A program made the translations under genes and the position numbers. Below are positions 1 through 64,000 of a DNA stretch of 64,000 bases, piece after piece. Under the pieces are notes generated by a model, which was not told the origin of the DNA, did not search any database, and worked only from the letters and a program-made list of their open reading frames with translations. Source of the stretch: Naegleria gruberi (lineage: Eukaryota). Each line of letters opens with the position of its first letter. Positions within the stretch are counted from its first letter, which is position 1. The stretch lies in NCBI GenBank assembly GCA_000004985.1, contig GG738845.1. The stretch is one strand, 5' to 3'.

Positions 1-2497
1 TATTCATAATGTAATAGCTTAACAATAATTCATTCTTCTTCTCTTTCTTCAAATATTGTTCAATCCACAAACTTTCCATTTCATCAAATGGGAATATAGA
101 AAGCAAATCAATGAAACAATTTCCAATCAAGGAGTAGTAAAGCATACAGTAGAATGTTCTTCTCTTCTCACTTTCATCCTCCATACTTCTGCAATAATCA
201 AAAGCCAAGTGATACATATCATTAGTTAAATATATTAAGACTTGAATATTGGAATCAATTGAATACTTCGATGAAGTGGTTATATCCATGTCGGAAGTGT
301 TCGAAGTAGTTGAATCAGACAAAATGTTTAACAAACGCTGTGCTGAATTAAATGAGCAAGATTTGATTAAAATACTGAGTATACTTGAAACCCATTCATC
401 CAATTCACTGAAAGAACTTTCGCTATTGTTAATAAATAAGTTCGAAAGGTAATGAATAGCTTGATTAAGAATTGAGTCTTGGGTACGTTTAGTGTCCAAC
501 AGCCATAATCCAACAGCAAAGTGTTGATATGGAGCTGGAATGTTGAATTCCTTAGCATACTTATTTAAAATTGAAACGTCATTACCATTTGAATGTGAAT
601 GGTTATTATCAATAATTAAATAGAATATAATTAAATGTTTGAGTTGGAGTGAAATATTACTATTATAGATTTGTAAAATGAAATTTTTCAAATCTTTTGG
701 TGGATATTCTACTTGGCATTTCTCTGCCATATGTTCTATTAAAAAGTTTTTAGTGTTAGTAACATTATGAGTAGGTACCATATCGCTGTCAACACTAGTA
801 AGATTCATAATATTCAAAATAGAATTGAATTCATCTTCACTAACATTGATCTTGTTGATAGGGAATGGTTGTTCTTTTCTTTGATCCCACTCGGTTTGTA
901 ATTGGGTATAATTGTAAATATTAGATGTCATTGGTAATAAACCATTTTGAATTAACCATATCATGGTTTTAGCATATTCCACCTTGAAGGTGATAGTCTC
1001 CTTATATTTTACTAGGCTAGGAGTATAGTCATCACCAACATTTTCAATTAACTTAGCTCTATGAATTATTGATTGAATAAGCAAACATAAGGTTTCAAGT
1101 TTGCGAATTGATTTTTGTAACACCTTTTTGCATTCCTGTAACACAAGTGGAGGAGTTGTACGATTTGTATTTTCAAGTAATTGTTGTAAATTTTTTTCCA
1201 ATTCAGAAAATTCGTATTCTTGTGTATTCTTGATCCAAATAGTAATATCCTTAATATCGTGGACGATAAATCTTTGTTTAATACTTTGACTTGTACTCAT
1301 TGGAGCATCGTTATTGAATGGTAATATCAAATCCTCTTGATTTAATACAGTTCCTTCGATATATTCTACCAATGTTGATATTAAATTATTATTGTACAAA
1401 TCTTCGAACAAGTTGTTCATGTTAGATCTGTATTGATGTAATAATTTTTGTAAGGAAGGATTGGCTATCAAGGTATTGTCATTTTTCATTGTGATAGTAT
1501 GAATAGATTGATTTGTCAATACACTAATCTCCAGTCTTGTCAAGTTATTTGACTTATATTGAACGTAATCATGAACATGAACATCCAAGATATTACAATA
1601 CAAATTTTCAATGTCTATACATGCTAAACTAGACTCTAGTTGATCAGTTAAAATCCAAATATTCAAATTGAATATGAGTAATTTGACACTACCTCCATCT
1701 TGTAGTAAAATCAGAGAAGAATACTTGTCAATATTAACTAATTTAACTTGAACCAATTGTTCAGCATAATCTCTCAAGTCAATATATTGCTTAGATTGAT
1801 ATGATTTAAAGTAATCAACAAAATAAAACATTACAAGTTCGTTTGCCTCTGTTCCAACAAGAAGAGTAAAATCATGTTGTTTGCCAATATTATTAATTGA
1901 AATACTTGTAATACTATCATTGCACAATTGTTGAGTAAATACTTTCTCTAATAAATTATTCAATATCTTGTAAAATATAATCTTTCCACTTTCAAATCCT
2001 ACAATGATTAAATCCTTTTCTTTGCTATAATAAATACTAGTTGGATTATCAAGAGGTAAATATTTAAAATTAAAATCATGATCCATAAGACCTATACCAT
2101 TATTTGTTAATACTACAAGGTGATTTTCAACAGCCAAACAATTATTAATTTCATAATCAAGATTAAAATGTCTTAATTTTCTACCACTAGATAAATCAAT
2201 AGTAAATAATTCCTTTTCCTTTGTAAAACAACAAAGAATCTCTCCAGCACTATCACTAGGTGAATAATAACAACAAGTATTAATATCGGATGGTGAATAA
2301 AATGTTGCAACAACCAATTTGGTCTCGTTATCAACAATCTTTACTTGTCTCCCTTCAGTGATCACAAAGGAAACAAAACCATCTGATGTTATTCTTCCTT
2401 GTTGAGCATTCTTCACTCCCGGAATTTCCCTTCCCAAACACAATTCATAGGGAAGCCTCATAGATAATTGATGAGTAGCCAATGAAGGAGTGGTCAT
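1..2497 (-). CDS. Hypothetical protein, partial. The start is in the window and the 3' end runs off the left edge. The N-terminus looks WD40/beta-propeller-like.
   Basis: ATG at 2495-2497 on the minus strand, read as aaaaaATGacc with A-rich context. My manual translation (MTTPSLATHQLSMRLPYELCLGREIPGVKNAQQGRITSDGFVSFVITEGRQVKIVDNETKLVVATFYSP...) stays open for about 830 codons down to position 1. The ORF track omits it because the window contains no stop. The sequence is coding-like and not low complexity. Confidence 0.5.
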   Translation of the reverse strand, partial: MTTPSLATHQLSMRLPYELCLGREIPGVKNAQQGRITSDGFVSFVITEGRQVKIVDNETKLVVATFYSPSDINTCCYYSPSDSAGEILCCFTKEKELFTIDLSSGRKLRHFNLDYEINNCLAVENHLVVLTNNGIGLMDHDFNFKYLPLDNPTSIYYSKEKDLIIVGFESGKIIFYKILNNLLEKVFTQQLCNDSITSISINNIGKQHDFTLLVGTEANELVMFYFVDYFKSYQSKQYIDLRDYAEQLVQVKLVNIDKYSSLILLQDGGSVKLLIFNLNIWILTDQLESSLACIDIENLYCNILDVHVHDYVQYKSNNLTRLEISVLTNQSIHTITMKNDNTLIANPSLQKLLHQYRSNMNNLFEDLYNNNLISTLVEYIEGTVLNQEDLILPFNNDAPMSTSQSIKQRFIVHDIKDITIWIKNTQEYEFSELEKNLQQLLENTNRTTPPLVLQECKKVLQKSIRKLETLCLLIQSIIHRAKLIENVGDDYTPSLVKYKETITFKVEYAKTMIWLIQNGLLPMTSNIYNYTQLQTEWDQRKEQPFPINKINVSEDEFNSILNIMNLTSVDSDMVPTHNVTNTKNFLIEHMAEKCQVEYPPKDLKNFILQIYNSNISLQLKHLIIFYLIIDNNHSHSNGNDVSILNKYAKEFNIPAPYQHFAVGLWLLDTKRTQDSILNQAIHYLSNLFINNSESSFSELDEWVSSILSILIKSCSFNSAQRLLNILSDSTTSNTSDMDITTSSKYSIDSNIQVLIYLTNDMYHLAFDYCRSMEDESEKRRTFYCMLYYSLIGNCFIDLLSIFPFDEMESLWIEQYLKKEKKNELLLSYYIMN

Positions 2498-2695
2498 TTT
2501 TTAAAGCAGAAAAAATTTATTCGTTCTTGTTCAAATAAGTTTTTCAAATTTTCATCATCATCTTTATTTCTATTATATAAAATACAATATATTCGAGTAA
2601 TCATATGGTGATGACCGAAATCCTTCGGAAGTTCGGAAGGTTGAAGAGGTTTTTAATAATTTAATATTTTCATCAAATTATAAATACTAAAAAAA

Positions 2696-4679
2696 ATGAG
2701 AGAAGTTGTAACGCTGCAATTTGGTCATTATTCAAACTTTATTGGCTCACACTATTGGAACACACAAAAGAATGTATTGGAAGGATACAAGCCATTGATG
2801 AATAATTATCACATTCCAAATTTTCGTCCTGAAGTGGAAACAAGTGTCTTATTCCGAGAGACTAGAGGTGGTTATTCGATTCATTCAGAAGATGAAGCAC
2901 TAGAATATTTTCCTAGATTGTTAGTTTTTGATTTGAAGGGATCAAGAGGATCTTTGAGAAAGAATAATGCTGATCCTTATCAATCAGTTGATCAAGAATT
3001 TATCAATCAACATAAGAATATTACTCGTTGGGATAAATTGGAAGTGATGAAGACTTTTGAAAATACTAAACAAACTAAATTTACAAAACAACAATTAAGC
3101 AAGAATGAAAATACACGTGAATTGGTATTGAGTGACGATGAAAGTGAAGTCAGTCAATCACAAGAACCACAACAAAAGAAACAAAAGAAGGAATATAGTA
3201 GAATAGATATTGAACAGGATTTGGAGGAAAATGTCTCGTTATGGAGTGATTATCTTCAAGTGGATTTTCATGACAAGACTATTTGTGAACCTCTCCAGTT
3301 CCAATTTGAAGCAGAAAGTTTCAACGCTCTTAATTATGAATCCTCTGAAGGATTTTCCATGAATAGTGCCTTTGATGTTTATTCTACAGGAAGAGAAGTT
3401 TTACATGGTAATTTTAGTTTGGATCAATACGATGATTTTTCTTCTCAATTAATGTACTTTGTTGAGGAATGTGATAGCTTGGATGGTTTCCAAATTTTCA
3501 CAGATTCTTTCAATGCTTGGGGATTGACCTGTACTGAATTTATTGAAATGATCAAAGATGAAGTTGGAACCAAAGTGCCAATTATTGCCTATGCATCATC
3601 TCCATATATTCCATCTTTTGCTAGTGACACTGATAGATCCAAGTTTATTTTGAATACTTGTCTCACTTATTGTGACCTCTATGAAAATGCAAGCTTGTTT
3701 ATTCCAAACAATGCTCAACAATTAGAATCTATGGCTTCTAGTCCATTCTTCTCTGGATTTGATGTAAGTATAAGTTTTAATACTTTTAGATTCACAATAA
3801 TTCCATCAATTTAATTTGAAATATTCGAAATGTTAATAGCCAAGAAAAATGTATCACTCTGCTTCAGTTATGGCTGCTGCTTTTGATTCCGTCTCTCTTT
3901 CCTATCGTCTCAATGGCCAAGGTAATAAGCAAATTGGCATGCACACATTCGCACAAGAAATGACTCCTCTTTCCTCACTTAAAATTGCCAATATTAATTT
4001 GGCATTCCCATATGCTTACACAATGGGATCATCTCTATATCAAAATTTGAGAGGTCTCAATCCAATTCATCAAAATAATCTCTTCACACCACTCCTCTCT
4101 AATATTGCCTCTGGATATGACAGTGAATCTCCATTTGCTCACTCTCTCATTCTCAGAGGTTTGAATCCAGTTAGTGTTCCACTCTATCACGATTCCGATC
4201 TCAAGGAATTGGATCAATTACGTATGAAGAAATACGGAGGTGAAGAATTGGAAAAGTACAGACACCTCATTGGATGCAATTCTCATAGTGAAATGATTGA
4301 AAATTATATGGGACAAACAAGAAGTTACTCCAAACATGCCTTCCATGTAAATCAAGCATTCCAAACACCATATACCTTCCCAAGAATCCTCAATAATGAA
4401 ACACTTTCAGATAAGGGCTTTTTGAGAGAGGCAGGCGCAAATGCAGCAGAACGTGTTGAAAGTTGTCCACTTGGAGCTTACTTGTCGAATAGTAGAAACT
4501 TTGTCCAACACATCAAGGAACTCAATGAATACTTTGACATGCTCAACGGAGGTACTTCTGCTCTATTTTCTGGTGGATTGACTGGTGCCACAACTTTCAG
4601 ATACAAAATTTCCAAAGATGAAATGAAAGAATACAAGGAAGTCATGGGCAGAATGTTTGATAATTATGAAGAATCATAA
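2696..4679 (+). CDS. Misato/DML1 family protein (tubulin/FtsZ-like, mitochondrial distribution). Two exons joined by a 76-nt GTAAGT..TAATAG intron at about 3764..3839.
   Basis: The N-terminus MREVVTLQFGHYSNFIGSHYWN matches the misato signature (MREV/IxTLQxGxxxNxxGxHxW). An internal FVEECDSLDGFQI block matches misato YVEECDYLQGFQI. Track ORF 2696..3814 ends just after a GAT|GTAAGT donor. The downstream ORF 3849..4679 is in frame from a TAATAG|CCAAGAAAAATG acceptor. Confidence 0.75.
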
Positions 4680-4804
4680 ATGTTTGTCCAATCTTCAATG
4701 TTTAAATTTTAATTTCCAAATTCTAATATGATTTCAATTATTCTTTGCAACTTCTTCACCAATATTATAAATCTTTTAAAGTAATTTTATTTACAATGAA
4801 GAAG

Positions 4805-5344
4805 TTATTTAGCCAACTTCTTTCGAATTTCCTCACTCAACCATTTCACACCATCTCCAATACCTTCCCCACTCAAAGCATTTGAGGAAACTATGGTCCA
4901 GCTCTTATTTGAAATGTTGTGTAATTTCAAAGATTCAGACACTTCGGAGGAACTAAGGGAATTTGCCAAGTCTTGTTTGTTGGCAAAGAACAGTATTGGT
5001 ATTGGTCTTTCTTTAATTTCTTTCAACAGAATTGTCAGCTCATCTTCTGCGACTGCAACTCTTACACGATCAGCACTATCAACAACAAAGATAACTCCAT
5101 CCACTTCCCCGTAAAAACTCTCCCACAAATTTCTATACTTTCCCTGTCCAGACATATCAAACACTGTAAAATTAAGTTTCTCATAATCAAAATTCTCTTG
5201 ACTGTAACCAACAGTTGGAACAACATTTGTTTCACGTTCCTTCTTTGGCTTTAAATGATTAATAATTGTTGATTTTCCGCTGTTATCCAATCCGCAACAA
5301 ACAATCTTTACACTTTCCTTCTTTTTAGAATTAAAAGCTCCCAT
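4805..5344 (-). CDS. ARL6: ARF-like small GTPase ARL6/BBS3 (Bardet-Biedl syndrome 3 homolog, a BBSome-recruiting GTPase)
   Basis: [33 protein letters not shown]...[20 protein letters not shown]...[10 protein letters not shown] aligns along its length with human ARL6 ([58 protein letters not shown]). G1, G3 and G4 motifs are present. The track's 16-aa N-terminal extension begins at a TTG and is rejected; the real start is the MGxx ATG. Confidence 0.8.
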   Translation of the reverse strand: [179 protein letters not shown]

Positions 5345-5714
5345 TTTCTTTTTAATAATATAGGTTGTATTAATTATAATAGCAAAATACAAGGTGCCCG
5401 AGCAACACAGTCGACTGAGTTTTTTTGATGAGGTTTTTTGATGGTCAAGTTCTCTACAGCTTTAAATGCGTACAAAAATGGCGCCACAATTTTCATTAGC
5501 CTTATTGATAATAAGAGATGATGGAAATACAAGTTATGATAAAGATATTATCTTTATAATAAAAATCCATACATTTAATACAATCCTAAGTAATTACATG
5601 TAAAATAGTGCATTTTTGATTCATGAGTTTCTGAATTCTACCACTACATTACTTTGTGAATCTAACTAACTTATTCCATAAAATTTACAAAAATTTATTA
5701 CAAAATTCCATGAT

Positions 5715-6722
5715 TTAAATTTCCTCAGATTTATACTTGATAGGTGGATCAAGAATAACAAATCTTGAAGCTATCAATGCCAATTCTTCACTTGGTTTAG
5801 TTCTTTCAATAATTGCTTGAATTCCACCCAAAGTTCTCTCAAGTGCCAAACCAAAATCATTATCTCCATGAATTGTATAAAAAGCCAAAAATAAAGCACT
5901 CACAACATCACCAGTTCCAGTAAAAGAACCTGGTAAACGTTTAAACTTGATTCTATACTTTTTCTGAGAATGTCTATTACTGGCATACAAGACAAGAGTT
6001 TCCTTATCATTATTAAATTCCACACTGGTCAAAACAACGACAGGAATATTATATGGTTCACTGTGGAATAAATTAATGACATCGAGAGCATCTTGTTCAG
6101 TTTCAATTTTCTTTCCACTCAATGTTTCTGCTTCGAATTGATTTGGTGTAATGACAGAGGCACGTTTCAAAACTTGATCTCTATAAATTTGAATCAATGA
6201 TTCTGGCACATATAATTTTCCAGCGTCACCCATAACTGGATCACAAACTAAATTTATACAATATCATCAATTATTGATTGTATAAATATAATTTTTCTAA
6301 TTTCTCAACATACCATAAATTAATTTTGGATTTTTCTCAACTAATGAATCATGGATATGCAAAATATTAGACAAGAATGTTTCACTTCCGATATATCCTG
6401 TAAGTAAATGAGTATAAGATCCTTCCAAATTATTCATTTGTAAACCTTGAAATAATTGTGCAAGTTCATCTCCACTAAGTGTTTGTCCCTTCCATCCTTT
6501 CGAGTAGCCAGTATGATTAGAAAATTGTACCGAATTAATAAAATCAACTTCAAAGCCTAATAATTGAAGAGGAAAAACAGCAGCTCTATTTCCAACATAT
6601 CCATGAACCACATGACTCTGAACACTCAAAACCTTTCCGTTCAAACATGATGGTATGCTAGAATAATCAATGGTTGTTGGTGCAACTGAAGACGATGATG
6701 ATGCAGTTTGTGATGAGGACAT
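5715..6722 (-). CDS. PDXK: Pyridoxal kinase (PdxK, ribokinase superfamily). Two exons with a 66-nt GTATGT..TTTAG intron at about 6248..6313.
   Basis: [43 protein letters not shown] matches human PDXK ([43 protein letters not shown]). Exon 1 ends ..NPKLIY|GTATGT. Splicing into exon 2 recreates the PdxK motif [18 protein letters not shown] GTGDxxxA anion-hole motif ([11 protein letters not shown]) is present. The start may be the upstream ATG at 6755, adding 11 aa. Confidence 0.85.
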
Positions 6723-7683
6723 TTTTTTATAATGATTCTCTTTGAGCGCATTCATAACAAATTATTCTTCTAGTCTACTACTGGTATGCTGCTTCAAGTG
6801 CAATTATTACAATTGTAAAGATGACATTGATTGAGGAAAATAGGAGAGAGTCCAAGATACTGAGAATTAATGAGAATTAATTATCTTTGTCTTTCCGAAG
6901 AAGAAAAAATCAATAAAATTGAATTTTAAAAAATGAAACAGTGTACGATAGAGTCGGATTTTTATTTTGTTGAAATTCAAGTGTAGGTTTTTAGGGATTG
7001 TGACGATGATTGTGGAAAATGTGATGATTTTTAATTTTGGTGAACCATGATAATAATAATTGAAAATATGGAATTTTTTGATAATGTTAATATGTTTTTT
7101 GGCATGATGGAATATATTTATTGTTGAATTGTTTAATTTAATTTAATATTTATTCGGAAAAGACAACAGGATAAAAGTAAAAATCAATTTGTTCAATTAT
7201 TGAATGAACAGATAGCATCATTATTTGGTAAAACTTGCATTAATTTTATGAATGTTCAGGTGCTGTATTATTCGAAAAAGAATAAATTGGCAATCAATGC
7301 CATTGATAGAAAATACTTGGTACATTTATATAATTTAATGCAATTTATTGAAAATGGAGAATATAGAATTATTAAATCATCTCCCTATTTACACACAATT
7401 ATTAGTAATAATAGATTATATTGTGACCATTTATTATTGAAAACAATAGTACAATAGAGAGTGTGCAGACTACTACTAGCTCAACATATGTAAATAAAAT
7501 TCAACACTAAATATATTTTCCAAATTATTTAAGCCATCTAGCTCGTAAGAGAGAACAACGGTCTATCTAAGTGGCATTAAGGGTCATAAGCACTAAGCGT
7601 AAATTATTTTCATTGTAATCTAAAAATTAATGAGACGTAAATCTCTCCGATCGTAATGTATTAGTACACATTAATTAAAAAAA

Positions 7684-7902
7684 ATGAGTCAACAAACCCA
7701 AGTAGTCATTGTCGATGGTTATGGTGCTGTCAGTAGCAATTGCGATTATCAACCAACAGCACAATTTGTGCCTGGGAACTATAGATCTGATGTTGAGATT
7801 GAGAAGGCCAATGAAGCATTGGCTTGTGTTATGGGTGAATTGTTTGACAATGGATTTACATTTTTGGTCAAACATGGTGAAAACTTTATTTTTAAAAAGT
7901 AA
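7684..7902 (+). CDS. Small hypothetical protein of 72 aa
   Basis: A complete ORF (MSQQTQVVIVDGYGAVSSNCDYQPTAQFVPGNYRSDVEIEKANEALACVMGELFDNGFTFLVKHGENFIFKK) with the same a-rich ATG context (aaaaaaaATGagt) seen at confirmed genes. It is not low complexity. There is no homology I can name. Confidence 0.3.
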   Translation: MSQQTQVVIVDGYGAVSSNCDYQPTAQFVPGNYRSDVEIEKANEALACVMGELFDNGFTFLVKHGENFIFKK

Positions 7903-7951
7903 GGCTGGCTAATACTATCAATAAATTGAATTTATGTTCTAAGGACAAAAT

Positions 7952-8042
7952 TGATGAGTGTGGGATTTGAACCCACGCCCTTGCGGAACACGGTATTAAT
8001 CATACCTTAACGTGTCGTCTTAGACCACTCGACCAACTCACC
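7952..8042 (-). tRNA. tRNA-Leu (anticodon AAG, class II with long variable arm) containing an 11-nt intron 3' of the anticodon
   Basis: Reverse complement: GGTGAGT TG GTC GAGTGGTCTAA GAC G ACACG TTAAGG[TATGATTAATA]C CGTGT tCCGCAAGGGCG GTGGG TTCAAAT CCCAC ACTCATC A. The 7-bp acceptor stem has one G-U pair. The D-stem is 3 bp and the D-loop has GG. The anticodon stem is 5 bp (ACACG/CGTGT), with U33-A34-A35-G36-purine37. The T-arm is GTGGG/TTCAAAT/CCCAC and the discriminator is A73. 18 nt lie between the anticodon stem halves, which means a 7-nt loop plus an 11-nt intron at the canonical 37/38 position. Confidence 0.8.
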
Positions 8043-8170
8043 ATATGCATCACAAAAAACAAGCCATTTAGGATTAAATTAAAGAATTCAATTTAATGTA
8101 AGTGTGGAAGCAAAATTAACAAAAAACATTATGAAAATTTAAAAAGAATTCAAATTTACAAATAGTTAGC

Positions 8171-9151
8171 TTAAACCTTATTTTCAGGACTTTGTTGAGG
8201 TGTTGATTCAACCTTTGGAGCAGTTTCTCTACCCTTTACAATAGTATAAGCCATACTACCAAAGATGGAAATGAAAGTACCCACAACACTGACAGAATCC
8301 AATTTGTCACCAAAGACAACAGCACCAAGCAAGCTTTGAACACAAGCCTTACAAGTACCAGAGATGGTGTGAGTGAGAGAGGAAGTGACATTAATTTGGA
8401 GGAAAGTGGCAACATTGATCAAATAGCCCAAAACGCTACTAACAATCAAAATGAAAATGAAACGAGTATCAGTAATATGTGGACTAGATAAGGCTTCACT
8501 TAAATCACCAGTAACCAAACAAATAATGAACAACAAGACGGAACTGATAATATTGTTGTAGAGCATCAAAACCCATTGGTTACTAACCAATTGCATCTTT
8601 GACTTGACAAAGATACCATAGAGAGCGACAAAGGCACTAGATAACAATCCATAAATAACACCCAACCAAGTGAAATCCATACCATCCAAACCAGCCTTTC
8701 CTAAAACTCCAATAATATAACCAATTAATACAACTCCACAACAATACAAGATATTTAAACTTGTTGTTTGCTTGTGTAAAACATAGATGAACAAGGCAGT
8801 AAAACAAATAGAGAGGGATCTAGCAATTTGATATAATAAAACATCGGCAACTTGCAAACACAAATTATTAAAAACAAGCATACCAATGAAGAGAATAGAA
8901 AGTGGAGCAATTTGTTTGGCACGATCCATATTAAATTCTGGTGCCGGAATGAAATTTGGAAGAATTGGATGAGAGGCTGCTTGTAAAATGATCGCAAACA
9001 CTAATTGTACCAAAGTCATTGTCATGGCTGGGAATGTATATTCCTTAGAACTTAAAATATACTTGTTTGCGAATACTGTTGATAACGAAATAACAAAGTA
9101 GAAGGCCACTGCGCTGGCGATAATAGATGTTGAATAATGTTTTTCAGTCAT
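8171..9151 (-). CDS. Nucleotide-sugar / triose-phosphate transporter family (SLC35-like) multi-pass membrane protein
   Basis: 326 aa with about 9-10 hydrophobic helices. The N-terminal FANKYILS motif and overall architecture are typical of the TPT/SLC35C-E nucleotide-sugar transporter family. The start has A-rich context. Confidence 0.65.
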   Translation of the reverse strand: MTEKHYSTSIIASAVAFYFVISLSTVFANKYILSSKEYTFPAMTMTLVQLVFAIILQAASHPILPNFIPAPEFNMDRAKQIAPLSILFIGMLVFNNLCLQVADVLLYQIARSLSICFTALFIYVLHKQTTSLNILYCCGVVLIGYIIGVLGKAGLDGMDFTWLGVIYGLLSSAFVALYGIFVKSKMQLVSNQWVLMLYNNIISSVLLFIICLVTGDLSEALSSPHITDTRFIFILIVSSVLGYLINVATFLQINVTSSLTHTISGTCKACVQSLLGAVVFGDKLDSVSVVGTFISIFGSMAYTIVKGRETAPKVESTPQQSPENKV

Positions 9152-9394
9152 TTTTTTCTTATCAAATTTTATTTTCCAAACTACTTTCGCGCCTTTTTTT
9201 CTTTCTTTAAGAATTAAGTTTTATTTCCAATGAGGAATTGGAAGATTTCATAGGAACAACATAATATTATTCCAGCTTGTTTTGTTTCATAATTGAAATG
9301 AGAATTCATAAATATTTACAACAACAGTAAATAAAATCAAATTGAAATCTTCTAATTGTAAAGTACCAAGTTCTTTTAAATTTATATTAAAAAA

Positions 9395-10525
9395 ATGGCA
9401 TCAGACACTGAAGTTGATTGTGTTGTGATTGATTGTGGATCAGCTTTTTGTAGAGCTGGTTTTGCAAGTGGAGATTCTCCTAGAGCTGTTTTTCCTCCGA
9501 TTGTTGGTCGACCGAAACATCAGTCTCTTATTATTGGAATGAGCCAGAAGGATGCCTACATTGGTGATGAAGCATCAACTAGGAGGAGAGGAATTTTGAT
9601 TTGGAAATGTCCAATCGAGAAGAGGATTGTTACAGGATCATGGGATGATATGGAAAAGATTTTATATCATACATTTTATAATGAGTTGAGGGTAGATCCT
9701 CAGGAACATCCAACTCTAATGTCTGAAAGTCCATTCAATCCAAAATCAAATAAGGAAAAGATGACTCAGATTATGTTTGAAACATTTGAAGTGCCTGCTT
9801 TTTATATGGCAAATCAGGGAGTGTTGGGATTAATTGATTCTGGAAAGAGTAGTGGAATAGTATTGGATTGTGGAGAGGGTGTATGTCAATCAGTTCCAAT
9901 TTATGAAGGAATGGCACTGCCACATGCCACTATGGAATTGGATTTTGCTGGAAGAGATGTGTCTGCATGGTTAATGAGTTTTTTGATGGATAAAGGATAT
10001 TCTTTGTATAATACAACAGCAGAAAAGGAAATAGTAAGGGATATAAAAGAGAAATTGGGAAGAGTTGTTTTAAATTTCTCAGAAGAAGTAAATTCACCAA
10101 CCACGAAAGAGGAAGAATATGAAATGCCTGATGGCAACATTTTCAAAATTGGAAAGGAAAGTTTTAAAATTACAGAACCATTTTTTACTCCAACTTTATT
10201 GAATATGGAATCGTATAGTTTACAAGAAATGATTTTTCAATCCATTTCCAAATGTGATTTGGATCTGAAAAAGGAAATGTACAATAACATTGTTCTTGCA
10301 GGTGGAAGTACATTATTTAAAGGATTTCATGAGAGATTAAGTAAGGAATTGAATGAAATTATTCCAACAATGGTTCATTCGAATATTTCTGCTCCACCTC
10401 ACCGAAAATATTCAACATTTATTGGTGGAACAATTTTGGGAAGGTTGTTATCGTCTCAAATAGTTGGTCCAACCTCTGAAAGAATTGATTCACAAAACAG
10501 TTCTTCTTCTTGGTCTCTCAAGTGA
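9395..10525 (+). CDS. Actin-like protein (divergent actin/Arp family member)
   Basis: [31 protein letters not shown]...[58 protein letters not shown] is collinear with actin ([81 protein letters not shown]) at roughly 50% identity over the first 150 residues. Confidence 0.7.
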   Translation: [376 protein letters not shown]

Positions 10526-10699
10526 ATACAAAGAATATGGATCCTCACTAATTCATAGAAAGTGCTTTTAATCATCAAAATTGAAAATGTTATTCTCTTC
10601 TTTTTTAAATGTAACTGTTGTTTTTATTCTTCTTGATTCTTGATGTACGTGATATCAGTGGAAAATTTATAATAAGCCACAAACAAAACTACAAAAAAA

Positions 10700-11989
10700 A
10701 TGAGCACAATGCAGACAATTCATCAACAATCAACGATATCATTGGATGCTCACTATCGACAACAACAACAACCTGAGATGATAATAATAGATGACATAGA
10801 GGAGGAACAACAAACCGATAATACTAGTATGGTGACCGATATTGTTGTTAACGGTAATGAAAATATTGATGTGAGTAGAGCGGTGAAAAGTAATGGCAAA
10901 ATTGAAAAGAGGAAACGGATGCTGGAAAGGAGAAGGAACAAGATACATCAAATTAAAAGGAAATGGAAGGAAGTGAATAATATGCGAGCTTGTGTAGAAG
11001 AGGAAGTTGAAGAAAATAATGCAACAACTAACTGTGGTAATGCAATTTCCAAAGATGACTTGAAGAATGTGCTGTCATCTTTACTCGAAGGAACAGTCCT
11101 ACAAGCTATGAAGACAATGCAAGAGGAAATATCTTCTCTCAAGGAGCAACAGGAAACACTCCTCTCTATAATAGCCAAATCCGAAACTTCAAATAATACC
11201 ACTAGTGTTATTACCACTCCACAATCATCTACTTCCACTACTCCTACTCCTCCTCATCATTTCTCTAAGCAACAACCTTCACAAGTACCACCACCACCAT
11301 CATCACACCTCTTACATCAACCTAAGCATCACGGTTCTGTAGATAAAGATTGCTGGGTTATTTGGAATAATGCAATTTATGACAAGTTACATCTTTTGAG
11401 AAGAATGAAAACAATTAAATATCATGAATGGGAAGATTTCGTGGCAAGAGATGCTCTCATTTGGAGGCGACACTTTGAATTGAAAGATCAATATAAAACC
11501 TCTGACAAGAAACAACATTACACACAATATGTGGACTATATTAGTCCAGTAATGCATGCTAAGGAATTTCTTGGAAAAACCCTCCAAAAAATCAGAGAAG
11601 GATCATTCAAGAACAAGGAAGTATCTCAAGATATGCTTAACAAAATGCTCGATAGTGTTTCAAAGGAGGCCAACATTGGCCCATACCAACAAGACATGCT
11701 CAAGAAGAAGGAAATTACACCCAAGTCCAAGATTAACTCACCTTTCTGGTGGTTGAATCTCGATATTTATAGACAGCTTTCAATTTTGGTGGAAATGAAA
11801 ATTGTTTCCAAAGTTGATTGGAATAATTACATGAAAAAGGTAATGCAACTGAGTGACTCGATTTTGGTTGAAACTGACCGAGCCCAGAAAATCATTACCT
11901 TTGGCGAGGATTTAATGAAATCTATCAAAGAAAAGACCTCTACTGACAAGTGGTTCCAATTTTTACAAAAGAAGAGATTGGAAGAGTAA
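10700..11989 (+). CDS. Hypothetical protein of 429 aa with a basic patch (KRKRMLERRRNK), S/T/P/Q-rich linker and predicted coiled coil
   Basis: A long intron-free ORF with A-rich start context (acaaaaaaaATGagc). I cannot assign any domain. Confidence 0.45.
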   Translation: MSTMQTIHQQSTISLDAHYRQQQQPEMIIIDDIEEEQQTDNTSMVTDIVVNGNENIDVSRAVKSNGKIEKRKRMLERRRNKIHQIKRKWKEVNNMRACVEEEVEENNATTNCGNAISKDDLKNVLSSLLEGTVLQAMKTMQEEISSLKEQQETLLSIIAKSETSNNTTSVITTPQSSTSTTPTPPHHFSKQQPSQVPPPPSSHLLHQPKHHGSVDKDCWVIWNNAIYDKLHLLRRMKTIKYHEWEDFVARDALIWRRHFELKDQYKTSDKKQHYTQYVDYISPVMHAKEFLGKTLQKIREGSFKNKEVSQDMLNKMLDSVSKEANIGPYQQDMLKKKEITPKSKINSPFWWLNLDIYRQLSILVEMKIVSKVDWNNYMKKVMQLSDSILVETDRAQKIITFGEDLMKSIKEKTSTDKWFQFLQKKRLEE

Positions 11990-12187
11990 GTTACATACTA
12001 CACAATCCAATTTTGCGAGTAAAGGACTGTGTTTAAAATAATTGTTTTCTTCTTTTTTTCTGTTTTCTTCATTCACCCAGGTGTTATTAATTACCAAAGC
12101 CATGCTAAGAATAAATAAAATGTGAAACGGTTTTTCAAAAACACAACCGTTACATTTCAAATTTAAAAAAAAAGCAACAACAACAAT

Positions 12188-14722
12188 ATGGCACCCAATA
12201 TCACCTCCAAAGCCAACAATGTGGTCTTTATCGACGCAACACCATCCACACCAACTAAAAAGACCACCAAACAACGTTCTACCACACCCATCAAGTCTCC
12301 CACCAAAAACACAATCATGAATTTCTTCTCCACCAAGAAACAAACACCCTCATTGTCAATTACAACACAATCTACAAACAACAGCTGTTGTCTTACAGTG
12401 GCATCACACACTGCTACAACCACCACTCCTCTTCCTCCTACTACAAATGCTAGCACCACCACAAGAAATAATGATGCCCTTTCGATAACCTCCGAGGAGG
12501 ATGATGTTATCATGATTGAATCATCACAAGAAAGTTTAATTATTACTAATAGATTACCTCAAGTTGTGGTTATGGAAATGATTAATGATAGTCATATTGT
12601 TAATAATAATAATAATACTAATAATAACATGATAACATCCATGATGACTGGTGTTAATACCACTCCAAAGAATGACAAGAAGAGAAAGTATGAATTATCA
12701 CCATCTACCGATGAAGAAAAGAAGGAAAATATTGATCCTAAACAAATGAATGCAATTCCATCTTCACCAATTGTTTCACCAAAGAAGAAGAAACTAAAAG
12801 AAACTATTGTTACTGCTTCTGATAGTATTGCTAATACTACTGCTGCTACTACTGCTACAACTCCTTCCTCAACAACAATTAGTGATAAAACACCAACAAG
12901 TGTCGAAGAATGTGAAGAACTAATTCAACAACTTGTTAATGAAGTGAAAAATCTCAAACCATCATTAGATGACTCTTCAAAGTTGAGAAAGGATGAAAAG
13001 ATTAAAAAGTACTTGAAGAAATTATTTGAATTTTGTCAATCCAATAAGGAATTCCAAGCCAATAAGAATACCTATCCATTCAAACCTGCATTTATTAATT
13101 TATTGATTGCTTACTGTCAAGGTGTTGCCTCTCTAGATGTTGATGAGTTGATTCAGGATGTGAGAAAGTCATGGATTAAGATTGCCCAAAAGAAGCAACT
13201 CGTTACTGGAACAATTGATGAAAATACCATTGACAATTTACTGCCAACAATTGATGCCATGAAGAATGCCATCAATTTGCACTTGGAGAGAAAGGTTTAT
13301 GGTGTTAAGGATTTGTGTGAAATTAGTGTTTGGGAAGCAAGAAAACTTTCCTCTCTCACCACCAAGGTTGGTTCCACAGCTAGAGATTGTGCCACCCTGG
13401 CTAAGCAAATGAGAAGTAACTTTAAAAAGATTGCTGAAACTAAAGGAAAGGAAATTAACAAGTTACAAAAGCTCAAAGTCAAATTGGAGAAGCAAGCTGC
13501 TAAGGAAACTAAGAAGGAAGCAAAGAAGGAGGCAAAGAAGGAAGTTGCCTCGAATGCTGCCACTCTCACCTCTCCAAAGAAGAATAAGCAAACTCAAGTC
13601 AAGTGTAAGAGTATCACACTTTTCACACAAAAATGTAACATTCTTAAAGAGGATAAGGTTGTTTCTGCTCCTGTTTGTAGAGTTCAAAGTGGAAAGACCA
13701 TTGAAGAAATTGATTTGGCAATTGCTGCTCAAAACTATCCAGTCTCTCTCAAGGAAACAATTGCCTCCATGAAGAAGAATCCACTCAAAAAGCCAAAAGT
13801 TGCCTTCAAATTCATTTCACTCTTTGGTAAGGTTCATACTTTCCATAAGGACGAAGAAGAGTGCCAATCCACTGTTGTTAACGGAAGAAAACCACTTGCT
13901 AAGGATCCAAACATGACCTATCCAGAAGAGGATGAGGAAGAGATGGAAGAATTGGTTTTGGGTGAAGCTGATCTTGCTGTTGAAGGTGAATGCCTCGATT
14001 CTGAAGATGATGATGGTGAAGAACTTGAATTTGATTCAGAAGACGATGTAAATATGGAGGAAGATAATATTTGTGCTGATGACATTATTGAATATGAGGA
14101 TGGTAAGATTGAACATGTTGAAACAAGTGAAATCTCCAAGGATCAACAAAAGAAGAAGAAGAGACAACAATTATCTGATTTGGATCCAATCTTTGAATGT
14201 TCAAATCAATTACAAGAAGTTACTTTCACTGTTGATGAAGATTTCATCTTTGACATTTCTGAATTGAATTGCAATCAAGTGTTTTGGTGGCAAAATCAAT
14301 CAGCTCCAAAGAAGAATGTCACTGCCACTGAAACTGAAGCTAAGAATGCAACCAGTTCAACTGATGCCACCAATTCAGACAAGATGGATACTACTTCTGA
14401 TGGAACAACCACAACAGAAACAGGTGAAAAGAAAAGCAAGCCTAAAAAGCAACAAGGTGCTTCTGTTCCAGGAGAAATCAAGTTTGTCAATCAAACAGAC
14501 TCTTTCACCTCTCCTTCCAAGTCTGATGTTTGGGAATCTGGTCAAATGGAACATTTGAAGATCATTCTCACTACATGTGCAACTAAACCAGAAATTGTCG
14601 CTGCCATGCTTCAAAAATTCCCATCTCTCTCAAAGAACAGAGTCAATAAGAAGATTAAGGACATTGTTGTCAAGGAAAAGAGAGATGGCGATAGTAAGAC
14701 CAAATTTTATTTGAAGGAATAA
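12188..14722 (+). CDS. Hypothetical K/S/T-rich, acidic-patch protein of 844 aa, possibly nuclear
   Basis: A long ORF with start context caacaatATGgca. It contains poly-N/T tracts, a KKEAKKEAKKE repeat and a D/E-rich segment. There is no recognisable catalytic domain. Confidence 0.45.
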   Translation: MAPNITSKANNVVFIDATPSTPTKKTTKQRSTTPIKSPTKNTIMNFFSTKKQTPSLSITTQSTNNSCCLTVASHTATTTTPLPPTTNASTTTRNNDALSITSEEDDVIMIESSQESLIITNRLPQVVVMEMINDSHIVNNNNNTNNNMITSMMTGVNTTPKNDKKRKYELSPSTDEEKKENIDPKQMNAIPSSPIVSPKKKKLKETIVTASDSIANTTAATTATTPSSTTISDKTPTSVEECEELIQQLVNEVKNLKPSLDDSSKLRKDEKIKKYLKKLFEFCQSNKEFQANKNTYPFKPAFINLLIAYCQGVASLDVDELIQDVRKSWIKIAQKKQLVTGTIDENTIDNLLPTIDAMKNAINLHLERKVYGVKDLCEISVWEARKLSSLTTKVGSTARDCATLAKQMRSNFKKIAETKGKEINKLQKLKVKLEKQAAKETKKEAKKEAKKEVASNAATLTSPKKNKQTQVKCKSITLFTQKCNILKEDKVVSAPVCRVQSGKTIEEIDLAIAAQNYPVSLKETIASMKKNPLKKPKVAFKFISLFGKVHTFHKDEEECQSTVVNGRKPLAKDPNMTYPEEDEEEMEELVLGEADLAVEGECLDSEDDDGEELEFDSEDDVNMEEDNICADDIIEYEDGKIEHVETSEISKDQQKKKKRQQLSDLDPIFECSNQLQEVTFTVDEDFIFDISELNCNQVFWWQNQSAPKKNVTATETEAKNATSSTDATNSDKMDTTSDGTTTTETGEKKSKPKKQQGASVPGEIKFVNQTDSFTSPSKSDVWESGQMEHLKIILTTCATKPEIVAAMLQKFPSLSKNRVNKKIKDIVVKEKRDGDSKTKFYLKE

Positions 14723-14857
14723 TTCAATCAGCTGAATATTTTTTCTCTCTTCAACATTGAAGAAGTGTTTGAAAGAAAAAACTCTAGTTATATGTAGCAT
14801 TAATAAAAAAAATTCAATAAATGGAATGGGCCTTTTGTGATAGTTAAAATCAACTAA

Positions 14858-16075
14858 TTAATTTTGGTTTGGTATTTGTGTATTGCCTGTATCAACAACA
14901 CCTAGACTCATAACCTGGAAGTAAACTGAAGGATGAATGAGAGATCGTCTTGGTGATTTCAAAAGGTGAGCCTCAAAGAATGTTCCCTCTTCTTTTGGTG
15001 GTTGCTTTTCAAGTTTCTTTGAGAGTAATCTTACATGTGAAAAATATTTACAGGTTTCACCTAGAACTGTTCTATCATCTAGTTCATGTAGAGTATAATT
15101 AGTGTACAAGAAGGCAATTTGATATTTTCTGGCAATTTTCTTCATTAGTCGAATTATTTCGTCCAAACTTAAATCCTCCTTTTCTGATATCTTGCTATTG
15201 ACCTTTGACTGTACAAGAGAGGTCAAAATAACAGCCAAACTATCAATTACTACCAATCGAAGAGAGTTGTAGAAATTATCTTGTTCACTTTCTATGAGTT
15301 TAACCAATTCTATTAACAGAGTCTTCAATTCTTCCGGTGTTGAAACATCCAACACTCTGATTTTTGTAAATGTCTCTACGAGTGAGCAAATTTCATCAGC
15401 TTCCACTTGTGACTGTTGTGTAGCTTGAGATTGTCTAATTTGTTCATTATATAGATTGCTCTTTGATTCATACATCATGGCAAATTCTCTTGCATTGAAA
15501 GATGAATTTGTTGAAATCCACAAAACTGTATCTGAATTCTTTTCAATAATGGTATTGAGTGACACAGTTTTACAGAGACAAGTTTTTCCACTTGATTGAA
15601 ATCCAACAATTTCTGTCAATTCTCCACATTGAATTCCTCCATCCAACAAGCTATCCAATTGACCACTTCCTGTATTCAGTCCAGAAACTCTAATTTTACC
15701 ATCATTGAGTGCCATTTGTTCTACACTGACACTCTTTGGAGCATATCTTCCCAACAAGTATTCTTGTAAAATATAAACTTGTTTTTTTACAATATTCATA
15801 TTAAAATTAAAATTTGATGGAAGCGATTTGATAGAATATTTTCCATTATTATCAGTCTCCTCTTCCTGCACAGATACAACCCTTTCATCCTGATTTTGTA
15901 GAGCAACAACACTCTCATTATTCTGCAATTCCGAATTGTACCACCTCTGCATTCTGTTCGTCAAATTTCCGGCTGAATTGAAAACAACATCTTCCACACT
16001 CTCAATCCCACTCCCACACATCAAAATGTACAGTGATCGAGGAATGTTATTCTTATGTTCGGATAGTAGAGGCAT
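14858..16075 (-). CDS. RAD51 paralog (RecA-fold, XRCC3/RAD51C/RAD51D-like)
   Basis: LNTGSGQLDSLLDGGIQCGELTEIVGFQSSGKTCLCKTV matches the RAD51-paralog pattern (TGxxxLDxLLGGGIxxGxITEIxGxxGxGKTQxC) including Walker A. A Walker B-like hhhhD motif (LRLVVIDSLAVIL) follows. There is an N-terminal extension of about 130 aa. Confidence 0.65.
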   Translation of the reverse strand: MPLLSEHKNNIPRSLYILMCGSGIESVEDVVFNSAGNLTNRMQRWYNSELQNNESVVALQNQDERVVSVQEEETDNNGKYSIKSLPSNFNFNMNIVKKQVYILQEYLLGRYAPKSVSVEQMALNDGKIRVSGLNTGSGQLDSLLDGGIQCGELTEIVGFQSSGKTCLCKTVSLNTIIEKNSDTVLWISTNSSFNAREFAMMYESKSNLYNEQIRQSQATQQSQVEADEICSLVETFTKIRVLDVSTPEELKTLLIELVKLIESEQDNFYNSLRLVVIDSLAVILTSLVQSKVNSKISEKEDLSLDEIIRLMKKIARKYQIAFLYTNYTLHELDDRTVLGETCKYFSHVRLLSKKLEKQPPKEEGTFFEAHLLKSPRRSLIHPSVYFQVMSLGVVDTGNTQIPNQN

Positions 16076-16268
16076 TTTTTTTATTATTATTTGAATATTT
16101 TAATATTTAAAATTCTCCCAATCAGTGGATATATAAGACTAATATTTGGGCGGGAAATAATTATTAGTGGGCCACGGAATTACAGTCAAGAACAAATGGT
16201 GAAGATTTACTAGAATTCTCAAATGAAAGATTTTAATCTCATTATTTCTTCTTACTGCTTGTTGTTAG

Positions 16269-19200
16269 TTAGTTGTGAATAATTTTGAATTTGTAATTGA
16301 TGCTCGATTCATCATGGTTCACCTTTTCACAATAGCACAAGAATTTCAAGTGGTGACCCAGTACTAATTCCCTTGCTTGTTTGAAAGTTTCTGAGCCAGT
16401 GACTGGAAGTTTCTTATTTGTTGTTGCTCCTTTCTTGTAGGCAAATATTTGCTGAATAGCTCTTGTATCCAGAGTCAATGTTACATGCTTTCCAACCTTT
16501 ACTTGGAATAGGAGGTCATGATCTGGTTTGGTAAATTTATGATTGCAATGGCCACATATTTGATCTGTATCCACAAACCAGGTTGAATCTGAAGTAAGTT
16601 GTTTTTGACAATGTGGACAAACAGGAACTGTTGGACGATCTCCAATTTCTAAAATGTCTGAAATATATCCTTCCACATTTCCAACACTTTTCTCAAAGCA
16701 AGTAAACTCATAATTAATAGAATTGAGAATGGATTGTGATTGAATCTTTCTTCCATTTTTCTTTAAAAATCCTTCTTCTACTCTCAATCTGACGCTGTAT
16801 GGGAATTTCACATCACTTGCTTGTTCCAATCCACTACTAGTGGAAGGATAAATCATTGAAAATTTGTCTGCTATTAATTGAGTAGACTCGTGCATATCCT
16901 CAGTTCTTTTTACCAATATATTGTGAATAGTTACATTTGTTCTATTGCTACTAAAACCATATGCGACAGCCAATAGCATGGATGTTTCTAACAATAGACT
17001 ATCCAATCGTAAAATGATATTAGAATGTTTCTGTAATACATAAACGGAAAACTTAGTGGTATTATCATGATTATTTTCGGCTATATAAATAATCTTTCCC
17101 TCAATGTCACATCTGTGTACTCTCGAGCTATTTTCATCATTCACTACGTCTTCAACACCTCCATGAGATTGTTGAGTATCTCCAGAAATTGGTTGATCGA
17201 AATTATAATACAAGCTATGTTTGTAGGAAGAATGAGGAGCAATATTTTCAGGAATTGGATCTACACCAATGACGGAGCCCATACTGAAATTATCTTCTGG
17301 AGGAATAAATTTACAAGAGGTGTGTTGTTTGTTTGTGGTAAAGAAATATACAGGAATGAGAGGATTGGTAAATTCGCTTGAATTAGAATAATTACTCAAT
17401 TGGGAATCAGTTGTAAGATTATGTTCAGTGTGATACATTGGTGAAACAATGGAATATAATTCATCATTTGGTCCAATATAAATTCTATCCTTAAATGAAC
17501 AAACATCAAATTGGAAAATTTTGCCTTGAGAAATGTTAGGGTCAAATATTGATTTCCAATAATCATATTCATGACTACCTGAAGGGAGTAAAATTACACA
17601 AAGACTTCTTGATTTGGAACATTGAATGAGAACACTGTTGGACATGTTTGATTCATTTGCAAGTTGAGGAATTCTATTGTAAATCTCATTAAAAGAGCTT
17701 TCCAATGTTTGTCTAATATAATCATAACTCCAAACACGTTGTATTACTCCCTGAATGTTAACATAATAAGATGGGAAGAAGGCTGAATGAAGTTGTTTGT
17801 AAATGATTTCAAACTTCTTTGTGAAAGGACCATTTGAAATTCTGGAAATTAAATGATAATTTCTTTCATAATCCTGTTCACTTTGGGATGAAAAGTCAAT
17901 TCTTCTTCTTGGAGTGTTGATAATATTCTTATGTCTGACATGGGTTGGAGTTGATCTAATACCTTGGGAAGTTCTTGGAGGAGTTGAAGGTGTTGCATTA
18001 TCATCACCTGTCAAGTCCATATTATCCTCATTGGAATCTTTAGAAAGCATTGGGAATGTAAATTTTGACTCTAGTTGTTCAATATCTTGTTTCAACTCGT
18101 TAACATCTGAAGATTGAGAATTACATTTCATTTCAAAAACGTAGGATATTACAGGTCTTGGTCTGAAAATCCAATCACTATTTGAATCATGGGGATCGCT
18201 AGATGGTGTAATGTGGAATAAATTTGTTGCAATTTCAATAATACTTCCAGGTTCTAAATTCCACTTGTCTCTCATTTCTCTTAAGAGGAATACATCAAAG
18301 AAATCATTTTCTTCCAAATTTTTTTGAAGTATTTCATTATCGTGAGGTTGGGTAGGTCTTTTTAACATTTTACAAATACATAGAGACAGATTCGGATAAA
18401 TTTGTGGTGAAGAACTGAAAACTAGAATTTTCAAAACCATACTGTCTTTTGGGGAGTTAGGTTGTGATAAAGTCATACCAGAACCAATATTGGCAAATAC
18501 TTTTTCATTCAAGCATCCATTAACTGCTCTAATAAGTTTAGAAACAAATCTACCTGATGATTTTACAGTTAGAATCTTCTTTAAATGTTCCCATTGTGAA
18601 AAGAATTGATCAGTACTATTTCCTGATGATGACTGTTGAGAAAGAGAAACTGTACGTTCAGCCACTGGTGGTGCCTTTGATTTTCTGAGTTTATCTAACC
18701 AACTTTCTCCAACAACATTATTATCATTTACAGTGTTATTTTCAGTCATGACATCATCTTCAATATCCTCGTCAGCTACTACTTTGGATTTTCTGTTGGA
18801 GAAGAGTAAATTTTCAACCTCACTTTCTCTTGGATTTCCAACTTTTTTCTTAATTCCCTTTAGTCTAGTTTCCAAATCAAATCCATCTTCTCCTGATATA
18901 ACGATATTATTATTCTTTGGTGGGGATATTTGTTTAGGTTGTTGTGGTGGAGGAGCACTTTTTTGAATTTGTTGAGGGGTTGAATAATTAATGGCAGAAA
19001 CCATTTGACTGAATTGTTTGTCTCTATTATTCATTGTTGTAGTATCTTCCTCTTCACTATCAGTAACAATTAAATCATCAATATCAATTGTTGGTTTTGA
19101 AGATGTCCTATTATTCATCACTTGTTTTTGTTGTGTTAAATAAGTTGAAATGAGTGCAGAATTATTAAGTGTAGCTTGAGGTGCACTTGCAAATAGTGCT

Positions 19201-20204
19201 GCATTCACTCCACTCAATACAGCCATTGTTGGTACTGGAATAGTTGGATTTGTTTCTTCATCTGAAAAATCGTCAATATCGTCATCTTTTTCAATTTCCT
19301 TTGGTATATGATAGGATATTGAATTATTTTGAGATTTTCTTTTTTGAGTTGGTGTTTTGTGAGGTGTAGAACTATAATAGTGTGATGAAGATTTTCTTGT
19401 ACTGGCAGATGAATTATACGAGAAAGAAGGAGGAACAATAGTCTTCTCTAGAGATGGAATTATTCCTTTGTTCAATGGTTGTGACATTTGAGAAGATGTT
19501 GTAGATTTGGTTTGAGATTCCTCATCGTAATTCATATCATTATCCTCATCTGATGAAGAATAATAAATTCCTGAAATTTTTTCTGGAATTGATTTCTTTG
19601 TAATTTTTCTCTTTTTTGGTGAGGTTGATCCCTTCTTTTTCTTGTTAGATTTGTTGGATGATTTGTTTAGACTAAGTGAAACACTTGGTTCATCGAAATA
19701 TTTATCAAAATCATCGTCACTAATCACTTCATCCTCTACTACTTTGGAATTTTTCTTAGGTGTTGGTTGTTTCTTCTTTCCAATCGGTAAACTCATATTA
19801 ACTTCATCATCTTGACTTTCTCTCATAGAAGATGAGGAAGATTTCTTCTTATCAAAAACAGCAGACAAGACAGCATTGCTTTCCTCTGGACTCACATCAA
19901 TTCCAGTCTTGTTTGCATTATCTTCATTTTGTGAATCCTCATAGAATGATTGTGAATCTTGTTGTTGCTTTCCATAAATTTTGGAAAATTTTGTTGGTTT
20001 GTAAGTAATTTCTTCATCAGAATCCGAAGATGATTCTCCACGAAATTGTATTCCTCCACCTCTTCCAACAACATTATTTCCTCTAGGTATTTGTTTTGAA
20101 AGGAGTGCAAGCTGTTTTTGCTCTGCATTTTGTCCTCCAGAGAGTGGTGTCCTAATGGAAACCTTGTTAGTATTCAATGGTGCGTTATTTCTAACTTTCC
20201 ACAT
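16269..20204 (-). CDS. Large (1311 aa) protein with a long disordered S/K-rich N-terminal half and a C-terminal OB-fold plus C4 zinc ribbon resembling RPA70 DBD-C. A candidate ssDNA-binding factor.
   Basis: A single intron-free ORF. The C-terminal CPHCQKQLTSDSTWFVDTDQICGHCNHKF is followed by LLFQVKVGKHVTLTLDTRAIQQIF. This mirrors the RPA70 C-terminal pattern CxxC..(15-20)..CxxC followed by YxLxLxIxDxTG..xxxFxxxAxxL. Upstream blocks are beta-rich and OB-like. The functional call is inference only. Confidence 0.5.
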   Translation of the reverse strand: MWKVRNNAPLNTNKVSIRTPLSGGQNAEQKQLALLSKQIPRGNNVVGRGGGIQFRGESSSDSDEEITYKPTKFSKIYGKQQQDSQSFYEDSQNEDNANKTGIDVSPEESNAVLSAVFDKKKSSSSSMRESQDDEVNMSLPIGKKKQPTPKKNSKVVEDEVISDDDFDKYFDEPSVSLSLNKSSNKSNKKKKGSTSPKKRKITKKSIPEKISGIYYSSSDEDNDMNYDEESQTKSTTSSQMSQPLNKGIIPSLEKTIVPPSFSYNSSASTRKSSSHYYSSTPHKTPTQKRKSQNNSISYHIPKEIEKDDDIDDFSDEETNPTIPVPTMAVLSGVNAALFASAPQATLNNSALISTYLTQQKQVMNNRTSSKPTIDIDDLIVTDSEEEDTTTMNNRDKQFSQMVSAINYSTPQQIQKSAPPPQQPKQISPPKNNNIVISGEDGFDLETRLKGIKKKVGNPRESEVENLLFSNRKSKVVADEDIEDDVMTENNTVNDNNVVGESWLDKLRKSKAPPVAERTVSLSQQSSSGNSTDQFFSQWEHLKKILTVKSSGRFVSKLIRAVNGCLNEKVFANIGSGMTLSQPNSPKDSMVLKILVFSSSPQIYPNLSLCICKMLKRPTQPHDNEILQKNLEENDFFDVFLLREMRDKWNLEPGSIIEIATNLFHITPSSDPHDSNSDWIFRPRPVISYVFEMKCNSQSSDVNELKQDIEQLESKFTFPMLSKDSNEDNMDLTGDDNATPSTPPRTSQGIRSTPTHVRHKNIINTPRRRIDFSSQSEQDYERNYHLISRISNGPFTKKFEIIYKQLHSAFFPSYYVNIQGVIQRVWSYDYIRQTLESSFNEIYNRIPQLANESNMSNSVLIQCSKSRSLCVILLPSGSHEYDYWKSIFDPNISQGKIFQFDVCSFKDRIYIGPNDELYSIVSPMYHTEHNLTTDSQLSNYSNSSEFTNPLIPVYFFTTNKQHTSCKFIPPEDNFSMGSVIGVDPIPENIAPHSSYKHSLYYNFDQPISGDTQQSHGGVEDVVNDENSSRVHRCDIEGKIIYIAENNHDNTTKFSVYVLQKHSNIILRLDSLLLETSMLLAVAYGFSSNRTNVTIHNILVKRTEDMHESTQLIADKFSMIYPSTSSGLEQASDVKFPYSVRLRVEEGFLKKNGRKIQSQSILNSINYEFTCFEKSVGNVEGYISDILEIGDRPTVPVCPHCQKQLTSDSTWFVDTDQICGHCNHKFTKPDHDLLFQVKVGKHVTLTLDTRAIQQIFAYKKGATTNKKLPVTGSETFKQARELVLGHHLKFLCYCEKVNHDESSINYKFKIIHN

Positions 20205-21439
20205 TTTCCTAGGATTTATTTGATGATAATAGAAGGCAAAAAGTAGCCTAAAAAGTTGAATTTATATTATTTGATGATCAAAAATATTTAATTTTGTGTG
20301 ATGAAGTAAATGTATGATCTCTGTGGTTGTTGATTTTTTTTTAATGATGAAAATTTTTCAACTTGGGGCTGGAAAACATGTGTTTGAAAAATCCAGAAAA
20401 ACAAGGAATCTTAAATGACCAACAATATTTTACCAGATAAGAATCAATCATGACTGGCCAAATTATTCGAAATTTTAAACTTTTCTTCTTAAGGTGGCGG
20501 TAGGGTCTTCCAAAAATATTCCTTCAATGAAAAAAAAAATGTTTGCAATGAAATACAATTTTGCTCCTTTACATTCTCATTGAACAAGCAATTATAAGCC
20601 ATCTTCGATTCATCTTTTATTCTACTTGCCTGTTTGATGTCTAATACTCTTCAAGTTTTTATACATCAATTTTCTATCATCATCACAAATATTTAATTTT
20701 TGTTATTTATAATTTGAATGCAGGGTTACTGTGCCAGTTTCACCTAGTTTCACTCATCAGAGAATACACACGATCCAACTACAAGTTGTCTATCTAATGA
20801 ATTGGTTCCGAGATGTTTGCTAATGCTTTGATTGTGATTTTGAGCAAAGTTTTGGCTGTTTTGAAATAAGCAAACAACAAAATAATCACAAAAAAAATGA
20901 AAAGAGGGTTGTGTTTTGGTGTGGGAGTAAAATAAGTTGTTTTGTCACCAAGATTCTATAATGTAAAGAATGGATTTGTTGGTAAAGTTCCTATTCACCA
21001 CAAGGAACTGAATGGCACTATTTGTTGTCTACATTACAAGCAATTTATTGACAAATATTATGAAATGGAGAAAAAATTCACAAACTCAAACTTAGGAACA
21101 ATTCAAACAGTACAACAAAATACCTCTACTCCAAATCAATGTTATCATTCCATGTACATTCCGAAAAAGCTATTACAACTCTGGTACCTTCGACCAACAA
21201 GTGTACTAATAACAAGAAAGTTTGAATTGTGTTCATAAATGATTTTTTATTAAAATTACTAAATTTGCCATTTTGCCAATAATAGATATTCGAATATTTG
21301 TAAACCAACATTTGCACTTCCAATTAAAATAGGCGAACCGCCACCTTAATTCTTTCTTTCAATAAGAAACAATTAATATTATTTAACTGGAAATTGTTTA
21401 AAAAAAATGAGCAGTTTAGTTTTTAACTATGGTAATACT

Positions 21440-21552
21440 TTTGTCAATGTGCCTCCCCAACAACAAATGTTGCTACAATTAATTTGACTGGATTATTGTC
21501 GAGTATTCTTCCATCATCAACAACTTTACAAAATTCGTTAATTATGATCCGA
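21440..21552 (+). repeat. Degenerate, frameshifted copy of the 5' coding end of the TAF13-like gene (the second copy is at 37415..37530)
   Basis: 21409 aaaaaaaATGagcagttt...ccccaacaacaaatgttgctacaattaatttgactggattattgtcgagtattcttccatcatcaacaactttacaaaattcgttaattatgatccgaaccaac aligns with 37392 aaaaaaaATGagtcaatat..ccccaacaacaaaatgttgatacaagtaatttgactggattattgtcgagtattaataatcttccatcatcacaacaaacctttacaaaattcgttaattatgatccgagccaag. Identity is about 88% over roughly 115 nt with several 1-6 nt indels. The 21.4-kb copy hits a stop after 27 codons. Confidence 0.7.
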
Positions 21553-21622
21553 ACCAACACTCAAGCTGAACAACCGTCAACACGCACGAAGTTAGCTTTT
21601 GTGTATTAATATTATTACATTT

Positions 21623-22189
21623 TTATTGGATGATCGTAAAAACTTCAATTTCAGTAACTTTGAAAGTATTAGTGCCTGCCAAGTAGGTGTTAGCTTTAAA
21701 GCTTTGAGGTTCCATTCCACAAGGTAATTCATAGGTTGTACCAAAATTGGAAAAAGACTTTGAGTTCCTATTACAATCATCAGCAATATATATGTCATGA
21801 TTTCCAAAGGTTGGAAGATAGTGTGGATGATTGTAAATGGCTTGTTGTTTTTGGTCTTGTTTGACATTGAATTTTGTAATATGATAACTTCCATTCAATT
21901 TTTCAAGCTTGAAAAGAAATGCTGCATCGTCACAAGCAAACTCATAATTTGATTTCCAATTTTGAGATGAAAAACCTCCAAATATTTTTCCAAATTCGGA
22001 CTTGATAATTGTTAAGGTTGCTCCTTGATTATCACATTTTTCATGGAAGATTTCAGAACTGAATCCATCTTCACTTGCTCTGAATAATAATTTTGGAGTT
22101 TGTTGGCTCTTCGTGAAGGTAGATAATTCGAGACCAACATTTTCAATGGAAGAAAGAATTTGTGAGGAAACAAAGTGGTTTGGTTGCAT
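21623..22189 (-). CDS. TLDc-domain protein (TBC/LysM-associated domain, as in OXR1/NCOA7/TBC1D24), 188 aa
   Basis: KLLFRASEDGFSSEIFHEKCDNQGATLTIIKSEFGKIFGGFSSQNWKS...AAFLFKL matches the TLDc core (LLYRxSxDGFsaxxFHxKCDgxGpTLtlIKtxxGxIFGGYtsxxW...FLFsL). Confidence 0.6.
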   Translation of the reverse strand: MQPNHFVSSQILSSIENVGLELSTFTKSQQTPKLLFRASEDGFSSEIFHEKCDNQGATLTIIKSEFGKIFGGFSSQNWKSNYEFACDDAAFLFKLEKLNGSYHITKFNVKQDQKQQAIYNHPHYLPTFGNHDIYIADDCNRNSKSFSNFGTTYELPCGMEPQSFKANTYLAGTNTFKVTEIEVFTIIQ

Positions 22190-22315
22190 TTTTTATTGAA
22201 AATATTTTGTTGAAGGAAAAAGCTCAATTAAGGGAATAATGGAACAAAAAAAACTCAACAAGTTCGATTAGCATTGTTCTTCTTAAACCAGAAATTAGCA
22301 AGTAAATAGTGAAGG

Positions 22316-23553
22316 ATGGTTTTGAATCAAACTCATGAACATGGTGATTTAACTGACAAGAACAAGCTATTGAATCAGGAATCACCAACTAGTTATAATC
22401 CTTCTCCTAATAGTTATTATTCCAACCCTTCGGACCCATATTTACATCAGCAAGGGAGCTTGGAAAATGTAAGTTGAAAGAGTTGATTAATATCTTTCTC
22501 TGACTATTATAATAGGTTAAACAACACAATAGCAATGATGAGGAAAAGATATGTCGTTGTTGTCATGGAGTTTTAACAAGTAATGATGATTATATTTCTC
22601 CGTGCAAATGTACAGGTTCCATGAAGTTTGTTCATCGTTATTGTTTGGTATGTTTTTCAATTATCTCATATGTTAACTAGGCTTAGGATCAATGGAGAAC
22701 AGTGAGTCCAAAAGCAACATCTTTCTATCAGTGTGATATTTGCTCACATCCTTATGATATCAAAGATGTGGATGAGAATGGTAGGGTTTTAGATGAAACA
22801 GAAGTGAAAGAACAAGGTTGTGGTTATAAACCTAAATCAATACTCAAGTTTGGCACATTAGTAACTCTTGACTTTTCAATCATTCTAATTGTTTGGCAAG
22901 TATTGGTATTATTATGTGCTGGTTTCTTTGCTTTGTGTGATTATGATTATGGATTGAGAGCTAAATTGTTTGGTCTGGATATGAATATATATCTGGTTAC
23001 CTATATGTAAGTATATTAGAAATTTGAGGAAATGGATTAATAGTTCAATAATAGTTGTGGATTGGTAATGTTCTTCTTCATTATGGGCATGTTAGGATTG
23101 TGCTGTACTGGAATTGTTATCTTGAACAAGATGATGAATGACACCTTCTGTGGGAATTGTTTAACTAATGACCACTATTACTCTCATAATACATACCCAT
23201 ACTATGGCAGAAGGCACTCCAGACGTTCAGCTTTGTACCATTGGTACTGTTTTTGGCCATCCTTGTATGGTCGTCCAATATATGGTAGTTCTCCACATTG
23301 TTTCCCATTCGGTTGCTTTAATTGTGGAACTGGTTTTTCTGGAAATTGTGGAAAATGTGGTGATTGTAAAGGAGAAGGTGTATTGATTGTTCTTGTTATC
23401 ATTGTTCTTGCAGTGGCTATTGTAGGATTAGTGTTTGGTATGATTCTTATGGGATTGCTAGGCTATAGAATATTTTCTAGAAGAATTTCCGTTTTGAAAA
23501 AGAAAGACCAAGCTAAGTATCAACAAATTCAAAATTACTGGCCTCTTCCTTAA
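22316..23553 (+). CDS. MARCH-type RING-CH (C4HC3) membrane E3 ubiquitin ligase. Four exons with three short introns at about 22469..22515 (47 nt), 22648..22686 (39 nt) and 23007..23054 (48 nt).
   Basis: Exon 2 encodes ICRCCHGVLTSNDDYISPCKCTGSMKFVHRYCL, and exon 3 continues DQWRTV..YQCDICSHPY. Together this is the RING-CH signature (CxxC..PCxCxGS..VHxxCLxxW..CxxC). At least three hydrophobic helices follow in exons 3-4. All three introns are GTAAGT/GTATGT...(A)ATAG or CTTAG, and all splices preserve frame. Confidence 0.7.
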
Positions 23554-23639
23554 ATCCTTAAATTTCATCAATAGCATAAATAATAGACATTATAATCTCT
23601 TATTACTAGTTAAAATTAGTTATTAGAGTAAAGATGATA

Positions 23640-24470
23640 TTAAACATGTGACGTTATAATTAACATGTTCGATATATAGGTTTGAATTTTAACAACTTCA
23701 ATAACTTCAGATTCCTCAATTTAAGTACCACTTCCAACATGGAAGTGTGCACATGCATGCTAGTTGCACTGATGGTAATTATTGGCGATACATGTTGATA
23801 TGCAATATCAGAAATAATGATGGATGTGTTCACATGCTCGTTACACAACCAAATTTGTTGAAACTTAGTGAGAAGTAAATGCATGCAGTGCTAAAACTAT
23901 ATGGCAATGAATTGTGAATGTAGACATGTGAGACATGTTCCAACTCGTGAGATTAACATGTTGATAAGGCAAATGCTCGGTTGTTGATTAGTTAGATCTG
24001 CCTTAGCAAAGCGCCACAGTCATTACCTTTAGCGTGTGGTAACCACATCCGTATTCATCATTCCTATTACTGTTGATCTTATTAATATTCCTACATTAGT
24101 GTTTGTATCCGAGAGTTCAAAAAGCAACCTCAACTTGTTGTGAGGGAAAATATGGCTGCATGTGGTAGCGAACAGAACCATAATGGATTTGTACGGGGTA
24201 ATCTCTTCACTACAAATTAGTACAAATAATTGAGGAATTGTGTGTGCACAAAGATCAATTTTGCTCCATGCTCCTCCACTAGCTCTTGCTGTATGCTGTT
24301 TGACTTTGTTCAAAACTTGGACACATGATTCTAATAGAAGCTAACCACCAAGTTGATCCTTTTCTTTTTGACATTTTCTCACAACAAAAGCATATCAATC
24401 AAGGGAATGTTCTCACCAATCATACCATTATTTTAAACTTTTATTACTGTAAGTACATGGGAGTGAGAAA
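23640..24470. promoter_or_regulatory. Non-coding region upstream of the giant EGF-repeat gene, strongly enriched for (A)CATG(T) motifs. A candidate cis-regulatory cluster.
   Basis: At least 11 ACATG occurrences in about 830 nt: aacatgtgacg, taacatgttcg, caacatgg, cacatgcatgc, tacatgttgata, cacatgctcg, atgcatgcag, agacatgtgagacatgttcc, taacatgttgataagg, acacatgatt, tacatggg. The longer word (T)AACATGTTGATA is repeated at about 23790 and 23957. Roughly one occurrence would be expected by chance. Confidence 0.25.
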
Positions 24471-24524
24471 AAAACACGTTCTTGTGCTCGGCCAAATTTA
24501 ACCCTTACATTCTATTTAAGGGAG

Positions 24525-27500
24525 ATGAAAAACGTTGTTTCCACCGCGAACTACAAATTTCGTAGGTACAAAATGAACTTTTTACTGAAAAATTTCCAAA
24601 TGAGGAATGATACCACAGTGTTTTTACAATATTCTGTTGTGGTGTGCGCTTTAAGAGGCTGCTATCCATGTGAAAGTTGCAAAGATTCGAAACAAAAAAA
24701 CAACAACATGAGGATAAGAAATTATTGCTTCATTGTAATTGCCTTACTGCTACTTTGTTCAGGGGTGATTTTGGTGCGAGGTTTGTCATGCTCAAAAGAA
24801 GAAGATTGTGCTGATTCTTCAGGTTCTTGTATCAATGGAAAATGTGAGTGTTGGAATAACCATAAGACAGGTGATTATTGTGATGTATGCATTAGAGGTT
24901 ACGTTGGTGCCAATTGTGAAGATTGTGCCGCTGGTTTTACAAAAGACCCACAAGATGGGTCAACATGCTTGGCCAATTGTAATCCAGCTTGTTATAGAGG
25001 TGATTGTGTTGGCACTAATCTTTGTGAATGCAATACAGGTTGGGATGGAGCCACATGCAATGTTTGTGCTAAAGGATATAGTGGTACAGATGCTTTTGGC
25101 AATCTTTTATGCGACGTAAAAACCTGTGTTCCTGGATGTGGTTATCATGGAAAATGTGATGTTCCTCCAAGTACTTGTAAGTGTGATTATGGTTGGGAAG
25201 GGGCTGTTTGTAATATCCCTCAATGTTATGGAAACTATGCCTGTGGTAATAACTCATATTGTTCATCCGCTTTCGAATGCTCATGTGTTGAAGGTTATAA
25301 CCAAACTGCAGCTGGTTGTGTGCCAAATGTTTATAATTGTCCTGTACCATGTGGAGATCATATGAAATGTAACTCTTCATTACTTTGTGCATGTGAACAA
25401 GGTTATGATAGTATCAATGGTGCTTGTTACAAAACATGTCCTTCTAATAGTGTTAGATCTGGAACTGATTGTGTTTGTGTTGCAGGATATTCCTTAAATA
25501 ATGGTGTATGTGAAAAAGAATGTAAAGACTGTACCAATGGAGTTTGCTCCAATGGAGTTTGTACATGTAATGATGGTTTTGAAAAGAAGGGAGAGTATTG
25601 TTACAAGCCATGTTCAGTATTTACTGGAACAGTTGGTGCTACTTGTGCTATTGGTGGTATTTGTAAAGCTAATGGTCCATTCTTCTCCTGTTCGTGTTCA
25701 GAATCTGGTAAAGAAGAGTTTAATGGAGTTTGCAGAACACCTTGCAATCCTGCTTGTGGTGAAAATACTGAATGTAATGAGAATTCAATTTGTCAATGCA
25801 AATCAACACTCGATCAAGATAAATATTCATTCGATAATGCAACCAGAAAGTGTTATCCAAATTGTACCAAATGCAAATTGGAACATCAAACATGTAACAA
25901 TCCAGATGATGCAAATTGTTTCTGTGACAGAGTGAGAGGTTATTTACCAATTTATGATTCCAATGGAGTTGTCATTTCCTGTGAAAAACCATGCAATCCT
26001 GCTTGTATGGGATATTCACACTGTGTTAATGGTGATCATTGTGAATGTGATACTGGTTATACCAATTATGGAAATGAATATGGTTGTGTGAAAACCTGCA
26101 CATCAGCTTGTATTGGTTTGAGTTGGTGTAGTGACGCTATTTGTTATTGTCCTTCTGGATATCAACAACATAGTAATTCAACAAGTATTTGGTGTGAACC
26201 TGTTTGTTCAACTCCATGTGGTGCTAACATGGAATGTAGTGCTCCAGACAATTGTACTTGTAAAGCTGGATATGAAGTGATTGGAAGTGAATGTATCAAA
26301 TTATGTCCTTCTAATAGTGTTAGATCTGGAACTGATTGTGTTTGTGTTGCAGGATATTCTTTAAATAATGGTGTATGTGAAAAAGAATGTTCTCCAGAAT
26401 GTACCAATGGAGTTTGCTCCAATGGAGTTTGTACATGTAATGATGGTTTTGAAAAGAAGGGAGCTTACTGTTACAAGCCATGTTCAGGATTTACTGGAAC
26501 AGTTGGTGCTCCTTGTGCTGCTGGTGGTATTTGTAAAGCTAATGGTCCATTCTTCTCTTGTTCGTGTTCAGAATCTGGTAAAGAAGAGTTTAATGGAGTT
26601 TGCAGAACACCTTGCAATCCTGCTTGTGGTGAAAATGCTGAATGTAATGAGAATTCAATTTGTCAATGTAAATCAAATCTCGATCAAGCTAAATACTCAT
26701 TCGATAATGCAACCAGAAAGTGTTATCCAAATTGTACTAAATGCAAATTGGAACATCAAACATGTAACAATCCAGATGATGCAAATTGTTTCTGTGACAG
26801 AGTTAGAGGTTATTTACCAATTTATGATTCCAATGGTGTTGTCATTTCCTGTGAAAAACCATGTAATCCTGCTTGTATGGGATATTCACACTGTGTTAAT
26901 GGTGATCATTGTGAATGTGATACTGGTTATACTGATTATGGAAATGAATATGGTTGCGTGAAAACCTGCACATCAGCTTGTATTGGTTTGAGTTGGTGTA
27001 GTGACGCTATTTGTTATTGTCCTTCTGGATATCAACAACATAGTAATTCAACAAGTATTTGGTGTGAACCTGTTTGCTCCACTCCATGTGGTATTAATAA
27101 GCAATGTAGTGCTCCAGAAGAGTGTTCATGCAAGATTGGCTTTGATGACGTGAAAGAGGTGTGTGTTGAATCTTGCCAAGTAGGTTACTCGAGAGCCGAA
27201 GATGATGATAAGTGCTATGCCGATTGTAAAGTCTGTGGAGCTCACTCTTCTTGCTATCACTCTGAATGCGTTTGTGATTTGGGTTATCAAGTAGATGCTA
27301 GAGGTGATTGTTCTTCAGTTGTCCATGACAATAGCACAGGGAATACTACTGCAGGTAATAGTTCTACTTCTGGTGGCTGTGATCCAATATGTAATCCAAC
27401 AACTAGTTCCTGTCTGGATGGAGCTTGTATTTGTAAAGACAATTTGGAAATGATTGGTGGTGAGTGCGTTCATGTTTGTTCTTTAGATTGTGGTATTCAT

Positions 27501-30500
27501 GGAATTTGTCAAAATACCACAGGCAGTGCAACTTGTAACTGTACTGATTTCTTTGAAGGAATGGCATGTTCCACCTGCAAGAGTGGTTTTTCATTGATTA
27601 ATGACCGATGTGTATGTGATGATTCTTCAGGTCGTGCTTTGGTGGGTGAGAATTGTATCTGTAACTCTGTAGCCTCGTTTAAACAAGTTGGTACAGAGTG
27701 CGTTCGTTCTGAACCAAATTGTAGATATGGATGTGGTAATGGATTGTGTAGATTTGTGAATAATGTTACTTCAGACACTGAGTGTGTGTGTTCAGCTGGT
27801 TTCATTTCTACCAATCAATCCAATTGTAATGATTGTGATAGCAATCAAGGCTTGATTCTCTCCAATGGTTTGTGTGTATGCAATGTTAGACTTGGTTTCA
27901 GATTATCAACAATAGATGGGAAATGTAAAATTTCCACACCAATTTGTGCTGACAAATGTGGTAATGGTGAATGTCAATTCGTTGATTCCACAACTGATTT
28001 GGCAGAATGTAAATGTAATGTAGGTTATATGACTGTTCGTGGCTCTGGAAAGATGTGTTCCGAATGTGCAACAGGATACTCACTTTCAAATGGTGTTTGT
28101 AAACTCATTTGTCCTGAAGAATATTCTGGAGATGACTGTTCTACGTATACTCCAACATCTGCTTGTGTGAATCCACCATCAAACTCTCTTTCTTTCTGTA
28201 AATCTGTTGTCTCTTATCAGGTGAAAAATACCTTATATATCCAAGGAGCTCAAAGCCCATCCCAAGCCAAGGAAATGTTCTTTACCAACATGAAATCAGT
28301 AGATGAGGCTGCTAGTAATATCCTCTCTCAAGTATTGAATGAATTTGCAAAACAAAACATGTCTTGTGATTCCAATTGTATTGCTGTATCAACCAAATCC
28401 ATTTGTTACCAATACATTAGTTCATGTTCTGTTGATAATTCCAATGTTGCAGTTGAAAAGAAGCTCTGTAAAAGTGTTTGCAATTACATTTTGAATAATG
28501 AAGTTGTGACTTATCCTGATGTTTATGCTAATAGTTGTAATAGATTACCAGAGACAAATTGTTTTTATGGTACTTATTTGCCTCCAGCCACCAGCTGTTT
28601 TGGAGTTCCTTACTTGAATTCTTCAGTTTGTTCTGGAAAAGGACGTTGTGTCGATACTGACTCTTGTTCATGTAATCAAGGGTTTACAGGTAGAAACTGC
28701 CAACTCCCATTCTGTTTTAACATAGATAGCTCTGACCGTTTGGTTTGCTCATCCAATGGTGAGTGTGTTGGAGTTAACAAGTGTAATTGTAAATCTGGTT
28801 TCACTGGTAAAGACTGTTCTATCATTAATTGTAATGGAAAGAGTGAAGCTGAAGGAGGATGCTCATTCCATGGACAATGTTCTGCTGAGCACAAGTGTGT
28901 TTGTTCTGGTAACTTTGTTGGTGCTTCATGTTCAGAATGTGCAACAGGATTCACTGGAGTAAATTGTGATATTCCAATTTGTAATGGTATCAAAGCTAAT
29001 GATAAGACAGTGTGTAGCTCAAGAGGATCATGTATTGTTGATGGTGGTGAGCCAAAATGTTCTTGCTCCTCAGGATATAGTGGAACCAGTTGCCAAAACT
29101 TTAAATGTAATGATATTGACAGATCTAGTTCAGATGCTTGCTCCAAACATGGTAAATGTATAGCACAAAACACCTGTGTTTGTGCTGGTAATTTCGATCC
29201 GCTGAGATATTGTTCCACTTGTACACCTGCTTTCAATGGAACTGATTGTACAGAGAGAATTTGTTCAGATGAGTTGACTTGTAGTGCCCATGGTAAATGT
29301 AATTCCAATTTCAAGTGTGACTGTCAAGGAAACTGGGTTGGTGATTTCTGTAACCAATGTAAAGATGGATTCGTTGGAACTAATTGTCAATTTGAATGCT
29401 CACCATCAACAAAGTGTAGTGGTAGAGGATCATGCAACATGGATGGAACTTGTCAATGTACTGGAAATAGTATTGGAAAAAATTGTGAACAATGTGCAAC
29501 AGGATGGTTTGGAGCAAAATGTGACTTTTCCATTGATTCCACAAGCTTTGGATTCTCTAGTAAGGGAGATTCTTTATATGGAACTGTTTATTCCAACCTT
29601 AAAAAGAAATTTGCTTGTTCTGACCTTGTAACAACAACTGATATTCTTGGAATTGGTGCTGTATGTGTTTTGAATCCTGAAAAGAGTTCCATGGAAATTA
29701 TTTTAGGTCTCTCTGCATCCGTTAAAATTGGTAGTACTTTACAATTCAAGAAATATTTCGATTCACTTGAAACAACTCAAGTCACAATTTCAACTAAGGA
29801 TTATGTGGCAGTTTCACCACTCGCAAACTTGATTTCAGATAAGCCAAGCGTATCCAAAGCTTGTGGAAAAGTATACTTGGATGCTTCATCATCTGTTTCA
29901 ATAGATCGTAGAACTTTGCTCTTCTCGTGGTCAAATATTTTAGCTCCAACAACACATGATGCAGATACTTTGAATGCATTCCTTTCTTCAGTTACATCTT
30001 CTGGTGTTTATATTGGAGGTGCTGATTTGAGCGTAGGTTCTTACTCAGTCCAAGTAACTGTAACAAGCTCATTCTCTCTTGAAAAATCAACTTCTACCGT
30101 TTCTTTTGATGTATCTGATTTGACATCCCCAACTGTGGCTATTAAGGAAGGTCTTGAGAGTAGTATAATCATTGGTAAAAGTTCCGTCATTACACCAACT
30201 GTAACTTTCCCTTCTTGTTATAAGGGAGAGGGACCAATTAGTTATGTCTATACTTTGGATACCACAAAATCCATAAATGTTGATGTAAAACAAAAGGGTG
30301 AATTATTGATATTTAATGATGATTATACTAAAATAACTGAAGAGGGTGATTATTACTTTATTTTGACCACAACTCAAAAAGGAGCTGCTGATGTTAAGGT
30401 ACCATTCAAAGTTACAGCCAAAGCACTTCCACTTGTTGTTTCTTTCAGTGTTCGTGACATGGTTCAATCTTTTGAAAATGATGTAACTTTCACAATCATC

Positions 30501-32594
30501 ACTCGTGACCCAAGCAATCCAAGTAATCCTGGAGGAGATGTTGTCTTGTCATGCACCAATCTTGACACTGCCACAACTTGTGATGGATTTTCAAATTCTG
30601 CAAGTAATATTAATCAAACTACTCGCAGTTTCAAACAAGGAATGCAACCAGGAACTTATATGTTCACAGCAACCTATACTAAGGGATCTAGAAAGTCTCA
30701 ATCTTCTGTAAAAGTCACACTTTTGGACAAACCAAAATCAACAATTATTAGAGTGTTAGTTTCCCCTCCTAGGAGTGCTGATTTGACAGCAGTTGATCCT
30801 TCTACTGAACTAGTTCTTCAAGCTACAACAATGGATACATTGAGTTCAGATAGAGTCTTTACTTGGAGCTCTCCTGATATTGACCTTACCTCAATTACCA
30901 CTTCCAACAAGTATATTGTAATTCCAAAGAGCTCTCTCGTTCCAGGAACTTCCAATACTGTTAAAGTTAAGATTGTAGATGGCACTAGATCTGGAGAGGC
31001 TGAAATTTCTTTCTCTGTTAACTCTCCTCCAACACAAGGTATTTTAGAAGTCACACCATCCACAGGTATTGCTTTATCTGATGAATTCCAAATTAAGTGT
31101 GGAAATGGTTGGTACGATGTTCAACTTCCTTTATCTTTCAAATTCATGTACAAGGAAGAAAATCAAACAAATTGGAAAACTCTATCAGAACAATCAGAGA
31201 AGAGATCCTTGGCAACATCCTTACCATTTGGTGTGTTGCAAATCAAAGCCATTGTTTACGACTCATTGGGAGCATCGACTGAAGCAATCACTACAGTAAC
31301 CACTATACTTCCAGATGCTGGAGCAGTCCTGAGCATTTTAACCTCACAACAAGGGACAGTCACTGTTTCAACACTTGCTTCTGCTCTCAGTGTTGTTGGA
31401 TCAGTTACGGGATTGACTACAGATCAAAAAGCAGCAATGCAAGAGGCCAGTAAGACTTTTGTTAACAAGTACTTTGAACAACAATCTCAAAAAGACAGTT
31501 TGCTTGAAGAATCATCTTCCTCTGCCTCATCTAAACTTTCAGTTATTTCTTCTATCAGTAATTTTGTAAAAAATCTCCCTGATGAGACTGTTTCAATGGT
31601 TATTCAAAAATTCTCTAAAACTATGGGTTCTGCTTCTACTAGTTCCTCAATTAGTATGGGTAGTGACGATATTTCCTCATCAACCAAGTCAGCAAACTCT
31701 CTCAGAGAACACGTTACTCAAAACATGGCTAAGAGATTTATTTCTTCCTTCACCAAGAATGATTTGAAGACGATTGACGATGTTTATGCCAGTCTTGTTA
31801 GCATTCAAGTTAAATCTTCTGTCGCTGATATGCCAGCCACTAGAGGAGAGGGTGTGGACTCAAACACTTATGCAAGACTTGTCAGTATTCCAACTTTGAA
31901 TGGATTGTCAGAATTGGTTAAGGATCAGGGTGTCTCTTCATTCAAACTTTCATCAACATTTGGTGATAATTCCAAGATTAAGAGTTTAGATAGTGTTAAA
32001 GTTTCAGCAAAGATTCGTCTATTAGATACTTCTTCTCTCAAAGCAGCCACCAAAGTGTTTGAATTGGGAATATCTGATAGTGGTAATAATATCATTGTAC
32101 AAAATAGCCAGTCTATTGCAACTTTGACCATCGAAAGAGTACCCAATGGAAGAAGATCTGTTATGGCTTCTGTACGAAAATGCTTCTCATTGCAAAATAA
32201 TGATTATGTACAAGATAGTACTTGTAGTATTTCTTCAGAAACCAATTCGAATATTGTCATTTCAGTCCAAAGCACTGGATCATATGTAGTTGTAGAACAA
32301 CCAGCTCCAACCAGTAGTTCAGTTCAGCCAACACCTTCTGTATCAGTTGTATCTCCAGCTCATTCAACTACAACTCCGCAAACCTCAACCACCACCACAA
32401 CTCCACAAACTTCTAAAGGCAGTACCAAGGTTCCAACAACAAGTGGACCAAATCTTGATTATATTGCTCTTATATTATTAATTATTCCAGTGGTACTTGT
32501 TGTAGTTGGTATTATTGGATTAACTGTTTGGTTAATGAAGAAGAAGAAGAACTCAAATAAGGATACTAACTTGGTTGAATTGAGAAGTGTTTAA
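24525..32594 (+). CDS. Giant (about 2630-2689 aa) type I membrane protein. It has dozens of EGF / laminin-type EGF repeats, a Ser/Thr-rich Ig/PKD-like region, a mucin-like stalk, one C-terminal TM helix and a short cytoplasmic tail. It is a probable adhesion or surface receptor.
   Basis: A single 8.07-kb intron-free ORF. A likely signal peptide starts at the internal ATG near 24707 (MRIRNYCFIVIALLLLCSGVILVRG). There are more than 30 CxCxxG(W/Y/F)xGxxC units, for example CKCDYGWEGAVC and CSCNQGFTGRNC. The C-terminus reads TTTPQTSTTTTTPQTS..LDYIALILLIIPVVLVVVGIIGLTVWLMKKKKNS. Confidence 0.8.
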   Translation: MKNVVSTANYKFRRYKMNFLLKNFQMRNDTTVFLQYSVVVCALRGCYPCESCKDSKQKNNNMRIRNYCFIVIALLLLCSGVILVRGLSCSKEEDCADSSGSCINGKCECWNNHKTGDYCDVCIRGYVGANCEDCAAGFTKDPQDGSTCLANCNPACYRGDCVGTNLCECNTGWDGATCNVCAKGYSGTDAFGNLLCDVKTCVPGCGYHGKCDVPPSTCKCDYGWEGAVCNIPQCYGNYACGNNSYCSSAFECSCVEGYNQTAAGCVPNVYNCPVPCGDHMKCNSSLLCACEQGYDSINGACYKTCPSNSVRSGTDCVCVAGYSLNNGVCEKECKDCTNGVCSNGVCTCNDGFEKKGEYCYKPCSVFTGTVGATCAIGGICKANGPFFSCSCSESGKEEFNGVCRTPCNPACGENTECNENSICQCKSTLDQDKYSFDNATRKCYPNCTKCKLEHQTCNNPDDANCFCDRVRGYLPIYDSNGVVISCEKPCNPACMGYSHCVNGDHCECDTGYTNYGNEYGCVKTCTSACIGLSWCSDAICYCPSGYQQHSNSTSIWCEPVCSTPCGANMECSAPDNCTCKAGYEVIGSECIKLCPSNSVRSGTDCVCVAGYSLNNGVCEKECSPECTNGVCSNGVCTCNDGFEKKGAYCYKPCSGFTGTVGAPCAAGGICKANGPFFSCSCSESGKEEFNGVCRTPCNPACGENAECNENSICQCKSNLDQAKYSFDNATRKCYPNCTKCKLEHQTCNNPDDANCFCDRVRGYLPIYDSNGVVISCEKPCNPACMGYSHCVNGDHCECDTGYTDYGNEYGCVKTCTSACIGLSWCSDAICYCPSGYQQHSNSTSIWCEPVCSTPCGINKQCSAPEECSCKIGFDDVKEVCVESCQVGYSRAEDDDKCYADCKVCGAHSSCYHSECVCDLGYQVDARGDCSSVVHDNSTGNTTAGNSSTSGGCDPICNPTTSSCLDGACICKDNLEMIGGECVHVCSLDCGIHGICQNTTGSATCNCTDFFEGMACSTCKSGFSLINDRCVCDDSSGRALVGENCICNSVASFKQVGTECVRSEPNCRYGCGNGLCRFVNNVTSDTECVCSAGFISTNQSNCNDCDSNQGLILSNGLCVCNVRLGFRLSTIDGKCKISTPICADKCGNGECQFVDSTTDLAECKCNVGYMTVRGSGKMCSECATGYSLSNGVCKLICPEEYSGDDCSTYTPTSACVNPPSNSLSFCKSVVSYQVKNTLYIQGAQSPSQAKEMFFTNMKSVDEAASNILSQVLNEFAKQNMSCDSNCIAVSTKSICYQYISSCSVDNSNVAVEKKLCKSVCNYILNNEVVTYPDVYANSCNRLPETNCFYGTYLPPATSCFGVPYLNSSVCSGKGRCVDTDSCSCNQGFTGRNCQLPFCFNIDSSDRLVCSSNGECVGVNKCNCKSGFTGKDCSIINCNGKSEAEGGCSFHGQCSAEHKCVCSGNFVGASCSECATGFTGVNCDIPICNGIKANDKTVCSSRGSCIVDGGEPKCSCSSGYSGTSCQNFKCNDIDRSSSDACSKHGKCIAQNTCVCAGNFDPLRYCSTCTPAFNGTDCTERICSDELTCSAHGKCNSNFKCDCQGNWVGDFCNQCKDGFVGTNCQFECSPSTKCSGRGSCNMDGTCQCTGNSIGKNCEQCATGWFGAKCDFSIDSTSFGFSSKGDSLYGTVYSNLKKKFACSDLVTTTDILGIGAVCVLNPEKSSMEIILGLSASVKIGSTLQFKKYFDSLETTQVTISTKDYVAVSPLANLISDKPSVSKACGKVYLDASSSVSIDRRTLLFSWSNILAPTTHDADTLNAFLSSVTSSGVYIGGADLSVGSYSVQVTVTSSFSLEKSTSTVSFDVSDLTSPTVAIKEGLESSIIIGKSSVITPTVTFPSCYKGEGPISYVYTLDTTKSINVDVKQKGELLIFNDDYTKITEEGDYYFILTTTQKGAADVKVPFKVTAKALPLVVSFSVRDMVQSFENDVTFTIITRDPSNPSNPGGDVVLSCTNLDTATTCDGFSNSASNINQTTRSFKQGMQPGTYMFTATYTKGSRKSQSSVKVTLLDKPKSTIIRVLVSPPRSADLTAVDPSTELVLQATTMDTLSSDRVFTWSSPDIDLTSITTSNKYIVIPKSSLVPGTSNTVKVKIVDGTRSGEAEISFSVNSPPTQGILEVTPSTGIALSDEFQIKCGNGWYDVQLPLSFKFMYKEENQTNWKTLSEQSEKRSLATSLPFGVLQIKAIVYDSLGASTEAITTVTTILPDAGAVLSILTSQQGTVTVSTLASALSVVGSVTGLTTDQKAAMQEASKTFVNKYFEQQSQKDSLLEESSSSASSKLSVISSISNFVKNLPDETVSMVIQKFSKTMGSASTSSSISMGSDDISSSTKSANSLREHVTQNMAKRFISSFTKNDLKTIDDVYASLVSIQVKSSVADMPATRGEGVDSNTYARLVSIPTLNGLSELVKDQGVSSFKLSSTFGDNSKIKSLDSVKVSAKIRLLDTSSLKAATKVFELGISDSGNNIIVQNSQSIATLTIERVPNGRRSVMASVRKCFSLQNNDYVQDSTCSISSETNSNIVISVQSTGSYVVVEQPAPTSSSVQPTPSVSVVSPAHSTTTPQTSTTTTTPQTSKGSTKVPTTSGPNLDYIALILLIIPVVLVVVGIIGLTVWLMKKKKNSNKDTNLVELRSV
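25437..27085 (+). repeat. Near-identical internal tandem duplication inside the EGF-repeat gene. Two units of about 782 nt (25437..26218 and 26304..27085) with an 867-nt period.
   Basis: tgtccttctaatagtgttagatctggaactgattgtgtttgtgttgcaggatattc recurs at 25437 and 26304. Identity stays above 95% through ..tggtgtgaacctgtttg(t/c)tc(a/c)actccatgtggt, apart from a 3-nt indel (KDCTNG versus SPECTNG). The encoded roughly 289-aa block (CPSNSVRSGTDCVCVAGYSLNNGVCEKEC...WCEPVCSTPCG) is repeated twice. Confidence 0.9.
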
Positions 32595-33006
32595 TAACTG
32601 TTTCAAGGCTTGGAAGATAATGTGATGATATTAGTGTTGATAATGTCCTTGGTTGGTGTTAATTTTTACACTTGGAAGTCTGACAATACGTTTACTCCAC
32701 AGTTTTTTATTTACCGAATCTTAATTTAAAAATAAATTCGTTTCAATTTATTTATATAAACCCATATTCCCAAGAGAAAGAGTGTTTGCCTGTATGTTTT
32801 TGCAAGATTTGGAAAATCTGTAGGTGGAATAGGATGAAGAGCGTTAACCATCACAGTGTTAGTTAGATATGATTCCATTGATTCATCTTTAATTTAAGAA
32901 AGAACTAGTGACCATCTTTGGGGAATTTTGTAAATAATTACTTCAAGTTTTTTGTGAGGTAGATGAAGAATCTGGAAATTTACCAGAAATTGGGAGTTGT
33001 CTCACT

Positions 33007-35094
33007 CTAATAAACTTTTGTTACCTTTAGTTTTGCACCAACTACTTTAACAAAGTGTTCAGTGTCTCTGAATAATGAATTGTCATTACGTGCAAGCTCT
33101 AATTCGTCTGCAAACAACTCCTTCAATTGTGTCAAGCATTGATCTGGAGAATATCTCTTGCAGTGATCTTCCTGAAGCATACCAGTCATGATTTGTTTGA
33201 GATTTTCATTTTGGATAGATACAGCATTTAATGGATCTTCAGCAGTAACTGGTTGTTTTGACATCATTTCTAAAACAGTCATACCCAAAGAATATACATC
33301 TCCTGTTATGGAAATTAATTTTTCCTTTTGTTTTTCAGGAGCCAAATATCCCTTTGTGCCACTCTTATTCACTATCACATCGTCGCTTTGAAAACAACAT
33401 AGTCTATCTTCATTAACTTTATGAAACAAAATTGACAATTCATAATCAATTAAAAACCAACGATTTTCAATTCTTATAATATTTTGAGGTTTGATATCAT
33501 TGTGAACAATCTTCTTCGTGAACAGAATTGTCATTTGAATCAAAATATCGGATAAAAAATGGATAATATCACTCAACTCGAAGTTTGTTTTCATTCCAAT
33601 AACATCAGCAAGACAATCACCTGCCAAACTGAATAAACCACGGTGATCGTCATTCAAATAGGGCGTTAACATAGTGTTGCGCAATCTTAAAACCATGTTC
33701 CCTTCCTCAATAACTGTGTCTTTTGAGAATACTGTAACAGAATGTTTTGGTGTTTCCTTAAAGAAAATGTCACCTTTCACTAAATTATTTCGTTTTGAGA
33801 AGTATGTAAAAGAAGAGTCCTTATTGAAGCAAACATTTCCAAACGGTTCGATGGAAATAATGGAGTTGTCTGCATACCGGTATTGCTTTTGCTTTTTGGA
33901 AGAGTCACAAACGGATGAACTAGTATGGGATTTTAGGTATTCTTGCATTTTGTTGAATTCAACGTCATAAAAAATACATAATAGAAATGCAACAAGTTCT
34001 ACTCTTCCATAATATTTTTCATCTGCTGATTTTTCTTGAATGGGCTCGTGTTCGAGAGTAACGGACGAATCAATATCTGAAAATAATTCATTAGAGCCCG
34101 AAGTACTTGTCAAAAATTCGCCTTCGTCTGCTTTCGTTATATCTATTTTCGTGCAATCATTTGAAAATGAACCAACATAGTGCAGCACATAACTCAAATC
34201 AAAATCATTTTTTGCATCATTTTCATTTTTAGTTACTAACACGTTCATAACATAAACAAAAGATTTCTTACTGCTTGTGTTCACTCCTATTGTGAAAAGT
34301 TTGGAATGGCTATCAATGATTGTTGAATCACTGGTAATAAGGTTTCTTATTGCATAGGCCAAGCTCAATCTCATTTGTATTATTAACTTCAAAAAGTCTT
34401 TATGCATATAATGATGTGTAACTATGTCTGGTTTATCTTCTCTTATCAATTTGATAACATCAATACTATCTCTGTATTTTCTAATCAAAACATCGTCTGG
34501 TTTAACACCTAAATTTATATCCTCAAATACTTCATTGTCATGAAACAAGTCTTTAACCACTTGATTTCTTTACTCTTTAGTAAAATTAAATTGTTATGAT
34601 ACATACCCACACCTGAAATAATTTTGGAAACAAACAGCCAAATCAAAAAGAGGAGAAAAGTGAGAGCCAGTTTTGGTAAGCTCTGATGTGTCTTTCCAAC
34701 CAGGTAATTCGAATCTGCTCGGAAACAAGGCTTTGAATAACAAGCAATAATTTCGACCCAAGTCCTCTTCTTTTGCAAAATCAAAAACTTTAAACACTTC
34801 ATTTGCTGTTTCATTGTTTGGTGAGTAGACAAACTTGTTGATGGCCATCAAACAATTTGTATATAAATTACTCTTCACAATTTCATGTTCGGAAGACTCT
34901 GCCAATTTAATGTTCAAGTGATAAAAACAATCTCTGAACTGACTAACGTAGTTTTGGTTTGTAGACCAATTTGATGGAATTTTGAATTCAATATTTCTAT
35001 CCTGGACACCATTTAGTGCTTGTTTCACTTTCTCTTTTACTATGGCATCAGAAAATTTACTAAATTCGTGAGTACAATAAACAAAATGCAACAT
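33007..35094 (-). CDS. Protein-kinase-like protein, a probable divergent kinase or pseudokinase. Two exons with a very short (about 39-50 nt) GTATGT..TAAAG intron at about 34568..34606.
   Basis: A catalytic-loop-like HNDIKPQNI (HRD becomes HND), DYE in place of DFG (FLIDYELS), and an APE-like GTKGYLAPE. The track's 33007..34560 ORF starts at a GTG. The upstream ORF 34594..35094 ends at a GTATGT donor. Joining them gives ..YFRCG|NQVVKDLF.. in frame. The start of exon 1 is an ATG with A-rich context at about 35092. Confidence 0.55.
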
Positions 35095-35612
35095 ACACTT
35101 TGCCTGATCCAGAGTTTGAACGTTTACGGCCAGCCATTTTGTTAATTTTTTTTTGTTATTTTTAAAAAATATTCAGGCGGGAAAAATTCGATTTGCAAAT
35201 CCCATTTATTATTTTTGGCTATCCTTACCAACTTTATCATTCGGAAATTTGTTTAATGGAATGAATTTTGTCTTTTGAATCTTTATTAAGATTGGTGCAA
35301 GACTATTTTCAATTTACATGTGCATATCTGATGAAATTAGTTGAATATTTAAATCTTCTATCTCAGTCAACAATAAGTGACAATATTTTTGATAATTATG
35401 TGAAATAATGTAGTATCTAACTCAAAGTCTTTGAAAAATTTAACGATGCCAATGAAATAACAGTTGGCCTTTATTACGCATTTGAACGTTCACAACACTA
35501 GTTTAACAAACCCAATTAGTAGAAAAATATTCCATTGTAACAACAAAGTTCACTACCAGTCAACTCGCAACTTTAAAAAAATAGCATCACTCCACAGCGC
35601 AAAAAGTTCAAA

Positions 35613-35981
35613 ATGTCACAAACAATAGATAAGGCAACAGCCTTAGAAAAAATCCCTCGCGATTATTCAACCTATTCCAAACTCTCTGCTGAATTAAAGT
35701 TGGACGTTGATGTTGTCAGAATTACCTTGCAAAAGACTGGCAGTTATTGTATTGGTCAAATACCAATGGTAGTGTTTGAAAATGATCGCTCATTGGCCTT
35801 CCTTGCCCTCTCAAAAGGTTTTTCTCTTGATAAATTACCAGCCATCTATAAAAGTGATAAGGAAATGGTCTTGATGGATTATAAGAAAAGATATTATGGT
35901 CCAATTCATGCTAACATGGACCTTTGGAATGATAAGGATTTTCTTGATCAATTACTTGTTTTAAATCCGAGCCTTGAATGA
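35613..35981 (+). CDS. DUF4116-repeat protein, N-terminal segment. Possibly the first part of a disrupted longer gene.
   Basis: It encodes 122 aa ending ..NDKDFLDQLLVLNPSLE. DKD..L and NPxLL are DUF4116-like repeat elements. The frame closes at TGA 35979. Confidence 0.4.
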   Translation: MSQTIDKATALEKIPRDYSTYSKLSAELKLDVDVVRITLQKTGSYCIGQIPMVVFENDRSLAFLALSKGFSLDKLPAIYKSDKEMVLMDYKKRYYGPIHANMDLWNDKDFLDQLLVLNPSLE

Positions 35982-36065
35982 TTTATCCAGATAAAAATCC
36001 ACTGGCAGTCGACGGAATCCACTCACATCTGACAAAATCCTTTCAATCCAGCGTTGGCTGGATAA

Positions 36066-37181
36066 CACGGATACATATTACCCTCCCTTGAATATTTCCC
36101 CGAATCATTAAGGGATGACAAGGACGTTGTCACGAAACTTATTTCAAAGAATGGAAGAAAAATTGAATTTGCTTCCGATCGATTGAAGAATGATGATGAA
36201 TTGATTTTGTTGGCTTCATCAAATTCTTCAATCTTTGATTATACAAAACCTAGAGAATTATCAAAGGAACTTTGTTTGGAAATTATTCACAGACAAGGTA
36301 AGGCAAATAGAGATATTCCACCTTATTTAAAGATGGATAGAGATATTGTAAAGGCTCATTTAACTTACTTTACTAATTATTCCTATTTTACTAATGTTGA
36401 TAGGTGTTTCACTGCTGATGAAGAGATGGTTACACTTGTTCTTTCCAGAGATGTTGAACAATGGAAATACATTGATGAGTCATTGAAGAATAATGAAAAA
36501 TTCTTGGCTAAGATTTTGACTATTATTCCTTCCATTTACAAGTTTTTCCCTTTGAGCAAGCGATGCATTAAGGAAGTTGCCTTAAAAGCAATGAAATATG
36601 GTAAAAACTTATGCTTGGCAAGTGAAGCGCTCAAGAATGATAAGGATGTTGTGATGGAAGCTGTTTCAAATTCAGGCCAGTCTATTAGATATGCATCGAA
36701 GGAACTGAGACAAGATAAAAAAGTGATTGAAGCAGCTTTGAAGAATGACCCTTATGGAGTATCATACATCCTTTCAAAACTAACTGAAGAAGAAAGATTG
36801 ATTGGAACATGGAGATTCCAATTCAAGGTCGGTGAACATTCCCAATACAATCACGATCTCATGATTTTTGATTTAGTTTTGAATGCTGATTATTCATACC
36901 TTTTATTCAATCAAGATATCTCTGAAGATTACGATGCTGGGTATCCAAGAACAAGAGACAGAAAAACCACTGGTAAATGGAAAATTGGAATCTATAACAG
37001 TGTTGATGCTCTCTATTTGGATGAAAATGCTTTAATGTCCATTGCCATGTTAAATGAGTGTGCTAATTATCACAACAGAAATTGTGAACAGTTTAATGAA
37101 GAGGCTGAGAGGCATACGTACTCTCATGATAGAAAGACTTTCTCATTTGCAGATGGTGTTTGGTCTGAAAGACTTTTTTAG
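36066..37181 (+). CDS. DUF4116-repeat protein. The reading frame opens at 36066 without an ATG. It is either a continuation of 35613..35981 across a disrupted region, or it starts at the internal Met near 36333.
   Basis: It reads ..LEYFPESLRDDKDVVTKLISKNGRKIEFASDRLKNDDELILLASS.. and later KNDKDVVMEAVSNSGQSIRYASKELRQDKKVIEAALKNDPYGVSYI. These are classic DUF4116 units (ALxYASxELRNDKEVVLAAVKQNGxAL). The track start at 36183 is a TTG. It shares the frame of the upstream ORF but is separated from it by three stops (35979, 36030, 36063). Confidence 0.5.
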   Translation, partial: HGYILPSLEYFPESLRDDKDVVTKLISKNGRKIEFASDRLKNDDELILLASSNSSIFDYTKPRELSKELCLEIIHRQGKANRDIPPYLKMDRDIVKAHLTYFTNYSYFTNVDRCFTADEEMVTLVLSRDVEQWKYIDESLKNNEKFLAKILTIIPSIYKFFPLSKRCIKEVALKAMKYGKNLCLASEALKNDKDVVMEAVSNSGQSIRYASKELRQDKKVIEAALKNDPYGVSYILSKLTEEERLIGTWRFQFKVGEHSQYNHDLMIFDLVLNADYSYLLFNQDISEDYDAGYPRTRDRKTTGKWKIGIYNSVDALYLDENALMSIAMLNECANYHNRNCEQFNEEAERHTYSHDRKTFSFADGVWSERLF

Positions 37182-37391
37182 TTGTGTTTACTACATAACC
37201 GACATGTTATAAAAACTAACAATTGTTTCTGAAATATATTTCACAATCCAATACAATTCTGTAGCTTGATCGTTAACAATATAGATGGCCATATCAATGC
37301 ATATCTACTTATGAAGGAATCAGAACTTATATCCTGAATATGTTTCGACATTGTTATCATGGCTCTAAAACAATAATAATTATCAAAAAAA

Positions 37392-38207
37392 ATGAGTCAA
37401 TATAACTTTTATGCTGGACCACCCCAACAACAAAATGTTGATACAAGTAATTTGACTGGATTATTGTCGAGTATTAATAATCTTCCATCATCACAACAAA
37501 CCTTTACAAAATTCGTTAATTATGATCCGAGCCAAGATGGAACGAGTGTTGGTTCGGAAGGAGCAGAATCTATGGGACCACCAACAACAAAGAAAGGAAC
37601 TACAAGGAAGAGGACATCTAAAGGAGGCTCTTCTTCATCACAGCCTAAAAAGAAAAAAAAGACAACTACAAAATCAAAAAAGAAGCAAGCAGCTGCCGAT
37701 GTGGACGATGACGACGATGACGACGATATGCCAGAAGTAAATACAAAGAAAAAACAAGATGTTGACGATGATGATGATATGCCGGAATCAAATCCGAATG
37801 GTGATGAATTTTCTGGAGAGGACGATAATGATGATGACAATGATGAGGACGATGATAATGACGATGAGGATGATGATACACCAAAAAAGAAATCAAAGAG
37901 GAAATCAAAAGGAGAGCCAAAAGAAGGCTCAGGAAGAAAAAAGACTGAATTGGCTCCACATATTAGACAAATGATGTATGGATTTGGTGATGTGAGGAAT
38001 CCTCTCCCAGAGACAGTGACACTCATGGAAGAATTAGTGCGCGAATATGTTCATGAAATTGTTTCGGAAGCTCTTAAAATCTCAAAGAAGGGTAGATTAA
38101 ATCCAGAAGATTTAGTCTTCCTGATTAGACACGATTCTAAGAAATATCTCAGAGTGGACGAATTATTGAGAAAATATCAAGAAATTAAGAAAGCTAGGGA
38201 TTTGTAA
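37392..38207 (+). CDS. TAF13: TFIID subunit TAF13 homolog with an unusual N-terminal extension of about 190 aa. The extension has a Q/S-rich leader, K-rich and poly-D/E tracts.
   Basis: The C-terminal histone-fold region HIRQMMYGFGDVRNPLPETVTLMEELVREYVHEIVSEALKISKKGRLNPEDLVFLIRHDSKKYLRVDELLRKYQEIKKARDL aligns with human TAF13 (LRCMMYGFGDDQNPYTESVDILEDLVIEFITEMTHKAMSIGRQGRVQVEDIVFLIRKDPRKFARVKDLLTMNEELKRARK). Confidence 0.7.
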   Translation: MSQYNFYAGPPQQQNVDTSNLTGLLSSINNLPSSQQTFTKFVNYDPSQDGTSVGSEGAESMGPPTTKKGTTRKRTSKGGSSSSQPKKKKKTTTKSKKKQAAADVDDDDDDDDMPEVNTKKKQDVDDDDDMPESNPNGDEFSGEDDNDDDNDEDDDNDDEDDDTPKKKSKRKSKGEPKEGSGRKKTELAPHIRQMMYGFGDVRNPLPETVTLMEELVREYVHEIVSEALKISKKGRLNPEDLVFLIRHDSKKYLRVDELLRKYQEIKKARDL

Positions 38208-38344
38208 TTATTTGTAAATTTTTGTAAATATAATCATTATTAATGTTTCGAATAATATTATCCTTTATTTTCAATTTATTAATTTGTTGCTGTATTCCAA
38301 GTGCATAGTTTACAACAAAGAGGAGAATTAAAAAAATAGAAAAA

Positions 38345-39038
38345 ATGTCACGACTTGCAAAGCCATCTTGGCTCACAAAAGATTTTTCAAAAACATTTTA
38401 TGATTCACAAGGATTGATTGAAGAGGATGTCTCACTATTACTCGGAAATTATTGGCTGAATGATAATATTATCAATTTTTATTACTTGTTTTTGGAGAAT
38501 GAAAAATTCAGAGAATATTGTTTTGTTGCACCATCTGTTTCTTTCATTATTTCCATGGTTGATGATGATGAAATTAAAAATACATTACATTCACTAAATG
38601 CAAAGGATAAAAAACTTGTATTTTTCCCAGTGACTGACAATACAGACATTTCATCTTCAGGAGGAACACATTGGAGCTTATTAGTTTTTGAAAGTAATTC
38701 TGGAAAATTCTATTATTTTGATTCAATGGGATCCATGAACAAGTCAGCTGCCAAATATCTTGCCTCAAAGGTGGCTCCATATTTTGGTGTGAAAGCTTCC
38801 AATTTACATATTGCTAAAGCTCCTCAACAAAAAAAGTAAGTGCAACAATTGAGTTATATTGGATAAATATTCTACCAGTGGATATGATTGTGGAATTTAT
38901 GTATTGGCAATGAGTGAATATATTGCAGAGCATGGTCTTTCAGATGCTCAAATCGAATCAGAAATTACACCTTCAAAAGCTACCCAATTGAGAAAGGTTA
39001 TTTTGGATTTAATTGAAAAGAAATCCCAAGAAGAATAA
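38345..39038 (+). CDS. NEDD8-specific protease DEN1/SENP8-like (C48 ULP family). Two exons with a 43-nt intron at about 38836..38878.
   Basis: Exon 1 has LNDNIINFYYLFL...GTHWSLLVFES (the His box of the ULP fold) and ends AA|GTAAGTG. Exon 2 begins after CTACCAG| and gives ..QQKNGYDCGIYVLAMSEYIAEHG.. The catalytic Cys sits in the NGYDCG context, as in human SENP8 (QQNGYDCGMYV). Confidence 0.75.
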
Positions 39039-39317
39039 AGTTATCAAGTTAACCATTGTAATTTTTAAAACGGTATAAATCTGTACTTTGAACAAGTTCC
39101 ACCAACATGAACATCAAAATAGACACCATTTGAAACGTGTGCCCAACAAGGATTGGTCTACTTGTGTGTGGCATCCAATAAGGAAGGTGGCTGAAGAGAA
39201 TAGTGACACAGTACAGGGTTGGCGCGCACTTTTTAAAAAAAATAACTTGAAGATTGGGGTCAGAAGTTACTGCAGCTGTTAAACCTGTTTGTTAATTTAT
39301 CTGATCACAAAATAGAG

Positions 39318-40961
39318 ATGAAAATTCAAAATTTTGCGATCATTGTGTTGACAACATTGTTGTTGTGTTGTTTTGTGTTTATTTGTTTCTTGATAAATGG
39401 ATATTCGAAATGTTTGAATCACCAGACAGGCATAATTAATCATGATGTGCACAAGTTGGCACTGATTGATTCCGATAGGGTGAGAGAAATTCCTCTCATC
39501 AACAAGAAGGTACCTCCTTCAGCTGTTATTCTCCCCAGAAATTTGCATCAACAGCTCCAACCAGTTCTTTCTATACCTCCCACAAAAATGACAAAGGAAC
39601 TCGAAATTGAACAAGAGGAAAAAACAATGGATGATTCGGAAAATATCATTGTTGCAAATCCAAATAAGTTTCCACCCAAACCATTACCAGACGAACCAAC
39701 ATTGCAAGGTAATCCCAACGAAACCAGTAATCCATTATGTGTAGATAAACGAAAGAGAGATTACAAACAGGTACCAATCAGAGTATCAGGACTTTTTAAT
39801 GGGGAATTTAGAGATTGTAGCATTAGGTGTGTTGGAGATGGCTATCCAAATCAACCAAGTTTACCTGATGTGTATGTGGGACGAGATGCTCCTCCTGATG
39901 GCTGTCCAAACTCTTTTTCCTTCATTTCTACAATGGAAAATCAACCAATGTTCAAGACCAATATCCACAGTTTAGTAGGTACGACTAATTTAAAAACTGA
40001 CGTTCCAGTTCAATATTTTAGTTGGGCTGAATATAGTTACATGAGCAAACCAAAACCAAAAACAGCAACTGCAATGATGGCGGTTTTCATTTCAAATTGT
40101 GGACCACCAAAACGATTGGAAATCATCAAGGAATTGGAGGAACACGGAGTTACAATCCATTCATATGGTAAATGTTTGCACAACACACAAATGCCAGATA
40201 CAAGAGATGGTGACTATTTGGGAATTAAAACTCGGATTACCTCCACTTACAAATTCGTATTTGCAGCTGAAAATTCAGAAACTGACGATTATGTCACTGA
40301 GAAACTTTTTGGAACATTTGATTCTGGAAGTGTTCCAGTTTATTTGGGAGCTCCAAATGTTAAAAAGTTTGCCCCAAGTGAAAAATCCGTCATTTCAGTT
40401 TCTGATTTTGCGACCATTAAGGAATTAGCAGAATATTTGAAAATGTTAGATAAGGATGATGTAAAATACAATGAATATTTGAAATGGAAGGAAGAAGGAC
40501 CATCACATGATTTTATTGCCATGATGGATATGGCTATTATACACTCTTCATGCAGATTGTGCATCAAAGTTGCAGATCACTACAGAAAGATTTACAACAA
40601 CCAGGTTGGAAATCAAATAATTCCAAAAGATAAACTTGGAAAGGACAGCATTATTGTGAGCGTTAGACCAAGAGGAGAATTCTACATGAAACAAGTTGAA
40701 CTATTACCAAATGAAATGAGTCTCAAACATCTCAAGAGAAAGATACAGAAATTGTATGCTGATAATCCTCTTCCTGTCGGATCTATTCACTCCATTTACA
40801 GATTATGGGACAATAACAAGATACCAATCAAGGATGAAGACTTTAGAAATGGTATTATTCACAATAGTATTGAGTTGGAGGTTATATTCCTTTATCCTTA
40901 TCATCCAGGAAGAGGAAAATTCAATGAGTGGCAACAAACTCACAAATTCTACCTTCATTAA
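39318..40961 (+). CDS. Alpha-1,3/4-fucosyltransferase (CAZy GT10), type II membrane protein. Paralog A of a tandem pair.
   Basis: An N-terminal signal-anchor (IIVLTTLLLCCFVFICFLINGY). The catalytic region has the GT10 motifs FVFAAENSETDDYVTEKLF (FxFENS...DYxTEK) and VPVYLGAP. A conserved extra C-terminal region of about 120 aa is shared with paralog B. Confidence 0.75.
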   Translation: MKIQNFAIIVLTTLLLCCFVFICFLINGYSKCLNHQTGIINHDVHKLALIDSDRVREIPLINKKVPPSAVILPRNLHQQLQPVLSIPPTKMTKELEIEQEEKTMDDSENIIVANPNKFPPKPLPDEPTLQGNPNETSNPLCVDKRKRDYKQVPIRVSGLFNGEFRDCSIRCVGDGYPNQPSLPDVYVGRDAPPDGCPNSFSFISTMENQPMFKTNIHSLVGTTNLKTDVPVQYFSWAEYSYMSKPKPKTATAMMAVFISNCGPPKRLEIIKELEEHGVTIHSYGKCLHNTQMPDTRDGDYLGIKTRITSTYKFVFAAENSETDDYVTEKLFGTFDSGSVPVYLGAPNVKKFAPSEKSVISVSDFATIKELAEYLKMLDKDDVKYNEYLKWKEEGPSHDFIAMMDMAIIHSSCRLCIKVADHYRKIYNNQVGNQIIPKDKLGKDSIIVSVRPRGEFYMKQVELLPNEMSLKHLKRKIQKLYADNPLPVGSIHSIYRLWDNNKIPIKDEDFRNGIIHNSIELEVIFLYPYHPGRGKFNEWQQTHKFYLH

Positions 40962-41088
40962 CTTGTGGTAAAGTTTGGAAAACCACACTTGATATAGATG
41001 TAGGTTCAGCTCAGTGTAATAATTTTAAAAAGTGCAACAACACCAAAAATTCATCCCTGCATTTTCCTCTAAAAATTATTCTGCTCCT

Positions 41089-42795
41089 ATGAAAACTCTA
41101 CAAATTATAACAATAGTACAGACGGCCCTGTTATTGTGCTGCTTTGTTGTTATAACCATCCTAATTAACAAATATTCTCTCCTTGTAAAGGAAATTAATA
41201 GTTCAAAATTACATCAATATTCTTCCCTAAATCTAAATTTGATTAAGCTTACATCACCACCCGAGACAACAATAACATCTTCCATTGTGATAAAACCACA
41301 AAAAACCTCATCACAACAACCTCCGATTAGAGAGCAATCGCCCATTGCACCATCGTCACCTGTACTCACACCTACAACAAAAGTTAATGATAAGGAGGAT
41401 CCAATAGACAAGACTCGAACCAAACTTACGACTTTGAACCTCAGTAGGAGGGAAAAACTATTGAGGGATAAGCAAAATGGATCAAACAAATCGGTCAGTC
41501 ACAACACTGAAGTGACATCCATTGAAAATCAAGACAAGCAGGTATATCAGATACCTCTTAACGGTGGAAGGGAATTAGCCAATTGCCCAGATAACGAGAA
41601 TAGAGATTATAACGAAAATCCAATTAAGGTCAGAGGTAAATTTACAGGCGAGTTGACCAATTGTCCAATAAGATGTGTTGGAGAGGCAAACCCACCAGAT
41701 GTGTTTTCTGGGAGAGATTCACCTAGTGGTGGTTGTCCACACGCATTTTCGTATCAATTTACCATGGAAAATATTAAATTGAGAAAGGCATCCACCCATA
41801 GTTTAATAGGTACAACTGATTTATCTTCAGATGTTCCAGTTCAATATTTTAGCTGGGCTGAATATAGTTATATGGACCCACCAAAGAATAAGACAGCAAC
41901 TGCAATGATGGCGGTTTTCATTTCAAATTGTGGACCACCAAAACGATTGAATATCATCAAGGAATTGGAGGAACATGGAGTTACAATCCATTCATATGGT
42001 AAATGTTTGCACAACACACAAATGCCAGATACAAGAGATGGTGACTATTTGGGCATCAAGACAAGATTAACTTCGACATACAAATTCGTATTTGCAGCTG
42101 AAAATTCAGAAACTGACGATTATGTCACTGAAAAATTGTTCGGAACATTTGACTCTGGAAGTGTTCCAGTTTATTTGGGAGCTCCAAATGTTAAAAAATT
42201 CTTACCACACGAGAAGTCAATTATTTCAGTTTCTGATTTTGCAACCATTAAGGAATTAGCAGAATATTTGAAAATGTTAGATAAGGATGATGAAAAATAC
42301 AATGAATATTTGAAATGGAAGGAAGAAGGACCATCACATGATTTTATTGCCATGATGGATCTGTCAATTTTGCACTCTTCATGCAGATTGTGCATAAAGG
42401 TGGCTGACTATCACAGAAAGATTTACAACAACCAAATCGGTCACCAGCTCATTCCTAAGGAAGACCTCAAAGAAGGTAGTATAGTGGTGAATGTTAGACC
42501 AAGAGGAGAATTCTACATGAGACAGATCGAATTATTACCAAATGAAATGAGTCTAAGACAGCTCAAAAAAAAGATACAAACACTCTATGCCAAAGAAGAA
42601 GCAACACTGGGATCTATTTACTCCATTTACAGATTATGGGATAAGAACAAGACACCAATTCAGGACAAGGATATGAGAAATGGTGTAATTTACAACAATG
42701 TAGATCTGGAAATCATCTTCCTCTATCCATATCACAAAGGTAGAGGAAAATTCAATGAGTGGCAACAAACTCACAACACCTTTAACCTACATTAA
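41089..42795 (+). CDS. Alpha-1,3/4-fucosyltransferase (CAZy GT10), paralog B. Its P/S/T-rich stem is longer than in A.
   Basis: The same motifs as paralog A. The nucleotide sequence of the catalytic core is nearly identical to paralog A, for example acagcaactgcaatgatggcggttttcatttcaaattgtggaccaccaaaacgattg in both. The track start at 41032 is a GTG, so I re-called the start to ATG 41089 (MKTLQIITIVQTALLLCCFVVITILINKY), which parallels the paralog A start. Confidence 0.75.
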   Translation: MKTLQIITIVQTALLLCCFVVITILINKYSLLVKEINSSKLHQYSSLNLNLIKLTSPPETTITSSIVIKPQKTSSQQPPIREQSPIAPSSPVLTPTTKVNDKEDPIDKTRTKLTTLNLSRREKLLRDKQNGSNKSVSHNTEVTSIENQDKQVYQIPLNGGRELANCPDNENRDYNENPIKVRGKFTGELTNCPIRCVGEANPPDVFSGRDSPSGGCPHAFSYQFTMENIKLRKASTHSLIGTTDLSSDVPVQYFSWAEYSYMDPPKNKTATAMMAVFISNCGPPKRLNIIKELEEHGVTIHSYGKCLHNTQMPDTRDGDYLGIKTRLTSTYKFVFAAENSETDDYVTEKLFGTFDSGSVPVYLGAPNVKKFLPHEKSIISVSDFATIKELAEYLKMLDKDDEKYNEYLKWKEEGPSHDFIAMMDLSILHSSCRLCIKVADYHRKIYNNQIGHQLIPKEDLKEGSIVVNVRPRGEFYMRQIELLPNEMSLRQLKKKIQTLYAKEEATLGSIYSIYRLWDKNKTPIQDKDMRNGVIYNNVDLEIIFLYPYHKGRGKFNEWQQTHNTFNLH

Positions 42796-42890
42796 AATAA
42801 TCTTCAATCTAGATCAATAGTCTTTCGATTAGTAATCCAAATATTATTTTCAATAAAACAGAAAGAAGCGGAAAAGTCAATCAAAAAAAA

Positions 42891-43379
42891 ATGCTTGCTC
42901 GTCAACGTCTTATTCTCTCATCAGCCATTCGTACCAACAAGGTTGCTGCTTCTTGTTTGGTTCGTAATTTCTCCACCTCCCAAAGAGTATTTGGAGATGA
43001 AAGTGGATTCCATGATGACTTTAAAACTGTCCGTAAACCACCACAAGTTAATATTAATGAATTGATGGAAAAGAAGAAGGAAGAAATACAAAAGATTATC
43101 GAATCTAACAATATTGTTTTATTTATGAAAGGAACACCACAAAGACCTGAATGCGGATTTTCTGGTGCTGTTGTTCAAGTTTTGAAACTCTACGATGTTG
43201 AATATCATTCCGAAAATATGAATAAGGATACCATGATGAAGGAAGCTTTGAAGGAATATTCCGATTGGCCAACAATTCCTCAATTATATGTTAATGGTAA
43301 ATTTATTGGTGGAAGTGATATTGTTTTGAATTATCATAAGAATCACGAATTCCAAGATGTTTTGGATGGTAAATTGTAA
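42891..43379 (+). CDS. GRX5: Monothiol glutaredoxin (Grx5-like, CGFS active site) with an N-terminal mitochondrial-type presequence
   Basis: The hallmark of CGFS glutaredoxins is present: MKGTPQRPECGFSGAVVQVL..WPTIPQLYVNGKFIGGSDIV. The N-terminus MLARQRLILSSAIRTNKVAASCLVRNFSTS is basic and hydroxylated like a mitochondrial targeting peptide. Confidence 0.8.
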   Translation: MLARQRLILSSAIRTNKVAASCLVRNFSTSQRVFGDESGFHDDFKTVRKPPQVNINELMEKKKEEIQKIIESNNIVLFMKGTPQRPECGFSGAVVQVLKLYDVEYHSENMNKDTMMKEALKEYSDWPTIPQLYVNGKFIGGSDIVLNYHKNHEFQDVLDGKL

Positions 43380-43716
43380 TAATTTGAATAAATTATTTAA
43401 TTGTACTTGAGTAACACCACTTACAATCTAAATATTGTAACATCTGAGCCAACTTCTGATTCAGGCAACCAAGTGAGAGAATCCATAATTAGTAGTTCAA
43501 CATACTCTCTTTATAAATTATTGAGTGATGAAATCAAATTATTCAACACAAGATCCAACAAGCTCAGAAAAATGGCTAAATCAAGCAGTGGTCATTTTGC
43601 TTTTTACCTTAAAACTCATTTAAAACTCATGGAATAATTGATGGTTAATAGTATAATTTATTTGGGTTTGTTATTTTGGGTAGTAGTTGAGTTTTAGAGA
43701 TCTATCAGCAAATTGT

Positions 43717-46700
43717 TTAAATTCTGTTATTTCTCATGAGGGATTGGTAATTGAAAGAGGTTGGGGATGGAGATTCAGTATTATTGACATCAGAGTGTAA
43801 GGAAACCAAAGATAAATCCAATGGAAGAGCAGCTTTTGGATCTCTTTCCAAGTTTTGTGGAATTTTGTGGAAACCAAACTTTTTAGCCAAATCAGTTGGG
43901 TGTTGAGGAGGATTTAAGAAACCACACTTGCACAAGAAGCAATAGTAAGTGGTCATCAATTCAATAACCTTTGGACAAGTAACATTGGAATTTTCCAAAC
44001 CTTCCAAAGTGTGAGTGTTATCATACCATGGACGCTTGGCAGTCATCTTCAAGTCATAATCATCAGTGAAATAGGTTACCAATGGATACAATACATTTTC
44101 TTCAACAACCTTTCCAGTTTCAGTTTCAGCACTTTTATCTCTATTAACAGTAGCTTGATATAACTTTTCCTTCCATTCCTTGAATGGCAATGGCTTGATA
44201 CTGTAACCAAGCTTGTTACCACATTCGAATAATGAATTGAAGAAGAATTCGTGAGGATTGACCAAGTGATAAGCTTGATGTTTAACAACAGAGTCCATAG
44301 TTCTTGACAAGTGAACAATGGCACCAGAAATGAAATCAACAGGAGACATATCCAACTTGGAGAGTGGCATATCTGGATAGTAACCCATTTGGATACAACC
44401 CTTAATCATACGACACAAGAAGTCATCTGGATTCCAGACACCAGTCTTGGCGTGACCTGTAATATAACCTGGTCTGTAGATACAAACTGGTAAACCTCTC
44501 ATACGAGCATTCATGCACAACTTTTCAGCAACATACTTGGATTGTGGATAACCAGTCAAATCTTCGTGATATGGAAGTGTGGAATCTTCATAGACATCAG
44601 TGAATTCCTTATATTGTTCAGAGTCAAAAACAGATGTTGTGGAAACATAGTGAACTGGAGTCAACTTTTGACCAGCACAAGCCATCTTTAAAATTTCACG
44701 AGTACCATTAACGTTGGAGGCCTTCAACTTGTCATAACTGTAGAGCCAATGGACAGCGGCACCATTGTGAACAATGATATCAATAATGTTGGTCATTTCT
44801 TCAAACTTGTTTTCATTCAAACCCAACAATGGTTTAGTCAAATCTCCCAAAACTGGAATAATTCTCATTTCAACAACTTGAGCCAAGTTATTTCTGTTAA
44901 TAGAGTTGACAGAGTCCATTTCTTCTTCTTGATCCATTTCCTTAGAAGTCCACAAGAAGTGATATGACAAGAGGGATTCCAAAATACGTTTTCTGGCCTT
45001 TTCTTCATTTTCAGCTCTAACCAAACAGTAAATCTTGGCAGTTGACTTCTTCAAAAAGTCAGCCAACAAGAATGTACCCAAGAAACCAGTACATCCAGTA
45101 ATCAAAATGTTCTTTGGATTTTGCCAAACCTTGGAATAGGAAATGAAATCGTTAAAGTTCAATTGATGTTGAGGTCTGATAAATGCTTCCAAGTGAGTAT
45201 CCATAGAAACATCTTGAATCAAGTGTTGATTTTTGGTTTGACCACTTCTCAATTGTTCAATAGCAACAGCGAGAGCAGAGATGGTTGGAGCTCTGAACAA
45301 TAATTCAACTGGGAGTTTTTGAGCACCTTCAACTTGATTTCTGATCAACAAGGTCAATGTTGTAGCATTGATAGAGTGACCACCCAAATCAAAGAAGTTA
45401 TCATGGATACCAATGTTATCAGTGTTACCACGTGATAAAACATCAGCCCAAATTTGTTGTAATTGCTTTTCCAAATCATTTCTTGGAGCAACATATCCTT
45501 CTTCATCACCAGAATCCAAAGATGGCATGTGAATTGGATTTGGTAAATCTTGTTTTTTGATTTTACCGTTTGGAGTCAATGGAATCTTTTCCAATGGAAC
45601 AAAGTATGAAGGAATCATATAATCTGGTAATCTGGTTCTGATGTGTTGTCTCAAATCCTTAATGATGGTCTTGATTATACTAGATTCCATATAATTTCCA
45701 TTCTTGGCGTTGAGGGTAGAATTCTTTTCTAATTCAACCTTATCCAAAACAAAGTATGTAACAATACGCTTTTCATTTTGAATGCAATCTTCTCTGACAA
45801 TGGTAACACTTTCCTTAACAAATTCGTGAGAGTTCAGACAGGTGTTAATTTCACCCAATTCAATTCTGAAACCTCTAATCTTAATTTGGTCATCAGCTCT
45901 ACCACTGCATTCAGCATCACCACTAATTAAATATCTACCCAAGTCACCAGTTCTGTACATTCTATCCACATAACCACTGGTCATGAATGGATTTGGAATG
46001 AACTTTTCACGAGTATCCTTTTCCTTACCCTTATAACCTTGAGAAAGATGAGGAGATCTCATGTAAATTTCACCCATTTCACCAATACCTGACAACATGA
46101 ATTTGTTATCACGAGAAGTGAATCTGCTCAATGTCAATGCTTGAACATCTTGCATACCTCTACCGATTGGTAAAATATCCTTCAATTGTTCGAAAGGAAT
46201 ACCAGTTTCAATACACTTTTCACCTGGACGTGGGACCATATAGTAGGTAACAGAACGTTGAGTTTCAGTTGATCCATACAAGTTGATAACCTTAACGATT
46301 GGTGCAATGTCACACAATCTCTTAACGAATTTCTTAGACAAGACATCACCAACAAAGAATGCATATCTCAAATGATTCAATTGGAACAATTGAGATGATG
46401 TGTTAATGACAGATGCAGCAGTAGCCAACAATTGACCCATTGGTGGAGTCAAACAACAAACTGTAATCTTCTTTTCTTCGAACCATTCAGCAAGACGACC
46501 TGGATTGACAATATCTTCATTAGATGGAATATACATGGTACATCCCAAGAACCATGGAGTAAAAATGTCACGTTGCAAAGGATCGTGAGAAATACCAGAT
46601 TGCATTGAGAATCTGTCATTTTCACTAAAGCCAAAATATTGTTTCATCCATGGATAATAGTGAGTGAGAGGACCGTGTCTTCCCAAAACACCCTTTGGAA

Positions 46701-48126
46701 TACCAGTACTTCCTGATGTATAGGTGCAAACAGCAAAGTCATCTTGTGTAATTTTAACATTCAAAGTTGGATCTTCACTCAAATTGGAATCGTTATAATC
46801 AGAGTAGACATTCTCATTAAGAATATCAGTCATGGATTTCAATACTGTTACAAACTTGGTCTTTTCATTGATAAAATCAATGACAGACTTTGGTAATTGA
46901 CCAGCAGCTTCAATTAAAATAACTGCAGATGGTGTTGAAACTTCCAAACAAGTGATAATTCTGTCGGCTGGATAAGCAGGATCTAACATGTTAAAAATTG
47001 CACCACATTTCAATGTAGACAAGATGGCCAACACAACTGGACAAGATCTGTGACCAAAGATTGTCACAACCTCCTGTCTCTTCAATCCCTTATGAAGTAA
47101 GTGTCTTGATAACTGATTGGAAACTCGATTCAATTGTTCAAAGGTAACACTTTCATGATTATCAACCATGGTAATTCTATCTGGTGTTTGTTTAGCCTGT
47201 TCTTGGAAAATTTCATGAATTGGACCAATGAAATCGTTATTCAAAGCTTTATCAGGGTGTGGTAAAACCTTCTTGGCATATTCAGTCACCAAACTGATAT
47301 CATAAATAGAGACATTGCAATTACTCGACAATACTTGTTCAGAAACTAATTTCAATTGATTCAATAATTCAGCCATTCTCAATTCTGTGAACAAGTTATT
47401 TTGATAAATGATACTGAGTTCGTTAGATTGAGTATTGTAGTGTAAATTTAAATCAACATTAGAAATAGGGAATGGTTTGTCCACCTTAGTGAATGGACCG
47501 GCATAGGAACTATAAGAAACTTGAACGAGTAAATTTGTATCAATATTACCAGCATTAGCATTGTTAGACAAAAATTGTTCGAGAATATTCTTTACATTAT
47601 TGAAATATGATAAATGATTCAATGAATCATTGTATGATTGTTGAATATTGGAAAGTAACTTTTTAAAACTATACTTTTCAGTAGCATCACTTTGTGAAAT
47701 ACCTTCAAATGTATCTTCTTCATTGGAAGGCATTGGAATATTGGCTGACAAGATGAATGAATCCTTTTCTTCATTACAATCTTGCAATACACCAATTAAA
47801 AAGGTTTCTTCATATGTATATCTACATAATAATACAACAAATAAGGAGAGAATGAATGAATTCTTAGTAAATAATTGTTGTGCCTCTGAATCTCCATTCT
47901 TGATAAACAGTTCTCTAAATTTGCTACTATTCAACACTTGTTCCATTGAAATGGTATATTCTAATGGTTTATACTCAACTTGGGTAGTAGAGGTAGTAGA
48001 AGTTGATGAAGCTGCTTCATCATTTAACATAACTCTAGGATAATCAGTTGGCAATTTCAAACTTTGATTTTGACTCAACAATTGTGACCAAAACGACAAT
48101 TGTTTTTCCTTCAACAATGAGGCCAT
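43717..48126 (-). CDS. LYS2: L-2-aminoadipate reductase (Lys2-type, A-T-R architecture)
   Basis: Homology to S. cerevisiae Lys2 runs across the whole protein. [96 protein letters not shown] aligns with Lys2 [132 protein letters not shown] aligns with Lys2 [37 protein letters not shown]. The PCP motif is [11 protein letters not shown]. The reductase domain has [17 protein letters not shown] and [10 protein letters not shown] (YxxxK). The track N-terminus starts at a GTG; the first ATG is at 48126 (MASLLKEK...). Confidence 0.85.
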   Translation of the reverse strand: [1469 protein letters not shown]

Positions 48127-48670
48127 GATGCAATTAAAGTGATGATGATTTGAAAAATGTAAATTTACAATGATACTCGAAAGTAGTAACACACTAGTTA
48201 ACTAGTAGTAGGGGAAGGGGAATATGTGTGCAAGTAGCAGAGCAGCAGCAGCAACAGAGAGAACAATTGAATGAATAGAAACAACACAGTCTTGTTGTAG
48301 AGTTGTTTTTTTCGCTCTTTTTCGTGGTGCATCTCCACAGAGACCAAAAGTAAAACGCGAGAGGTGAATCCACATTTTAAATATCAAGCCATTTGAATTT
48401 ATTTGGCGATTTTTCCTCTAGGGATTTTGGGTCATTTCAATTAAAATTCAGCGAATATGTTTAAATTTTCCACTGTGTTGCACTACAATTTACAATGGTG
48501 ATGATGTGTTTGTTGAGGAGAAATTTATAGAAGTTTAAAAGTTGTTTTAAAATTATTGAAAATACATGTATTTCATAGTATTCAATGAATGAAGGCACAG
48601 AGGAAGGATGGGAGAAATGAGGAGTAACAACATTTATGTGACCTCAAATTTACAACACACTTCAAATAAC

Positions 48671-49602
48671 CAAGGGGGGACATAGTTATTTTTAGACAAG
48701 CTACTTGCACGGTAAAGTTTTGAAGCAACCATAGGGAGAAAGGCTTTGCTTTCTTTCTTGATATATACAATAAATGGTGAAATGAAGATTTCAGAATAGA
48801 CAGTCAACTCAATGGTATATCTAAAACTTTTTTCTGTTTTTTTGGTATTATTGTAGTTATTGTGTAATATTAGTGTAAAGTTCCCATAACATTTAAAGTA
48901 CCATACCATTGATATTTTCTCGCCACCATTTGAGAGATAGGTGAATAGTATCTATATAATTATACTCTAAAGAGCCGAGTCGTCAGAATCAGTATTGATC
49001 TTGGTGTATCCCACAGGAGGTAAGTAGTAGGAAATACTTCGTCAAAAAATGACTAGCGAAATTTTGTTGTAAAGAGATGAGTATTATGTCTATATATAAA
49101 CAACCTCAGCCAATAAAAATTCATGGATTCGTTATAATAGATATATATTATCAGTGGTAAAATATTTGTCTGTCAATATGACTTATTAGAGTAATGTAAA
49201 CTTGATGAAAGTTGTTCGTCATTTTATCATTATTTTATAATAAGGAAAAAAATTAGTTGGTAAACTATACTTATTTTTGGAGTAAATAATTGATTTCAAT
49301 CAACTATTATTTCTATAACCGTTTCTGCTAATGTCTATAAACGACTGGAAAAATATGAGAACAAACAAGCATAAATTTATTTATTAAATTAGCACAGGAT
49401 AATAGAATAGTGAAAATCCAGTTGTTTATTCAATTTTGATGGAAACTGATTTTCTTTTCAAAAAATTGTCATCTTATGCATTCATTGAAGCTCAAAAATA
49501 AATTTTTTTATTTATTTTAATTGAAAATAATGAGTTTCTTGTACCATAATATTTTTTAAAAAATGTATGACTTCAACAAATTCTTCACTATGTCCCCCCT
49601 TG
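48671..49602. repeat. A pair of 16-nt inverted repeats, CAAGGGGGGACATAGT at 48671..48686 and its reverse complement at 49587..49602. They flank about 900 nt of AT-rich non-coding sequence between the LYS2 5' end and the next gene.
   Basis: An exact 16/16 match with a G6 run in a region of about 70% A+T. I estimate about 0.04 chance occurrences in 64 kb given the composition. An adjacent direct CAAATAAC word occurs at both sites. Confidence 0.35.
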
Positions 49603-49770
49603 CAAATAACTCCGTAAAATTATAATTGTTTGTTTTTAGAATACTTTACATTTGTGTTTGGCCGTATTACTCTCCTTTTAAATCATGTTGTAACGGTCGT
49701 CTCAATTTCATTTATGACATTTTAACCTTATTTAAGATTTACATTACTCCTGTGGAGGGATTTTGGTTTA

Positions 49771-50373
49771 TTATCTATTTAGAATATTGTAAAACCTCCA
49801 CTTCCATTCAGATTTCAAGTAGAACGAAGAAAGAGATGCAAGCTCAATGTGTTCATTGTAAAACCTTTCAGAAATTTTAGAATAATCAATAATAGTGAAG
49901 AGTTCAGAAAATATCAATTCCGAGTTGAGATTACTATTCAACAATTTCAAAATATCCTTTCCATAATTTTGTAAGATATATTCACACATTAATTTTGAAT
50001 ATTCATTATCAAATATTTTAGTATTCAATAAATCAGTAATTTGTTCAACATTATCGAGAGGATAATTTTGATTTTTTAATTGTATTAATTCATCTATTAT
50101 TGATTTTGATACTTTCATACTAAATTTATATACATCATACGGAATGTTTAATTCTACAGTCTTATTATAATCTCTAATGACACTCAGATATGATGTCAGC
50201 ATACTGAGAATAGAAATCGGTAAAAGTATTCGGAATGGTAGTGAATTTTTAATTATTTGATGGTATTTAATCCGAATAAAATTAATAGTGATTTGTTTAA
50301 TATTACTATTGGATGATTGTTGGCTGAGGTGATGAAGGAATTTTGACGATTTGAGTGAGGAGAAGAATTTCAT
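49771..50373 (-). CDS. Hypothetical protein of 200 aa
   Basis: A complete ORF with strong start context (gaaaaaaATGaaa). Leu/Ile/Asn-rich. No domain recognised. Confidence 0.4.
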   Translation of the reverse strand: MKFFSSLKSSKFLHHLSQQSSNSNIKQITINFIRIKYHQIIKNSLPFRILLPISILSMLTSYLSVIRDYNKTVELNIPYDVYKFSMKVSKSIIDELIQLKNQNYPLDNVEQITDLLNTKIFDNEYSKLMCEYILQNYGKDILKLLNSNLNSELIFSELFTIIDYSKISERFYNEHIELASLSSFYLKSEWKWRFYNILNR

Positions 50374-50417
50374 TTTTTTCTAAATTGATTTTAAATTATT
50401 TTGAATTCATGGAATGT

Positions 50418-52217
50418 TTATAATTTAGATTGAATTACATTCAAACTTCTTCTTAGTTGAATATCATCTCTTCTATTCAAAACAACAACACTAACCCTAT
50501 CCAGCTCAGGAGACACCTCCAAATGGATATGATCATTCTCCGCAAACAAGTGATCAGAAGCTGCCAGTGGCGTAAGAATATGATTTTCTAACACACCTGT
50601 AACAGTAAGGGAAGGTCTATATCTCTTCATGAGCCATATCACAACATCCTCACTCCATGTCATTTTGAATCTTTTTTGAGTAAAGGCAAATGTTGAAAAG
50701 ACATTCAATTGTGTCACAATTTGATTACAAAGCTCAATATCTGAGAAGGCAAAGAATGGTATAATAGCATTAAATTGATGGAGGAATGCATCAAAGCATT
50801 TTGGTTGTTTGCTTTCTTCTGTCGATTTGTTAGAATTATTCAAATGATCGACCAGTATTGGTGTGATTTGATGTCTAAATTCAATCACTCTATCTAAGGC
50901 ATCAATGGTTGAGTATGAAGAAGTAACTTGGTCAACAAACTTTGAAGAAGGTGGAGGAGGTGCAACCTTTGTACGATTCATTCTTCGTTTAAAATCATAA
51001 TCATAGGCATCCTCATTCTCGTAACCTTCAAATCCATTATCCCAATTACCTATTGTCTTTTTCTCCTTTTCGTATTTCTCTATTAAATTATTTGGTCCAC
51101 TCTCCAGAATATTCTTTTTCACAACTTGGTCACTTATTACAGAAATGCAAATAAATATGGCCTGGCTGGCATCTATTATTTTCACCAAATCATCCTCGTT
51201 ATCTTTCTTCTTTTCTTTTTTCCCAGGTTCTAGTGAGGATGATTGCTTTCTCGTTTTTTGCTCTAGAATAATGCCAGATCTGAAGAGTTGATGTAAAAAT
51301 CTGAATACAGATGGATGGGCACTCTCCATATTATTGAATACAATTACAGCATTTGGAGTGGTCTCTAGAATGACATTTAATTGACCTAGCATGTAATTGA
51401 AAGGTTCAGAATATCTATACTCATCAGAAAATTGTACAAGATTTGATAAATCTTCCTCCTCGGTAAAATAGCTCATATCTAAGAGTACAAATGGTCTGCT
51501 TTGTGATTGGGCAATGAGTTTTGACAGATAAATTTTTCCACATCCAACAGGTCCAATTAAGAACAAAGAGAGTGGTATCTTTGTTTGCTTCCTTATCTGA
51601 TGATTATCTTCCATATTTGAAATGAATTGATTTTCATTCGTGAGTTGATGATAAGAGTAGGACCATATTGTAGACTGACGAAGTAAGCAGAAACAAACTG
51701 TCTTGATGGCAATTTCCTGATTCACCAAACACTTATTTAAATAATTTTCCAACTGTAAGAGTGGAACAGTCTTTCTCTGCACACCCTTCTTTCCGCCGCT
51801 CATAATTGGTCTATCAAATCTTTCAATAATAAAAGGTGGTCTTATTTGGTGGTTATTGTCTCCCAAATAATCAAATTTGTTAGAGGCTTCGACTGGAACT
51901 GAATTCGATGCTGCCGAAGAAAATAAATTCCAATATTGATGTTGGAATAACATGTTGGTAGCCTTGTCCTTTAATTCTTGAAAAACTCGCATAAATCCAC
52001 CATTTGAATGTGTTGTTTCCTCTTGTTGATCAATGATGAGATTTTCATTCCGATATTTATCAGTTGTGTTTTCTAATGATGCCTTCACATTGGCTGCTGA
52101 TGATGAGGAATTAATTAATTTACTCTGTGTTGTTGTCATATTGTTTTGGTTTGATTGTCCTTGTGAAGGAAGATTTGATGATGAGGGTTGTTTATTTCCT
52201 ATCGTTAAATTGGACAT
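50418..52217 (-). CDS. ClpB/Hsp104 D2-like AAA+ protein with a degenerate active site, a probable pseudo-ATPase. It has a low-complexity N-terminal region.
   Basis: LLQLENYLNKCLVNQEIAIKTVCFCLL..PLSLFLIGPVGCGKIYLSKLIAQSQ..RPFVLLDMSYFTEEEDLSNLVQ..VIVFNNMESAHPSVFRFLHQLFRSGIILEQKTRK parallels ClpB NBD2 (LLxLEEELHxRVVGQDEAVxAV..GSFLFLGPTGVGKTELAKALA..RIDMSEYMEKH..VILFDEIEKAHPDVFNxLLQVLDDGRLTDGQGRTV). The Walker A Lys is retained but GKT becomes GKI. The Walker B hhhhDE becomes VIVFNN. The sensor/GQ motif reads VNQ instead of VGQ. Confidence 0.55.
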   Translation of the reverse strand: MSNLTIGNKQPSSSNLPSQGQSNQNNMTTTQSKLINSSSSAANVKASLENTTDKYRNENLIIDQQEETTHSNGGFMRVFQELKDKATNMLFQHQYWNLFSSAASNSVPVEASNKFDYLGDNNHQIRPPFIIERFDRPIMSGGKKGVQRKTVPLLQLENYLNKCLVNQEIAIKTVCFCLLRQSTIWSYSYHQLTNENQFISNMEDNHQIRKQTKIPLSLFLIGPVGCGKIYLSKLIAQSQSRPFVLLDMSYFTEEEDLSNLVQFSDEYRYSEPFNYMLGQLNVILETTPNAVIVFNNMESAHPSVFRFLHQLFRSGIILEQKTRKQSSSLEPGKKEKKKDNEDDLVKIIDASQAIFICISVISDQVVKKNILESGPNNLIEKYEKEKKTIGNWDNGFEGYENEDAYDYDFKRRMNRTKVAPPPPSSKFVDQVTSSYSTIDALDRVIEFRHQITPILVDHLNNSNKSTEESKQPKCFDAFLHQFNAIIPFFAFSDIELCNQIVTQLNVFSTFAFTQKRFKMTWSEDVVIWLMKRYRPSLTVTGVLENHILTPLAASDHLFAENDHIHLEVSPELDRVSVVVLNRRDDIQLRRSLNVIQSKL

Positions 52218-52385
52218 TTTTTAGGCGGGAATTTTCAAGTTAAAGTTTAAACAATGCAATTAATTGTTAATAAATAATTAAAAGGGTTTTGTTACCATTA
52301 AATGTCGATCTTTTAATTTAACATTGAATAAATTGTACTCAACCGTTCATAAATTTGTAATGCAAAAGAATTTAAATATTAAAAA

Positions 52386-55300
52386 ATGAAATCTTCAACC
52401 AGTAGAAATGAGTTGGGGAAATCTGGAGCCTCGTCATCATTAACTTCTGGAGAAGGTACACCTACAAAACCTATCAGAAGAAGAGCAGGAAGTACTAATC
52501 AAGGATCATCATCCACAACATCATCATCCGATAAAACCAAATCATCTCGTTCATCAACTGTAAGAGGCAACAATGAAAAGGATACTCCAACACCAACTAC
52601 TACATCATCAAAGGAAAATACCAAGTCAAAAGAAAATTCAAAAGAAAAGGAACCAAAATCCGAATCAAAATCGGAAAGAGGATCAAGCACACCTCTTATG
52701 CCTCCACCACCTAATACAGAAAAATGTACTCCTTTCTATCCTATTACCATGTTCCAAGAAAAATCAGCATTCGGAGCAAACTATAATGAAGGAGAATTTA
52801 TCGAAACACTCACTTATAAATTATTAAATGAAGTTAATAGAATTAATTCCAATAATTCGTCAAATGGATTTGGATCAAACAGTGCGAATCAAGAATTAGA
52901 GGACAAACAAGCTGATTATTTGGAAGTTTTTCAACAATTATTTCACAGAAGTATTGTTGATATGGAAAGATTAATGAAAGATGTAAATATTACTGTGGAA
53001 AAGTTGGTAAAAGAAACTGAAGCTGCATCTCAGAAACATCAGTCCAAATTACAAACATTTCATCAAGAGTTAGAGGTAGGTAATCTTTTTAAATTAATTA
53101 CTAATTAGCCATCAAGACAATATCAGAAAAATTCAAAAATATCGAAGATGTCATTAATCAAGTTGGTAATACTACTGTACAAATTGGTAATACTCTCGAC
53201 ACTGTAGATAAACAAAAGAGTAGAGCTATTGAAGCTAAACAATTGATGAAATTCTTTAATGAATTCAACAGCTATACCCCAGAACAATTCAAACACGAAA
53301 TTTTACCAAAGAAAAAGTTCAACCATGCCATCTTTAAGAAGAAGGGATCACAACATCGCGCTGCCAAAATTGTGCAAGAATTGTCCCTCATTGCTGCTGA
53401 TTTGACAAAGGTAGATTCATGTAAAAATGCTATTGCCAATATCAAATTATATAATGACGACCTTTTACAAAATTTATTGGAAGATTTTGCTCAATCTGTC
53501 AAGTTGAGTGAGGATCAAAGAAAACAAGGTATTAGCGAAATGAAGAAAAAGGCCAGAATTTTGCTTGATATTAAGAATGAATCAAAATGCATTGATCTCT
53601 ATGTAAAGATGAGATTTGAAAAATTCATTACCTTTACAACGGAGGCTGTTGAAAAACAATTGAAGGAAAATTTTGGAACACTCCTAAAAGATATAAAAGA
53701 ATTAGAGACTAAATTGGAATCTAAAAAACCTACCAAATCAGTTGTTGAAGAAGAAAATGAGGATGATGAAGATCAAGACGAAGAAAGAGGCACATCTACA
53801 GAAGTCTCTCAAAATAATACGAATAATACTGGTACAGATAAGTCTACGGATAGTAATGCAGAAAAAGAGGATATCGAATCTCTAGAAAATACTCTCGATA
53901 CATATAGACAACAACTTGATGAAGCTCGGTCTAACACTCGAGAAATTGTATATCAGGAATGTATCAATGCTGTCATTAAGAGTGTAAATGATGTTGAAGC
54001 ATACACAAACTTTTTAACAAGAGTTGAAAAGGCAACCTCATCAGAATATTCTATCATTTCTGAAGTATTTTCCAACTCTTCTAGAGATGTACTTTTACTC
54101 TTCCTTCAAAAGATTGTTGATGAAATTCTGGAAGAAATTGTGAGTTCACTCCTCAAAGAACCAGAAGAAGATAGATTGGAATCATACCTCAAAAATTTCG
54201 AAAAGATTTATAATACCACCATTAATTTTGTGGATAGACTGGTGACAGAACACTCTAACATTCCAACTTTGAAATCCAACTTGACAAGAAGCATTGAGAA
54301 TATCTTCTTTGTCAAAAAGAAGGGTTATGGAAGTGTAGAACAAAAATATGTCGATGGAAAGTATGAGGAGATTGTTCAACCAATTGAAGAAATGGAATCA
54401 CCAATATTACAACTCTTAGCTACCTCTCAAAAAACTCTTCTTTCTGGCTCCAACTTGCTACAAATTTTCAGCAACGCTATGCAAGTACCTGAACAAGTTG
54501 AAATGCTCAAAGATTATCCTCGATTACAATTGGATGTTATTGTAAACTTTATTCACACTAACACTGAATCATTGTTGAGATGCAAGAAACTGTCTCTAAA
54601 GAATGAAATCCCAAAGAATATGTACACTATTTTTGAATTGCTGAAAAATGCTGTTTGTAATTATGTAAAGAAGGGACTCGAATTTTCTGTGGCAACTATT
54701 TCATATGGAGCCAAGAAGGAACCATCCACAGATCTCTACTTGGCAATTCACTTGACAAATTCTGTACTCCAAAAAGTACAGAGACACTTGGAACAAAACG
54801 TACTGCCAAGCATTGTGTCTGTATCCTTGCCAATGCAATTACAATGTATCAAGCTGAAAGATGATTTATTTTCTACCCTCGAGTCATATGTTGTGAAAGG
54901 ATTGGAAATTATGTTAAAATCTATTGTAGAGTATTGTAAATTCATTTTGGAGAAGGAACAAAAGAATATTGCAGCAGACTATAAACCAAAAGAAAATGAT
55001 TCAAGGTTTGTCTTTGTAGAACATCAACCAACCCAGGGCTGCACAAAATGTTGTTCCTTCCTGACAACACACTGCGAACAGATTCAAACCTGTCTATTTG
55101 GTAAGAATAGAGAATACTTTTTGACGAAATTGGGTATGCATTTTTTCCAATTATTGACCAATACCCTTAAAGATATGTCAGTAAGCAATTTGGGAGCCAT
55201 TAAATTGATGAGAGATTTGTCAGAGTATCAGAAATGTATGAGACAATTCCAAGTAACAGTTATTGAAGATCAATTCGATACTCTCAGAGAAGTTTCCAAC

Positions 55301-55459
55301 GTTTTACTTGTCTTACCACAGAATCTTCCAGAAGTTGTCTCTCAATTAGAAAAGAATCCATCCGTGAAACATGAAGATGTTATTGCATTCATCAGAATGA
55401 GAAGTGACTATAGCAAGAATAAGACCATGTTTAAAGAGAAAATCCCTGATTTCCACTAG
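52386..55459 (+). CDS. EXOC5: Exocyst complex component Sec10/EXOC5. Two exons with a 29-nt intron at about 53080..53108 (G|GTAATC...TAATTAG|). The N-terminal extension is S/T/K-rich.
   Basis: Exon 2 opens ..KQKSRAIEAKQLMKFFNEF, matching human EXOC5 TPRQRAVEAQKLMKYFNEF. The C-terminus FIRMRSDYSKNKTMFKEKIPDFH matches EXOC5 FVQLRADYRSARLARHFS. The exon 1 ORF (track 52386..53108) ends FHQELE, aligning with EXOC5 FQHFQELD. Only the phase-1 join across the 29-nt intron keeps the frame open. Confidence 0.75.
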
Positions 55460-55829
55460 ATCAATTTTCTTTTATAAACTCCACCAATTATTCTTGCTTT
55501 GCAACTTTGCCTCATATCTCCTGAGTGTTGTTGCGGATATTCTGTTAACAACCGTAATTGACTGTATCGCTGAATTTTTTGCGCTCTCCTCTTCCCACCT
55601 ATTAATCCTACCATCATCAATAAGGCAAATCACCTTCCAAACATATTTCAGTTCCACGTAAATGTTGCACAGGTTCTTCCTTTTGACCCAAACAATTGGA
55701 ATGCCTAGATATTGTTCCTTTTGGATAAAAGAACCTTTTTTCAAGTCCAACTCACTTCTACGTTGAAACTGTATATCAAGAAATATATTAAGGTAGTAAG
55801 GTACCATCCATTCTTTTTAAAACAAAAAA

Positions 55830-58800
55830 ATGCAAACACTACCAAGAGATAACACTCCTGAAAGTGCAATGAATCACATTATGCAGGTTGGTAATGCATC
55901 ATCAAGATTACTTGGTTGTTCCACCTCAAAGAGGATCTCCTCCACACTAGCCGCATCACTCTGTATGATTGTTGCAGTGGTATGCTTTAGTTCAATCATG
56001 ATGATCTCATCTAGCTTTAGCTTTGTAGAGGGACAACAACAACCACAACTCAAAGTCTGTATCAATCAAACATCTACATGGAAGCAAGACATCTGTAGTA
56101 CCAATATTACAATGACCTATCCTAGTTATTGTCATTATCAAAATCCGTACATTGTTCCCTATCCTCTAGGTTACAAATTATTCAATGATTCCACTATTGA
56201 TTTGCAAACATGTTTAGATAAGAATGGAAATCCACAAGATGAATGGTCTGATGAATGCTACTTCCTCAATTCTTTAAATATCATAGAGTTGGAGGGTTTC
56301 TCCACAGGTAATCAATCCTCTCGTTACATTCTATTTGCTACTAATAGAGGCCAATTATTTGGATCCAATTTCAATGATGGAAACGTGTTGCTTCCTCTCA
56401 TGGGAGATAACAATCACTTTGAACCAATTACAAAGGTTGTGAGCGTTCCTTTCAAGGAAGGAAAGGGTGTTTACGTCATTGGTAAAGCAAAACAACACTC
56501 TATCATGTATTATTATTCGCAATTGGATGTAACTTTTCGTCCATGCACCAATTTTAATTTACTAACCAATGCAGATATTGTTTATAGTGAAATTTTATAT
56601 ATGGAAGATCAGGGAGAAATATTCTTACTTTTAATTGGTGAGGAAACAATCTTCTTTTCAAAACTTGGAGCATTGTGCAATATTGTAGAAAAGATTTATA
56701 CTTATCAATTCACTAGTGAAAAGATTGTTAATGTTCAAGTTCATACTCAATATTATAACATTTCTAAACCGACAGCATCCATCTATATTAAGGATGATCA
56801 TCCATACAGAAATTTAATTAGTATTCAAACTAGCAAGTCTCTCTATTTGATTCCTTTCGAGAGAGGTGATAAGGTTATAAGTGGTAATTCTGCTGGATAC
56901 AATCTAATTTATAGAGTTGGATCTTTGGATGAAAAAACTACCATAAGTGGATATACTTTATTCAAGGAGGAAATTATTAAGGCAACTGGTGGAGAATGTT
57001 CTTCATCGGCTCCAGAATATTATCAAGCTCTCTATATTGGAGTTGCTACTTTTAACTCTCAAACTGGATCTTCCAAGATGACTTTGAGAAATTTGAACAG
57101 TTGGGGTTATGAAAGAAGTGATAATACTGTATGTGACGTGACCATTGGTGAATATCCAATCGATGGAAAGTGTGTCAAAGCATTTGAACATGTGCAAACA
57201 CTTCCATACAAGGTCACTCATATCAAATCAACATTTGTTGATCTTCCAGTTGAAGTAAGGGATCAAATTATGGGAATTACAGCTCAATATGTTACCAATA
57301 CCCAAGCAGCTATTCAATCAGTTGGCCCCATGTGTGAACAAATGGCTGGTGTTTCAACTCTCCTAAATAAGGGATCTGATTACATGACCAATTACAAGGC
57401 TTGTTTAGCAACTTTCCAAGCAGTAATTGAAGGAGCTGGACAATGTTCAACCCTTCTGGATATTATTCCACCAGATACTGTGAGAGAAATGATGCTTTAC
57501 CACTGGGTTCACAACATTTTCATCACCATGGAAGATAATTCTCTCATTATTTTTGGTGCTCAAGCTCGTGCATGTCAATCATCTGTTGAAAGAAGTCTAG
57601 TTGTCCGTGAGTACAATCAATTCAAACTTGTTGGAAGACCTTTGGAGTTGGGTATTTCACCAAATGGTCAACACATCTTCCTTACCTTAACAAGAAAGAA
57701 GTGGGAAATTGACGCCTTAATTCGTTATCATGCCATTTGTGAAACTCTGAAAAAGGATGAGAAAAATATATTCTTTAGTTCATTTGCTGATACATGTAAG
57801 GAAAATCCACCAACTGAACCAAATATTGGTTTATTTGGTTTCTCACTTAGTTATTGTATGCCTGGTTTATACTGTCCTAATGTTAAGGAAACAGTCATTA
57901 CAAAACTAGATAATGGTTACTATACTGAAAGACCTAATTATGCCATGCTTTGTCCAAAAGGCAATTTTTGTAAGTTTCTTCTAATAGCTTTTGTTTTACT
58001 CTTTTGATGTTAATAGGTACAAACGGTGTCAAGATGCTTTGTCCACCAGGATTCTATTGTGATGAAGAGGGGTTGGAAGCTCCAAAACGTTGTACTGATA
58101 ATAATTACAATTGTTTCAAGAGTGGTTTACAACAAGAAAATAACGTGCCAGACAAGGGAACTTTAACATTGACTCCTTACTATCCAACCATTCCAATTTC
58201 AGATGGTTTATTCATTATGAGAAGGGATGCCATCCATTATTCAGTTGCAGAATGTAAGAAAGGTGAATACTGTCCATTAGCAAGAGAACTTCAATTTAAC
58301 TCAACTGAGGATTTTAACACTACCAGAAAGAGTTTGAATTGTCCTGATAATACTTTTTGTACAGATTCCCGCATCATTACTCCAACTATTTGTAAATGCA
58401 ATTTTAGTTATTGTAGTTATTGTGTTGATGGAGCAAGTCAGGAAATTGCCTGTCCAGCAGGTTTTTACTGCACCTCTCCAGCAACAAAGAAAGCATGTAC
58501 AAGTGGTCAATATTGCCCTGAAGGAAGTGTCATTCCTCAAGTGTGTCCTGCTGGATATTATTGTGCAAATCCTTCTTCTTTGTCAACTTGTCCTTCTGGA
58601 CATTATTGTCCAACAGGAAGCATTATTCCAAGAGCATGTAGTTTCCTTTCAATTTGTTCAACCAATCAAGAACATGAGGCTTTCAACATTTTGGGATTCC
58701 TCTTTGTTTTTATTTGTTCTTTAATTGTCATTGTAATCTTTTATGCTATCAGACTTGGAAGAAAGTTATGGAATAATTATATTGATAAGAAGAGATCAAT

Positions 58801-60885
58801 TATTCAAACACCAACTTCTCAAAGAGAATTGATGGAACCAGGTGACAAAAAGCCTGCAGGTGTTTCCATTGTCTTTGATAAGCTTTGTTATCATGTGAAT
58901 GGCAAATCAATCCTTAATGATGTGACAGGTGTAATTCCTCCATCTAGATTGACTGCAATCATGGGACCTAGTGGTTGTGGTAAGACAACATTACTTTCCA
59001 TTTTGGCAGGAAGAGTTTATGAAGGTTCAATCAATGGTACCATTAAGATTAATAATACTATTGATTCATTCGCAAATTTGAAAAAGATTACAGGATTTGT
59101 TCCACAAAATGATATCATGCATCCAAATTTAACAGTTAAGGAAACTATTCATTTTGCAGCCAAGACTAAATTGGACTTTAGATTGGCCGCTAAACAAGTA
59201 ACTTCAATTATTAGTAATGTTATTGAAACTCTTGGTCTTGGTCATATTAAACACTCAATTATTGGTGATGAAAAGCAGAGAGGTATTTCAGGAGGTCAAA
59301 AGAAACGTGTTAACATTGGTATTGAATTGGCAGCTGATCCAAAAGTTTTGTTTTTGGATGAACCTACTTCTGGTTTAGATTCAGTCTCAAGTAAGGAAGT
59401 TATGTTTGCCCTTAATAGAATTGCTACTGAACAAAATGTTACCGTTGCAGCAGTTATTCACCAGCCTAGAACTGAAATATTCGAAATGTTCCATAATGTA
59501 ATTTTATTGGAAACTGGTGGTAGATTAGTTTATAATGGACCAAGCGCAAATGCATTGCCATATTTTGAAAAGTTAGGTTACAAAGCAGATGCAAAAGTTA
59601 ATCCAGCTGATTTCATTCTCGATGTTACCTCTGGTCAAGTTCATAATGATAACAAATATATTGCCTCAAGTTTATCTCAAGTTTGGGAGAAACATAGTTC
59701 TACAAGTTATTTCAAAGTCAATCAGAAAGAACTCTTGGAATGTTCTGATTATGAAGAAATTAAGAGGGAAAATTCAAGAAGAACAACTCTTATCACAAGT
59801 CAATTATGGTTATGTTTGAGAAGAACTTTGATTCAATTCACAAGAAGTGTTTTTGATTTCTTATTGGGTGTCTCTTTGGTGTATATTGGTGGTCTTGCAT
59901 GTGGTATAATCTTTGTAGATGGTTTGCATTACAGAGGACCTCCACACGAAGAAATTATCAAATTATGTCCAGAACCATTAAGATTGAAATGTTCAATGCC
60001 CCTCGATGATCCAATCATTTCTATGGCACAAATCATTCCATTGGGTATGGCATTGTGTGGTGTGATGAGTTCTTTGAGTATTTTCGGTGATGAATTGGTT
60101 GTTTTCAAGAGAGAATATGCAAGTGGATTGTCAACCTTAATGTACTTTATTGCAAAGAATATTGTTCACATTCCTTATATTTTGATTTATCCAGCCATTT
60201 ATACGTCCATCTTTTATATTCTTGCCAATCCATTAGGATCTTTCTGGGAATAGTAAGTAGTACAATTAGTGATCTTGTAATTAATATTGAAAATGATAGT
60301 TATGGATATTTAATTTTAGTTTATAATGTTGCTGTTGGTTTTGGTTATTTGCTTTCCATTCTATTGCGACCATCTGTCAGTAAATTGGCAGGTGTAGTTG
60401 TTGTAATTATCATGACCATGTTAGCAGGCCTTAGACCAACAATTCCTCAAATGAATGACATGTTCTTCCCAATGAATATTCTCCACTGGATTTCCTTCTT
60501 GAGATATTCACAAGAAATTGTTTATCTAATTGAACTTGAAAAGTTTACTCAAATTTTCAATGTTCAAACAAGTTTAGACATTTTTGGATACCAGTTTGGA
60601 AATTGGTGGTCAGGTGTAGCATTGATTTGTTATGCAATTGCTTTGAGAATTCTCGCCTATTTGGCTTTATTATATGTTCCAGATACTGTTTTCATAAAGA
60701 GAGGATTCAGATGGCTCATTAATAGAAGAGTTATTATCAAGAATTGGATTGCTCAAAAGAAGGCAAACAGAAAACCAAAGGAATTTCTTGTTGACTCCTC
60801 ACCTTCAACACCTGTTAACCTAAGTAACGAGAATCTATTAGGAGGAGAAGAACAATCACCATATTATAGAGTTTCAGACATTTAA
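55830..60885 (+). CDS. ABCG-family half transporter (nucleotide-binding domain then transmembrane domain, abbreviated NBD-TMD below) fused to a large N-terminal extracellular region. The ectodomain is a roughly 700-aa unknown domain plus GCC2/GCC3-like CxxGxYC cysteine repeats, then one TM helix before the NBD. Three exons, about 1654 aa, with introns at about 57970..58016 (47 nt) and 60253..60299 (47 nt).
   Basis: Exon 1: ATG with aaaaaaaATG context, an N-terminal hydrophobic segment (LAASLCMIVAVVCFSSIMMISSSFSFVEG), then a long Cys-containing ectodomain. The donor TG|GTAAGT and acceptor TTAATAG| join in frame to exon 2 (..KGNFC|TNGVKMLCPPGFYCDEEG). Exon 2 has repeats CPPGFYC / CPAGFYC / CPEGSVIPQVCPAGYYC / CPSGHYCPTGS and the TM helix ILGFLFVFICSLIVIVIFYAI. 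Then come the ABC NBD motifs: Walker A GPSGCGKTTLLSILAGR, Q-loop, signature ISGGQKKRVNIGIEL, Walker B KVLFLDEPTSGLD, H-loop AVIHQPR. Exon 3 follows a GTAAGTAG..ATGATAG| intron and adds further TM helices (VGFGYLLSILLRP.., VVVVIIMTMLAGL.., WSGVALICYAIALRILAYLALLYV). Confidence 0.75.
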
Positions 60886-61010
60886 ATAAAATCAAAAGCA
60901 AATTTGCTGCAAAAACAAAAGTGCAATTCTAGTATTCCATGTAAATTTTAAAAAAAACGAAAAACGTTAAAGTTTGCCTATTATCATCAGACTAGTAATA
61001 TTTATTAACA

Positions 61011-61877
61011 ATGGCATCTAATGGCGTAATTTTTACAGAATTAAACACTTGTATGAAGTGGAATGATAAATATATTCCTGAAAATCAATTAATTTACGTT
61101 CGGGATGGAACTACAAGTTGTGATGGAGGCTTTCTTGTTCATCACTTTTTGAATTCTTTTATTAATCATGGAAAGAAAGTAACGCTGTGTTCTTTTAATC
61201 AATCCTTCTTTCACTACAATACAGTTGAATTAAAATTAAATATTAATTTGGAAAAGGAATCACAGGAAGGAAAATTTACATTTATTGATGCTCAACAATC
61301 TTTTGTAGATTCATCGGTGGAGACTGGAGATGACTTACTTTTATTTTCATCACCATTGTTAATTACAAAGACTACACCTGCCACAAGACCAACTTGTATT
61401 GTCAATTTAAAGCATAATAATAGTTTGGATGAATATTTGGCTAATTTATTTGAAATTTTAACTTGTGAGAAACAACAATCATCATGCATCATTTTGGATC
61501 ATGTTAATCCTCTATTACAATATTATTTTGATCAAGATGTCAATAGGAAATTGTTGAAATTTATTACCAAATTGAAGAAATTCTATTCGAATAATATTTC
61601 AATTATTGTCTTGATGCATAATCATCCAGCAGATGATGAAAATACTCAATTGACTAACATGTTTGAACACATGAGTGATATTGTTTATAGAGTGGGTCCA
61701 CTTCCAACAGGCTATTCAAAGGATGTTCACGGAAAAGTTGAATGCATTTCATATATTAATGACGGTACATTGGCAAGCTCAAAGAAAGCTTCTCTTCATT
61801 TCAAAACATTTGAATCAAAGGTTTCATTGTTTGCACCAGGTTCTGTTTCGGCTTCTCACGACACTTTCTTATTTTAA
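61011..61877 (+). CDS. ELP6: Elongator complex subunit ELP6 homolog
   Basis: GTTSCDGGFLVHHFLNSFINHGKKVTLCSFNQSFFHYNTVELKLNINLEKESQEGKFTFIDAQQSF aligns with human ELP6 (AKTDGSFLVHHFLSFYLKANCKVCFVALIQSFSHYSIVGQKLGVSLTMARERGQLVFLEGLKS). GYSKDVHGKVECISY aligns with GFCRDVHGQLRILWR. Confidence 0.65.
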   Translation: MASNGVIFTELNTCMKWNDKYIPENQLIYVRDGTTSCDGGFLVHHFLNSFINHGKKVTLCSFNQSFFHYNTVELKLNINLEKESQEGKFTFIDAQQSFVDSSVETGDDLLLFSSPLLITKTTPATRPTCIVNLKHNNSLDEYLANLFEILTCEKQQSSCIILDHVNPLLQYYFDQDVNRKLLKFITKLKKFYSNNISIIVLMHNHPADDENTQLTNMFEHMSDIVYRVGPLPTGYSKDVHGKVECISYINDGTLASSKKASLHFKTFESKVSLFAPGSVSASHDTFLF

Positions 61878-61965
61878 CTAAACATTATCTTTATTTTTCT
61901 GTTATTATTCCTTTCATTGAATTTAATTAGCGAAAAATTAACACAAATTACAAAGAAATCATGAT

Positions 61966-62847
61966 TTATCTTCTCTTCCCAAGAGTTGCTAAAGGTGTAT
62001 TCTTATACTCAACTGGTTGCCTTAATCCAGACTTTAAATGATCTTGGGTTAGAGAATGGGTAAAATCACCCCACATTTTGTTGTTCTTTGGTTGAGTTTC
62101 TTGTGGAACTGGGCTTGCAGCTTTGAGAGCGTCTGACCAACCTCCTGATTGTGTCATTGTACGAACTGCTGATTGCTTATCTGGAATGATAGCCTTAGAT
62201 GTTGTGAACATTTCTGAAGGAATGTGTGTACTGGTGGTAGAAGTTTCCGAAAGTTTTTGCTTTTCTGCAATCTCAGCAGCATAGGTTGTCTTGAAAGTGC
62301 TCATTAAATTCTTTTCATTTTCCTTCTCAATCATCCACTGTTGTTTCTTTTGTTCCACGAGACGAGATGGAGCATGATTTTCTTGGAGTCCTGGTTTGAT
62401 TGTTCTAATGGCCTGAATTGCTGAATCAGTTTTTAATGCTTGTTGTGGAGGTGCATAGGTGAGATTTGTCATGGAAACGTGACTTTGTTCATATCTATCA
62501 TCACCATGAACAAAGAGTATTTCCTTCTCAGTCTCTTTAGGAAGAATTGGTTCTTCTACTCTGTAGGCATCCTTCTTGAGATTTGTTGGGTGTTGGTACA
62601 TTATTTGATTAAGTGTGGCTGGAGTTTTTAAGAGATTTTCATAACCAGTATCATTTCTCAATTTATCTTGATAGTCGGAAGCATTTCTTTCTTCAATCCA
62701 ATTTTCAATTAATGTTCCATTATTGTAGAGGTTTTTATGACTGCTTAAACCAATTTGTTCCGATCTTAAGACTCTTTCCTTAGGTGGAAGATATTCTGTA
62801 ACAGACTTTAAAGTACCAGTTTGTTGATGTTGTCTTGTTTGTTCCAT
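61966..62847 (-). CDS. Hypothetical protein of 293 aa with repeated T-x-TY / TTY-type motifs. It may be a cilium/axoneme-associated protein, but that is a weak call.
   Basis: A complete ORF (MEQTRQHQQTGTLKSVTEYLPPKE...) containing MTNLTYAPP and FKTTYAAEIAEKQ motifs. These are reminiscent of the TTYxxxF repeats of axonemal microtubule-associated proteins. No firm homology. Confidence 0.4.
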   Translation of the reverse strand: MEQTRQHQQTGTLKSVTEYLPPKERVLRSEQIGLSSHKNLYNNGTLIENWIEERNASDYQDKLRNDTGYENLLKTPATLNQIMYQHPTNLKKDAYRVEEPILPKETEKEILFVHGDDRYEQSHVSMTNLTYAPPQQALKTDSAIQAIRTIKPGLQENHAPSRLVEQKKQQWMIEKENEKNLMSTFKTTYAAEIAEKQKLSETSTTSTHIPSEMFTTSKAIIPDKQSAVRTMTQSGGWSDALKAASPVPQETQPKNNKMWGDFTHSLTQDHLKSGLRQPVEYKNTPLATLGKRR

Positions 62848-63188
62848 TTTCTATATTGATGCTGATGATTCAGTGTTGTATTGTTATTGGGAGGTAAATT
62901 TACAAAATATTGGGGTGTTGTTTGTTCGTACTATTTTAAAACAAGAAAGAGAGATTTACTCAATACACTCTGATTGTTCTAATAATTATTATTCCGATAA
63001 TGATACTTCTCTATTTAAGATTTGAGAGAAGGTGTCTTGCTATTTTTTTTTAAATTTTGTTTCAATCCCTTTGAAAGCGTTTGAAAAACCTCCTTAACGT
63101 CTAGAACCGTAAATTTTGGCGCCAAACCGAAAGTACAGGTATCTTCATTATTATCAATAACAAATAATTAATTGGATGTCATATGTGT

Positions 63189-64000
63189 TTACATCTTTAC
63201 ATTGGAATGAAATGGTTTGATGTAAATATTTTCATCAATTCTCAAAATCATTTCACTAAATTCCAAAGCTCTATCCATTATTGAAACAATGAGATGACAT
63301 GGCTCAATAACACCACTCTTTAGTTGATTGGAGACTTGTTCATCCATTGAGACTCCAAAATATTGTTCATTTTTGATACTTCTCAATTTTGAAAGGACAA
63401 TTGAGGCATCGTAACCCATATTTGTTGATAATACTTTTGGAATAACTTCGAGAGCATTAGAGAATGCTTCCAGAATAAATTGTAATTGATTAGGATAATT
63501 CAATGTTCTAATATACTTGGAAATATCCATAAATGTAGCACCTCCACCAGGACACACTTGTTCTGTATGATTTAATATTCCCATACAGTCCTGAATACTT
63601 CGTTGGATTTCATTGGATATTTCAGAATTAGGGCTTGAAATTTTGATAGTATTCCAAATATACTTGGCATGATTCTGAGAATTCGATAAAATCTCCAAAT
63701 GGTAGTTTCCATTGTCGACACTGGTTAGGTTAATTTCATCCAAATAGCCACAATTATTGTATCCACTCGAAATGATACTATTACCAATGATTGAAAGAAC
63801 CTCTGCCGATTTGAAATCAACAAATCCAACACAGAGAACATTCTTGTGTTTTAAATATTCTTGAACAATTTTGTGAATTCCAATACCAACATTGAATATC
63901 ACGTTGATATTCAATTCATTAATTAAATAGTCACAAAGTTCTGTCAGTTTTTTGTACTCGTTTTCTAAATTTGATTGACTAACTCTAAATATTTTAGAAA
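63189..64000 (-). CDS. Divergent group II chaperonin-like protein (TCP-1/CCT family fold), 3' portion. The 5' part lies beyond the right edge of the window.
   Basis: The reading frame is open from 64000 down to the stop at 63189. It contains VCPGGGATFMDISKYIRT, with the GGGA motif being the Cpn60/TCP-1 equatorial-domain signature, about 110 aa before the C-terminus as in CCT subunits. It is much more divergent than canonical CCT1-8. Confidence 0.45.
   Translation of the reverse strand, partial: SKIFRVSQSNLENEYKKLTELCDYLINELNINVIFNVGIGIHKIVQEYLKHKNVLCVGFVDFKSAEVLSIIGNSIISSGYNNCGYLDEINLTSVDNGNYHLEILSNSQNHAKYIWNTIKISSPNSEISNEIQRSIQDCMGILNHTEQVCPGGGATFMDISKYIRTLNYPNQLQFILEAFSNALEVIPKVLSTNMGYDASIVLSKLRSIKNEQYFGVSMDEQVSNQLKSGVIEPCHLIVSIMDRALEFSEMILRIDENIYIKPFHSNVKM

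Follow-up and report, generated by a model that had tools for sequence, protein, structure and literature searches.

Between the genes for Sec10, which ends at position 55459, and ELP6, which starts at 61011, the 64,000-nt stretch of Naegleria gruberi DNA analysed here (the window) holds three ORFs on the + strand, at 55830..58007, 58004..60253 and 60349..60885. Sec10 and ELP6 flank the gene described below and bound it on either side. The three ORFs are joined by two introns as follows.

55830..57969, + strand: exon 1, an ORF encoding aa 1-713 and the first base of codon 714, with the donor GTAAGT at 57970
57970..58016, + strand: intron 1, 47 nt, GTAAGT...TTAATAG, phase 1, splitting the codon of C714
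58017..60252, + strand: exon 2, from the remainder of codon 714 through two bases of codon 1459
60253..60299, + strand: intron 2, 47 nt, GTAAGT...ATGATAG, phase 2, splitting the codon of Y1459
60300..60885, + strand: exon 3, ending at aa 1653, with the stop codon at 60883-60885
60694-60882, + strand: basic cytosolic C-terminal tail, within exon 3

Excision of 57970-58016 and 60253-60299, each exactly 47 nt and running from GTAAGT to ATAG, leaves an in-frame CDS of 4962 nt (1653 codons plus the stop). Both splice junctions align without gaps to homologues, among them the Trinity transcripts P0178 and P0008, and the homologues aligned unbroken over both junctions are 1486-1726 aa long. Other choices of acceptor would remove conserved residues. 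An independent metagenome contig is 99.5% identical; its CDS differs by 6 synonymous and 3 non-synonymous substitutions but by no indel, and its intron 2 is identical. As far as the sequence indicates, the locus is a single spliced three-exon nuclear gene. The original prediction of one spliced gene with two 47-nt GTAAGT..ATAG introns is borne out by the in-frame CDS and the gap-free homologue and transcript alignments. Its joining of the three ORFs stands, and the computed length of the product is 1653 aa instead of the 1654 aa given there. Read without splicing, the locus would hold two genes, one (55830-58007) for a secreted propeller/Cys-rich protein and the other, downstream, for an ABCG transporter, and unspliced ORF 1 does stop only 12 codons past the donor site. 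However, the second ORF would then begin in the middle of the Cys-rich exoplasmic region and lack a signal peptide, and homologues have both parts in one ORF or transcript, with the junction aligned without a gap. The donor and acceptor of intron 1 are also canonical, and the intron is as long as intron 2 and resembles other short introns in the window. An arrangement as two genes is extremely improbable.

The protein runs from a signal or anchor segment through a predicted beta-propeller, a Cys-rich stalk, the helix TM0 and an ABCG NBD to a six-helix TMD.

55932..56027, + strand: N-terminal hydrophobic segment (aa 35-66, by hydropathy), a signal peptide or signal anchor
56028..57794, + strand: predicted exoplasmic beta-propeller (aa 67-655), containing a helical insert at aa ~474-557
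57795..58681, + strand: Cys-rich stalk (aa 656-935, ~280 aa) with 27 Cys and 8 CxxGxxC units, interrupted by intron 1
58682..58756, + strand: extra helix TM0 (aa ~936-960), placed by hydropathy and aligned with the TM of homologues
58844..59656, + strand: ABCG NBD (aa ~990-1260), PF00005 at E 2e-26, NPADF motif present
58964-58987, + strand: Walker A, GPSGCGKT (1030)
59285-59299, + strand: signature, ISGGQ (1137)
59345-59362, + strand: Walker B, VLFLDE (1157), including the catalytic Glu
59801..60693, + strand: ABCG-type TMD (aa 1309-1590), six hydrophobic helices, interrupted by intron 2

With the Q-loop VPQ (1075) and the H-loop IHQP (1194), the set of ATPase motifs is complete. PF00005 (ABC_tran, aa 1013-1165) precedes the TMD matches at aa 1309-1583, placing the NBD N-terminal of the TMD. 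These TMD matches are to PF19055 (ABC2_membrane_7, E 1e-35) and to PF01061 (ABC2_membrane, E 2e-16), the latter a family for which an HMM search had been proposed. The nearest PDB entries by sequence were Pdr5, Cdr1, AtABCG25, ABCG2, ABCG1 and G5/G8 (E 1e-40 to 1e-68), and Foldseek retrieved ABCG2/ABCG25 (E 1e-31, ~30% identity). Pfam, PDB and Foldseek thus agree on the ABCG identity that had been assigned from the sequence, with its ATPase motifs intact. The protein resembles ABCG2, ABCG1, ABCG5/G8, AtABCG25 and AtABCG16 in NBD-TMD order, fold, ATPase motifs and ~30% identity. In contrast, the canonical ABCG half-transporters of solved structure begin at the cytosolic NBD and have neither TM0 nor an N-terminal exoplasmic domain.

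Hydropathy revealed hydrophobic segments at aa 35-66 and aa 933-964 and six more in the C-terminal third. The last seven support the 1+6 TM topology proposed earlier, with a cytosolic NBD following the ectodomain. TM0 is followed by a basic stretch, RLGRKLW..DKKR, on the presumed cytosolic side, and the AF2 model has a long helix in the TM0 region, spanning aa 938-976. The ectodomain before it measures ~870 aa (67-935), or ~590 aa without the Cys repeats, correcting the earlier estimates of ~900 and ~700 aa. At the N-terminus, the homologues P0223, P0146, P0185 and P0122 start with classical signal peptides. In the present protein the signal segment is preceded by a 34-residue lead; a start at the internal Met46 would yield a classical signal peptide ending VEG|QQQ.

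The disulfide-type stalk has a Cys content of 9.6% and is modelled by AF2 as beta-hairpins. The repeated Cys units noticed earlier are located as eight CxxGxxC units, at aa 676, 708, 722, 793, 859, 874, 890 and 905. Their description as GCC2/GCC3-like was not sustained by the search with PF07699 (GCC2_GCC3), which gave no match to the full protein with a cutoff of E<=1, nor to the Cys-rich region by itself with one of E<=10; PF07699 is likewise absent from the precomputed domains of all 120 listed homologues. No EGF-family HMM matched aa 652-935 at E<=10, and a PDB sequence search with the stalk returned chance-level matches only. The membrane-proximal part of the stalk is homologous to ADP1/WBC30/ABCG24-28-like proteins, and aa ~850-930 are homologous in most of the 120 subfamily matches listed.

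The ~590-aa cysteine-containing domain ahead of the stalk is predicted from AF2 models to be a beta-propeller. These models are monomers of the exon-1 and exon-2 translations, built separately with the break at aa 714, and they are the source of the blade number and of the placement of the ectodomain with respect to the TMD. No Pfam family matches aa 67-655, its sequence matches neither WD40 nor any other named beta-propeller repeat family, and a PDB sequence search with the propeller gave chance-level matches only. The exon-1 ectodomain contains cysteines that are invariant among 10 homologues. Conservation is highest in the final blade of the propeller with its linker and in the membrane-adjacent stalk. 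In the TMD, a CP...C..P..D segment of the TM1-TM2 loop is also conserved.

An ectodomain ahead of an ABCG NBD had been taken as unprecedented. However, an N-terminal Cys-rich exoplasmic domain and an extra TM before the NBD define the ADP1/ABCG24-28/WBC30 subfamily (PF19055), and yeast Adp1 has already been described with this atypical ABCG architecture (PMC2848647; PMC9426558). The fungal Adp1 group is group VII of ABC-G (Kovalchuk & Driessen 2010) and clade V in PMC9426558. The best listed matches to the ABC part of our protein carry PF19055 and bear source names including ADP1, WBC30, ABCG24 and ABCG28, and the Cys-rich-TM-NBD-TMD layout is found in nearly all of the top listed homologues of this part. 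P0093 from Gigaspora (source name ADP1) matches both the ABC part (E 1.5e-96) and the Cys-rich stretch close to the membrane (E 1e-10). Like our protein, S. cerevisiae Adp1 (YCR011C) and its group have a single NBD with a membrane segment on its N-terminal side and the TMD on its C-terminal side, a large soluble domain rich in Cys before the NBD, and a PF19055 match. The N-terminal domain of fungal Adp1 spans a few hundred residues described as EGF repeats, whereas our protein has no EGF or GCC2_GCC3 match and its Cys-rich part is preceded by the ~590 aa beta-propeller. Asn-165 of yeast ADP1 is an occupied N-glycosite (PMC3433913).

Plant ABCG24/27/28 and animal WBC30 (white-brown complex homolog protein 30) proteins, for example those of Arabidopsis (ABCG28), Nematostella and Stylophora, belong to the same PF19055 subfamily and share the order of signal peptide, Cys-rich region, TM helix and NBD-TMD. 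They are 850-1100 aa long with no detectable propeller module, and their BLAST matches are confined to aa ~790-935 and the ABC part of our protein. Arabidopsis ABCG28, which has no propeller, has reportedly been connected with polyamine-containing secretory vesicles of pollen tubes. What looked like a novel fusion has an architecture that was already known, and the propeller is an N-terminal addition to an older Cys-rich-TM0-NBD-TMD layout.

We performed an exhaustive HMMER search with the exon-1 ectodomain, which takes in the propeller and the first part of the Cys-rich region. It revealed 96 relatives, 29 of which continue into an ABCG NBD and 17 through the TMD. Fusions of this kind, for which a search had been proposed, thus exist in other eukaryotes: named sources are Naegleria, Willaertia, Anaeramoeba, Rigifila and Mastigella, and many others are environmental eukaryotes. 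Word-indexed homology searches with the ectodomain, as a single sequence and as a 10-sequence alignment, found no relatives; the word index is blind to this ectodomain family, since the exhaustive search found 96. The same full architecture is present in the following.

Naegleria fowleri: KAF0982141/CAG4708565 (P0217/P0218)
N. lovaniensis: KAG2392771 (P0187)
Willaertia magna: KAL9658626 (P0125)
Anaeramoeba flamelloides: KAJ3446436 (P0132)
Rigifila ramosa and Mastigella eilhardi: transcripts

These long-form homologues share the propeller module, stalk, TM0 and NBD-TMD with our protein. They are <=42% identical to it (P0218 from N. fowleri, 42% over 1521 aligned positions) and are therefore regarded as coming from distinct species and possibly as paralogues. 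Comparison with a Naegleria-type locus gave no support from synteny for orthology, as the neighbouring genes differ, and the break points of the ORFs differ as well. Members differ in the sequence and the length of their N-terminal region, which places 350-950 aa before the conserved module. The propeller form is common to a clade with representatives among Heterolobosea, Anaeramoeba, Rigifila, Mastigella and numerous environmental eukaryotes. The large propeller is the less ordinary part of the protein, a variant across several protist lineages of the known ADP1-type architecture.

The original prediction placed intron 1 exactly at the boundary between the ectodomain and the Cys repeats and saw in this an origin by exon shuffling. 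Intron 1 instead lies ~40 to 60 residues into the Cys-rich region and interrupts the codon for C714, the Cys that ends the second CxxGxxC unit (CPKGNFC). In the Naegleria-type homologue a single unbroken ORF covers the whole ectodomain across this position, and the ORF breaks of that gene lie elsewhere. An intron inside a Cys repeat, at a position that is intron-free in the homologue, gives no support to exon shuffling.

Collectively, these results suggest that the three-exon gene very probably encodes a half-size ABCG transporter of ADP1/ABCG24-28/WBC30 type that carries a propeller-stalk ectodomain and would act as a dimeric exporter. ABCG half-transporters all dimerise. By analogy, our protein would most likely work as a dimer, exporting its substrate at the expense of ATP and binding a partner through an exoplasmic module. 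The propeller and stalk would lie outside the cell or in a lumen, and TM0 would bring the chain back to the cytosol for the NBD; indirect support for this orientation comes from the signal peptides of homologues, the conserved cysteines and Cys-rich stalk, the basic residues after TM0 and the occupied N-glycosite Asn-165 of yeast ADP1. Two protomers would dimerise and hydrolyse ATP at two equivalent sites, and a small amphipathic, lipid-like or polyamine-like substrate may be exported into the exoplasmic leaflet or the lumen. Both ectodomains would most likely be placed over the exit of the translocation pathway, where, by analogy, they may act as a partner/acceptor-binding or positioning/stability module rather than as a signalling receptor.

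The ectodomain may instead serve mainly in sorting or folding, or in adhesion, be it to prey or to the surface coat of the cell itself, while the transporter part works independently like any ABCG exporter; targeting to secretory or contractile-vacuole membranes would be examples of such sorting. The variable N-terminal region, 350-950 aa ahead of the conserved module, fits this possibility, as does the reported action of Arabidopsis ABCG28 on secretory vesicles. However, the membrane-proximal module and the stalk are conserved over distant eukaryotic supergroups, which favours a function coupled to the transporter, and we consider independent sorting or adhesion unlikely. Quite unlikely, in our view, is a receptor-coupled transporter, in which the propeller binds an external ligand or surface and thereby gates or activates ATP-driven transport, or in which the protein signals; we know of no documented receptor coupling in ABCG proteins. 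Its specific form, with the propeller-stalk as an extracellular ligand or partner sensor that allosterically gates the exporter through TM0, is very unlikely. If it were true, the clade would represent a receptor-coupled ABC transporter, and an ancient one, being common to Heterolobosea, Metamonada, CRuMs and Amoebozoa.

For the preferred reading, an exporter with a partner-binding ectodomain, the setting is a subfamily, ADP1/ABCG24-28, that is ancient, widespread and functionally almost blank. To our knowledge, yeast Adp1 has had no function assigned for decades, and the only functional datum in the subfamily concerns plant ABCG28, a member without the propeller. The long-form protist members suggest that the exoplasmic part of such transporters can grow into a large beta-propeller, and Naegleria is a tractable host for work on them. 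Since the last blade, the linker and the membrane-adjacent stalk are the most conserved parts, the interface between ectodomain and transporter is the place to seek the function of the subfamily.

The gene was assembled from three open reading frames:

55830..58007, + strand, ORF 1 of the ABCG gene
58004..60253, + strand, ORF 2 of the ABCG gene
60349..60885, + strand, ORF 3 of the ABCG gene

GTAAGT donors were read at 57970 and 60253, each with an acceptor AG in an ATAG context 47 nt on. Excising 57970-58016 and 60253-60299 gives a 4962-nt coding sequence with zero internal stops. A mechanical scan of the window for GTAAGT...AG introns joining long open frames recovered both introns and a further two short introns of like style (at 3764, 76 nt, and at 23007, 48 nt), and this splice type is therefore in use elsewhere within the window. 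Alternative acceptors at 110/182 nt and 128 nt were rejected, as residues aligned to conserved homologue positions would be lost. With the 47-nt introns, the alignment to homologues has no gaps over either junction: at junction 1, ...CPKGNFC followed by TNGVKMLCPPGFYC matches Naegleria CPKGSFCTLGSKHECPYGFIC, and at junction 2, ...LGSFWE followed by YYGYLILVYNVAVGFGYLLS matches KGYFYEYYFVILHLYFAAYGFGYLLS of the homologous protein P0001. The junctions are spanned by transcript-derived proteins (P0178 from Rigifila and P0008, a Trinity transcript) and, on metagenome contigs, by unbroken single ORFs 1486-2012 aa long. The in-frame coding sequence and gap-free alignment support the original prediction that two 47-nt GTAAGT..ATAG introns join the three ORFs into one protein, with its length corrected from 1654 aa to 1653 aa plus a stop.

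Sequence and modelled structure identify the last 700 aa as an ABCG half-transporter. In Pfam, this part matched ABC_tran (E 2e-26), ABC2_membrane (2e-16; the HMM proposed as a check) and, best, ABC2_membrane_7 (PF19055, 1e-35), and all ATPase motifs are intact, in agreement with the predicted ABCG-type NBD followed by a multi-helix TMD. The solved structures closest by sequence were Pdr5, Cdr1, AtABCG25, ABCG2, ABCG1 and ABCG5/G8, and the exon-2 product, modelled with AF2 (pLDDT 88.6), aligns structurally with ABCG2 and ABCG25 at ~30% identity. With the ABC part as query, PF19055 proteins were obtained from across the eukaryotes (120 matches listed), the top matches being from Heterolobosea (Acrasis kona and Willaertia magna). 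Many of the listed matches bear source names such as 'putative ATP-dependent permease ADP1', 'white-brown complex homolog protein 30' and 'ABC transporter G family member 24/28'. On reading, these homologues have a common layout of signal peptide, Cys-rich region, one hydrophobic helix, NBD and TMD. BLASTP of aa 1-935 against the 120 listed proteins revealed that most share the final 70-140 Cys-rich residues before the helix (E 1e-8 to 1e-17). The gene is a member of an already known atypical ABCG group (ADP1-type). Because the layout is that of this group, the premise that there is no precedent for an ABCG NBD preceded by an N-terminal exoplasmic domain fails.

The predicted β-propeller (aa 67-655) matches no Pfam family, and no relative by sequence was found for it in the PDB. 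When aa 67-713 were run exhaustively with HMMER against 1.84 billion cluster representatives, 96 relatives were found at E<=1e-3. When these were compared with the full protein by BLASTP, the ectodomain module ran on into the NBD in 29; the whole TMD is covered in 17 of these 29, and the remainder of the 96 are fragments. A word-indexed protein search with the ectodomain gave no match, though clear relatives (e.g. P0121, E 1e-74) sit within the same collection, and its negative is therefore unreliable for such eukaryotic proteins.

Named members of the clade with the predicted propeller
Naegleria fowleri: 1549 and 1726 aa; 42% identity over 1521 aligned positions
N. lovaniensis
Willaertia magna
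Anaeramoeba flamelloides: annotated 'abc transporter g family member 28'
Rigifila ramosa
Mastigella eilhardi

Conservation is highest at aa ~550-713 (...SPNGQHxF...R.kWE..s..Ry.eIC..L...). N-terminal of aa ~550 only the closest members can be aligned; others have 350-950 unalignable residues there. The β-propeller extension defines a conserved protist clade, whose members stand in public databases under generic names and of which no description was found in the literature searched. The clade merits the notice of ABC-transporter specialists, but is not an unprecedented fusion.

The Cys-rich repeats had been described as GCC2/GCC3-like. Pfam GCC2_GCC3 (PF07699) gave no match to the full protein at E<=1 or to the Cys-rich region alone at E<=10, and EGF families in Pfam gave none to this region at E<=10; the likeness to GCC2_GCC3 is one of pattern only. 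CxxGxxC units 1 and 2 begin at aa 676 and 708, and intron 1, in phase 1, splits the codon of C714, the final cysteine of the second unit, rather than falling exactly at the ectodomain/Cys-repeat boundary as predicted. A Naegleria-type homologue locus was compared:

L001 (logan:SRR29240419 contig 2209), 10001-16194, homologue in five called ORFs

Here the ectodomain, including the intron-1 position, is one unbroken 1072-aa ORF, and the breaks between called ORFs lie further downstream. Since intron 1 is not at the boundary and its position is unbroken in L001, the proposed exon shuffling at this intron finds no support. The neighbours of L001 (adh_short and actin) also differ from those in the window; with the ORF breaks lying elsewhere, neither intron positions nor synteny are conserved.

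The protein has a hydrophobic N-terminal segment after a 34-residue lead; a start at Met46 would make this first segment a textbook signal peptide. Classical signal peptides are present in homologues P0223, P0146, P0185 and P0122. Eight cysteines of the exon-1 ectodomain are invariant in 10 homologues, the Cys content is 9.6% in the stalk compared to 0.9% in the NBD, and a basic cluster immediately follows TM0, the extra helix before the NBD. From the layout of yeast ADP1, we take its Asn-165 to lie in the N-terminal domain. This residue is an N-glycosite occupied experimentally (PMC3433913). Collectively, the signal segment, cysteines, basic cluster and ADP1 glycosite suggest the arrangement (signal or anchor)-out-TM0-in(NBD)-6 TM-in, in line with the predicted 1+6 TM topology, and are indirect but consistent evidence that the ectodomain is exoplasmic.

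The predicted protein is a complete half-transporter with intact catalytic motifs; a large Cys-containing domain is covalently attached to it through a single TM helix. ABCG half-transporters function as dimers. By established ABCG knowledge, this protein would likewise dimerise, hydrolyse ATP at two equivalent sites and export a small amphipathic substrate, either out of the cell or into a lumen. By analogy, paired propeller and stalk ectodomains may stand over the extracellular exit, and could serve to engage a partner or acceptor, or to position or stabilise the transporter. The ectodomain may instead be a receptor that gates transport, but nothing specific speaks in favour of this. A candidate contact site for the ectodomain is the subfamily-wide consensus motif Y.G..P.......P......C..P..D, with two cysteines, in the TM1-TM2 loop (59950-60050, aa ~1352-1382), the first of the TMD's extracellular loops. 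The only functional datum within the subfamily comes from Arabidopsis ABCG28: according to a review (PMC7419745), secretory vesicles that contain polyamines at the tip of the pollen tube depend on it.

On either side of the ABCG gene lie a Sec10 exocyst gene, ending at 55459, and an ELP6 gene, starting at 61011. The window consists of dense nuclear DNA from a eukaryote (~33% GC); beyond Sec10 and ELP6 it carries, among others, genes for a CCT subunit, actin, a Misato-like protein and a Lys2-like reductase. Part of it recurs in an independent metagenome contig at 99.5% identity:

58591-62719, near-identical metagenome stretch, loci L002 (ena:ERZ929261, run ERR1078381, PRJEB11402) and L003

Where this contig covers the ABCG coding sequence there are 9 substitutions (6 of them synonymous) and no indels, and intron 2 is unchanged. 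Since a metagenome assembly holds such a contig, a near-identical strain is present in an environmental sample. Other features were observed in the window:

3764-3839 (+), candidate 76-nt intron linking Misato-like ORFs 2696-3814 and 3849-4679
11986-12174 (+), possible 189-nt intron linking ORFs 10700-11989 and 12188-14722
23007-23054 (+), candidate 48-nt GTAAGT...AG intron connecting long open frames
24525-32594 (+), single 2689-aa ORF encoding a REJ domain (E 4e-35) together with EGF repeats of the teneurin type; its product resembles a giant surface protein of the polycystin-1/REJ kind, here in a protist
39318-40961 and 41032-42795 (+), tandem paralogous GT10 fucosyltransferase genes (both PF00852, E ~1e-38)
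43717-48192 (-), 1491-aa protein with AMP-binding, PP-binding and NAD_binding_4 domains, a Lys2/carboxylic-acid-reductase architecture
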